A stretch of 62,648 nt of DNA, counting the filler, from Sphacelaria rigidula (taxonomy: Eukaryota), in the NCBI GenBank assembly GCA_964200075.2. It is 4 parts of 4 records of this genome, joined end to end, with 100 filler letters (N's around TTAATTAATTAA, not from the genome) between each part and the next. Parts side by side here need not be neighbours in the genome. Positions count along the whole stretch, not along the records: positions 31,376 to 46,962 come from CAXNAA020001684.1; 3 more parts are not named here. One strand, written 5' to 3'. This document shows, in pieces, positions 1 through 62,648 of this stretch (position 1 is the first letter of the stretch; every line of letters begins with the position of its first letter). Made by a program: the position numbers and the translations under genes. The notes beneath the pieces are model-generated. The model had not been told where the DNA came from and searched no databases. It saw only the letters and a program-made list of their open reading frames with translations.

Positions 1-71
1 CGGGAATCGAACCCCACAACTCAACCATCAGAAGGTTACGAGGTTACCAACTGAGCCACCGGGGCGACCGG
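1..71 (-). mobile_element. tRNA-derived SINE family A, 5' head only (cut by window edge)
   Basis: Reverse complement contains Pol III A-box TGGCTCAGTTGG and B-box GGTTCGATTCC; the same head (accaactga.ccaccggggcgaccgg) recurs at ~7755-7782. Confidence 0.75.
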
Positions 72-529
72 CGATCATCTCTTTGGTGTTACCGCCGTAC
101 GATCATGGGGAGTGTGAGATTATGTACTGGACATACATCTCACGCTTACATTCTCGGGCATGTAGTCAACCAGCCTGGTAGGAGTCAGTACAGTGCAGTA
201 CGAGGTACCACCAGGAACGGGCCGAGAACCAGTCCTGTAGCCAGTGTGATTCAGCCGAGCCAGATCGTCTCTGCGGCTCTATATTGCAAGCTGTACTCGT
301 GCAGGTGGGGCTTAGGGCTGGGATTCAGAGAGAGGAGGTCCAGATAGATCTATACGCAAGGAGGAAACATCTGAATTAGTAATGAAAAGCACGGCGATGC
401 AGCGCCCCACGCGGGTCTGTCGTCTGCTCAACCCATCAAGATCTCTCGTGACAGCTGCCTTGCTCCACCAAAAACGTTGCACTGCAAGGGAGCGCGCCAC
501 GACCACGCCAAACACCTCACAAGTGCACA

Positions 530-577
530 CGATATTGCGATAACGATAAGTTTAATGCGATACGATACGATACGATA
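530..577. repeat. (CGATA)n microsatellite
   Basis: cgatacgatacgatacgata at 558-577 with degenerate units upstream. Confidence 0.8.
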
Positions 578-1227
578 AATGCTGTGTTTTTCGACTGAAT
601 ATGGAGGCGTTAGTCAACATACACCTGGTGCGGTGTGGTTGTTAGGCTCTCACCCATTCTGCTCTTCTTTTTGGCGTTTCTGCTCCTTATTTCGAGCTAG
701 CATTTGCTTCAATGAGGCATTTCTGCTTGTTGGTGATGCTGATTGAGTTAAAACTGCTCCCACCTCTTGTTAATATGTGCCATTTATGCATCCTTTTTTT
801 TTCCCGTTCGACTTTTTTTCCCTCTTCACGCGTATGTTCCTGTTCGCCAGCTCGAATGTTTCTGATGTCTGTGTTTGTGTAGTGTATGTTTCGCACAGTC
901 TATTTCAACTTAAATCGTATCATTCTCAAAATAATCATATATTTTATTGAAAACTGTACGGATGTGCCCGGAGTTTCGTCATGCCCTCTATTATATACTT
1001 AATGACCTTCTGCTCAAAATGGAAGTAAAATGGTAGCATTGTTCATTTATTCCTGCTATTGGGTATGAATGCACGTGCTGTTGCGCAAGACCTTTTCCAC
1101 CTGAAGCCATCTTGCAGAGGCCGGCCACCTCTAGTTGTTGTTTTGTCTTTGTTTTATTTGTTCTTATGTTTGTTTGTTTTTCAGTCTGCTGTTTGTCTGT
1201 TCCAGCTTCCCGTTTCGTCTCTCACGT

Positions 1228-1300
1228 GGATGAATGACCACGACTGGATCGTGACCCCTGGGGAATCGGTTAACGTGCGACGACCAATCAAATCAGTCAA
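1228..1300 (+). repeat. Dispersed retroposon-like 3' tail (family C); related copies at ~2018-2096 (+) and ~10130-10207 (-)
   Basis: Shared aatgacca...gggga(a)tc.gttaa.gtgc motif followed by a (caat)n-like tail; retroposon origin inferred. Confidence 0.5.
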
Positions 1301-2870
1301 ATTGACTCCTGTTATGCTCCTGACTCTGCTGGAAATCGATTATCTAGTTTCGATTACTGTTGGGACTCGGGTGGGAGTGGTTGAGGTTGGATGATTTCTT
1401 TTCGATTGGATTATGATTTTTTTGGGAAAGGGGAACACGATATGATCCCAGCAATTTTGGCCGTGTTTCTTTTTTCACATCTGTGTCTGGTTCTGGTCGT
1501 TTTTTTTTTGTATGAATCTGCTCTTTTTTCAGTAAACAGAATCGAGAAGACGCTGGTGAATGTTTTTTTCTAAACTCAGGCAGGTTGAGCCGTGGGCTGG
1601 GAGACCTTAATTAGGCTAATTTTGATGAGAAATGAAGCCAAATGGTACATCTTCTGGCCTTCGGGCAGCGTCTCCCAGGACCCCTTCGCCAGCCGACAGG
1701 TGGGGGCGTTTGGGCTCGCACAGCGAGTGGATTCGGCTACGATCCCCCGCTGACTGCGACTGTGCGACTACGCTCGCTGCGCTTGCACTTCGACTTCGCC
1801 AAAAAAAACAATTTTCCATCGATATCGAACGCTGAGAGGTCGGTCTCGTATCAAAGTGATGAGTGGTTCGATATCCAACACCAATCCGTTTTCCAAAGCG
1901 GAGTTTTGAAGAGGAGAATCCTGCTTACTTGGATTTTTTGTTCTACCTTCTTATTTTCTCATGTCTTTTTCTCGGAAGCGTTTCCATTTTGTTCACAGTA
2001 CCTCGGGCACGTCTATGTTGTGGATAATGACCATGGTCACAGCTGTGTTCGGGGATCAGTTAATGTGCAACAATCAATCAATCATTCAATCGAATCATTA
2101 CGTTTGTTTACGAGCTGGGCAAGGCTAAAAACAGGTTTGAGCTGTCACAGCCATGTCTCACCGACGCAGACGAGTTGGGCCGTGATCCGCACATCTTATT
2201 AATCTTCTGATCAAGGGTCAGATGCCCATCTACTCAACAGCCTGATCAAATGCTTTTTCGTCGATTAAACGCGATGTCGAATGAATCTCGTCAGATACGG
2301 ATATGTTTCGATGGTGAAGTTGACTCGAAGCCCCGTCACAGTGTGATCAGCGGATGATGATCATTTTTGGTGCGAACATTCCTCGGGGCACGGGGAAACA
2401 ATCGATACCCTCACCGTTATCTTATTCGTCATCTATCGAGAAACGTGGCGTGCGTAAGATTCCGTGCTAAAAGTACAGAAATTTTGTAGAAGGGTACTGC
2501 ATCTGGATTTCCTAGCTATTAATAGCTGACTTATGAGAGTCGTGCTTCGGATTTTGGGATATGGGGTGTCGCAGGGTCACAGTAGAAAAGTGCATGCTGC
2601 ACATTGAGATTTTTTTTCATGAATTAAGGACGTTTTTTGTCAACATGTGATCAATATATATACATATTGTTTTGTACCCAGTAGACGTGAAAAATATATT
2701 GTGTAGTGTGTTGAGCAATATCAAAACGGTTACACCTACGAGACGGCAGCTTCGTGGTGTCTAGCACTCCAATCCTCAATCCTCATAGCCCATCTCAGAG
2801 CAGCATGCATTCTATTTCCGTGCCCCTGCGATACTCCATGCAAAATTTCCAAGCGAAAAGCCTCAAGTGT

Positions 2871-2955
2871 TGACCCTTGGACCGCGAGGGTAGTCCATCT
2901 GGATCATGCATTCTTTTTTCAAGGGAAATTGATGCCGATTCAACAGATTACCTAC
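2871..2955. mobile_element. piggyBac-type MITE, partial copy
   Basis: ttga-cccttggaccgcgagggtagtccatctggatcatgca...aattgatgccgattcaacaga matches the 17.5-18.2 kb family. Confidence 0.65.
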
Positions 2956-5383
2956 TCTTGCCATTTAAGGCTTCGCACTCACCGGGGAAATCCAGTATGA
3001 CAATATTTTTCCTTGTACGTCACGAATCTGTGCTCGATTCGCGCTTGACGTCCGGGTTGTTGTGAAGCACCGTATTCAAATAGCAAGCAGTTTTTTATTT
3101 TGTGCTCAAATCGGTTTCAATGTACTCCGATATCATCCACTTACTCCCGATAACACCCTCTCCGCAGAAATCTCGACTTCAGAACCCCTCACTCGCGTAA
3201 TGTGGCGTTCTCAAGATGATGAACAAAGCCGCCGGTTTTTCACAGTTTTTTCAAGCGTCCATCTACAGTGGTACATCTGAGACCCTCCGGCGGCGAAAGG
3301 TCGTGAAACAAGTTCGAGATCCGAATGACTCGCAAGGACGGTGAAAGTCAAAGGTCGGAAAAATACTCTTAGTGTAACGATCGGAAGTTGAATCTTAATA
3401 AACCGCACTCTAATAGTTGGTATATCTGTCGATGTATACGGACAAGTGCCGCACAAGAGCTCGAACTCTCGGGTGATTAACGGCTATATTTTGAAGTAAG
3501 TGAATTTGTATAGGAGTCGGCTCTACATGACACTACATGAAAAAACATGCAAACAGTTGGTGATTATCGCAACTTCATCAAGAGGCCCACACCCTCATCG
3601 TGTCTGTTCTTACTGTACACTGGGGGTCCCAGCATGTTACGGTGGTTTGCTGGCTTGTCTGCAGCTCTTTCATATAGTCTACTTCGCAATGTCAAAGGTG
3701 TACTACTTCCTCCCTCTGTTGAAGTTCCTTGGTCCCTGCGCCGATATCACCACTTTACCCCGCCCCTCCCTGCCCCGCCCTGCCCCCAAATCCACTGGTT
3801 TCCAACTGGACGGGCCTAAATGTCTCGAAAGGTGATCTTGAAGGGTATTATACAGGCACCCTGCCGAAATCGAAAGATCTTTCGAGAGAGGTGCTTTTTG
3901 CGTCTGTCTCGCCGAGAAACGTGGGCTGTTTCAGGAGATATCAAAGTTCGTCGGAAAAGACGTTTATAAAAAAAAAACCTTTTAAGCACGGTGCAACTAG
4001 CTGTATAGACACAACTTACAAATAGAGTACAGCTAAACCAGCGCAATTCAGGCACCACACACATTGTACGGCGCAGCAAGGATTCGTTCGTGGATGCACA
4101 GACGGTAGCAGCGTTCTGTACAGTACATGCGCTATAGCCGCGAAGACACAGCACTGTACATGCAAACACGGGTTAGGGCAGTACATACGATACATAGTTG
4201 TAGCTAACGGACAGCACAGCGGCCGCTGCTTCGTCTGACACAAAATTGATGACATGTATTACGCGGGCGAGCGGCCCCACCCTGGTGTGAAACCCGCCAA
4301 ACTTGTTTCGCGGTCGTAACAAACGAGTTCGGGAACTCTTTCCCCAAATAAAAAATATCCGGGGAAATGTCATGGCCCACAGTCTTTTTTTCTAACCGTG
4401 ACCGCCAGGGTGGATCATTTGTTGAACCGAAGACCCAGGTGACCTACCGTGGCGGCCAAAGGGATACGAGGCTGTCTCAAGAGGTTTCACCTTTCCTGTC
4501 TAGAGCATCAAAATGCGGCGGATGGGGGCATCATTATCTATTTGTCAAACGGAGATATACCCGGTGCTGCCACCGAGACTATGTAGCTGCGGACTAGTAC
4601 GTATGGTGGAAAAAATCACGTCACTTCTGAGGCGCGCTCAGTTTTTCATCCTCGGTGGTTCAACGCTGCAGGGATTGAAAGCTGTATAGGATGATGGGTC
4701 TCGTCGACGGCTTTCCCACGCAGGCATCTGCATCTGGAAATAGTTGGTTAGCTGCCGGTCTCGTGAGGTGGGGTGGTATCTAGAAAACCTGCTATTGGCC
4801 ACTCGCGAACGTAAGAGCGCGTCTTAACCTCTGCGACCCTAGCTTGCGACCAATCTGACGGGAGGTTCTCAAGAAGTTTGTGACAGTTCTGAGCAAATTT
4901 GGGGGTGGTGTCAAGTATGAATTCTCGCGATTTGCCTCATCGTGAATTCAAACATATTGGTATGTCACCATTCTTTATTTCAGGAAAAGCTTGGGTCCGT
5001 GCGGGGATGTCCCTCTTATTTGCTTTGTCTGTCAATCCACGTTTCTGGAACATATTTGCAATCCAACAGAGGTCACAACGAACTACTGGGCTGCAGCTTA
5101 CTCCCCTGTGCAGCGCTACAGATCGGGGACGCGTCTATGTAGCTCAAAGTCCCCGCCGAGACTTCTTCGACCCGCGTCAAGTGTAGGAAAACCTAACCGT
5201 ATTTTTCCCAGAAAATTTCAGTGCAAATTGATATTGGGCGAGGATCACGGATATTTCTTTTTTCTTCAATCAAAATTCCAATTTCCACATTGGTTGTTGT
5301 ATCAGGCCATTTCAGATTCGGCATTGGATTTCTGTGACAGAAAACTGTTTCGTTTTTTTCAGAATATATTTTCAAAACCAATT

Positions 5384-5453
5384 AGAACTTTTCAAAAAAC
5401 AAGCAGAACTTTTCAACAAACAAGCAGAACTTTTCGAAAAACAATCAGAACTT
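5384..5453. repeat. 21-bp tandem repeat (~3.5 copies)
   Basis: agaacttttcaaaaaacaagc units repeated. Confidence 0.8.
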
Positions 5454-5474
5454 GAAAAAAAACTGCCCAAAACG

Positions 5475-5548
5475 TGACCCCTCCCACATACTTGAATCTA
5501 GTGTACGTATGTAAGTTTGACCCCCCCCCACATACCTTCATCTAGTGT
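5475..5548 (-). repeat. Two tandem copies of a CACTA-like terminus (CACTAGA...GTATGTGGG)
   Basis: Direct repeat tgacccc.cccacatac...atctagtgta twice; reverse complement begins CACTAG; partner end not found. Confidence 0.35.
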
Positions 5549-7113
5549 AGTTGTCGCTGTGCTGTTGTGCATCTAAACACTCAACGACGATCACGGTGCG
5601 ATTTGCGCCGGAGAGTGCCTGAACAGTAGTAGTGCTGTATGCTGTGTTTCGGTCTGCACAGAAATATTTTTCGCCCTGTGGAGGGATCATATTGTATTTG
5701 GTTTGGGACTAGACATGGATATTACAATTTACACTACGTCCTACGACCTTTAAGCTGAAGTTTACTTGATACTCCGCAAACATAGAGGAAATACTACACA
5801 AGAAACCCTCACGAGTTTACACCCACCCGCACTGAAGTGCGGACAAAGTCAGTATGTATCAGATTCTTGTATGTTGTATATCTTCGCTAGACTCGGCGGC
5901 AAGGAGCAGTGAGCGTGCATCGTTCTGCACTGAACAAAGTCTACTGCACGCTACTGGTGTCTCTGCTTGGTGTTCCACAACAACACTACGGTGTGAAGCT
6001 ATTTGGCAACAGGGGTGAGGCAGGCGGCAAGTACAGGCCACAAGTATAAAGTGCGTTGTTTGTGCCCATGTACAGGCTATCCAAGTTGCGGCACGAGGCA
6101 CGAACCCAGATCTGCGCGCAGGTTAAGAAATGCGGCGGATCTGGAAGTGGACGTTAGTCCAAGCAGGTCCAAGGTCTGTGTATTGATGCAGACATCACAC
6201 AACAGCGCAACACAACATCTACATACCCAGTCCCGAAAAAACACGGACAGACACCCACCACTCACGCGCATTCGTATTACTGCCAGCCCTTGCTGATCTA
6301 CACACGGCAGTCTTCGTTTGACGGAAATCCGTTCTGTATTGGACGAATGGCGGCCGCGTGCGTGTCAAAAACAACCGAACGTGTCGCCAGCAGATGTAAG
6401 GCAGTGCACAGGAACAATCGCTCTACAATAGACGCCTCGGCTTCTGCACTGGAGCCCCTGCACACGTGGGCAAAGGTCTCCCCTGTGGGTGAACTGCAGA
6501 GCCCTGCATAGCCTTGCACTGTGCCAGGCCAATCACAGCCTTGTGGCAGACATTTTAGCCCTGGGTGCTCCTCGTGGCAAACCTGCACAGGATTCTAATT
6601 TTCGGGTGGCCCCTGTGCACAGGACCCCGCTCCTGTGAGCACCCTGCAAAAGTCCTGCACCAGCTATTGTGCTGTGAGTCAACCTGTACAGTCTACAGCG
6701 CAGCGAAACTATGAAAGCCGTGTATCAATTGTTTTCCAATGTACTCGACGCTGCCTTGAAAAGCATTTTCAGTACGAATACAACAGTACGTATCAATTGT
6801 TTCCCCCTGTATTGCTTCTTCTCCTTCTCGTGCGGAAGCCGATCCACGTTTCGACCTGCGACAATACCCATACCCTCTTGCGCGTGACTGCAACCCTCCT
6901 TGAAGTCGCTGGTCTGTTCGCGTGCTGTTTTACCGTCTCCGTATCACTTGTTTCTCACCCTAGCTTGCTACATTATAACGGCGCATGATTTCTCATTATT
7001 ATTATGCTCCTTTCCCATCATAACAAAGGAAAAGAAGAAAGAAAATTGGAAGCGCGATGCAAAGCAGAGCAATCTAGGAGTGAACCTTATTTTTGTAGAG
7101 TGAGACCACATCA

Positions 7114-7363
7114 TATGGGAACGAAAAAATCGCCCGAAAAAGGTTTTGGTTCACCTGTTTTCGCTTGTTCGCGTTTTGAACGCAGGGGGCACTTCATTAG
7201 TGAGCAGTAGAGTTGTAGATTCCTACGAAGAAGCAGCAGCAGTGCGCGATGAAATGCTTACGGCCAAGGGTGAGAATATCGCCCCCACAACGTGGCAACA
7301 AGAAAATTATCCGAATAAGGAAATTGGCCGAAAAAGCTTTCTTCCATAATTTTCGTTCCCATA
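7114..7363. mobile_element. 250-bp MITE with 14-bp perfect TIRs
   Basis: TATGGGAACGAAAA (7114-7127) and TTTTCGTTCCCATA (7350-7363). Confidence 0.6.
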
Positions 7364-7424
7364 AAGAGAGGTCTGACTCCCGCCGACTGAAGATTCCGAA
7401 GTGTCCTGCTGTCCTCATTTGCGA

Positions 7425-7782
7425 GAGTGTGTGCGTATTTTCGTCCCATTTTTTGGACGCCTACACCTTCTGGCGTATGTTGGCGCACCAGCCGGGGTCT
7501 CACAGGAGGGAGGTCACAGTTTTTTTTTTTTACTTCCCGCCCTCCTTCTGCGCTGGTTTCCTTGCTTTTTTTCGTGAGAAGAGTTCGTCCGTCTTCTCTC
7601 CTCGTCGATAGTTCAATCAAATTTTGCTTATGGACGAAATACTCACTTTCCACTGTTGGGCATATCGATTCATCCTGAGAAAAGCCCAGTTGATGTGACC
7701 GACTGGACACCGAGGATCGAATTCACCACCTAACTGTCGGCGTATTGTCGTGGTCACCAACTGAACCACCGGGGCGACCGGC
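7425..7782 (-). mobile_element. SINE family A, near full-length copy
   Basis: tRNA-like head at ~7705-7782; body (gcgcaccagccggggtc.cacaggagg..ccttctgcg) shared with 9095-9320 and 19833-20050; (ac)n-type tail. Confidence 0.75.
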
Positions 7783-8341
7783 TTGGGGGTACATGAACGA
7801 ACACCATGGACCGTCACGGTATGGCATGCCGGTGCTTCCCTCAATGGATACATGACTGGCCTGCTGATTCTCAGAGATCGCATCGTGGCTGCGCTTTGCT
7901 GCTTCGACTCGAAACTTTGGCAGAGAAATCATCCACCGCGTGTACACCATTTTCAAGGTGTCCGACTGCTTTTGGCGCTACTCGCGCTCCAAGAGGCATG
8001 ATCCAGCTTTAGTTGTCTCGCTGTAACTACGCCTTCCTTTTTCTCGAGCCAGTCCTATACCTTACCACCAGCGTATGTTGAAGAGCGAATGTGTCGGTGT
8101 TGATGTATGAGGGGTACAGGACAGCGAAACACACCACGAGCGAAGTTGACGATCTCCATGACACGTCAGAGAGTACGCTGGGTTTTGCTCGACGACTGAA
8201 TGCAACGCAACGCTCTTGACTGTGAAGTGTTGTGATGCTGGCGTGCTGCAGAAGCCTTCGTACGGCCAACGGTTAAATTAGTGACAATACAAGTCGAAGC
8301 ACTGGCATGCATGAACTAAAATGGACTTTTGCGGACGCCAG

Positions 8342-11300
8342 GAGAGTGCCAGCATGGCATGGGCGAGGGCATTCTACGCTCTGGCACAAGGACTGAAAGC
8401 TGGAGACAGGCTGCTCACCAGCGTGGTGGAGTACGCTGCTAACTATGTGGCTATGATTCAGGTATTTGGGTACCGTTAGTTCAGATATTTTTGCCGCCCG
8501 TTCTCCGGACCCATGTCAGGAGGTTCTAGATGCGGTCTATAGGATATTCTCATGCAGGTACTGTATAGTAGAAATCGCTTTGTTCTTGTCGTGAGGACTC
8601 AGCAGCTATCGCAAGCGTGAGCCAGCTGAAGATGACCATTTGGTCCTATTACCAGAGTGAGCCAGTCCAGAGCTTTTGTTGTACGTCGGTGCGATATGGT
8701 ACAGTAGTGCGCTACACGTACCGAGAGCATTCGAATACACGACGGTTATGGATGTTGTGTAACGACCAACACAATACGGCCAATAAGGAGTCGTGTAGAT
8801 TGTCCATCAAGATATCGCTACATACTAGTGAATCACGCAGTTGATCAGATCCGTGCGTCGACACCATCACATCCGCGATCGTGTGGTTTTGTCGATGAAT
8901 GAAGTGTTGCTACACCGGTCCTCGTCGCTCCCTCATGTTCGACGGGGTAATTGTTTGATATCGAGGCGTTATCGCAACAACTCATTTCCCCGTACAGGAA
9001 TATCTTATTTCCATTGTACAACCCAGCAGCGCGCAAGAGACGAAAATGGCAAGCCACTCACCTTTTCATCTGGCTTCAACCGGATGATATTTAGTGTGTG
9101 TTGTCGTCCTGTCTATTCTGGACGCCGTTCTACACCTTTCGGTATATGTGGGCGCACCAGCCGGGGTCACACAGGAGGAAGGTCAACACAGGAGTTTTTT
9201 CTTCTTTGTATGTTTTTAGAACCCCACCTTCCTTCTGCGGTGCTCGGCTTTTATTTTTTTTCGCGAGAGGAGATCAGCACTCCCTTTCCCTCGTCGACCA
9301 TCAAGTCGAATTTTGTGTGTAGAAGTAATACAAGCACAGCTGTGCCACAGCATGCATGAGTATTGAACGCTGCGTGCCTTTCCATAGATATAGCTATTAT
9401 AGCTAGTCGTGACAGTTACTCGACCTGCAGAAAGGTTCTTCACCCCAGGACATAGTCCGTTGCCTGCCTGCATTGGATGTGCACGGGAAGCTGATCTTGC
9501 CAGCTTCTCCCAGTTTTAATTCCGTCCATATCGTTTATGCCCCGTTCCTGCTTTGTTCGTGAAATTCTCAACAGGTGAAATATATATATATATTTCCACA
9601 ATTTTTGTAACTGATGATATCTTTCGATTGCACGGCCTCAACGCCTCTCATCTGCGCCTGAATTACTCGCACATGATTCAGGTGTGCAAGCGGACGGGCG
9701 CTGTGTTGGAAGTTATCCCATCAGACGGAGCTGGAGAGATAGACCTGAAGGCCTTGGAGAGCATGCTTACTGCTGGAGGAGTGAAGGCTGTTGCTATTAC
9801 ACACGTCCCTTCCAACGGAGGCGTCGTCAACCCGGCACAGGAAGGTCGGGCGACGATATGTTGTATGCCGTATGCTGTATCTCCTGTCGATACGTTGCGA
9901 GATTTTGAGCTGCATTTGTCCTTCATTCAAATTCATTTGTCGTTATGGCGATTTCCACTCGGTGAAATGTCGCCTCAAGGCTTGTAGTGTGGTGCAGAGT
10001 GAAGTATTCTCTAGTACTGTAATGTGTACTTCTCCAGGGAAGAACGGTTCCCTCAGGTCTTGGTTTGAAGCGCGATTCGACTCATAAATCATCACGCTGC
10101 TGATATATGGGGTATGACTGTGCGCATAGCAAGATACTGATTAATCTTTTTGAATGATTGTCGCACATTATGTGACCCCCGAAGGATACACCCCTGGTCA
10201 TGATCCAGAGTATAGACAATGTATAGAAAAGTAATTATAAAATAAGACGTGTCCAAGGTAAATATACCTATACCTACCCTGTGCACATGAAGAAAGCACG
10301 CAGAATTTTGTGGCGAAAATCCTCAGTTCCCGTGGGGCCAGAGCCTTCCTTCTTTTCGCATCATTCCCTCGGAAGCCATGTAACGCTCCAAGGTTCCAAT
10401 TGTCATCGCCGTTATCTCAAAATGCCGTGCGTTTTCCTTCCGGCATATGAAATATATTATACACTCCTGCAGTGGGTGCGATTTGCCGGAGGTTCGGCGT
10501 CCTGTATGTGCTAGATGCGTGCCAGTCCGTGGGACAGTTGCAAGTGGATGTCCAAGAGATTGGGTGTCACGTCATGTGTGCTACCGGACGGAAGTACCTG
10601 AGAGCTCCAAGGGGCACAGGGTTTCTGTACGTATCCCGAGGCAAGTATACGACTGCTGTAGCGGAGTGCAAGGCGCCATGAAAGCTGTCAGTTGAAAGCT
10701 TGCTTCCTTTTTTTTTTTCTTTACATGATTGCATCAGTTGGTTCGCTGAAAAGTGCTATTTACTCAAGGGATAGTGGGAAGTGCGATGTGCGTGCTGAGG
10801 AACAGCTGTTGCGTGCTTGGGGCGTTGTCTGATGACAGCACAGGAAGTAGGTGTGAGAGTAGTCCAGGATGAACCAGAGATCAAATTTGCGCTGCTCCGC
10901 GTACTCGGCGTCCAGCGCTGTAGGAAGCTAGTATGGGAAAGAAGGCAAAATGAGCTAGCTCATGATCTGGATCAGTTCACCACTATCAAGTAATTTTGTA
11001 TTTTTGGGCAAGGGATCTGGGCGTTATCTTCGATAAATTATTTTTGGTAGCTCATGAGCTGTCCGACGTGTAACAATATTGCATCGAATTATTTCCCTTT
11101 TAACTTTTCCGTAGAGCGAAACAATTCCGTCACCACGTTCACATGCGCTTCTACCCCGATCGAATGCTTCACGATCAAAGTCGATATATGGCTTGAAATT
11201 ACAGATTGCTTAGAATGGCGTGCATCGCGCGTCTCACTTCGACAGCTATCATTCTAGTTTGTTACAATGCACCTGACGTGTCAACAGACGCTTGCTCAGC

Positions 11301-13671
11301 ATGTGCGTGTATAAGTGTTGTATTATACCTGCCAGAGCTGAAAGAGCCACTGCACGATGTCCCCTAATGTCGAGGCGTCTGTGACGTTGTTGTTCTTCTT
11401 ATCGCCCGGCAGAGGCGATGGATCTCATCGGTGAACCCCCAATGATCGACCACTACGCCGCGCCCTGCGTGGCAAAGGAGAAATATGCCTTACGAAAAGA
11501 TGCACGAAGGTACAATACGTGCAGATACGCGTATCAGCCTGATGTCATGTGTCGAGGCTTTGAGCGTTGCTCGCGACTTCACTTGACCTTCAGTGTGGGA
11601 CTACCATACGCAAGGACGGGGTTGCCACAGGAACTGAACATGAAACGCCCTCACGCAGGTTCTGTTTGTCGCATGGATGAGGTGTCATTACGGAAAGAAG
11701 CGATCCGCACTTGTCCACTCCCTTGCGTACAGCATGGAGCGCTCAGTCTCGCACTAAATTATGGCAGCACAGCAATTCCATGATATCGGTAGACATAGTC
11801 AGCTGCTCACCTCACCTTAGATCTCGGCTTGAACATCCAACCAACACAAACACAATATTGCCACCATCTGTGGATGAGTCATGCTACAACAGGGGTGAAG
11901 GGGGGGTATTTTAATCCGTTTCTTCCGTGAAATTCCACTTCAAATATTCGTAAAAAGCAGCGACAGTTGTTCGAACGGGTTGTCACCAACAAATAACGCT
12001 CATTCATTCTGCTTGACACCCTTCAAACCAGATAGATGATACAAGCGCACTGCAAGTATGTGAGGTCGTCTGACACATTAATGAGCCCTTTGTTTTCGTA
12101 GAATCAAACAACCCCCCCCCCCTTCCTCAATGTTATTTCGACGATGGCATGCAAGATCATGAATACACCTCCCTATCCTAGCATGACTCGGATGCAAATA
12201 GCAGGATATTTGAATTGGGCACGTGATGACCTTATGTCCTCCTCGCGGCCGTGCCGGACATTTTTTTGGGGGTACCTCTCCAGATTCGAGTTTTGGGAAT
12301 CAAACGTCGCGGGCAGGCTTGGTCTTGGAGTGGCGTTACGCTACGCCTTATCTATCGGCATGCAATCAATTGAGGCCCGCATTGGCCACATAGCTGCCTT
12401 GCTGCGCGATCGATTGAAGAAGGAGGGAAGAGTCAGCGTCATGGATCTCGGTAGGAAGGAGCGGCAGTGCGGCATTGTGTCTTTCACCGTGCAGGGAGTG
12501 GGTGCCGAGGTTGTCAAGCAGGGACTGAGGTCTGAAGGCGTGTACGTGTCCACATCGGGCCCGGCGAGTACGCCTCTGGATGCTGAGGATAGGGCGTTGC
12601 CGGATGTGGTGAGCTGTCTTGTCGTGGAGGTAGATACAAAGCTTGCTTTTGCTGTATATCGTGTATCGCAGGATACTTAAACGCATTTGAGCGCACTCTT
12701 TGGAGGCCGAGGATTGGTTGGCCTCTGCCATAAATGGAGAGCGTTTCGTGGAGTTACGAAAACTTGTTGCGGCCAAGAGGACCATGATGTTCGTCGACAG
12801 CACTGCACGGGAGTACCACCCATGCATGAGAGGATGAAAGACATTACGCGCTTGGCGTTGTATTTTGGGTAGCCTCACGCCCTCACCGAAGTTTTCTCAC
12901 GCATCTCGTGTAAGAGGCCGATACCATAACATGCACCGATTGTTCAACTTGGGCCGTCGTCTGGCAGAGGCTACAGGCGACACAGAAGTCAAAGCTCGAG
13001 TATTTCTTTGCACAATGCCTCGCACTACGTTAGATCCGTTCCATCTGCAAGAACTCAGCGGAATACTCATAGTGTGACGAAACAATTTGTGGCCGGGTGG
13101 CCGACGTAGTTTGCCAACGGATCTACCTTCCGTATCGACTACGATGACTATCGCGCAAACCTGCCGCCATGCTTACACATCTTTAAACGTCTTTCTTACA
13201 CAAGTGTAGCGGGAAGAAGGTCCATTAATCCCGCCGAAGCAAGTCCAAAATGCCGAGTCTTTGCTGCCTTTTTTCTATCTGGCCTGACGTGCGGGCGTCA
13301 TCTCACGCCAATAATAAGCAAAGCCAAGTGTTGAACCTCGATACCGCTCGTATCTGATTGTTCAGATGAGGATGACGGCAGAAACAACGTCTGTTGCGCT
13401 GCTATGTCAATAGACAAGGTGCACATGGTGTTTGTCGTCTGACACACGGGCGAAGGTAAATTATGTTCACCGAGACATGTGGACCACTCTGCGCTGGAAA
13501 TCGTAGATGGTACTTTCTTTTCGACGTCGTCGCCGGCCTCAACTTTAAATTTCTCTTGAAATACGTGTGATGATGTCACAGGTGCGAGCAAGTGTCCACT
13601 ACTTCAACACAGAGCAAGAGCTGGAGCGATTCATGGACGTGTTGCGCAGGGTGATTGCGTCAAACACCTGA
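8342..13671 (+). CDS. PLP-dependent aminotransferase class V / C-S lyase (EgtE-like), spliced; exons 8342-8461, 9682-9844, 10473-10640, 11413-11509, 12284-12608, 13582-13671; 5' exons not located
   Basis: Exons join in phase to [107 protein letters not shown]..stop; PLP Lys codon at 10592-10594; all acceptors AG, donors GT except one GC. Confidence 0.9.
9095..9320 (-). mobile_element. SINE family A, 5'-truncated, inside an intron of the PLP-enzyme gene
   Basis: Aligns by eye with 7425-7630. Confidence 0.75.
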
Positions 13672-15135
13672 CGCCGTAGTTATCAAGCAACGACAACGCA
13701 ACGCTCCAGCAACCAGCGCGGTTCTGTAAGATTGCCTTTGGAAGCGTTTGGATTCGGAACGAAGATGTCGGCAGTTTCAAGTAGCAATCTATGCTATTTT
13801 AGTGATCACTGAGGGAGATAGGTATCAGAACAAAACAAAATCGCGGGCGGCCGTATCACCCCATTTGATACGTTGTGTTTCCCCCCCCCCCTACGACATC
13901 ATTTGTCCTTCAGACTCCATTTTCCTCGAGGTGCGGAAGCCTGAACTTTCGAAAGAGCCGATTTGCTAAATTCCTCCTCGATCAGATGATCACGCGGGCA
14001 TGCTTGATAGACATCATGATAGACATCATGATATAGGTATCATGAGTACACCTAGTCTCGAGAAAATCGACTTTGAATCGTGATATTCGGGGGTGCGATA
14101 ACAAAGCGTGTCTCGATAACCTGGAAAAGACCGAATCCCCTTTACAGGCTGGTTCACGCCAATCACCCAAAATTGTGTCGTCAGCAAGTGCCTTTCGAAA
14201 TACCTACCCAATAGTCACATACATGGTGTCACACTGATGGCAATGGACAACCGAAGAGGGTGACATAGTCGGGGTTTCGTTTAAGGCCATGGGGGGCGGC
14301 GCTAAGGGCCGAAATATACCTCGACCAATCAACGGCGTTCAAATTGTTCTGAAATAGAAAATATGAATTCCAGACCCAATTTTCACCTCATCTCCACGTG
14401 CTTCAAATTGTAGTAACCGCCATAAGGTCGGGAGTCTAACGGGAAGAAACAGATTTGAAAACGGTTTCTATGGAATCAGATCGTACCCAAAACCATGGTA
14501 ATTCTTTGATGTGGAGATTTTGCGTCGTCGACCTTCCTCTGATGGTATGCACCAGAGACCCAGAAGCTCTCCTGACGGTTTCTCTTATATCTGTTGTAGA
14601 AGAGCTGCGACCGCACTTAAACTTGGAATTCCGGTAGGTATTGGTGCTTCCAATGGAAAAAATATTTCAGGTTTTGTCCTCCCTTTACCGGCTTCCGAGG
14701 GTCTCAGTGTGATGACCCCCGGAAGCCAGTGCAGAGTGACTTGAAAGAACAAAACAAAGCTATGGGTCCCGGCGTAGTCCAAGGAATATTTGGACAAAGT
14801 TGCATCGCGTAACTCAACAACCTGAGGCAGCTTTTGCTCGTTTCAACTTTTAAAATACCCGGAAAAGGCATTTCCATACAAATCAAGTAGTCAGAAGTTG
14901 CAACGGGCACAGAACCCCCCGAGAACCAAGAGCACACGAAATGAGTTTTCTACAGGTACGTACCCACTCTCTTACTCTGAACCTCTCGGGGAGGGGGGTA
15001 GGGTACTGGATTACCACCCCTGAGCCATGGTACAAAAGGGGCAGCATGTTGTTGCCAGGTGGCTGGTGTAGGTGTACGATGGTCGTGAAGTTTTTTCGAA
15101 TCTCACAGCAAGGAAAGTATCGACCCGGAACTTGA

Positions 15136-15233
15136 CCCTCAGACGACGAGAGTAGGTCATTGGTTGAATCAGCATCAACTTCACTTGAATAAGGTATGCG
15201 TGATTCAGATGGACTACCCTCGCGGTCTAAGGG
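15136..15233. mobile_element. piggyBac-type MITE, full 98-bp copy
   Basis: ttga|CCCTCAGACGACG...CGCGGTCTAAGGG|ttaa. Confidence 0.7.
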
Positions 15234-15244
15234 TTAACCTTTAG

Positions 15245-15588
15245 AACACGGGATCTTACAAATTGGGGATGGATCTTTCATTGGGGATGAGAAACCCGGA
15301 GAATTAAAATCTTCATTTTCACACCAAATCTTCGAAATATGGTTCCATTTCCTCACCTACTGATAGCTCTTGACAACTGCTACACGCCATGTAATTTGGA
15401 TTTCGATTACCGAACTGCTGGGGTCTTACGTGAAAAAACAATTTTGAGGAATTTCGGGTGTCCGAACGGACGCCAAAATGGTTCCGAAATTGGTTTTTCA
15501 TCTGGGACCCCAGCATTTCGATGATCGAAATCCAAATTTCTATGGCGTGTAGCAGTTGTCAAAAACCATCAGTAAACAGCCGATTTTC
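15245..15588. mobile_element. Foldback MITE, same family as 43321-43768, cut by contig end
   Basis: aacacgggatcttacaaattggggatggatc...; colinear with 43321 onward. Confidence 0.75.
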
Positions 15589-15688
15589 NNNNNNNNNNNN
15601 NNNNNNNNNNNNNNNNNNNNNNNNNNNNNNNNTTAATTAATTAANNNNNNNNNNNNNNNNNNNNNNNNNNNNNNNNNNNNNNNNNNNN
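15589..15688. other. Artificial contig spacer (N44-TTAATTAATTAA-N44)
   Basis: Identical spacers at 31276-31375 and 46963-47062; the linker has stops in all six frames. Confidence 0.97.
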
Positions 15689-16599
15689 GTTGGCGTTCAC
15701 CCCCCAACAGTCGTTGTGTTGTACCGAACGGCCCCCCCCCCCCCCCCCCCCCCCTCCCTCCTACATGAGTCCCCCCCCCCCCCGTCCCGCCTACTTCTTG
15801 ACTGACTCCCGGCTGATCGTTTGTGGCAAACATTACCGTTCTTTTCACGGAGGAATTTCAGAGGATAAACACGGTAGTAGAGTACTAGTGGATTCCTTCT
15901 AGACAGCTATATATACTTGACGTATTACCTCGCCGTCAAATGGTCAACATTTCCAACGCCGGGGGATTCTGTGTCAAGATTTTGTTCGTAATTAGTCCCG
16001 CGAGTCTTCTGCGTTTTTTTTTAGGTTGTAGATGAAGATACACAGACGCTAACGGGCATGTAGCAGCATTATGCGATGGTTGGGGGGAGAATAATTCACG
16101 TTTACTGCCGAGTGTTTCCAGTATACATCGTTCTTGGTATATCATTGTAACCCAGGGCCAAAGCCCGATATTGGTTCCCTATATATTTCTTTTCTTCATG
16201 TTACCATGGGTGAGCATGACCCGCGACATACGTGGTCTTCAACAAGTCCGGGGGACGATCGAGAGACTCGCGCAAATGTGAGGGATAAGATGGCAGATAA
16301 TCGGATATATGTTGAATCTTTAACCGAAAGGATGGGTCAATCTGTTGAATTAGCGTCAATTTCACTCGGAACATCATGATATATAGTGCACGATGCTGAT
16401 GGTCGGCTCTGTGGGGTTGAGAGGTGAGAGGTTTACCGGAAACGGATTCGAATCAAGTTTGCACGCACGACCATACCGCACACTTGCATACAGGTGAATA
16501 TATATATATATACATATATGGGAAGGCGCATGATTTCCAAGCATACACTTGGATACAAAACACACCTGAATGCAAACAGATGAGAAAAGTCTACCGTAA

Positions 16600-16811
16600 T
16601 AGAGGTATCTCAAACTAGGTTCCTGGTATCCTGGTTTGTTTTGTTTTATTTTTCAAGTGAAAGTGATGCCGATTCATCAGATGATGTGACCCTTTGACCG
16701 CCAGGTCAGGTCCTCCTATGAATCGCGATCACTTTCACTTGAAAACATACTACACAACTCAGAGCCAGCGAATAAACCAGGATACCGGGAGCCGAGTTTG
16801 AGATACCTCCA
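16600..16811. mobile_element. TIR element (GAGGTATCTCAAACT ends) carrying nested piggyBac-MITE fragments; small relatives at ~27062-27142 and 35791-35872
   Basis: gaggtatctcaaact ... agtttgagatacctc inverted termini; no convincing TSD, superfamily unresolved. Confidence 0.55.
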
Positions 16812-17464
16812 ATGAGCATGAACTGAAGAGGCCCATGATCATTGCACACAAGGACGAAATGAAAAAAGTAACGACCACGGCAACAGCAAACGAATTGCCC
16901 ACCGAAGCGCACACTTGCTCACACAAGGAAATATGAGTTGCTGAACGAGTTGCATTCTCAAAGGAAGCTAGCTCCACATGTTTGGTGCGACAGCTGTCGA
17001 ACATCGATCATCATTACAACAATAGTAACGTAGCAACCCTCTTGGAACCGGACCGCCGCCAACCATGAGCAAAGACTGCACGCAGGGTTAATTTGTGAGT
17101 CGGGATCCGGAATCATCACAGATTTTCAACTGAAAATAAGTAAAAATGATGCCGATTCAAGATGAGCCCTCAGCCCCGGTAGGCTTTTGCTTTATACGCG
17201 TGCATATAATCCCACATGGAACGGGGTATTGCGTATAACCTTGTGCGTTTTTCTATTTAAACGCACAGTACTCATCTGTTTATTTTGGAGATTTCAGCGT
17301 AACGAAGGCATAAGAGCTGAGTTTTACGCATAAATTGACGCATTTAGTATTCCAACGGGAATATGCACCCCATGCCCAGCAGCTAGTAGCTAGCTGCACA
17401 GGGGTGAGTGCTTCATACGGCGTGGCTCGTCATTTCGTGGCTATTGTGTTCGTAGTTTCTATTC

Positions 17465-18250
17465 CTGGATCATGCATACTCTTCTTCACTTGAAATCGAT
17501 GCCGATTCAACTGAAGACTAACCTCGCCGTCTAAGGGTTAAAACTATCAAGTTTACTATACCGGATAGACTACTCCGGTCTCAAAATCGAAGAAGGGTTG
17601 ACCCTTCGCCTTATCATGGATACTTTTTTCAAGTGAAATTGATGCCGATTCAACAGATTACCCTTTGACCATCACCTGCTGAATCGGCATCAGTTGCACT
17701 GGAAAAAAGTACTGTCATCCAGATGGACTACCTACCGAATCGCGGAAGGGCTGACCCTTTGATCGCGTGGGTAGGTCACCTGCGGAATCGGCTTGAACCC
17801 TTAGGCCGCGAGATTAGTCTTTCTGGATCATGCATATTTTTTTCACTTGAAATTGATGCCGATTCAACAAAAGACTAACCTCGCGGTCTGAGGGTTAAGT
17901 TCGTGTGAAAAAAGCACGTGTGATCCAGATGGACTACCTGCACCCCGGTCTGAGGATCAAACCTTGGACGGCGAGAGTAGGTCATCGGTTGAACCAGCAC
18001 CGATTCTACTTGAAAAAATGTGCATGATCCAGATGGATTAACCCTTAGACCGCGAGATTAATCTTTCTGGATCATGCATACTTTTTCTTCACTTGAAATT
18101 GATGTCGATTCAACAGAAGACTAACCGCGCGGTCTAGACGTTAACCCTTGGACCGCGACGCGGGTAGTCCATCTGGTCACCTGCTATATCGGCATCAATA
18201 TTCACTTGAAAAAAGTATGCGTCATGCTTAACGGCCGGGGTAGGTCATCC
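17465..18250. mobile_element. Cluster of tandem/nested ~98-bp piggyBac-type MITEs (full copies 17798-17894 and 18042-18140); continues at ~18577-18765
   Basis: CCCTTAG(A/G)CCGCG...CGCGGTCT(A/G)AGGG termini, TTAA junctions at 17895, 18038 and 18141, recurring core ttgaaattgatgccgattcaac. Confidence 0.8.
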
Positions 18251-18254
18251 AGTA

Positions 18255-18573
18255 TAGTTCACCTGGGAGGGTGAGAAATTTCTCAGATAGTTAGACTTGA
18301 TTTAGCGTGGATAGCGAAATCCGGATCTTCAATGGGGCTATGCTCCAAGCTTACCCCAAGCTTGCGCAGAACGCGTTTTTGGCGAAAGCGGCGCCTGGGG
18401 CGCCGATTTGAGGTCTGGCAACGCACCCTCTGCCTGGGAAACACTTTCCACACCCCCACCCGAGGGTTCTCGGTGTGCCTTCGTTGGGGTTAAGGTCAGC
18501 GTTAGCGTTAGTGTTTTAGTCTGTTCGAAGTTATAAATTCCTGAGAAATATCACCCTCCCAAGTGTTGAACTA
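18255..18573. mobile_element. TA-bounded MITE with ~30-bp imperfect TIRs; inverted copies at ~26034-26250 and ~27873-28087
   Basis: tagttcacctgggagggtgagaaatttctcag ... ctgagaaatatcaccctcccaagtgttgaacta; shared core ggcgcctggggcgccgatttgaggtctggcaacgcac. Confidence 0.7.
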
Positions 18574-19832
18574 ACCTCAGGTCATCTGGGTTACGCAGTA
18601 ATTTCTCAAGTGAAATTGATGCCGATTCAACAGATGACCTACCCTGGCGGTCGAAGGGTTACCACAAGACTGCGAGGGAAGTCCATATCGATCATTTTTT
18701 CTTCCTCCAAGTGCAATTGATGCCGATTCAAGAGATGGCCTGCTTCTCGCGGTCGAAGAGTTAAAATGAGGGGAAACATAACTTGCTGCTATACACCTGC
18801 ATACAGCATATGTTGTCATTTTACGTACTGTATATATATTTAGATATACACTCGTACATACCCCTCGTTTTAGTCTACTCGTACACCATCGCATTCGACT
18901 TATATAACATTGGTGGGATGTGGGAAGTTGAGACTCACGGCACCCCAGCAGCTGGGGTTTGACCCACGCCGGGCGTTTGCGTGACGGCTGTCGGAAGTCA
19001 TTGCCTGTTGGAATTTGAACAGGCTATCGTGCTTGGTGACCTCATCGCAACAACACTTGAAGGTGTACTGCATATTTACACCGTCGTCAGTAGTCCGTAT
19101 AGGCCGGAGGTCCGTGGGGACATGCAATCTTCAAAGAACACCTCCACAAGGTTTAGCTGGTTGAGTCTCTTTGGGGTCTAAAGTGCTAATATTTGTTTCG
19201 TGAATTATTGTAGATCGGCATGATTTCAACTCGAAAATGATGCCGATTCACCAAAGTAAAAATCAGCACTCCCTGGGGGTCTAGTTCCCAAAAAGTCGAC
19301 ACACGCGCCATTTCCCACTACGAGTACAGTAGTGAAGATCTCAACCTCTTTGTTGTCGAAGGGTCAATCCTTAACCCCTTTATCGCCAGGGTAGGTCTAG
19401 TAGATATCAACATTTGGTGGGGTGCTAAATAAAAATAAGACTTCGGGCGGGGCCAGCCTAATAATGGATTGAACTACAGCTGTAAGCTGGACCCGTCAGT
19501 ACTGACTGTACTGTTTGTAGTTGAACCCTGAGACAGCGAGCGTCGCCTCGGAACAGTTTCACAGGCTGAAAGTCCAGGGATATCGAGGGGTTTCCAGGGG
19601 GCGGGGGCCTGTTCGCCGAAGGGCCGAAAGCTCACCAAGTCAACCGGGTGTGTCTGGAAGTTTCCCACGGAAAATTACAAGCCAGAAACGAGGTCCGAGA
19701 GGTGCGGAGTGACCATGCTGACCAATCACGGCCATCAAAATGGTCACTTTGTTCCCGTACAGGTGGACTGCAGAAAAACTACTTCACTGTCTAGCCGTAT
19801 TTCTCGCTCTGGTATGGACAATCCAACCCGAT

Positions 19833-20050
19833 AAAATTCGACTTCACGGTTGACGAGGGAAAGGGACTGCTGAACCCCTCTCGCGATGAAAAAGAAAGGC
19901 AAGCACCGCAGAAGGAAGGTGGAGAACTAAAACAAACAAAAAATGGAAACTCCTGTGTTGACCTTCCTCCTGTGACCGCGGCTGATGCATCCACATATAC
20001 CGAAAGGTGTAGACCGGCGTCCAGAATAGATGGGATGACGACACAACAAC
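19833..20050 (+). mobile_element. SINE family A, 5'-truncated
   Basis: Reverse complement of the 9095-9320 body. Confidence 0.75.
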
Positions 20051-21969
20051 ACATTAGACTGGAACAAATAACGTGCTTTTTACTCTGGTCGTGTTCTATG
20101 CCTCCTGCCTGATCCCTCATGTGTCGCCAGCCTATCTTCACACTGTATAATCATGTTGTGGAATACTAAGTCAGACATATGATCGGCATGCAGTAGATGG
20201 TTTTCAATGGAGAGCGATGACACAGTGACTAATTATTGCCTTGTATCCGGCGAACACACGCAGCACCTATACCGACTCTGAATGCAGTAGACTGCAGGGT
20301 ATAAGATCCGGTCACGGGTTCTCCGAGACTATTTTATATGTAGATGCCCAACATCCACATGTTCATGAAAAATGCGTTTTTTGTCGCGAGAAAAGAGGTG
20401 TTATGAACCCTAAATGTGGCATAGTCCACCTCAGTTCATCTAAGGAGGTTCAGCTGTGTAAGGGTTAAACTGGAACTGGCGAAGAGGGTGCCGGCCGTCC
20501 AGTTGAATTAAAGCTGGGCGTGATAGGGTACATTATATGATTATTTAGTATAGGGCAGTTCCACACGGCTACGTCAGGCTACATTTTCGAGATTTTCCAT
20601 CAGTGCGTTTGAAAAGCTCGGTTATTTCAGCCCAAAATTTCTCAGACAATGTAAAATAGTACACGAAGAACATTTGCAAAGTCGGATTTGGGCGGGGGGT
20701 GCATGGTATCACAGGGGACGAGAAAATAGCCGCCCCTCCAGGGGTGCTTTCTACCGTGACTTGAGGAATGGTATCCACCCATTTGACTACTATTATTATT
20801 ATTATTATTATTTCCACACATTAATCCGATCTCTCGAACCCGCCGTCACAGACGTAGGCCCGTCTTTCCAATACCGTTCCTGCTATTCCTTACGAAACAT
20901 AGAGTCTTCCATCATTCTTGTTTGAGGCCTATACCGTGCGAATGGCAATACGTTTGGATAATAACAATATTTTTTTCCGGAATACCTGAACAATGGGAAT
21001 GAACTTTTCCCCCGAGATTTCATGTGCACACCCCGCCTCTCAAATCACTTGTCACGATGTTGTGTTGTTGAATATTGTTGCAAAACACATTGATCAATAA
21101 ACACTGAAAAACCCCGAAAAGTCTAGTGGGCTTTGTGGGGTTCGTATATCTGCTTCTGCTCCTTGCCCGCTCTGTCCCGATGACCTCAGATACCGGCCAC
21201 GCTCACACTCGTATGTACACGAGCGCATGGTAGCGACAGCGCGACCTACTTGCAGGTGGGGCACGCAAATAAGAGCGTACAGGTCGCGAACGCCTGCAAA
21301 ACCAAATCCAATTTCAAATTAAAATGCCGCAGACACGAAACAAGGGTCAGTCGCACTCCACATCAGTCCACAGAAGGGTAGCGACGAGAGGATCTTGTCG
21401 CAGGGCAGGAGACCACACACATCGGCGGCGATGAGCGCTATGCTCGATATTGACGAGCCAAAAGCCGTCTTGTGCTCTTGGCCAGCCAAGACCCGCGCAT
21501 GCTCGGTTTCATGGATCCTCTGAGGACACGAAGTGTATACAGTATGCATCAGCTGCTTGCTATCGAGAATACGGCTATATCATTCTGTATCTGTCCTGCC
21601 GTTGTACGAGACACCACGCTGTCTGTACACTGTTATACCGTCTGTATGTACTGTGCAGGCCATCCAGGTGGCAACACGAGTAGCGGAAGCGTTCCTCTAT
21701 CGTACCACTTGTCAACTGGACGGAGCGCTGCACGCCCTGTAGCTGTGGACGGTTGTCATCACGTAATCGCACACACTCCACACTCATGACGGGATTACAT
21801 TTGAACACTCAGATCACGTCCTGTTGTCCATGACGCCGCAGCAAAGATCAACATTTTGTTTGTTGTCCCCAACCCTTTGGGAACCCGGTTTTGATTTTTG
21901 TTCACGTGAATTGACACCATTTTCAAGTCAAACGATTCATTCTACGATTCCCGTTAGTATCGAGTAGAG

Positions 21970-23900
21970 GACTCATCGCCGCCTACGTTTGTGGTATCCT
22001 GCCTTCCACCAGAAGAAATCTGCTTGGTGTTACTGGTACAGCAAGAATTTTGGGGCCCTGGCTCCTTCATTTTGTTTTGTACAGCCCCTTGGTTACAGCC
22101 TTGCTGTGAGCTGCTGTGGAGTGCGTCTGTTTCTTCGTTCGCTCGGCATTCGAAATTGGGTTCCTTGTGAATTTGGTTCTGGAGGCGTTCACGACCTGTG
22201 CGCTCTCATTGGCATACCCCACCTGCAAATAGGTCGCGCCGGTAGCGACAACCTGTAGCCAAAGTAGCAACAATATCTCACGCCTCACAAAACTTGCCCG
22301 GAATACTGGTAGGTACTCGAGGCACACGGCACGGAACATGATGAGCTTGTGGAGGGCGGCGTGCCCACCACCTCAGCGGTCTCCATGCCAAGGATCTCTG
22401 TACATGGCAGCTGACCGCATCCGCCAACGCCTCGGCAATACACTAGGGGACAGTAGGCTGGGTGTCCCCCCTCAAAAACTCAATTTTCCATCTTGCGGTC
22501 TACATTTCCCGAAATCTTTTCTGCGTGGCCCCTTCATTTTACGTGAATGATGCCCATTCAATAGATCGCCTACCTTCGTGGTCAAAGGATTAACCCTCAG
22601 AGCGCGAGGGTAGTCCATCTAGCTGTGTTGATCGAAACATTTGTGAAATTTTGACATCATTCCCAGTTTCACACCCTGGACAGCATATGGTCAGTAGTTG
22701 CAGTAGACGAAAAGTCACACGTCGGACGAGTCATTACTCGTCGAAACGAGTGCACTTGTGGATGTTTTTTAACCCTTTTGGAACCCTCCCCTCCTGTCCC
22801 CTGGCCAAACGTCTTGTTATGAGAAGCCCTGACGAAGAGTAAAACATGGAAACAGAATAGGCCGACGGCAACCATTTTTTTATGGAAGACCGAAGAAGAA
22901 TGTCCTCCCTGGAGAATTTGGGCAAGATTTGTCCAATCATACCACGCAACGGATGAAGTGTGTCCAATTGTATCCATCGACAATAATCAGCAAAACCACT
23001 ATAAAACATTCCATTCAAAAAACAGCAATGGGCTCCAGGGTCCAACCAGGCACGTTTGTATATTAGCATTTGTAGAAAAGGGAAGCACCGCTTTGACGGA
23101 CTGCAACATCGGGTGGCGAGTTCACCAAGCCACACCGTACATGCAGCACAGTATGGCTGAACACAGCGAAATCTGTTCACCAAATGTGGAAGGCACAGCA
23201 GTGGGTTGTGCGGGCGGTATACATGCACACGGGAGGGGGCCAACGGGCACCGCCTACCGTAATCAGGCCAGATGAAAAACACCACAGTAAGTGAATGCAG
23301 TAGGTTACAGTAGTGACTTGAGGCTACACTCCGTGCAAGATACATATAAGCAAGTGAAAAGTCGGCCATGAGAGTAGACGGCACGAGACGATAGCGGTAG
23401 CCGGCGTCATGAATCTCATGCAGCATGAAGTATGTCGGTGCAACGGTCGGGAACGCTCGACTTGCGGTATAGATGTCGTGGGGCAACTGTGCCTTTAGCT
23501 ACGCCATTGTATGATAGTCAACCCGTAGTATGAGTTGTCGGCACGTGCTTGGCAGAGCACAGCTCTGGGCATGCCTCGCGTTTTACAGAGATTTTTTCAA
23601 AATATAATACAGACATAACACGAAGCAGCGAGGCATCAACCCTGAAGCGACGGCACTTGGCGTCTGCGTCGCCTTTGCGCATTTTAACAAACGGCGGGAT
23701 GGTGCTGTTGGAACGTGCATGAGCGCGATCTTGTGCATGGCGTGAGTCTGCAGTCGAGGTTACCCCAAACTGCTGTAAACACACCCAGTACTGAACAGGG
23801 CAGTATCGCAGCACCCCCGGCGGTATGGAAAGGTGACTGCCTGGGATTGTATTACACTGCCAGTTCATAAATATGACGAATGTGTCATCGGCGTTGCCCT
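21970..23900 (-). pseudogene. Heavily decayed Mutator/MULE-like transposase
   Basis: Ordered remnants: TTH-LLCL-HIW with indels (~23175-23215), SWIM-like KKMVAVGLFCFHVL (~22840-22885), VLPRRW (~22425-22441), C-terminal QVVNASRTK; many stops and frameshifts; boundaries approximate. Confidence 0.4.
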
Positions 23901-24599
23901 TGTTGCCATGACGCTGCGAAGACTATAAACTGCAGCGGGAAGGGCGTGCAGGTCAGTTCACAGAGGCTTGGCGCGCAATGTGGCCGGGGAAGGAGCCCAT
24001 GAGTGTAGAAAAAAACGCCAACGGGTTCTGGACCTCGCCGCAGCAAGAAAAGAGAAAACCTTCTCTTGTTCCACTTGTCACTCGCACGGGTCTGAAAAAT
24101 ACGCGTTGGGCCAAAATTGTTGCGTTTAAGCTGTAAACCATCAACCATATCTTGCTCAAAAACCGTCAGTTGCAAATGATCAATTTTCCATTGTGAGTTC
24201 CAAAAGGTTAAAATCTCAACGGGCATAACTCGTGTGCTCGAGTCATTACTTATTTTCACAAAGGGCAATGACTCGAGTGCTCGCTCATGTGTCAGTGAAA
24301 CAATAAAAAATAAGTCTTCGAGCGACCTGCCCTATCACGGCGAGGCGAAATTCATCGACCAGACCCAAACGACCAGCGCTGAGACTGTTGCCGAGTGTGA
24401 TGTCACTGCAAGGATCGTGTGGGGGCCCTATCCCTGGCCCGGAAAAGCCTCCCCCGGTTTCCAAGTGCAGAGTGGTCGCAGCTTGGTTTTATGGTATTAC
24501 TTGCATTCAGTGTAGCGTTCCCGGGGTTTCCCGGGAGTTTTTTGGGGTCGCCAGCCTAAAATAAAACGTAGTAAATACACCCACACAGGGTGGAGTGGG

Positions 24600-24962
24600 A
24601 AACCGGGAAGGAGTGTACATGCCACAACACACCTGTGAATGACGTTGCTGTACACCTGTTTCTTTTTCCCTCGCTCTTTGAACCCCTCCCCTTCCTCGGG
24701 ATGAGTCCGTGGTCCTACGGGATCAACCCACCTCTCCCGGTACGTCGTGCATTTCATTTTGATTTCACGGATTGGGTCAGCACTCCCGCACCGCGTCAAC
24801 TCACGTCACACAAACCCAGTCGACTATTTTGTTTACTCACGTTCTCTCGCTTTTCACGGTGGAAATCATGCATTACGAAGAAAAAACCAACACATCGGGA
24901 ATCGAACCCCCGTTCTCTCCACCCGAACGGCGACAGTCGGACCATTACACCACCGGGGCGTG
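24600..24962 (-). mobile_element. tRNA-derived SINE family B
   Basis: Reverse complement has A-box TGGTGTAATGG and B-box GGTTCGATTCC; ~290 bp colinear with 37426-37710. Confidence 0.75.
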
Positions 24963-27179
24963 GTTCGTCTGTACACAGGGGTACACCCACAGGAGGATAG
25001 AAGCTGCTGCTCGTGTTGTTCTTGTGCCCCTCTTCATGCAGTATGTTGTGCTGATCTTTCAATTTTCAACTCTATTTTCTCGGCAACGAAGAAGAGGATT
25101 GGACTGCGGTTTCAAGCATGCGCTTCCGGCACAGCAGAACTATCAAGTGTTGTAAGCAAGTTCCCGTAACGGGTGTCGCGGAGGTCGCAGCACTCTGCAA
25201 ACCGCTGCACCAAACACGAAATGTACTGAAAACGCGTTTCCTGCAACGTTCTGGGGCTTTTCGGATCCGCTATGGAGACTTGAGCAAATCCACTTACGGC
25301 GCTGAATACGTCTAGTGTGTGTGCGGGGGGCTGTGAATTTCCAGAGGCGGCTGTGCTTCGTGTCTCGAGAACTGCGCGATGAAAAAATTACAGCTGTCGC
25401 ATACTAAACCTAGGTAACTTTGGATGGAGCGTGTGTTATGCAGGTCAGACACTCCATGACGTCTTCAATACGTCTTCAATATCCCCCCGCGTTCATTTGA
25501 TTTTTTGTGGGAAACGGATTTTTGGCCGGTAAGGCCTTCATTCACCCCCATAACCCATAACTGTACTATACTGCATGTATGTGCGCCGTAACACTGATAC
25601 CCTTCGGAGAGAATTTGCCGCATGCAACAAACAGGGAAGTGGTGGCCCACCCCGACCACAAAGGGTTGTGTGACAAGGTGATGGGGACAATAATATCATC
25701 CAAAGCTTCAAGTGGCGAGCGGCCCGCCGGTCGCCGCATCCTGTTGGAAGCTCTCTACCACGACCCATGCTGCTTGCTACATCTGATTCAGATGCACATT
25801 ACCTAATGCGCACCCCCTGTACCTGAAAAATAGCTTGGATCAAACTTTGGGTCTTCCTCATGACACTGCGGTCACATACGCGGATTTGAAGCAACAGACG
25901 ACTGTTTCGTGCAGACGTCAGACACGTCATTCCACGTCATTCCTGACCAGACCTTATCGTCATTCCACGTAATTCCTAACCAGCCTTATTGGTCGTTTTA
26001 GAGGCCTGGCAATGGGGTGATATTTTTGAGGTCAGTTCACCACTTGGGATGGTGGAGAGTATTACATGGGCAGAGGGTGCGTTGCCAGACCTCAAATCGG
26101 CGCCCCAGGCGCCGATTTCGACCAAAACGCGTCCTGCGCAAGCTAGAAGCACGCTTGAAGCATAGCCCCTTAAAGATGAGGATTTTCACCGTTGAGACTA
26201 AAATCAAGTCGAACTGTCTGAGAAACTTCTCATCATCTCAAGTGATAAACTCTACTGATTTTTTTCCACAACGAGCGATGGCTCGAGTGCTCGCCCTATA
26301 AGTTTATTTCCACAATGAGCTATGACTCGAGTTCTCGCCCTATTAATTTTCACGGCCAACGAGCAGCCCAACGAGCGCGAGTGCCACGAGTCAAACTCGT
26401 GCTCGTCCGCCGTGTGCAAATAATGTACTGCGGCTGCAGTTGGACCGGGCGTCATCAGCGTTTCCACAACCAGGATGAGTCACATGTAGTGTTGGCATCA
26501 TTTTCACTTGAAAAATTATTACAACAGCTATATGATGGTCGACAGGTTGAGAAGCCGATTTCCGGATTTCCGATTGTTGTTGTCTTCATATTAAAACGTC
26601 GTTCCGGTATCTGCGCAGTGCTGTACTGGGCATCTGACTACGGTCGAACTTTGAAAGTTGACCCCTGCCCTGGTCTCATCATGAATATCAAGTGCGTACT
26701 CGCAGTCGATCAAGGGTTTAGGATTATGCTGGTATTATAATGTCCGTTGATCACTCCAACACCCCTCTCCGAGGATTATTGCATTGGTGTACAATTGTGG
26801 CACAGAGCAGCAGGTGCGTTTCTCGTCCGCTACGAGGCCGTTTGCACCGTGCGATGGAATACACTCTCAGGGCCAATCTTGAATATCCACAAGAATCTCA
26901 AACGTGAAGGACCGTCGTCAAATATACCGGAACCTCGAGTTTGAAATACCTCCATTGCAGAGGGTTTGGGGGGTTTCTGCTAACAAAGTCGAATGCAAAC
27001 TGAAGGAAAACTGCTAGTGACGGTACGACAGTAGTGCAGTGTAGGCCCAAGCGGAGGTACAGACAGTCTCTCAAACTCGGGATTCCTGGTATGTTTGACT
27101 GTGAATTACCGTGGAATTTGCTCACCGCGAGTTTGAGATATATCGAGTAACGAGGGCGTTGGCAACTGGTTACGCTTGA

Positions 27180-27338
27180 CCTCTAGACCGCGAGGTTAGT
27201 CTTCTGTTGAATCGGCATCAATTTCATGTGGAAAAAGGTATGCATGATCGAGAAAGACTAATCTTGCGGTCTAACCCTTAGACCGCTTGGAATTGATGCC
27301 GATTCACCAGAAGACTAACCTCGCGGTCTAAGGGTTAA
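27180..27338. mobile_element. Tandem pair of piggyBac-type MITEs
   Basis: tagaccgcgaggttagtc...gcggtctaacccttagaccgc...cgcggtctaagggttaa. Confidence 0.75.
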
Positions 27339-28795
27339 AGGTTGGCTCCAGCACGTCGCAACTCTGCGCTGGCCACGCGTACCGAAAACACACAGCTGGT
27401 CGTGCGTGGCCTTGCTCTGATCTGACCAAAATTCAATGAGAAACGATCATTTGCGTGAGACGCGCGCATAGCATCTGCACACAACGGGTCAGCAAAGGCA
27501 CGTTCTCGTTGGTAACTTGACATGCACGCGGTCATATTTCCTCCGATACAGAATGGATTTCCATCAAGCGAAAACTCCCCGGTGTGGATAAGCTAGGGCT
27601 AGCGGTGGAGCTAATGAGCGTGGGTGGTGGTTATCTGCGTGTTTTGCGGGGGCTCAGCAGTGTGCAGGTGTTTTGATGCCTGACTGCGTCTTGTCTGTGC
27701 AACTCGTACTCGTAGCGCAGAGATGTTTGTCCAACCCACTTCTGGAAACTATATTTTCCGACCTGTGTGCAGATCTGGGCTTCGATCTGGACCAAAAATG
27801 TTCTTGATACGAGTCAAACGAAGGCGAGCTGAGGATTTGTACGTAAACAATGGTTGGTACTATGGAAATGCCGCCAACCCTAACGCTAACCCCGACCAAG
27901 GCATACCGAGAACCCTCGGGCAAGGGGGTGCAGGGTATTCCCTAGGCAACGTGTGCATTGCCAGAGCTCAAATCGACGCCTTTCAGCCGATTTTGGACCA
28001 AAACACGTTCTGGACGAGCTGGGTCCACTGCTCACCTGCCCCAGACCATGAACTTTCTCAGAACTTTGTTCAATCTAAAATCAAGTAAAATCGAGTACCA
28101 AATATTGTACACGTACAAATCCTTAGCTCTACTGATCCTCAGCTCTACTGCTCAAACGAGAGGTCGTTCCGGGGTTATCATTCGCCAAAAACGGTTTTGA
28201 GGAACACGATAAACCACTTTCCATAAGGGGCTACCGGTATATCGCGCAACCGTCAAAATTCGAGTACAGTAGTGGTATTTCATGTAAGGTAATAGCGATC
28301 GACCCGCCCTCTATATGATATACGCCTGTGAATAGCTGGCGGGGTTCGTCGACATTCATGATGTTTCTGTTTCAGATAACAGTGGTGTGAATCTTGCAGT
28401 CAGGCTTTTGAGTCAGCTTTTGTCAGATGGACAGACAACAGTGTTACAGAATTCAGGCTTCTGTCGGACAATCTCAACACGAATTGCTTGATGAACAGGT
28501 ATCGTATGCACCGACGGCCAAGTAGAGGGCATGAACCTCAGCGGAACAAGTCCTCACGAAGATCTCTTTGCGATATGGTACCTAATTGCACAAGGTGGAA
28601 AAACAGCAAAGTCAGCAAGGCATGGATCCGTACAAAAGTGTTTCATCCCAACCGTCAACCAATGTGTTTTGAACGCTACTTCTTCAGCCTTTACATGTGT
28701 GTACAGTTTTGTACAGTCAGTACAGCCAGTACAACGGAAATAGAACAGAAGACAAGAGCATTACTTTCGTGTTTGAACGCCTCGACTGCACATAC

Positions 28796-29304
28796 CTCAA
28801 GTGAGAAGCTCGCCGCCGCGCGAAGCGATTGGTGCCATTTGCATTAGCACTATAATGCACCGTGCTTTCCTCGGTCTGGGATGGCTCGACCCGCGATGCA
28901 GGTGGCAGTAAAAGAGGCAGCGCACCCATCTTCCCACTGTCCGCACTACCCCGGATGCCCCCACCAACACGCCATTCCGACAACTCCAGCGACGTTGCTA
29001 ACTCCGCAACACTGGAGTTCGATAGACCCGAGCTCACGGAGGAATCGCTAGACTTCTTCAACTCGTATTTTGGGTGGCCGTGACAGCTTGCCCCACCCCC
29101 CGGCCCAGACGGCATCACCCCCTTGGCGTTGCTGGTGCCTCGTTCATGTGCCTGCCGTTGTTGTAGCTGCTGTTGCGTACTGTCTGGCATAACCCAGCTT
29201 TGTCGTCGGAGATGCTCGCTACTGTCGTCCATTGCATCGAATTCTGGATCGCTGTCTTCTCGTAGACGCTCGCCCCAGGAGCCGCGCTGCCCAGGGGACA
29301 TCAT
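28796..29304 (-). CDS. Probable exon of a host gene encoding a low-complexity (Ser/Gly/Gln-rich) protein of unknown function
   Basis: GC-rich open frame MMSPGQRGSWGERLREDSDPEFD...RRRASHLR, preceded by a C-rich tract ending AG and followed by donor AG|GTATGT; other exons not resolved. Confidence 0.5.
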
Positions 29305-31275
29305 CTTTCCGTCGTCGGGAAAGCCGCGTTGCGGTTGGATGGTAAGCAACGTGAGACAATGGGGAAATGTAAGATAGGGGTTGTTGGAACATGATATTTG
29401 ACCTACGGAAAAGTTCTGATCTGTCCCGCGATTATTGTTGCTATGTAAAACAGATATATTTTCATTTTTTCCCGAAACTCTCTTTGGTTGATGTAGTTTC
29501 TGGGTCATGTGTATCTAAATGAGTGCTACCACCAATGGATCATGGAGCACTTGCAATTGAAGTAAGATGTACTGTGTAGTGTACATCGGCATATTTTTCG
29601 TGTGTTGATTACTCTGAAAGTCTTTCAAGGAGGACTTCGAAACTCATCCTTCACTTTCAGACGAGGAATTTTGAATTTTCGTAAGCGCATCACCTTTGGC
29701 GTCAAACCCTCTTTTTCTGTTGAACCTTTATTAAAGTGGACCCCGGGAAAAATGTGAAGAACAATCACAATATATGCGTGAGTCAGAGATTGGGGGCTTC
29801 GGAACACAGTATGTCTGCTCTGATTTATTGATACTTGCGAACAGAGAGAAGCTACTACTACACTGTACTCAGCTGAAGCATAGGGTATGGTATTGTTCCG
29901 AAATGAGATCTGGCGGAGGGGTTAAAGCCCCCTACACGTATAACACAAGTGTGTAACCGTCGTCCACGATACCTCAACTCGCGACATCAACACAGGTGGA
30001 AACCAAGACATTCTCCAGACGGTGTCTGGCGTGTTCTTAGCCTCAAATCAAAACCAGCAGATAGCACTACAACACGTGGGTTGCTGCGAGCACGAGTACG
30101 ATGCAGCAAGCGATACGGCGAGGATCGAGCCTTTTGCGAGGTGGGAACCAAGCGGTGAGTAGTAAAGCTTACAACTTGAGTTTCGTCGCGCGGCCTGCAC
30201 TGTGCTGCATGCACCATGTCGGATGCACTGTGGTGCACACTGCAGGCTCTCATGGTCGATGGTGGACACCACCTTTGCGTGGTTGACGGGTGAGTATCAC
30301 ACCGAAAATGCGGGCAGGTGCGCGAACTTTTCCCTCTCGTCAAGCAAGAAGGACGAAATAAATAGACAGAGGAGGAAGGGTCGGTTATTGATGAAGATTG
30401 CGGCGCTCCAGCAGTGGTGCGTCCCCTGCACCTTCTGCGACGGGTAGTCCGAATATAGTGTATAATAATCCGACAGAGGACACTGATGCACAATCATGAT
30501 CTATCGTTGAGGATGCTCAAGCGAACTCGGCACGATCTCCGAAACCCATCAGTCGACAGTCCGACAGCGGTTATAGTTGTCAGATCGCGATGCCCACACG
30601 TGCACGAATTTTGCGTGGTGCTGTATGATGTACTTGTGCTGCATGTTGCACTTGGGTGACTTTGCGACCGAATGCAATGGTGTGCGTTTGCGAAGAGCGG
30701 GGACTGCAATCACAATGTCGCATGGATGCCTGCCTTTTGAAGCATCTGATATTACCCCTACGGTACTGAGGTTGCATCAGCACTGGCGATGGTGCTTGTG
30801 GGTACACTCGTTTGCTGACACGGTGGATAATTACGGTAGGGTCATTATAATTATGCTCGGAGGCGCGCACTACCCACCCCAAACGGGAAAATATACAGTG
30901 ATTGTACTGTAGAGGTCACGCACACGCAATAGTCCAGCAATACTCCGAATATATAGACAAGACTGTCCGCCCCGAGTCCCTGGCACGAGGGACTAGAGAT
31001 GTGAAAAATCAAATGAATATGATTGACCAGAGGATCCTGCATGTATTCCAACTCTCAAGACATTTAGGCCCCCAAGATCGAAATTCGGTGGATTTGGGGA
31101 GGGGTTTAGGGCTCATATCCACGCTATATCTTGTTGTGTCTGTTTTCGTCACACTTTTTCCCCTTCCCATTTCTCGGGAAGAGTCCGTGATCCGAAGGGC
31201 TCAGCACATCATTCCACGGTTAGGACAAATCAATACGACTCAAAATCACCAAATTCACGATTTCTTCTGCCTGAT

Positions 31276-31375
31276 NNNNNNNNNNNNNNNNNNNNNNNNN
31301 NNNNNNNNNNNNNNNNNNNTTAATTAATTAANNNNNNNNNNNNNNNNNNNNNNNNNNNNNNNNNNNNNNNNNNNN
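31276..31375. other. Artificial contig spacer
   Basis: N44-TTAATTAATTAA-N44. Confidence 0.97.
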
Positions 31376-31496
31376 TGACGACAACAAAAAAATGTTTTGT
31401 ATGTCAGGGCGTTTTTCTCGTCTTTGGGGTGTTCATAATAAAATCCCCCATTTTATTCCCCCCCCCCCCCCCCCCCCCCCCCCCCCGAAACAAAAG

Positions 31497-31910
31497 GTGG
31501 ATGATGACCAACCCGTTTCGAGACCCAACAATAGCTCAAGCAACAACAACAATAATCGTTCCATACTGGGATCCATCATGGAAGAACGCGAGAGGGCCGG
31601 CAGCGCCGTGTCTGTCGTGTCGCTGAAGAGCGTAGAGACCCCGACCGCGACGACAGCCAGCAGTGCCGGAGGTGCCCAGGGTACAAGCGGCTCGATCCCC
31701 TGGCGCGGCCGGCTGAGCTCCGCCAGCAGCAGACTGGCCGGGAGGTTGGGCAGAGCCGGCAGCGGTGCGCGAGAAGAACTTGATGATGAGGAGAAGCGAT
31801 CTGACTGCTACAGAACTGGTACTGGTGTAGCTGCGACCGGGTCAGTTGGAGATGATGATCGTGCGGGCGCGGATATGGGTATGGGTGAAGACGAAGAGGA
31901 GAAGGTGTAA
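31497..31910 (+). CDS. Terminal exon of a host gene (disordered, acidic C-terminus); upstream exons lie outside this contig
   Basis: Poly-C tract then caaaag|GTGGATGATGAC; open GC-rich frame to EDEEEKV-TAA; followed by simple-repeat-rich 3'UTR-like sequence. Confidence 0.65.
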   Translation: MDDDQPVSRPNNSSSNNNNNRSILGSIMEERERAGSAVSVVSLKSVETPTATTASSAGGAQGTSGSIPWRGRLSSASSRLAGRLGRAGSGAREELDDEEKRSDCYRTGTGVAATGSVGDDDRAGADMGMGEDEEEKV

Positions 31911-34900
31911 CAGAGATGAGATATATATATATATATATATATTTCCTCCTCTCCCGCCCATCCCCTGTCCTCCCGTCCCTCCTTTTCCTTTCTTTTTCTT
32001 CCCATTTTGTGGTCTGTTGTTTTTTGTCGCATCCACATTTAAGTCAGGACAGAAATGATATTTTTTTCGTGTGCTTCGCACGCCGAAACGTTAGATGCTA
32101 GCTTTGGAGAGATGTTCAGGTCAGAAGAGGTGGCTCAGCGGCTAGCTAGCGAAACAGGAAGGCTCACTCTTAGATGGTGAATTGGTTGGGCTGGGTTCGG
32201 GAAGGAATATATGACCCGATTTTTTTCTGGGGGGCGGGGGGGGGGGGACTGGAAGAAGGACAGGCACGACGTAATGCTGCTTTCCTTTGGTTTCGCGACA
32301 GATTAGTGGGTGTGGAGTTCATTTGGTTTGGGGATTAGAAATCGCTCTTGTGGGTTGGCTACTAGTGTGTTGTGTGCTGTTTTTATTATGTGTATCTTTA
32401 TTGCTGAGGGACGCACGCGGGTTTACTTGCGATGGTCGCTCCGCCTCTCATCACGCAAGTGGTTTATGCACTTGTTTGCGGGAGAGGCGGGGGTGGTCTC
32501 GAGTTCATGGGTGGTGGTGGTAAGATCGGTGTCTCGTCTGTTATGGCAACAGCTAGTTTCTAACAGTTGCGGCTCGCTACCCGACAAGCCTCTCAATAGT
32601 AGTGTTGGACAATTGGAAACATCACATGCGCACGGTCAATATTGTTGACATGCTGTGATGCGCTTGGCAGAGATGCACGGCAGAATTTGGAAGGTGCACC
32701 AGCTTGCTGAGCGACGATGCGTGGTTGGTGTGTTGCGCGTTTTCTCTCGGCATTTTATACGCTTTTTGTTGTCCCATCTACCCTTCCCCCCCGTTTGCAA
32801 TTCTAGGGGGGCTATCGAGTCGGAACGAGAGAGAGGATTCAAGATAGAGAAACTGGCATACGTTTTTTGTTAATTGTTAAAAAATATCGAGGTAGATCGT
32901 TTTCATTGGCCCGCCGATCGCAGAAATGCGTGTGTGTCGTGCTTCTCTGTGGCGCCGGCGGTTTCTATGTCTTCCCCTCCCCCCCTCCTCCCCTCTCGAT
33001 TCTCACACTCACTTTCGATTAGTTAGGCATATATGTTGTCTCATTGTCTTACTGTTGATTTGTTTAGTTATTTTTCCCCGTGCTCTTGTTCTTGTCCTTG
33101 GTTTTGGTTGGCTATTCATTTCTTGAATTTTTTTTAATAGTCATGTTGGCAGCGCTCGTGCCGATCATTCTCCAGTCTTGAGGGTATGAGTGTCTGATGT
33201 TTCCTATCCAAGTTATAGATAGTTGTCGTCGATGTTGCTCTATGTTCGCGGGGAAAGGTACGAGTGGCTCTTAGGGAGTCCTTTTTCGACGGTACTGTTT
33301 CCTCCTCAGTTGTTCGCTCCACGGGTGCTGATTCGTTGATGATGTATGAATAAAGTAGGTAAATACAGTCAAGTAGTTTTGTCATGATCCATCCCGTTTT
33401 TTTTTTTCGCTGCTTCTCTTCTTGGTCGTGCGTTCTTATTTTTATGCTCGACACATTTTGTTTGTCACTTGTTTTCTATGCTACAATATTCTGTTTTTGT
33501 CACGTCTCGTTTTTTTATTGTTGCGAGGATTGCCGAATACTCTGAGTTATTTGTCGGGTGGTGCACATGTATATATATACATGCATTTGTAGTAAGGCGC
33601 CTGTCCCCATAACATTTTGCTGTTTTTTCTCTGAGCGGGAAGAATTGGGAGATGACTGCGCTGCCACAGCACCATTTTTCTCGTTGGTGGTGTCAAACGT
33701 GATGGTGTTTGATGAGGCGTTGCGTGCGAGTACGTGTTCAGTCAGCCCGTCGCGATCGACGTTCGTGTGTTGGGTCTTACTCCTTTCTTGTCCTAGCCGT
33801 GCCGATTTTCGAGTCAACAGATGCCTCAACCCGAAATTTGCTGCAATGTCTCGTGTCGGCCGTAGCAGGTGCCCGGAGATCCTCGCCGTCGGTCGGTGTT
33901 GGATTCATACCGTCTTGCCTGAGCTTTGTTTTTTTCCTCCCTATTTTAGTCTACTTTGACATCGCAATGTCCCGGTGAAGAGCGGTCATGCTCCAGCCGT
34001 GACGATCAATAAAATTGGGGCAACTTCAGCAGACGTCCTGTCTTTCGCAGTGGATGAATTTGAGAAGCTTCCTGTTCATTTTCAGGGGGAGGGAGGGGGA
34101 GGGAAGGGCTGGGGGGGGAGCTGACATTGGCATTGAAAAATTGATTTTTGACAAGCTCGTGTGTGGTGGGTGTTCCTGGTAATGAATCGGGTTCCGGGAG
34201 GTTTTCAGCCCTTATTATTATTTTTTTTCCAATTTCTGTGTATGTGTTTATTTGTCTTTCCTTAGCCCAGAGGGAAGGTCTGAAGTGGAGTACTACCGTA
34301 GGTATTCACCGGTATGTGTTCTCGCTTTACAGGCCAAGAGCAGTCTGGAAAGTTAAAAGGAGTCCACAATAGTGATAACGCCCGCGGTTAGCGAATGTAC
34401 AGTTGGGATGACCTTCAATATTCTTTTATCCGATTATTGAGTTTTCGTTTGTGTGGTGGGTATACGATGTGTGGGGGGCGCGTGTTTTGACTAGCTCAGT
34501 GGACTCCCATGATAACATTGTAAGTACAGAAAATGTCTGCAGGGATAAGTGCAGCGCGCAGCCGAAACCTTACTGGGAGTCATTTTACTTACACGCGAAA
34601 CAGGGCACAGCAACCTCGCAGGGTCGCGGGAGAGACAGGAGCACCAGCGCCCGGATAGGTGGGGTGACGACTCGTGTACAGAGTCGCGCTGGGGGACTCT
34701 GCCAGGAGGTTTGCTCGGTGAGCATGATTCATCATCCAAGCCCGAGACTACTTAGGTTGGGGGGGCACCCCCACCTTCGTGCTTCCAAGTACACCGTACT
34801 GTCTCAGTGACAATTAACAGTGTTTTCGAGATGTTTAGAGTAGAGGATCTGATCGAGAGTGAGCAACGATCAAGCTATGAATAAATCGTTTCGGTTTCAA

Positions 34901-34979
34901 AATGACCCTCGACGAGGCCCGATATGCTTCCTGTGGTAGCTTGCCACTGAAGCCCCTGGTACCCTTGAGTAGGAGACGT

Positions 34980-35690
34980 CATCATACACGCCTGGCCCTC
35001 AAATAGGAGATTTCGGAAAGGCGAATATTGCCTGGAACAACGAGTATCGTGGTGGGAAGACCGCAAAACGTACCCAAAACGTTACTACATACGCCTGGAC
35101 CTCAAACGGCAGATTTTGGACAAGCGAATATCTACCGAGACAGCGAATATCAGTTGTTAGAAGACCGCAAAGCTCACTCAGAGCGTCATCATATATATAC
35201 GCCTGGATCTTAAGTAGGGGATTTTGGACAAGCGAATACTTCCTCGAACAGCGAATACGGTGGTGGGAAGACCGAAACACTCACCCAAAACGTGATCATA
35301 AACGCCTGGACTTCCAATGGGGGATTTTGGACAGGCGAATGTTTCCTGGAACTGCGAATATCGTGGTGTTTAGCCCGCAAAACATACCCAGAACGTTGTC
35401 ATATACGCCCGTACTTCAAACCGGAGATTCTGGACAGGCGAATATTTCCTGGAACACCGAGTATCGTGGTGGGAAGACCGAAAAACTCACCCATAACGTT
35501 ATTATGTAGGCGTGGACCTCAAATTGGAGATTTGGGACAGGCGACTGTCCCCTGGAACTGCGAATATCGTGGTGTTTAGCCCGCAAAACATACCCAGCAC
35601 GTTGTCATATACGCCCGTACTTCAAACCGGAGATTCTGGACCGGCAAATATTTCCTGGCCCATCGAATATCGTTGTGGGAAGACTATAGC
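34980..35690. repeat. ~103-bp satellite array, ~7 units
   Basis: Anchor gcgaata (or variant) at 35021, 35124, 35232, 35335, 35438, 35541 and 35644. Confidence 0.9.
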
Positions 35691-37425
35691 CATTGCCATA
35701 CGATCTGGACAAGAGGACTATCCACGAGGGACTCCTCCAGTAGCACTGGCCTCGTGCTCGACAAGTCCTTTCTCCCCAACATGCTATTATCAGAGGTATC
35801 TCAAACTCGGCGATCCTGAATCATTGGACAAATAGTCCAGGATCTCCTGGACTACGAGTTTGAGATACTTCAACAGAGATCCCGGAATGACATCGAGGAT
35901 TCCCCAAATGGATCTTTGAGGAAGTGTCGTGGTCGAGTCTCAGGGTAGCGTATCAAGCTCGTGAGACATGGGCTGGGGGTGGTGAAACACCAGCGGCCAG
36001 CGAAACCGTTACTGCAGGCAAGCAGTTGTACTGCACCAGAGACTCACCGAAGAGTTCGATTCAACCAGCACTGCATACATCATGCAAAGCACAGGCTTAC
36101 TTTCACGTGCAGAAGAGGTGCTCTTGTCTTGCTTGCAAGCGAGGTGTCTCCAAGTGGTGGCTGATAGCTTTGTGATTAGGCTTAGCTACTAGTTAGCTAC
36201 AACTGAAGTTGCTGGGTGATTGAAGTTGTGAGGACGAGGGGCTCCGGTCAATCAAGGACGCCCAATTGGAATACAACACCAACATGCGAATGGAATAAGA
36301 CCTACTACTGGACTTGCCACGCGTACTGCAAAACGCCTACTACACATACAGTCGATATCCGCCGTAACATCCCCCTCCATTGCTTCGTGCACGCTGCTAA
36401 TGGAAGGTAAGGGAAGTCACAGCTTAATGCACTCCGGGGGAGTTCCCTCTACCTTGTATGCCATCAGCCTAAGATCACGGTGGCGACGAGAAAACCGCAG
36501 AATTTCGGGGCTAAAATTAAGCGCGGGAAAAACTCGTCATGATATCGGAAGGATGGGCAAAACCTGGTTTTCAGGAAAAAGCCTGATCGCTTCGGGAAAA
36601 AATCTCTTACGCCCTTTCGGATCATAGCGAGTGCTTTCGCATGTGCTATGTCGTCTCGGGATCCCAGATACACTGGGAACAGAAACCACGGAGAATAGTC
36701 GGTGACTATTTTCCGATGGTAACGGCGCTTAGACACCCTTGATTGATTTACAATCCCGGGTAGTGTAGGACTCGCAAAAAGAGCTGACCCACTAAAAAAC
36801 CTCCAAAAAAAACACAGGTTCTTACAAATTGGGGATGGATCTTTTTTTGGGGATGGGCGAGGTCGAAAGTTGGACCGAAAAGTGCCCAAAACATTTCTCG
36901 GAAATATTGTTCTGTCATTTGTCTGACAGTCACCGGAGGTTTCGGCGGGCGTTCAGCGGAGGTAAGGATGTGACTACTGCCGAGTTTTATTGATCCGCAC
37001 TACTACTACTACTACTCTACTGCTGTACCGTATGCACTTGTTGTACAATATATAAACATGGCATCGTGCCGCGGATGTCGCCTTGCTGCATTCACTGCGA
37101 CGAGCAGATGTCCCAGGAAGGTATTTTGAACACGCCGTCCCTACTATCAACAGTGTCAACTACTCATTATTGGTGGCACCGCGTTCCATGAACGCGAACC
37201 TCAGATTCGTTGTAGTGACCGAAGGTAAGCGAAAAAGAAAGCCCTGGACCCCCTCCCCATTCTCCCCAGTGTAGGCCGGCCGAGGTGCGGAGGAGGGGGG
37301 GGGAGGTGTGGTAATGTTCACAGCACACTACATCCTACACACAAAACAAGTCACCTGACCTTAGAGTGACGAAAGCACCGGAACTGGGGAGAGGGGGTGG
37401 TATTTCTCACTACTATATACTAAGC

Positions 37426-37710
37426 TGCGCCCTGGTGGTCTGATGGTCCGACTGTCGCCATCAGGGGCGCAGAGGACGAGCGTTCGATTCCCCGTGTGTT
37501 GCTTTTCTTCTTCGCACTATGTGATGTCCACCGTGGAAAGCGTGAGGACGCGAGTAAACAACGTTGTCGTCTGAGTTTGTTTGACTGGGGTTGACGCGGT
37601 GGGGGAGTGCTCATCCAATCCGTGGGACCAAAATGCAAGGCGTGTACCGAGGAGAGATGAGTTAATCCCTTGAGACCACGGACTCATCTCGAGGAAGGGG
37701 AGGGGTTCAT
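37426..37710 (+). mobile_element. tRNA-derived SINE family B
   Basis: A-box TGGTCTGATGG and B-box GTTCGATTCC; body matches the reverse complement of 24675-24962. Confidence 0.75.
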
Positions 37711-38458
37711 AGTGCGACAAATACAAATATATATATTTTTTAAAATTTTACAAAATCCCTCAGAAACAGAGAAACAACACTGATTTCTATATAAAAAACG
37801 AGAAAAACAATATTTGTCGTGCCGCCCGAGGGGTGTGTGTGTGTGGAGGGGGCGGGGGGTTGTGAGGTTTCACACTATTGTTTTTTGTCCACCCTCTCAG
37901 CAACTCGCATTATTGTTGATATTCAGCGTGGTACTGTTGTTTCGAAGTACGTAGCCATCAACCATCTATCTCCCCGTTCTCCGTGCCGACACTTAAGTTA
38001 CTACTTACTGTACTCACTATTACCGCGGCATTCTTTCTTGCGCACGGGCATACCCACCCTTTCTGATATGGTGACCATAGCACACACACACAGTTGTTTG
38101 ATGGCCCCGCTACTATTTCTCACCCCCGCACCGACCCCGCCATAACCACAAGGTAACTAGGTAGGTGCGCCAGGCGGGCAATTGCTGGAAAGTACCCCTT
38201 CTGCTACGAACAGTGTAACAACAAGTGGTTGGTGGCACCACGGAAACACGAGAAGAACGTATACGATATCTGTTGAACGTAGTAGGGTGACGTTTTTGAA
38301 GCCCGCATTCATCAATCGTCAATGACATATGTTGTCATTCAAAACTGCGGGCATCTACCACGTCCTCTGCAGGTGTTACGTTTGTTTGACATTCCGCCAA
38401 AACGTTGCCCTCATCACTTAATCGATGCCGTCCGACCAACGCCACAAGGCCCCGTTTC

Positions 38459-39229
38459 CTACCCCACTTCACTCCCTGCCTCGACTTCTACGCCCCCCAC
38501 CCCCCCACCCTCCTTGCCTTCACTCGCGGCCCTTAATGTCGCCAACACCGTAGATGGGATCTTCTTTCCTTTGCCAATGAGTGCGGTGCACGTCGCAACA
38601 ATTCTAGATATGGGCTCCCAGCTGGATTCCTTTTCCCGCTTCCGCTTAGAGCGCCCCCCGCTTCCGCCACTAGTCTCACAGAATACGTAGCTCTCCGCGA
38701 ACGCGACTTTCCCGTACTCGTCAAGGCTCATGGATGCGGCACGTCTAAGAATGGCATCGCAGCACGGCCGTAGCCAATGCAGATCCACCCCACTCTCTCC
38801 GTCATCGCTAACACGCTTCGCCAAAACCTTTCCGATGACGAAAGGTGCCCCCGTGGCGATGAAGAAGGCAAAGCCACCTTCTTCGACAACAGAGTTATCG
38901 TCTCATGCTGGACGTCGCCCAGCCGTGCCCCTTGTTTGACGCCGGCCCCGTCTACCGCCACCTGGTTCATCATTACCGGTGCAATCGCTGTCTGAACAGC
39001 CTTCGTTGGCAAGCACGGTGTCGTCTCATGTTGGACGTCGCCCAGCAGTACCCCTTGTTGAACGCCGGCCACGTCTACCGCCATCCGGTTCATCGTCGTC
39101 CGCGCTATCGCTGTCTGCGTCAGAGGATGATGCAACAGGGGATTCGCTGCTGTCAGTGCATTGGTTTCCGTCCGAGGACGAAATGCCTTCCGAGCCCGAC
39201 CTTGGCGAGGGTTCTTCTGCAGACGACAT
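38459..39229 (-). pseudogene. Probable C-terminal coding remnant of the Sola-like transposase
   Basis: One continuous frame interrupted by TGA at 39028-39026 and 38905-38903, reading acidic linker then GFAFFIATGAPFVIGKV..VDLHWLRP..; same strand as and downstream of the core; assignment inferred. Confidence 0.45.
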
Positions 39230-39319
39230 GGTATAACACTAGGGTAGAATTAATATTGGGGTAGACTGCGGTTTTCCATCACATCCAGGCGATAGTCTGT
39301 GCTCAAGCTTTACTGACGG

Positions 39320-39900
39320 TACTTCCTCGATATTTGAGTAGATTTCTGCAGGTCGTATGCGATGTACCCAAAACTTGAGTAGATGATTCGAGGTCGTACC
39401 CAATCTACCCAACAGTTCAGTAGAGTATTTGAGGCCGTACTCGACCTTCTAGAAATTTGATTAGAGTGTTGAGGTCATTGACGAGTGATACTTTACACTC
39501 AAGTTTTACGAAGAGTGCTGACTCGGTATTTGAGTAGGGTATTTGAGGTCGTATTCGACCTACTCAAGATTCGGGGAGCGTAAATACCCGAGTATTTCCC
39601 GCGAATACCGTGAAGTACATCCACTACTCGACCTACCCTTCGAAACCTTCCACGCAGCTTATTCCACGTACTTCCGCGGAAACACATATGATTCCATGGA
39701 AGTTCGTCCGTCAAAATATTCACACGGACCTTGCATGAAAGCCCTAAACCTCGATGGCAGCTGCTTCGAGATAGCTCCCATCGAAGTCGTCCATCATATA
39801 GAACTAACGAACTTCCATGGAAATAAATTCGACCACGTTCCATCGAAGCTCTCGGCGACGTCCGCGAGCTTTCATGGACGCTGGTCGAAGTGCGGCAGAT
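39320..39900. repeat. Inserted repetitive DNA (ttgagtag..gaggtcgta units, then ttccatgga units) replacing the middle of the transposase gene
   Basis: Recurring short motifs; truncates the putative exon 8 at ~39900. Confidence 0.5.
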
Positions 39901-42900
39901 AGTGTGGGAGCTCGATCACGCAGCCCGAGACAACACCTGTCTACAGCAGCGCATGTCATGATTGTCATGTGACAATATTCATACAGCGACAACACATGCA
40001 CGGAACTCTTCGGTGCACGAGCGATTCCCGACGCATACGACGTTGGCATCTTAAGGTCGTCGACCGTGCTTGCCGCTTACCTAGAAAACACCTGGTCGAC
40101 TTTTATGTGGGTGTGTCCCACCGTCATGAAGTTCACCTCGATCACGTCCACGATCTCCTCCGCCACTAACATCCCCGCGTACCCGAGGAAGAAGCTGTTC
40201 TTGTTCTCCGAGGCGGCGTTGTCCACCTGAGTGGTTGCCGGTAAGAGGCGTTGGGGGGCGGTAATGGAGATAATTGAAATCCTCCTTTTGTCTGTGGGCA
40301 TCGAATACCACCAAGTAACAATCTGAGGATCGTAACTGGTGGCTCTCGGTTTGCACGTTACAACAATGCATGCACTCCAGGCCCTCGACGACGTGTTCAA
40401 CATATATCATGACGATGCGTTCCGTGACGGAGCTCACCTGCCAGTGCGTATGCTTGATGATGCACCCCCCGTCGCCGTCCGGCTTGTGATGAGTGTCGAT
40501 CACCCTGGTGAGGGCGAGATGGACAGCCTTGCACGCGAGATTGCAGCCTGCATGACAAAGATTGCGGATGCAGGGCGAGGTATTCGATTGTGGTGGATTT
40601 CGGAATACGAGTATTGCCGTACAGGACAAGGGAGTGAAGTGTGGCGGTCAGCACGACACGGCCGGACGCTTGCTCCATCGGCGGTGGCAGTATGTAGTAC
40701 GTTGTACTGCCCAATCGTTAGTTTCTGACTAGGAGAATCACGCACCTGCCCCGAGATTCTGAGGCGTGAAGAATACTTCGACGCACTGGCCTTCGACTAG
40801 CGCACACTGGATTTTCTGGCGCTCTGCGTAGCCCCTGGTAGCATGCTTAATCATCGCGACGTGGGACAACATGAACAGAGGGTTATCTGACGTCGTTTGG
40901 TAGTAGTGTTGATACAGTGGACGGCATCTAGAACGGGTTGTCACCGAAGATGCGTCTAAAACTCTGTAACTGCGGCTTGGCATTGAACGGTAATCACCTC
41001 TGGCCGCCATGTGTAGGGAGTATACTTTCGGAAGGATATGCGTCGTCTGGTTTGCCGCGTCTACCGACAGCGAGATGTAGTCCAACTCTTTCCCATCGGC
41101 TTTGGCTCGCAGCGCGGCTTGAGTGGTGTCTGCGATGACCTGCCGATCAGCTTGGATCATCTGTTCAACACAGCGTGCGCAAGCAGCGTGGAGTGCACGT
41201 TTGTAGGAATGCGTTCGATTGCTGCGCAGGACAACCACCGCATAATGGAGGCGCGTGTTGTTGAATACACGGGGTTTTACACATTGGGGATGGAGGTTTA
41301 ATCGGGGATGAGAACGAAATCCAAATTCGTATGGCGTGGAGTAGTTGTCAATAGCTGCCAGCAGGTGAAGAAATGGAACGATGTTTCGAACATTTGTTGC
41401 GGATACGAAGATTTTTATTGTCCGGGTTCTCATCCCCAACAAAAATCCACCCCTGATGTGTCAAATCCCGTGTTTGAAGCATTCCTGACGTAGTCATCAT
41501 GACGTGATGTACTTACTTCAAGTGACCACGGATCTAACTGGTACTTCCGACGATCTACTGCACTTGTTGACAGGGCGACGGTTCATGCTTCCCCCAATTG
41601 TGTAATATATGATCGAAAGAGAAGGGTAATAATAACGTTTGCTTCACCTCCTAGTATGATGTTCACCTTCCGATGCTGTTCGAGGTCGTCGGCGACTTTC
41701 TTCAGGAATATTGAACCGATCGGGGGCTTCACGCCTGGAGTTCCATGCAGGGTCTCCTCCAACTTGATGCACAGATCGCACTTCATGAAATCTCCGCCTA
41801 CCCTAACCTCGATGTGCGGCCTGTGCTTCCTCCAGATTTTGTTGAAGTGCGTTTTTGACGCTCGCGCTTCTGGACGGTCAGGGTGGACTCGGCGAACCTC
41901 TTTGCAATAGTCGTCGTAGAGCTCCTGCCAGGACGCGTTGTTGTTGTCGGGGTGTTGTAGTGGCGGAATTCATGAACGAGCAGCAAAGATCCTGTGGGCA
42001 TAGCGCAGGAGACTCCCGCTTCTATGCTTCGATTGAAAAGCCGAGGCGGCCCCGTCGTCTTGTGACATGCAGTGGCACCCGCCTGGTTACGACAATAATT
42101 CACACGCTTTCCTTAAGATTGAGGACGTATATATATATATATATATATTGACGATGAAGGATGGAAACCTTCATGTGCATCGAAACGTTTTCGAAATTCA
42201 AATACAAATGGACTATCCGGCTATGATGAGGTGGCGTCGCTCATCCTAGAAAAAAAAAATCAACCCTAATCTGTGGAATTCCGTGCTCGTCAGGGATTTT
42301 GACACAGAGGAAAGGTTTCTGATACCGGCGTGACCGGAGGGAGAAATTCTTGTGAAAACAAATCGGATTTCACAAATCGAAGGTGGATTGTTGTTGAGGA
42401 TGACCGAGGCCGAACATCATAGTCAAAATCGTTCACGATCGCGGTGGGCTTCACAACAGCGTCTTGTAGGACGGGTAACACTGCACAACCTCCTGCAGCT
42501 GGAGGCATAGTGTATGCACGCGATACATAAACATGGCAACGTTGACCACCAATAGTACCTCCTTCGTTTCAGCGTAGATGACCACAGCAGTCTTGTGGGG
42601 CATGGCCTCTCCGTACGTCTCACGAAAGTAGTCCAACGATGACAAAATGCTCTCTTTCTTGCCGTCGGGTTTACGTCGGCAGTCCCTGCAGCACATGTAC
42701 GCACATAATACACAGCGCAAGGGGGGGGGCGCAGGTGCGGGATGGCCCTCCTCTACATCAAAAACATGGGCAATCGAAATGTTTGGGTCCTATGTACCAA
42801 AACCAATTTGGGGGATTTTCGGCGATCTGATCGGGTCGTCTGGATTCAATAAGTTTCCTTCACGTGGGACCCAACCTGTCGGTCATCAGGATCCAGGTTT

Positions 42901-43320
42901 GTACGCCTTGTCGTAGCTGTCAACAGCTACCAGTAGTGGAAGGAGTGGATCTAGAACTCGAAGATTTCGTGTGGATACGAATATTTCAATTATCCGGGTT
43001 ATCATCCTGACCCGCAGCAAGACACGACTATATGAGCGAGTTCTTGTGAACCCGCATACGAATATCAAAGCTGCGAACGCCCAATGCGTCGTCTTGTCCT
43101 CCTCCAGAACGTGCGTACTGAGGGAAAACAGCCACAGGGAGGGCGTCAATAAAAACGTGCATAATGCGCGCATAATTCGCGACAATGAGATGCTTTAAGT
43201 GGCGCATCGTTTCCAAAGTTGAGCAAAAAATGAAAAAATGCCGACACGTGATTCCACAAAACAATGGAGGACGCACAAACGAGTACATGGGGCTGGTTTG
43301 CTGTGAAACGGAAAGTCCTT

Positions 43321-43768
43321 AACACGGGATCTTACAAATTGGGGATGGATCTTTTATTCGGGATGAGAAACCCGGAGAACTCACATATTCGTGTCCAAAC
43401 CAAATCTTCGAAATATGGTCCTATTTCTTCACCTCCTACTGATAGCCATTGGCGACTGCTACACGTCATAGAAATTTGGATTTCGTTCACCGTAATGTTA
43501 GGGTCCTAGGTGAAAAACCAATTTTGGGGAATTCCGGGCGTACGAACGGACGCCAAAATGGTTCCGAAATTGTTTTTTCACCTGGGACCCCAACATCTCG
43601 GTGATCGACATCCAAATTTTGTATGGTGTGTAGCAGTTTTTACTAGCTATCAGTAGGTGAAGAAATTTAAACATAACTTGAAGATTTGGTGTGGATACGA
43701 CGATTTTAATTCTCCGGGTTCCTCATCCCCAATAATGGATCCATTCCCAATTGGTAAGATCCTGTGTT
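43321..43768. mobile_element. 448-bp foldback MITE with ~200-bp inverted arms, in intron 1 of the transposase; fragments at ~36811-36857, ~41265-41475 and ~42930-43010
   Basis: aacacgggatcttacaaattggggatggatc...gatccattcccaattggtaagatcctgtgtt; arms pair throughout (ctgatag/ctatcag, ctgctacac/gtgtagcag, aatttggat/atccaaatt). Confidence 0.8.
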
Positions 43769-44141
43769 CCCTCCTGTCCACTCCGACTCTGTGGCAACTC
43801 ATTTAATAAGTCTGGACGGAGCGGCACAAAAGAACCGGACACTGATGTCTGGGGAACTAAGGCGACTTTCTCGTGGTAGCTGATTACCTCAAATGCGTCA
43901 AACATCGTAAGAGCTCAACAGAGGAAATTTGTTTTATCGCCCCGAACATGACAAAGATGCGGGGATCTCAGATGTGGGTTTTCTCGCTTCGCAAGAGTTT
44001 CAGAAAAATCTGAGCTCCACAAGCAACAACGTTTTCGCGAGATTGAGAGTAGAGCGTTGATTGCGAGTGGATTTGGTAGAGCTCGGAAGTAGTTTGTCCA
44101 ACCGTCAACCACTTGAATCGTTACGCGTAGCGCATTCATTT

Positions 44142-44312
44142 CCCAGATAGATGATACACAATTGTTTCGTCAGCGAGCGGTGCAGCCGCTATCGAAATAG
44201 CCCCCGCCGGCAGAGGGGGCCACCCCCCCCCTCCCCGCCCGCAGGGGGCGGCCCTGCGATGACGCCCCCGGAGAGCCCCGCTGGAGGCGCCGTGCCGGAG
44301 GCACGTTCTCTA
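44142..44312 (+). repeat. Short GC-rich element with a Helitron-like layout (5' TC, subterminal hairpin, CTA end)
   Basis: tcccagatag...cgtgccggaggcacg-ttct-ctat; the end is not canonical CTRR; ccagatagatgataca also occurs at ~12028. Confidence 0.3.
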
Positions 44313-45227
44313 TGCCTGTAGCACTGCCGTGTGCTTACAGCCACACGTCGATATCCTACTCAGGGATACCAAGGAACTCAGTGGCAAGCTACTCCAGAAA
44401 GAATATCGGGCGTCGTGGAGGGGCATTTCGGAACTGTAAAGATTCATTCACGACATGGCAGCTTTTCACTACCAATAGCATTCTCCACTCTCAATTTTAC
44501 GAAAATCATGGTTGAAAGTCAACTTGAAACCCGAATTCCGACCTCGGACACAACGCGGCAACAACCTGCGGCTCTGCGTCGTGGCACGTGGTCAAGTGTT
44601 GCCCTGTCTAGAAAGCACACGTCCGGCGGCGGGCACAAACAGCGATGACCGCTCGTTCTGACTCACCACGTTCTGGCATTCGCTATTGCTCCCGGCGTTC
44701 CCTTTGCCGCGTCGATGACATTGTTTGAAATACCGAACGATGCCTTGGAGAAATTAGTGCAAACTGGCGTTCCGCCGGCGAGCATGGAGCCTTTACCTTG
44801 TTCCAGGTTCACGACGGGTACACGGTCCGCAACGAAGATCTTGCGATCTTCACGCTTTACACACTTACTTGCTGATGAGGGCTTGCTCAGCTATCAATGC
44901 ACGACCCAAGTACGAAGTTTCGTCTTTGAACTGTTGTATGCAACGCAGCTTCTGGCAGCAGTTCTCTTGGTCCCTCACTGGAATGGGTGTAGGCCACTTT
45001 TGTCTCCGCTTGGCATCCGCACCGTTGCTCTCGCGCAGAACATCATCCGCAGGCCGGTCTTGTGACGCCGTCGTCGACGGCGGCGGCGACGGGTGCAGCG
45101 GAGCGAGCCAACGTCGGGCTGTGCCAGCGAGAAACATGGTGTGTGTTGGCTGTGAGATTATTGGGGCCTGACACCACTCCGAGCTCCTAAGACTGACTTG
45201 TATGGCAGTCGAAGAACGGATCTGTAC

Positions 45228-45379
45228 GCAGATCAGGGGACCTCAGATCCGGAAACGCATTGTATGGACCCCAATTTGAAACAAATCAGGGAAGCTCAGA
45301 TTCGTTTGTCACGATTTGATAACGGTTTTACACAAATCTGAGCTCAGATCTGTGGAAAATTCAGGTCCCCCGAATCTGT
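45228..45379. mobile_element. Small TIR element; related motifs at ~45940-46015
   Basis: cagatcaggggacct ... aggtcccccgaatctg inverted ends with internal cagat(c/t) repeats. Confidence 0.5.
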
Positions 45380-46480
45380 AGCAACTGACGTGCGTATATT
45401 GACGTAGAGTGATGGGGCAGCAGGCGTTTGGTATTTTTGCAACAACAGCAGCAGACAGTCTCGTGACAGCACAGGCAGTGCCTGCGAGTGCCGGCTGCTG
45501 GAGAAGCTCCGCACGGGGTTTCACAAGCGGAGGAGAAGTGTTGACGCCGTACCCTGCGATGATGGCAAAATTTTATGCTGCACTGTGCTGCTGTATGCAT
45601 CATCATAACGAAGGGTACTGTACTATCCTACACTCTGCTGTCGCGGTCGTTGCAGGGTGATGAATGACACTACACTCGTGAACTCTTGCCGCACACTGTG
45701 CACTGTTCTCGCAATACCGACTGTGCCATCATGTATTACCCCACGGAATTATCCTATACTGTGATTGTGGAGTGTACTGCACTGCATCATACCCTGGGGT
45801 ACCATGGTACGGCGCTGCTTTTGAAGGGTGATTCCCTCCCTGCCTATTCTTCAGCTTCACTGTGATACCACGCCCGCCCAGAAAATGACGACTGTTCGCG
45901 CACAGGACAATTTCAACAAATCTGTGAAGCCATACGGGGGTACAGACGAATCTGAGTTTCACGAATCTCGGTCCCCCCGATTTGGCACAGATTCGGGTCC
46001 CGCTAGATTCGGGATTTTCTTACATACAAGTCGGTCTAAATTCAAAGTGCCGTGGGAATACGTCATTTTGATATCTCCTGGCCGCGCTGACGGTCGGAAA
46101 TGGGAGATACCCGTTGCATGTATCTGCCAATTTTTTGTAATCGTTCACGCAGTTTCTGTGCTGAATTGATTTCTTTTTTATTGCAGGTTGCCCGAAAAAC
46201 TGTTCTGGACATTCCAGTGCCACCCAAAATTGTTCGTGGTTCTGAAATCACGCTTGTAGATAACAAACAATATGAAATTGCATTCTGTTCGATATTCAAA
46301 TTCATTGAAATCCAACGTGCAGTAATCAACCCCCTTGGCAGTTTCAATGGTCCGTGAGGACACCATCAAGTAAACAGCGTGCCCCAATACCTCACTTTAA
46401 ATTCATCTGCCTTTGACAAATCGAGCCACTTCATCCCCGTATACCATACGTGCGGAATATTTGTCTGCTGCTGCTGGACG

Positions 46481-46876
46481 ATGCCTTCCCGTAAGACCGC
46501 CGCTGCCACAGCGTCGGCCTCAGCAGGCGGGCCTGCGAGTGGCAACAACCAGCCGTTGGCGCCGGCTGCCCCCGATGGCATGCCGAAAATTCTTCAAGAA
46601 CACTTTGTTGGGCTGTATCGGATGAAACTTGGCAACATTGCATGCACACAGATGGTTTGTGCTGTGAGCGACGCGGGCGTCCAGACTGTAGTGGACTCCA
46701 TCCGTGCAACCGGGTGTCTCGACCACTTTGCTCCGTCGATCGTCATCCAGCGAGAAGCTGTGCGAGACGGCGAGCCGCTGACGGCCGAAATTATGCGCGA
46801 GACGAAGAGTCGCGTACTCGATGGCAACCACCAACAATGTTTTCGTGAGAAGATTGAGAATCTTCGATACGATTGA
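46481..46876 (+). pseudogene. ParB/sulfiredoxin-like N-terminal domain protein, apparently broken just after the DGNH motif
   Basis: MPSRKT...QMVCAVSDAGVQTVVDSIRATG...APSIVI...SRVLDGNH(Q) follows the ParB/Srx pattern (l..SI...G...P..V...lidG.HR); conserved Arg absent; contig ends at 46962. Confidence 0.6.
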
Positions 46877-46962
46877 GAATAGGGTTGAGGCAAGCTGTCA
46901 GCGGTCGGTTGTGCGTACATTAATGGAGAAGACGCTTATCTCGCATATTGATGCAATATTCT

Positions 46963-47062
46963 NNNNNNNNNNNNNNNNNNNNNNNNNNNNNNNNNNNNNN
47001 NNNNNNTTAATTAATTAANNNNNNNNNNNNNNNNNNNNNNNNNNNNNNNNNNNNNNNNNNNN
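46963..47062. other. Artificial contig spacer
   Basis: N44-TTAATTAATTAA-N44. Confidence 0.97.
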
Positions 47063-50000
47063 AATCCCGGGGAGCTGTTGATTCTCATTTCAAAATACGT
47101 TCTCATTTTTCTGGCAAACCTGTTCTATCTTACAATCACGCCAGATAACACCTGTTCCCAGGACCATGCAAACTCTATCCGATTTATTCTCAGCTACCAC
47201 CACAACCCTGCAGCATAGAGCACGAGTTAAGCACAGGAATAGATGTCCAGAGATCACTGCCTGCCCCGGCTGCTTGTTCAGAATGAATGAAGAAGAAATA
47301 ATTTATTATTGGGAAACAAAAGAGAGTGACCTTCGAGGGGATCAACAACTCCCACCTACAATGCCGAGAACCACACATCGAGCCAATCTCCCGCGGGCCA
47401 TATAAATGTCCCGTGGAACATTCTCACTCTTGTTCTGGATAACATTCTTTTTGACGGAGACTTCCAAAGAAACATGTCTTACACTACTCCGAAAGATATC
47501 TGCGGATGCAGAATTGACTAATATACGAACACCCTCCTTTGGGCATTTGCTACATCAACAAGTAGTTTCCTTTGATCAACTCTCAGAACTCTCGACAAAT
47601 AGATATTGCTTCACTCAATACCCAACAAAAAAGTTCGATGGTGAACGAAAGCTCCGCGAGGTAACGCTTTGGTCAGAATATCAGCGTGTTGCTCGTTACT
47701 CCATACGTGTTCCAACGTTATCCTCTTTTTGTCCACTAACTCCCTCAGAAAATAATGATGACGAATATCTATATGCTTGCTGTTCGACGAGCTTATTGGA
47801 TTTTCAGCTGAAGCAGTCGCACCCTAGTTATCCTCCAACACCCTGATGGTCCTTGCTTTCCTGTCAACTAAAAATAAATCAACAATGCCGTCTATAAACA
47901 AAGCTTCTTTGACACCATCCCCCATAGCCACATACTCTGCTTCCGTGGTCGAAAGCGCAACGCTCTTCTGCGTCCTGGAGTACCATGGTACTCGTGATCT
48001 ACCGCACAAAACTGCACCACCCGATACCGATCTCATCGCCTCGTCATCCTTCCCGTAGTCCGCATCCACATACACTGTTGTTCTTGTGCCTACACCAGGT
48101 CCTACACGATATGTCAGCCCTAGGTCCGCCGTTGAATGCAGGTACTCAAAAATCTTTCGTACTACTGCCTTCCAGTGGGTTCCTTCCGGTCGTGCGAGTG
48201 TCGCGCCACGACCCTTACTGCGTTGGAGATGTCAGGTCTGGTTTGATTGGCAATCCACATCAAACAACCAACCATTTCGCGAAACGGCACATCCTTGACA
48301 CCTTCGTCGTCATTCACGGACCTGAGATTCATAGAAGTAGAGGCGGGAAGAGAGCTGGAGCGGCAAATATCAAAACGTGCAAGTACGCTTCTAATGTAAC
48401 TTGTCTGTGACAATTCGATAACCCTGTTCTCCTTGTCACGCTCGTACTCCACTCCCATGTACCATGTGAGATCGCCCAAATGCTTAGTTGGCAGTGTGTC
48501 ATTTAATGCTTCCACCACTATCTTACCCACACTACTTGCCCCGCCAAAAATGATACGATCTACATGCAAAACGACTGCTCCTACCACCTTACCATCCACT
48601 AGCAATCGCAATATGCATGGATCCAACAGGCAGTGTTCGAAACCAATTTTCACAAGTCTTGACACTAACAGTTTGTAGAATTGTCTGGCGCTCTGTTTAA
48701 GTCCATAAATGGATCTGTTGAGGCGGACAATGTTTCCTGACATTGATCCGCAACCTCGGGGCAGTCTCATATATATCTCATAGTCCAAATCCGACTGAAT
48801 GAACGCCTGCTCGATGTCGAAATGGCTAAGATCCCATCCATACGCGTTTGCCAACGCTACGAGGAGACGAATTGTTGCAGCATTCGCAGTAGGTGAAAAC
48901 ACACCTCCAGGAAATCAATCTCGTACCGTTGACTAAAACATTTTGCTACAAGCCCAGCCTTTTCCTTCAAGATTTCGCTGTTGACATCAGTTTTACACTT
49001 GAAAACCCATTAAGCGTTCACTATGTTACTCCCTTCCGGAACCGATCCTACGAAGGTAAAAGTCCCTGCTGCAAGCAACCCCTCGAACTCTAAATCCATA
49101 GCCCCTCCCGAAGGTCAGCATGTGCAGAGGCGCGGGCTTCGGCAATCGTTGTGGGCTCTGGCTCTTTGGCATGTTCGGCAGGTATCTCGTTCGGCTTCTT
49201 CTTCAATGTCCTCTGCTCAGCAATCAGCGCACCCAAGGTTTGGTCCCCGTTGATGGGCCCCAGCGAAGTTAGCAAACCGATCGCTTGTTGCTGGTTCAGC
49301 GCCCGAGTTTGTGCTCGCGTCCTGCCCTCCCTGCGTTCTTCATCGTCATGTGGACCGACGTTGTACGCCTCGAGCTGTCTCAGCGCGTTGCGTGTTTGCG
49401 CTGGCACATCATCTCCATCAGGAATGGCGTCGCTGCTGTTGCTGGAGGACGATGCAGGTGTTGATGATGTGCTGCTGCGAGATGATGGTGACGTAGACGC
49501 TGATCGGTCGTCGAGAGATGGCGAGGGCGATGTCGATGACGAATCGCCGCCGGATGCTGATGGTGATGGTGATGGAGCATCCAGCGGTACTGGATATTCC
49601 GCCGCCTCTGCTGGTTGTCGACTTTCCTCCACCCCCTGGGTCGGTAGCCGCACGTGGGGAATCCCTCTTCCTGTCAGCGGCCACACTTCTGCCAACTCAT
49701 CGTCGCAGGGTTCTTCCCCCCCCTCCCGATTCCGTTGCCGTCAGTGTTTGCGGGGGCGGGAGAGACTGCGGCGATGCTTCCCACGTGATGTCTCGGGTCT
49801 CGACAACTTGCCCTCCCCGCGTTGGCACACGGTAAGAGTCGCGCGGATGCTCGCGCGAAGGCCCGAGATAGAAGCAACTCTCCGCCTTAGGCAGCCGCTT
49901 AGATGGCCGCTTCCATCGGCAGTAGGCTGGCTTGAGAAAGGGATGTGGACTGGCCGGCATAGCCGTCCCGAACCACATTTCGTTAGGTGATTTGTTATCC

Positions 50001-52832
50001 GGGTTGAAGGTCGAAGCAGTGTAGTTGAGCTGTTCATAAGCCCAATGCATTGCCTCGGCCCACAGCTTTTCGGTCTTCGGCAGCTAAACATGACCGAACA
50101 ATACCTTCGCCTGAGTCCTTGCCGCCATTGCCGTCGCTCCAATGATTCCTAAAGCGCGCTCTGCAACGCCGTTGAACTGGGCACTATTGGCGGGGGTAAA
50201 TTCCTGCTTAATCAACAGATTATCACATACTGCTCCGAAATTATCCCCGAAAAACTCTCCTCCGTTGTCAGATCTTACTATCTGTACTACTGAAGGAAAC
50301 CCGTCCGCTCGCACATCTGCGAGGAAACGGTTGAAAGTCTGATCAGAATCAGCCTTACGTTTCAAGAAATACAGCCAGGATGTTCTGCTGTAATCGTCCT
50401 TGATGATCATTGGGTAGTGTTTCCCCCCTACAGATGCAATTTCTTTTCTGCCTCCTAGGTCTACGAAAACTCTACCAAGCTTGGTTTGAGCTCTATTTTT
50501 AGTCTGATGAGGTATACCTTTTCTGTATCCCTTTCCCATCGAGCACCCAGTACGTGCATGCATTTCCCCTTCAAGTGCAGTATCTAAATGTCTAGCAGTA
50601 TGCCTCAGCAGCTGCTCATGAGCATGACCATAGATACAGTGAAGCAGGTTAATATCCATCCTTTTTACAGGGGGAGGGTTCGAGGGCATAATCGCTGGTA
50701 ATGCGGAAGCATCAAATTGCTCCCCAACTCGATATGCTGTGGCCACCAACATACCGTCCTGGTTCGCAAACATTACACGTCCGTTGAATGCAGTCATTAT
50801 ACCATCTGGACCTCCCAACCAGTCCCAACTTTCCCCATCAAATTCCGCACGAGGCGAAAACAGGTTGTATCCTAGATCAGGAGCATCAAGTACGTCTTTC
50901 AACTCTGCTACATACTCGTTCTCCTCTGTCATGAACACTACTGTCAGATTCCCCTTCAGCGAAACGTCACACGTCACGCCGCCTATGCCACCAACACCAG
51001 AAGATACTTGTGTATGATCTCTCATGTATCGCAATGAATCTGTCAGATGATAGGGAGCACCAGTATCACCGTACCACTCTTCACAGAAAGGCCTAGAAAC
51101 AGCAGCAACCAACGACTTCAAGCATGAAAGCTCACCACTGTCTTTCTTCGACTCGGCTTCGCCTTCCTGATCCGGAGCCCTGATTACTTGAGCTTCGCAG
51201 TCCCGTATCCTGTGTGGAAGACCACACCGAAAGCACTCTAGTGGCTTCCTGCCTACGTTTTCAGCTTTCGCGGAATTACTCGTATCAGTATCAGGTTTTG
51301 GCTTCCTTGCTTTACCCTTATTTCCACCCCCCCTGGCTTTCGCAACTAGAGCTTGCCCGGTCGATTTGGCAATATTGCCCCCTGTACAGAGAAACTTAGG
51401 TAGGCATTTCACACATGGCTCTCTATCGCTTCTCGACCACGAGGAAAATGAATGCTCATAGCACTTCTTCTGACCATTTCGTATTCACTCGTGAGTCCAC
51501 GCAACATGAGGGAACAAACAGTTCTCTCATCCTTCTCTACCCCTAACATAAGTAGAACGCTCAAAACTTCCCTGAGCTTTGAAAAAAAATACGAGCGGAT
51601 CTCCCCCTTGTTTCATCTTCAACCCGTTGAGCTTGTGCTCATAGAGGTTGATATTTGCGTCGGTGAGGGGCAAAAAGTGATTATTCAGTACACGCCACGC
51701 TTTACTGGGGGATTTCGCGTTGCTGATCATTACTCTTACACTTTTGCATGTTATACAATCGTCCAGATGCCACCAAGCAGCCTGTGCTTGCTTGAATTGG
51801 CTTACCGTAAAGCCTTGCTCAACCAAGGGTGCCAAATTTATTCCAATATCAGCAACTGGAATATCATCGGTAGTGATGTACGCTGCTTCATGCAATCCAC
51901 ATTGCCTGGCATGTGTAGAAAAACGCTCTTTCCATCATAGGAATTCAGTCGCAGTCCCATCGAATTTCAAACCAGCAGGTAATCGAATACCTCTAATTCC
52001 GAAAGACGACACGCCGCCTGTGCTTGCATTATTACCACCACCGAAACCCGATCCAAACACCTCTACATTTTCCCATCATTCGGCAGTACCTACCGCTGGC
52101 GGGCGTGAAAAGTCCAAGACTGGAATACCTGCTGATCTCCAGCTGGGGCTGCGGTTTGCAACGCCGCTGCTGCTCTTCTGTCGGTGACACCTTCATGTCG
52201 TCCGACGTACTCCGTACTGGATGCTCCCGGCGCGCCATCTCCGACAGAGGACTCCCCGCGGCCTGCATCCAGGCCGCTGTTCCCCCCTGGACCCACCAGG
52301 CTGCGTTCGAGTAGGCTTCCCAGCTCCTGTATCTCCGTCTTCAGGTCTTGGTTCTGACGGAGAATTTCTTTGTTCTCTCTACGAACGTGGGCCAGGCCTT
52401 CTTCTTGTGTAGCGGGAGAGCTACTCCCATCTGCTTCACTCCCGGGCGGAGACATCTTTTCTGCAGTCGTCGCGTGTCCAGAGATCGCCGCCTGCCCCGG
52501 CAGCTTGTTCACAATGAATGAATGTCATGGTATTTGAAGAAACTGGCGTCGATAAGGTACCGTGGCGCTGTGTACATCAGATGTCGGAGTAAATGAACGT
52601 TGGATATGACTCTTGGTCGGCTGCCGTGGCTCGTCAGCTTGTTGGAAGATACAGATATACAATGTATTCTGGATAGCCGATGGGAGATACAGTATGGCTG
52701 ATGTCTGCACATCGAATAATCACGTACACAATGAAGAGTGTTCCAGGAACGTTCGTTGGATGGAGGATCTCTGCTCTTTGGTTATTGTATTATGATTTGA
52801 TGTGGATATAATTCCTACGTAAGGTGGTTACA
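47063..52832 (-). mobile_element. Ty1/Copia LTR retrotransposon, degenerate
   Basis: Order gag-PR-IN-RT-RH; candidate PPT AAGAGTGAGAA then 3' LTR starting TGTT at 47420; candidate 5' LTR end CCAACA at 52640; outer boundary uncertain. Confidence 0.92.
47611..52512 (-). pseudogene. Copia gag-pol with multiple frameshifts and stops
   Basis: Zn knuckle CFRCGLPHRIRDC, protease WYGDTGA, integrase IKDDYSR/SDNGGEF/NGVAER, RT FDIEQAF/YGLKQSAR/LHVDR (catalytic DD lost), RNase H YVDADY/EAEY/KHIDIR/ADILTK. Confidence 0.9.
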
Positions 52833-54462
52833 CCATCGCCCCGAGCGCATCTGAGCTCACGTCATTTTGGGCCCAGGATAACATCAGCCTTGGCACCGTT
52901 GCTCTGAGTTCCAAGTGAGTCCTTACCGGAGAGTTGTGGTCTTGGGGAAACTACTGGCTCCGGTTCGTATTGTGAATTGGAAAGAGATTCTCTATTTTGT
53001 TTGTGTGGACATCTGGATTCGATTACTGCTGCTGTCACAGTATTGGGTCTGTATTGATTTACTGCACTCTGCTGAGCGCTTTGCAACCTAGCTCCCACGG
53101 CTTGAGCCTCTGTTCGTGAGAACATCAGGTCAAAGGTGGACTGAGGCTGCCTTCTCCAAGGCATTTAGCCATAAGTTCATATTATATGGGGCTTCAGCTT
53201 GTAGCGAGCAAGCTCTTCTTGTGTGCTGCATACTGCGTTGTAAAGTGTTCTCGCGTGCTCCCCTGAAGGTGTCTCCTGCATTTCATTTTCCCGTGGAAGG
53301 GCCTGTTCCAGCACCCGGGCTCATTGTTTTTTTTCACTCGTGCCGCTTCTGTACGCTGGTTGGGCCTCGGTTGCCGACTGTAGCAACCACGCCCGTATCA
53401 TTAGCGCGCGTCCTGTGCGCTCTACCTTGAGTGTTTTCAGCCGTGTGCGCCGCCCTGCCCAGGGCGTCGCTGTTATTGTACTCCATATCGTACCACAAAG
53501 ATGTACGCACCAGTGTTTGTTTACTCTTTGCAGTATTGTTCCGATTACAATCATGGCACCGCCCCCACCCCCCCCTCCCCTCCCCCCGATGCGCGCACCT
53601 TGCGCCGCATTCGTCGAGATATCGCACGGGCACAACAGTTAGCAGACACTGCCAGTCGCCATGCACAAAGACGCACTCGTGTGTATGATGTGCCATCTCA
53701 TGATCCAACCGACAGTCTTCCGCTCAACCCCACACAGGCACCACTTCAGCGCCCTGTCATGCCGAGTCGGCACGGTGTTGTGTTATCGCACGACCCCTCT
53801 ATGCATAGTAGTTTCCACACAGACAGCACGCGTTTGGATATTTTCACAGCCGTTCAACAAACGCATCTGGATAGTTCTGGTGGACAGGTTATATTGCAGC
53901 GCGGTGTGCTTGACCCTGCCGAAATTTACAGCACGGCCCCCCTGAACACACCAGCTGGTCAGCCTCGGACAAACTATCCGTCTGGCCCTCTTGCGCACTT
54001 CTTCGTACCAGTTTTGGATCTTGTGGAAAATATGTCGAGTACACTCGGGTCACAAACGAGTGCCACCTCGCCGGATCCACCATTCTCTGTTTCTGATATA
54101 GCCACTGTCTCGTCCGCTCCTCTGTCCACCTGTACTGTACAATTTCCATCTACTGTAGATCACGCGAACTCTATTTCTCCGGACTCCGGCGACGTTGACG
54201 CTTCTGTCGGCCTGTTTTCTGTACGTGTACCCCGGCGCACCTCACACCAGCCCCGACACATACATGTACAGACAGTCGCCCCTGCCGGTCGTACACCACC
54301 CCTCACTTCCCCTACGCAGAACAACCGCTCGATACGAGCGTACAGTACAGTAGACTTCCCCCAACCCCCCGCAGTAGCATAGCCGCTGACCCTCGGTCCC
54401 TCATACACCGTTTCATTTCCGCCATCCCTGCCTCGCGCAACCGCGCAGACACAAAATTAACG

Positions 54463-57400
54463 ATGGCGGAACCCGCGAACCCGGCCGCTGCTGACCTACG
54501 CGCCGGTGTTGACGATGACACCGGAGATGCATCTCCTGAGGGCAACGGTGGCGTGCCCGTGGATGAGACTGGTGCAGTGTCTAGTATCATCAACTCTGAG
54601 GAGGATCAGGGTCTTTCTAGGTCCTTTTTTTCTGGTAGAGTTCATGCTTTGGTTGATACGCCTGCCCCTGGACCGGCTACAATCACCCCCGGTATTTTTC
54701 ATTCTGACATGGGATCTCAGATTCGTTTCACCACGCTCCACAATGCAACTACCGCCCCGCAGGGCACAAGCGCCGACGAAGGCTCCTTTAGTGACGACGA
54801 GGTCGATGGTATAAATCCCGGGGTCACCAGGATTTTACAGGACGGCGATCAATCACGCCCTACGCCGGATTCCGCTCCGGAACCAACTGATGACACCTCG
54901 TTGACCGCGGAGTTCAATACCTTTATCTCGGCAAAAAGTCTCAAAAGCACGTCGTCCCGCCCCCCCCCAAAAGATCGCATCAAAGAAAAACGCGCATTCA
55001 CTTACAGTAGCCCGGCAGATTTGTCGGAAACACAATCGAAATCGATGACCGCCACTGAGTAGAAGGAACACTGGGAAACGTCTTGGGCCCGCGCCGCTCA
55101 GGCCAACGCCGAGCGTGCCCGCTTTGAGGAGCACCAAGCCATGCAAAACAGCGACGTGTAGTCGGGAGTACTTCGAAACTCAACGAGCGAATGAGAAACG
55201 TCAAGCGGCCGCAAACAAAGCTCTTGCATCCGCCCAACTTTCGAAAGATAAACTTGTAGCTACCCTCGCACAGGCCGACGTCAAATACGCTGCTGCTGTT
55301 CATGCGGTGCAGCTTGAAAAAGATCAAGCCCGAGCGCTCATCACTGACAAATTGCGCGAACTCCGCGGTCTTGGGGGTGACATCCCTGGCACAGAACTTT
55401 TCCGCCACGGACACCACCCCCCACACTACCACCGCGTCGCCTGTTGCCCCCCCTCAGCCCCAGGTGTCCCCACACACGGCGTCTTACTTCCAGCACAACA
55501 ATTCAGTAGCGGTGCATACCACCCCCTTTACTCAAACTGCGTCTTTCACGCAGCCTCCCCCACCTAGCACCCCCCCCACCGGCGCACCTTGTGGAAGCCA
55601 CTCGCCGTCGACAGTCCATGTCGTTATCGACTGTTGCGGCAGCAGCATCACTTGGATCGGGCCCAACGGGCCCCGCGCCTCAGACAACCGCACAGTCGGA
55701 TGATTCGGGACCGAAGTTTGCCCACATCGAGCAACTCTCCAACATGCCGCTCACGAAGTTTAGTTCCGAATTCTCCGACTTAGTCACATATGTTTTCGGC
55801 CATGAACGCCTCGCAGAGAATATTGTGGATAAGGCGTCATCACTGCAGTCAGAACTGCCCCACCACCAAGAAATTTCTTCGAAGGGTGCATCTAACCTAG
55901 TCATGCAAAATCGACATGATCCCCAATACCCCCAGCTTCGATGGGGTCTAGTAGAACCTCTCGCAGAGCACTTTCGGGCAGTTTGACGCATTCGGTCCAG
56001 TCCGCCCACAGGACAAGCGACTGACAATTTACACGGTAGGCAGAGAGTCCAAGGACTAGGGTCCTCCCGGGGTGCCCCGGCGGATGCCAACCCAGGTACT
56101 GGTAACATGCAGTCCGGCACTGGATTCTCGGATGGCCGCCTTCGTACAGACGCCAATTCCCCAGGTACATGGCAAGTAGTGGGTTCGGGTCGAGCCTCAC
56201 CCCACCAGCGCAATAATGGCGCCGAAACAGACACACCTTGGATATCGACACCCAACGTAGACTCTCACTCGGGTGAGGCCTCTCCCGATCAACCAATCTC
56301 TTCCATCACTGCCCGGGCACGTCACGCCGCGCTCTCCGCGGAAACGGAGCACAGGCAGACCACTCTGGAAACCACTGACCGACTAATCCGACCACCAGAG
56401 CCACCCCAGGCTGCCAGCCGTCACTGCTTGCAGCCACTGCACCAACGACCACACACCGTAGCCCGAAAGAGATAAGCAACGTAAAACGCGCTTACCTCCA
56501 GCTTAATCTGAGACAAGTAGGCTCGATCCAGCCAAGCGTGCCCTTCCACGCGGATGCGAACGTAAGCACATCCTGTAGCCAGCTGCGTAAGTCCATGACG
56601 GATACGCTGCTAGACATTCTGCAAGTTTGCGACGAACAATTCGTTGACATGAAGACAAGTGTTTGGGTCGATGGTTGGACCAGACCCCTACAGCGACCCC
56701 TGGGGAATGCCGTCGTATAGGATTCCCCGCGTGCAGCTGACATAATTGGTATGATCGGCGACCATTTTGCACAAGTCTCTCGCGCTCTATCACTTGGTAC
56801 CTCTGGGTTTGATGTTTTCTCTCTCCTCCTCCGGCTACTGAGTTTCAGCCTACATTCCAGCTATGACGGCCAATCTTTCAAGCAGCCTTTGATGCACCAC
56901 GTACCCGAAGGCACCCCGTTCAACAAATATCTACGCGGTTTCCATGAGCTAGTCACAGTGACTGTTGATGGAGGGAGAGAGCTTGCGCCCACCCAGGATA
57001 TGGTCATGAGTGTATTCCGATCCAGCATGAGTCGACAGTTTCCCGCCCTCATGCCAATCGTCTTCGCCAGCGAGACGGCCACCGCTTCGATTCCGTTTGC
57101 TGACATTGAAACTATGTGGAGAAAACTTGATAGTCTACGTGCAAACCGCACGCCCGCTTTGCCGTACAACTCTAGCCCCGGTACTTATGAGCAGGCCCCA
57201 GCACCGCTCAGTGTTTCAAGTAGTGTCGCATCCCGCCCACATACCGACACCCACACATACCCTGATCCTCGTGCACCCCGTACGGACGATTCACGCACCA
57301 AAGCTGCGAAAAGTCCGTGGATACCGGCGTCCATGTTGCCTACCGGTCAAGTAATGGCGGTGATTTCAATCGACTACCGCGACCCTTTCGCTAGCCGTTT

Positions 57401-58097
57401 CCCTAGCTGGCCCTTGTCTCATGAAACCTGGCAACATGTATACAACGTCAGTATGTCAATGCACAACAATGATCCGCCATTGTGGGCCTCAGACATAGAT
57501 CCCGTCGCACGGTCGGATCTTATTTGCTGGTTTAAGGATAGTTGTCTAAACTGCGGTTCGGTTTTTAATCCCCAAACGGGCTGCACTTCGGATGGTAGAG
57601 TTGCTGCGCATTCAATGCGCCAGTGTCAAGCGCCTTTCGCAAATTCGTCGGGTCTCTTGAACAGGGCGTTTTTCAAACCGGAGTACGCGCACTGCTGGCC
57701 TAAATGGCAGGCCCGCATGCGCTCGTATCGCGACAACTGTGATAGTCGTTCACAGAACACGAGCATTCCGCACAACCACTACCCTCGCACGAACCAACCC
57801 CGCTACAACAACTATCGAGGTCACCCCTCCTCATACGGCCCCCAGACTCAGGGGTATGGTTACAACCCACACGCCGCTCAATTGACCAATCAGGCACATG
57901 GTCAAGTGTCGCAGGCTCCTACCCAAAACCCCAACGCCAATCAACTAGCACTCCCACCCAGCCAACCTCTGAACAGTCAGACGTCGACACAACCTTCGCA
58001 AGACGCTAGACGCGCCTTGCCCCCTGACCCTCATGGCCCTCCAGCGCAACAGACTCAGTCAAATAACACAGCGCACCCCGCCATGCGTACCACCTGA
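54463..58097 (+). pseudogene. Gypsy gag-like region, fragmented (largest piece 56751-58097)
   Basis: Successive + frames; capsid-like helical stretch, CLNC...HSMRQC knuckle, Q/P/N-rich tail; lies upstream of pol. Confidence 0.6.
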
Positions 58098-59278
58098 CTG
58101 GTTCGTCGATATGCCGCGTACCCTTCGACGCTATCGAGTCAACCGCGCAAGGGTACCGCTTGGTGGACGCCACCTTCCATGATTGCACCGCAAAATTCGG
58201 TATCAGTCCCTGTACTTGATAGTTCGTATTGTGTCTCGAGCCATGAGCCTACACCAAAGACTGGCGAAATCTCCCCCCAGTCTCCGGTGCTACAGCATTC
58301 CACGCGAATGCAACCCCGTCTTACACGGCTAATGACCGGACACCAAGACGGTGCGGTCCCCGTTAATATAGTGACCGAACACCGAGACGGTGCGGTCCCC
58401 GTGAATTTTACGGGGCCCCTGCCCCCACACCCCGAAACTGAGATATCGTCGGCCGGCGCTAGCTCAAGCTTGTGGTGTGGGTACAATGGGTTCGATCAGT
58501 CCTGGGTCACGGGTCCCACTCAGGCAAGATCCCGCAAAACTCCTCGTGGTTATAGCTCTCACGGTGAAAAATTGTGTCGTACGACCACTGGATACGATCA
58601 ATCTAGTATCCCACTTCACAACTCAATCCGTGAACAGCTATCTTCCTCTCAGTTAAACCAGAGGGGGAGGCCACGTCCTGCAGGTATCTACGTGCCGAGA
58701 GAGAAGCTGTCTCCCGGTCCTTGTGCTGCTGCCCCTTGCGACCATCCGTCGTAGGGTACATGTTAGCCCAGACACCCAAGTGGCGTCGGGCCCTATTGTA
58801 ATTGAGCACAGTTATTCCACTGTGGATCATGACCACAGGGAACCCTCGCTTTCCGTTGCTTCACGGGTTGGAGAAGGACCCCCGGCAGTGACCCGGTCGG
58901 TAAGCCAAGAGCTCGCACCGTCACGGAGCACTCCCGCGAACTTCCCAACAGCGACAGGCCACGACGGCACGCCTTAGGCATTGGATGTGCCGCTACCGTC
59001 CTCTGTCCCCCCTTTGCCCCCTGAGCCAGCACCAACAAAGAGGTCGCTGCGGAACGTGTTGAGCCACAAGTCCACTCTACCTGCTGTCGGTTCGTTGTCG
59101 CGTACACGTGCGGGTCCGTCACTGGCGACTCCACACCACGACAGTCTCAGGCGGATCACAGACGATTCGTCCCCTGTAATGCCAAGTTTGGCCCCCGACA
59201 ACGTGTCTCCCGATAAATCCGTGGAGATCATGTCTGTGAACAATGCATGTGTTGATGTATCCGACGTGAGTTCCGCTG

Positions 59279-62200
59279 ATGCAGTCACCGGAACCGCGTC
59301 CGACGACGATAGATCGTCGTCACCTTTTGCCCACTACTGTAGACGATTCGGCAGGCACCTCGCAGTGCAGGGTTGACATATCTGCTGACCCTACACTTGT
59401 AACATCCACTAAGTCGGTAGTGCATGCCCCCCCTGCCGACATCACAGCCGGCCGCGCCTCCACCACGACGGTCATCCCTAATAGTCGCTCGCCCATAGCG
59501 GTTTATGAGATAAGTAGCCCTGACGCCCCAACGTTGGAGACCAGCCAAGACCAGTGCCCCCATCCCCAGGTCCCACAGGATCACCCCAGAGTGTATCTGA
59601 ATACCATAGTCCATAAGGTACGTAGCACACATATCGATTCGTTGCCAGAGTTTGGTCCGGATCTCAAGAGTGGCGTTGTCACCTTGGACGATGCGTCTTT
59701 TCCAACTAGAGTTGGACTTCATAGTGGGTCTTGTGCAAGTCGTCAACTTCTGGCCCTGGCACTCCCGGACTCGGGCTCCCCACAGACTTTTATCACCGAC
59801 AGCTGCTGGCAGGACATGATTCGTACCCGCGCGGCAGATGATAAATGTCTGTCCGCTGTCCCACCCCGCCCTTTCGGCGGCTTCGGGTCCGGCCCTACTT
59901 TGAGTGCCTCCCAGGCCGTGCGTTTAAGTGTTCAGTTCTTCGATGATGCGAAGCCCACGGCACAACTTTCTGTTTGGGCCTTGATTGTCCTACAAATTGC
60001 CATGGCGTTTGATGTCCTGCTAGGCAGAGATAGCTGGTTGCAATTTTCGACACATACATACACCACCGAACCTCCGTCACCGCATTCACCCACGAAGGGC
60101 AAATTGCAGCTGGGCCATCTTGACGACCAAACCGGTGCCCAGGCTTTCACGCGCGACTCCTCTGCATCACAAACCGCTTTCAAGTTGTTTTATGTTGGGG
60201 AGGCAGTAGCGTCACTATCGCATGAACCCCAACCCGTGAGGGTGAATCTGGTGCGGCGCGATGGTCTGCCAGCACTCACAGGACAGTACTTGGTAGATTT
60301 CCTTCACTGCGGTGCTTCGACAGATGGAATGTATGGACAGAAGGATGTTTTCGTTAAGGACGGATGCCAGCAAATTTTCCTGGCGTCCCCAGAGTTCGTT
60401 GATTTAGTACCCAATCAGTTGTTGGAGTATGCCCCCGCTCCCCTACTACGTGCTCCTATGTCGGATATTTGCCCCCGCAACAGTACCGCTACTCCGCCTG
60501 ACTTCGCGCCAAATGCTAACGGTGATGGACCAGGATCAATTGACCCAATGGTAGTGACCGCGTCTGATGAAGACGCGGAACCGAAAAATTCCCAAACACT
60601 GTTGGATCGCTTACAGCCTGAGCAGCGGGCGAGTTTCTTGCGACTATGGGATGTCGTTTCCCCACACCTCCTTCGTCGCATCACCTTCAATCTGGACGGT
60701 GAGGGTTGGACTCCAGCGGTCATCGACAAACTACGCAATGTCCTGATTCGCTATGCCGCGCGATTCTCCACCTCACCTCTGGATTTGAGTCGCTGCACGA
60801 CGGCTCCTTTCAAAATCAATGTGCCGGAAGGAACGCCCCCCATCGCCACACGCCCTTATCGCACAAACCCGCTGCTCGCTAATAAAGTACAAGTAGTCAT
60901 AGATAGCTACTTAGCGGCGGAGATCATTCGTCATTTGACCTCTCCTTCCTGCCCCCCCTTGGTCGTTGTTCGAAAGAAAAATGGCAAGACCCGCCTCACT
61001 GTCAATTATCAACGCTTGAACGCGGTGACGACAGTTCCCCGCCTTCCGCTCCCCCGTATAGATGAAATCATCGACTCCCTTGGACAAGGTAAAATATTTT
61101 CTACATTTGATATGCAGTCGGGATATCATCAACCGGTAAAGGACCCCGACTCCATTGAGATGACGGCGTTTTGCACCCCGTCTGGACTTTATGAGTGGCT
61201 AGTGACACCACAAGGTGCCTCTGGTGCTCCCGGGGCTTTTCAACGAGTCATGTTTCGTGTCACCGATGGGCTTCCCAACCGCCAGATGTACCTAGACGAT
61301 GCAGTGATTCAGGATGTAAACCCCGCGGGGCACGTAGAGCAATTGGCGATATTTTTTGGCCGATTCGAGCAGCATAATCTGAAACTTTCGCCATCGAAAT
61401 CACAGATTGGCGCCACGAATATCACATTTCTGGGGCATTGCATTACCCCAGAGGGCCGCAGCCCCACCCTCGACAAAGTTTCAGCTCTTGCAAAGATGGC
61501 AACGCCCAAAGATGTCCCTCAATTGCGCTCGCTGCTCGGCGGCCTCAGCTATTACCACCAATATCTACCGAGTCTCGCGCGCACATTGAAACCCCTCACC
61601 ACTCTTCTCAAGCGAGGGGTGAAGTTCGAGTTCACCAAATCCATGGAAGAGACAGTCCACGATCTCCTTGCCCAATTGTCTAGCCCTCCGGTCCTTGTAT
61701 ACCCTGATTGGGATGCCGCCGAGGCCAGTTCACGGCCTTTCCGCCTACACACTGACGCTGGCAAGATCGGTTTCGGCTGTACACTTGAGCAGGAGCAATC
61801 GGATAAATCCATCCGACCCATAGTCTATCTGAGCCGCACAACGTTCCCTAAAGAACAAAATTGGAGCGTAATGAAGCAAGAAGCGGGCGGCTTTGTTTAG
61901 GGTGTTCGGCGTCTCCGTTACTATTTGTACGGTATTCCTTTCGTCATTTTGACCGACCACAAATCGTTGGAAAACCTCGCGAGAATGGCGGAGCACAATG
62001 CGAGAGTTCAGCGTTGGTTTGAAATCCTATCTTCTTACGACTTTCAGTTAAAGTATCGGACCGGTCCGCAGAACGCCAATGCTGACGTCCTCTCGCGACT
62101 GCCGACACCTGCCACACCGATTGATTCCTCCCCCGCGCGACGCATAGCAGACCCTACGGAGGATATCGTCTACTTGATCAGTCGCCGTGGAAACCTTGGT

Positions 62201-62314
62201 CTCTGGACGCCTCTCGTCTCCGACTACGGGTTTAAGCATGAGTGGGCTGGCACCTTCTGCCCCGAAAACGGCGCTAGGTGGATTGCCCCCCAGATCTTTT
62301 CTTTCGGTCTCTAA
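59279..62314 (+). pseudogene. Gypsy pol (protease, RT, RNase H) with an in-frame TAG at 61898-61900
   Basis: ALPDSGS, DVLLGRD, LTVNYQRLN, FDMQSGYHQ, PQGASGAPGAFQR, YLDD, HTDAG, RPIVYLSR, LTDHKSL, NANADVLSR. Confidence 0.93.
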
Positions 62315-62648
62315 AAGTGCCAACACCAACCCAAGTACCACATCCGGATACGACTTTTTCAGAGTATCGGGCCGCCGCATTAATACTGCCGCTGACCCGA
62401 AACTCACCGTCTCCCCATTTATCTTCCCTGTACAAGTGCGCGATCTCATTTCTAGTAGAACGCGAGTTCGCAGAGCAGCGGAGGCCACCGCGCACGCCGT
62501 TGTTTCTGGACCTGATCTTCCCCCGCCTTCCCCGGTTCCGGTGCCGGCGAGTTTCTTCGGCCCACCCCAACCGCGTCGATAGCCTGGTCCGGCGAAAACC
62601 CGGCGTGCTCCGTCCCGGCTTTGTAGGGATGCGAGGTCAATGTTCTGA

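Follow-up and report, generated by a model that had tools for sequence, protein, structure and literature searches.

The locus considered here lies in a 62,648-nucleotide stretch of Sphacelaria rigidula DNA (the window) and raises the question of whether a decayed transposase gene on the minus strand and a ParB-like open reading frame (ORF) on the plus strand belong to one cut-and-paste transposon. A single transposon with a ParB accessory gene, as proposed in a sequence-only reading, is plausible at this locus and biologically reasonable. We judge the case evenly balanced between right and wrong for the reading in which the block from ~34.9 kb to 46962 represents a single giant cut-and-paste transposon of an alga, now decayed, with two divergent genes. 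The features involved are collected in Table 1.

Table 1. Positions, strands and supporting evidence of the features at the locus, in window coordinates.
Feature	Position	Strand	Evidence
97-bp unit opening the repeated block	34878-34974	+	inverted copy at 44354-44450, 80% identical
Tandem array, 103-bp unit x 6.8, 206-bp higher order	34976-35684	.	adjoins the unique/repeated boundary
Decayed transposase gene body	38459-41969	-	DUF7869 match, three-frame translation
Transposase C-terminal ORF	38459-38902	-	three-frame translation
DUF7869 core with QVDNAASENKN...GHTHIKVDQVF	40068-40232	-	Pfam
In-frame TAA inside the DUF7869 match	40077-40079	-	read-through translation and Pfam alignment both cross the stop
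Transposase segment with SVDAANQ	about 41030-41100	-	three-frame translation
Transposase N-terminal ORF with FMKCDLC	41586-41969	-	three-frame translation
Nested palindromic MITE-like element, very high-copy family	43321-43768	.	repeat comparison, contig ends
ORF of 91 codons, earlier proposed as transposase exon 1	44865-45137	-	ATG present; no homology support
Nested MITE-like element between the gene starts	45190-46037	.	imperfect inverted ends 45190-45272 / 45937-46037
ParB/Srx-fold N-terminal exon-like ORF, decayed, 131 codons	46481-46873	+	family homology, models of relatives
Artificial linker N44-TTAATTAATTAA-N44, ends chunk 3	46963-47062	.	window consists of four equal 15.6 kb chunks

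Regarding the plus-strand gene, the ORF begins with MPSRK at 46481, as had been read, and it is a member of a genuine protein family. An exhaustive protein search with the ORF retrieved 48 proteins at E<=1e-3 (eight at E<=1e-10 and one at E<=1e-30), which are representative clusters, each a fragment of 71-301 aa. The best relative, P0001, shows 79% identity from residue 1 over residues 1-118; family homology spans 46481-46834, and the similarity to P0001 is gone past codon 118 (46834). In a tblastn comparison of the 48 family proteins with the window, 43 matched the place of this ORF alone. The D, G and H of the LDGNHR motif are invariant in the family, N and R are kept in at least 90% of the rows, and 'IAN' follows downstream. 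The window copy reads RVLDGNHQ against RVLDGNHR in the family, with Q at the site of this largely conserved R. This Q for R, the loss of similarity and the stop at codon 132 (46874-46876) agree with the earlier view that the gene is decayed. The tail at 46835-46962 resembles the family weakly when read in another frame (score 49 with P0022 and 27 with P0001), has no similar sequence elsewhere in the window and shows a very high reported depth (at 46848); it represents either a frameshift plus a deletion or a nested repeat. Position 46962 had been taken for a contig end within the ParB region; it is instead the boundary between one of the four equal chunks and a linker. As chunk 3 stops at 46962, the remainder of the ParB-type gene lies outside the window, and no methyltransferase or oxygenase domain is visible in the part present.

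The family is hardly visible to sequence profiles. Pfam matched no family in the window ORF, where the gathering score of ParB_N (PF02195) was not reached, nor in P0001 or P0016. Sub-threshold Pfam matches among 45 family members were to DUF6551 (2/45, best E 0.02), GmrSD_N (2/45, 0.069) and DndB (1/45, 0.2), which we take to be families of the ParB clan. A PHROGs search for a ParB domain gave 0/8. The top PDB profile match, phycocyanin (E 0.053), was taken as chance, and a word-index search, which is weak evidence, of family alignment A1 against proteins of 528-2000 aa gave no match.

Structure prediction and comparison upheld the ParB/Srx fold that had been called for this ORF. The fold was assessed on models of two close relatives, P0001 and P0016, the truncated ORF of the window being represented through the 79%-identical P0001. 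With the P0001 model (pLDDT 72), all eight Foldseek matches at E<=1e-3 were Noc, ParB or PadC, and the VIA comparison gave Noc (7ng0) at Z 10.1 and rmsd 2.3 over 95 residues. Its ranks 1-32 (Z 10.1-6.6) hold ParB, Noc, PadC, KorB, sulfiredoxin and others, presumably ParB/Srx-fold proteins as well, and the next row falls to 3.7. The P0016 model (pLDDT 75) matched ParB-CDP (6sdk) at Z 11.2 and rmsd 2.3 over 95 residues. Across both models, the N-domains of ParB, Noc, PadC and KorB aligned at Z 9.3-11.2 and rmsd 2.0-2.9 over 92-99 residues; the N-domain fold of the models is common to bacterial ParB, Noc, KorB, PadC and sulfiredoxin. An Atlas structure search returned ParB_N clusters in six of ten rows and DUF6551 in one. 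On the strength of these predicted models, membership of the ORF in the ParB/Srx superfamily is confirmed at the fold level. In P0016, the alignment extends beyond the N-domain into the helices that follow it, which align with the helix-turn-helix (HTH) region of pNOB8 ParB (150 residues, model 23-199, rmsd 4.1) and of KorB (134 residues, model 31-203, rmsd 3.5). These helices (148-203) have pLDDT 67-84, falling below 50 beyond, and the region is absent from the window copy.

The family differs from bacterial ParB in having no significant sequence match to it (Pfam, PHROGs, PDB) and in its DGNHR motif. CTPase ParBs carry nucleotide-binding boxes, namely a GERRxR arginine patch and an ENLQR box, and DGNHR presumably sits where the arginine-rich GERRxR box lies. 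Many family members stop directly after 'IAN', where the reading crosses GTGAGT-like sequence; this appears to be a spliceosomal-type donor and would place an intron at one conserved position in many members. In contrast to bacterial ParABS systems, the gene is eukaryotic with an apparent intron.

This apparent intron also bears on whether the ORF is a transposon gene at all. It is very unlikely that it instead descends from a multicopy host family as a pseudogene, or is the relic of an integrated large DNA virus or other prokaryote-derived insertion. Such an origin would fit the nearest Atlas feature neighbours of the ORF, which are phage hypothetical proteins and one bacterial ParB cluster (scores 0.94-0.95), and it would fit the one metagenome relative. 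The latter came from a scan with alignment A2 in which one of 211 pattern matches was confirmed: a phage-like contig (L001), not an algal locus, with a small ParB-like ORF that contains RVLDGNHRV and that matched no Pfam family. A viral scan for the family confirmed none of its 86 pattern matches, and chunk 3 holds no viral hallmark genes, none of its 66 further ORFs scoring above the Pfam cut-off. Besides the putative intron, the many diverged and often broken copies, the 48 clusters, the several paralogous contigs per run and the position of the ORF in a repeat block instead of unique sequence argue against such an origin. Screening of chunk 3 for tRNA and Rfam families found none.

Regarding the minus-strand gene, the transposase remnant was confirmed on this strand by the Pfam family DUF7869, which matched one of ten ORFs tested (E 1.9e-18, or 9.8e-19 with the stop read through). 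Across all three frames, only positions 63-117 of the 192 in the profile are detectable, and Atlas groups the core with eukaryotic DUF7869 clusters. DUF7869 is the sole family match, and membership in Sola is putative. Sola transposases use a DDD catalytic triad; in the remnant, the aspartates in SVDAANQ, QVDNAASENKN and GHTHIKVDQ fall at three motif positions, with a putative catalytic role. As judged from the reading frame, the TAA within the DUF7869 match is a disabling mutation and no intron boundary; this gene, too, is decayed, as had been noticed. Splicing of the gene, also proposed earlier, is putative. Word-index searches, which are weak evidence, of the 240-aa transposase ORF and the 128-aa N-terminal ORF against longer proteins gave no match, and a full-text literature search on 'DUF7869' found no paper.

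The start of the transposase had been placed at 45137. An ATG is present there and heads an ORF, so that this part stands, and measured from it the divergent starts are 1.34 kb apart, in agreement with the ~1.3 kb given before. The assignment of this ORF to the transposase finds no support: homology is limited to ~38459-41969, and the ORF matched no Pfam family. Sites within it are covered by 4-15 paralogous contigs (three DNA runs), as at the other body sites listed. Between the supported transposase and this ORF, 42-45 kb is filled with nested high-copy MITE-like repeats. The family of the palindromic element at 43321-43768 recurs as fragments at 41312-41474, 42775-43007 and 36811-36855 and as a further copy in chunk 1 (15245-15574); loose ends occur at position 43321 in 313-410 contigs whose flanks differ, and the depth falls in the highest bin.

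A second complete MITE-like element (45190-46037) lies in the spacer between the two starts. Alignment of its inverted ends scored 58, against 28 +/- 5.5 (maximum 46) for shuffles. The ends are rich in CAGATTCG/CGAATCTG motifs, four of the nine CAGATTCG sites of the window falling in this element, which itself lies in high depth bins. CAGATTCG upstream of the ParB ORF was considered as a parS-like site and rejected, because the motifs sit in the inverted ends of a high-copy MITE-like element. The earlier reading held that an element end in the interval 45137-46481 would separate the genes; the ends of this nested element are the sole ones found there, and they belong to it, not to the transposase-bearing unit.

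At the left, exact single-copy contigs cover 31499-35374 and break at ~34.9 kb (34876-34950), and the sequence to the right is all repeated. The block opens with the 97-bp unit, which forms with its inverted copy the only long inverted pair found. Taken as terminal repeats, the pair would leave the ParB ORF outside. It was rejected as such: the unit is unconvincing as a terminal inverted repeat because it is itself a high-copy sequence with sharp ends on both sides, and the flanking 4-mers differ (GCTA vs CGAC). The adjacent tandem array falls in a moderate depth bin, like the transposase body, and possibly belongs to the subterminal part of the element. It was also considered as an array of ParB sites and rejected, as it contains no short inverted-repeat array. 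Element termini and a target-site duplication were sought at the locus and none were found; the element runs off the chunk. Neither the transposase nor the ParB-like gene has a copy in the other three chunks.

With no termini enclosing both genes, it is quite possible, if on balance doubtful, that the transposase remnant and the ParB ORF come from two elements inserted together and are neighbours by chance in a transposon graveyard. The ParB gene would then be an accessory of a Plavaka/EnSpm, Mutator, Zisupton or second Sola-type element, with its body to the right of 46962. The surroundings lend themselves to this explanation, since the block at 34.9-47.0 kb consists of nested repeats of very unequal abundance, in which adjacency by chance is common, and the genes are separated or interrupted by at least two complete MITE-like elements plus several fragments. 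The ParB gene continues past the chunk end, and its element could therefore extend rightward; ParB accessory genes are reported to move readily between transposon families and occur in several superfamilies, so the ORF could belong to another element beyond 46962. Against chance adjacency stand a divergent layout that is the same as in the published Sola1 case, the spacer without any element end besides those of the nested MITE, and paralogous contig numbers that are alike over both genes and the spacer. The coverage figures come from a selected 40 of about 2600 sites. At these sites, run X1 has 2-15 paralogous contigs across the transposase body (38272-42638) and 4-14 across 44622-44979; at 46555, within the ParB ORF, it has 7, and the three DNA runs give 7, 5 and 7. 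Summed depths at the listed sites are 152-1154, 199-1103 and 256, respectively, vs 20-40 for single-copy contigs, which places both genes in a multicopy state. The similar contig counts are a weak hint, because each contig has a single depth value, which cannot rank the parts of a stretch. No contig bridging both genes was found among the contigs listed.

A cut-and-paste element that needs or carries a second, DNA-binding protein besides the transposase is familiar from PIF/Harbinger; the two-gene plan proposed here is alike, whereas the accessory protein is Myb/SANT-like there and ParB-like here, and the PIF/Harbinger transposase is of the DDE_Tnp_4 type. The sequence-only reading knew of no cut-and-paste eukaryotic transposon with a ParB accessory gene, a statement that is now out of date (PMC12477816; the Bostrychia preprint, 10.1101/2025.02.11.637652; PMC4738411). 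The Ectocarpus report describes Sola1-1_Ec32 as a Sola1 element of 21.5 kb that has terminal inverted repeats and a 4-bp target-site duplication. A ParB plus methyltransferase gene lies opposite its transposase strand and encodes an accessory protein of 1104 aa, in which ParB is joined to an N4C/N6A DNA methyltransferase. There are 1989 copies, two intact and most of them short fragments; nested insertions of other transposons are fixed among copies, and transposases are often pseudogenised (PMC12477816). The present locus resembles Sola1-1_Ec32 as a candidate giant cut-and-paste element of an alga with transposase (-) and ParB (+) on opposite strands; the accessory gene is seen there at full length, whereas here the ParB-type gene is cut after ~130 codons and no termini were found.

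In red algae, the preprint by Petroll et al. (bioRxiv 10.1101/2025.02.11.637652) describes PAG3, with an N-terminal ParB-homologous domain and a 2OG-dependent oxygenase. PAG3 belongs to a three-gene cassette that adjoins tandem arrays of inverted repeats and is mobile among EnSpm/Plavaka, Mutator, Zisupton and Fanzor elements, and its proposed role is to bind and modify the DNA of its own element (10.1101/2025.02.11.637652). An N-terminal ParB-type domain in a putative transposon accessory protein is the feature in common; the present locus differs in its DUF7869-type transposase, in showing no PAG1/PAG2 partner and in an array (34976-35684) without short inverted repeats. Dam-type methylases of chlorophytes and chytrids are described as ParB-HTH fusions whose origin lies in phage ParB-terminase loci (Iyer et al. 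2016, PMC4738411); the passages considered here name no transposon context for them. They share a eukaryotic N-terminal ParB-type module with the present family; their methyltransferase domain has no visible counterpart in the window copy.

If the locus is a copy of one element, as in the reading of a single giant transposon, its minus-strand gene would have encoded a eukaryotic DUF7869-type transposase with aspartates at three motif positions (D...DN...GHTHxxxD), and its plus-strand accessory gene a ParB N-domain followed by ParB-HTH-like helices, as in intact relatives. By analogy with Sola1-1_Ec32 and PAG3, the intact accessory protein may bind repeats of its own element via the ParB module, and a C-terminal enzyme domain, encoded past the chunk end, may modify the DNA or chromatin of the element. 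This modification would mark the element or shield it from host silencing, while the transposase would cut and paste it.

The locus is probably a decayed and truncated further example of the ParB-bearing algal transposons already known. It is not a new kind of element, as giant transposons with this arrangement were described from brown and red algae in 2025. ParB accessory genes of eukaryotic transposons are a recent and still tentative finding (2025, Ectocarpus and Bostrychia), and each extra ParB-carrying lineage supports the idea that transposons bind and epigenetically modify their own DNA. To this, the locus contributes a family of at least 48 ParB-like clusters missed by standard profiles and a possible association of a ParB-like gene with a DUF7869-type transposase. 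This copy alone is broken and cut off at the chunk end; its worth is as a pointer for a full-genome search, not as a discovery. Tentatively, and with the probability leaning clearly against it, the ORF may represent a eukaryotic lineage of its own, unseen by Pfam, in which a ParB N-domain precedes an HTH (DGNHR, at least 48 diverged clusters, conserved intron). Such a lineage would travel, as an accessory module, with giant transposons of the DUF7869 type (possibly Sola) beyond Ectocarpus; its protein would load as a nucleotide-switched clamp on element-specific repeats and bring a fused DNA-modifying enzyme to the element. If this were true, algal giant transposons in general, and not just single families, would rely on ParB-guided self-marking or anti-silencing.

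Regarding the transposase, one ORF out of an initial ten, on the minus strand, matched Pfam DUF7869 (E 1.9e-18), and the Atlas grouped this ORF with eukaryotic DUF7869 clusters. A TAA at 40077-40079 falls inside the Pfam alignment, and all three frames of 39300-41000 yielded only positions 63-117 of the 192 in the profile. The DUF7869-type transposase is clearly a pseudogene, as the sequence-only reading had held in calling the gene decayed. Its three motifs with aspartates are consistent with a DDD enzyme, and likeness to transposases is restricted to 38.46-41.97 kb. That reading, although mostly correct on coordinates and domains, overstated the 5′ half of this gene: a start codon does exist at 45137 (-), where it began the transposase, but nothing links the ORF there to the enzyme. 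In the interval separating the DUF7869 core from the C-terminal ORF, a tandem duplication (about 120 bp; 38877-39117) codes for a low-complexity stretch that is acidic and rich in arginine and glycine. A full-text literature search for 'DUF7869' found nothing.

Features of the locus and contig coverage in DNA sequencing run X1
Feature	Positions	Strand	Remarks
Transposase C-terminal ORF	ends 38459	-	three-frame translation
Transposase core, QVDNAASENKN...VGHTHIKVDQVFSR	between ISLSVDAANQTTHILPK segment and C-terminal ORF	-	three-frame translation
Transposase segment ...ISLSVDAANQTTHILPK	after N-terminal ORF, before core	-	three-frame translation
Transposase N-terminal ORF with FMKCDLC	41586-41969	-	three-frame translation
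ParB/Srx-fold gene fragment	46481-46873	+	131 codons
Palindromic MITE-like element	43321-43768		within 42-45 kb
Copy of palindromic element	15245-15574		piece 1
Fragments of palindromic family	41312-41474, 42775-43007, 36811-36855		piece 3
Nested MITE-like element between genes	45190-46037		imperfect inverted ends
Transposase body	38272-42638		2-15 contigs, summed depth 152-1154, at listed sites
Interval	43788-43894		3-7 contigs, summed depth 152-272, at listed sites
Interval	44622-44979		4-14 contigs, summed depth 199-1103, at listed sites
ParB ORF site	46555		7 contigs, summed depth 256
Single-copy contigs			depth 20-40

The divergent ORF has no family in Pfam. Searched exhaustively with HMMER, 1.84 billion representatives yielded 48 relatives at E<=1e-3 (71-301 aa in length), of which 8 reach E<=1e-10 and a single one E<=1e-30. 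The start that had been assigned to the ORF, 46481 (+), is supported by the best of these, P0001, which is 79% identical and whose alignment begins at its own initial methionine. An alignment of 45 family sequences revealed a compact conserved domain containing the motif RVLDGNHR, with near-invariant columns G66, S73, G78, P85, D114, G115 and H117. Kinship with ParB is only hinted at by the sequences: sub-threshold Pfam matches were DUF6551 (2/45), GmrSD_N (2/45) and DndB (1/45), PHROGs gave 0/8 matches, and a PDB profile search returned phycocyanin alone, a chance match. In many members (P0004, P0005, P0010, P0012, P0017, P0020, P0024 and P0025), likeness ends directly after 'IA(N/D)', and the xE[FYCSL] reading beyond it is compatible with a GTGAGT donor site, which suggests a conserved phase-1 intron; P0001, P0022 and P0016 continue past this point with no intron-like reading. 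Public metagenome and viral scans for relatives of this family found only one contig, the phage-like metagenome contig L001. On it, a 173-aa ORF (2649-3170, +) with RVLDGNHRVYILKGIYGDDSEITVYR, near the family motif, has no match in Pfam or PHROGs and is possibly a prokaryotic-virus relative of the algal family.

Models of two relatives make the predicted ParB/Srx fold of the family clear, in keeping with the fold first proposed. For the AlphaFold2 model of P0001 (pLDDT 72.4), all eight Foldseek matches at E<=1e-3 were Noc, ParB or PadC, and VIA ranks 1-32 were ParB, Noc, PadC, pNOB8-ParB, KorB and sulfiredoxin-type chains (Z 10.1-6.6), with unrelated chains starting only at Z 3.7. The model of P0016, the longest relative (pLDDT 75), superposed on ParB-CDP (6sdk) with Z 11.2 and rmsd 2.3 over 95 residues, and its alignments with pNOB8 ParB and KorB extend, with moderate confidence there, into the helices after the N-domain. 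The HTH of ParB proteins lies in the helices that follow this domain. Among ESM Atlas structure rows, 6/10 were ParB_N clusters and 1/10 was DUF6551. The copy studied here carries Q instead of R in DGNHR and C instead of W in GWL, is unlike P0001 beyond codon 118 (46834), and stops at codon 132, which bears out its description as decayed.

Three linkers, N44-TTAATTAATTAA-N44, at 15589-15688, 31276-31375 and 46963-47062 divide the window into four pieces of 15,586-15,588 bases, and adjoining pieces are not necessarily neighbours in the genome. The contig end supposed to lie within the ParB region is thus artificial, and the locus discussed here belongs to piece 3 (31376-46962). No further copy of either gene occurs elsewhere in the window. 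Piece 4 holds a Copia-type retrotransposon (47611-51484, -; RVT_2, rve) and a Gypsy-type one (56721-62311, +; RVT_1, RT_RNaseH). Two ORFs in piece 1 match separate parts of Aminotran_5, and these class-V aminotransferase exons (9520-12677, +) are likely a host gene with introns.

The region is heavily invaded by repeats. In each of the four runs the palindromic MITE-like family falls in the top depth bin, hundreds of contigs show unlike flanks at 43321, and further very abundant repeats lie in 42-45 kb. A single contig of a paralogous transposase copy is collinear across 41089-41640, which suggests that the fragment at 41312-41474 predates the origin of that copy. An end of the transposase element within 45137-46481, which would speak for two separate elements, was looked for and not found: the 1.34 kb between the gene starts is mostly a nested MITE-like element with both of its own ends inside the spacer. 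Its inverted ends score 58 in alignment versus 28 +/- 5.5 for shuffles and are rich in CAGATTCG/CGAATCTG motifs, 4/9 of whose window sites are located there. Only one long inverted pair was found (34878-34974 and 44354-44450; 97 bp, 80% identity). Its own high copy number and differing flanks led to its rejection as a terminal repeat. Elsewhere in piece 3, repeat 37428-37720, 80% identical to 24671-24960 in piece 2, has sharp loose ends at 37651 and is followed after 37720 by an A-rich run in other copies; it looks like a SINE or LINE tail.

Contigs from four runs, three of DNA and one possibly of RNA, were placed on piece 3 at likeness >=80%. Exact contigs (0-1 differences) span 31499-35374, with a break near 34.9 kb; from 34878 onward, the whole remainder of the piece is repeated. 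A tandem array directly after this boundary (34976-35684; 103-bp unit x 6.8, 206-bp higher order) has moderate depth, as does the transposase body. Outside nested high-copy repeats, paralogous contig numbers are similar at the listed sites; site 46555 in the ParB ORF has 5 contigs in X2 and 7 in X4, two further DNA runs. These counts fit a single repeat unit, present in some ten copies, that spans both genes. They are weak evidence, because each contig carries a single depth value, the sites are a selection (40 out of about 2600), and no listed contig bridges the transposase and the ParB ORF. The main rival, that two elements came to lie side by side by chance among transposon remains, is somewhat less likely than the favoured reading. 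To the latter we give an even chance: the locus would be a giant algal cut-and-paste transposon, here in a decayed copy riddled with MITEs, that carries a divergent ParB-domain accessory gene.

Such a transposon kind is already published, in Ectocarpus Sola1 and in red-algal elements, and the earlier statement that no eukaryotic transposon with a ParB accessory gene is known is outdated by the descriptions in PMC12477816 and in a Bostrychia preprint (10.1101/2025.02.11.637652). Sola1-1_Ec32 of Ectocarpus is described as 21.5 kb long, with 1989 copies (2 intact) and an accessory gene, transcribed from the strand opposite the transposase, whose 1104-aa product combines ParB-like and N4C/N6A methyltransferase parts; in the giant Ectocarpus families, nested insertions are fixed among copies and transposases are often pseudogenised (PMC12477816). 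PAG3, described in the preprint, is a ParB + 2OG-oxygenase gene carried by Plavaka elements; other red algae have it in Mutator, Zisupton and Fanzor-encoding elements. According to the preprint's proposal, PAG3 binds the very element that encodes it and modifies that element. In chlorophytes and chytrids, Dam-type methylases fused to ParB-HTH have been described (Iyer et al. 2016, PMC4738411). By analogy with these precedents, the ParB module would bind repeats of the element, and an enzyme fused to it would modify element DNA or chromatin.
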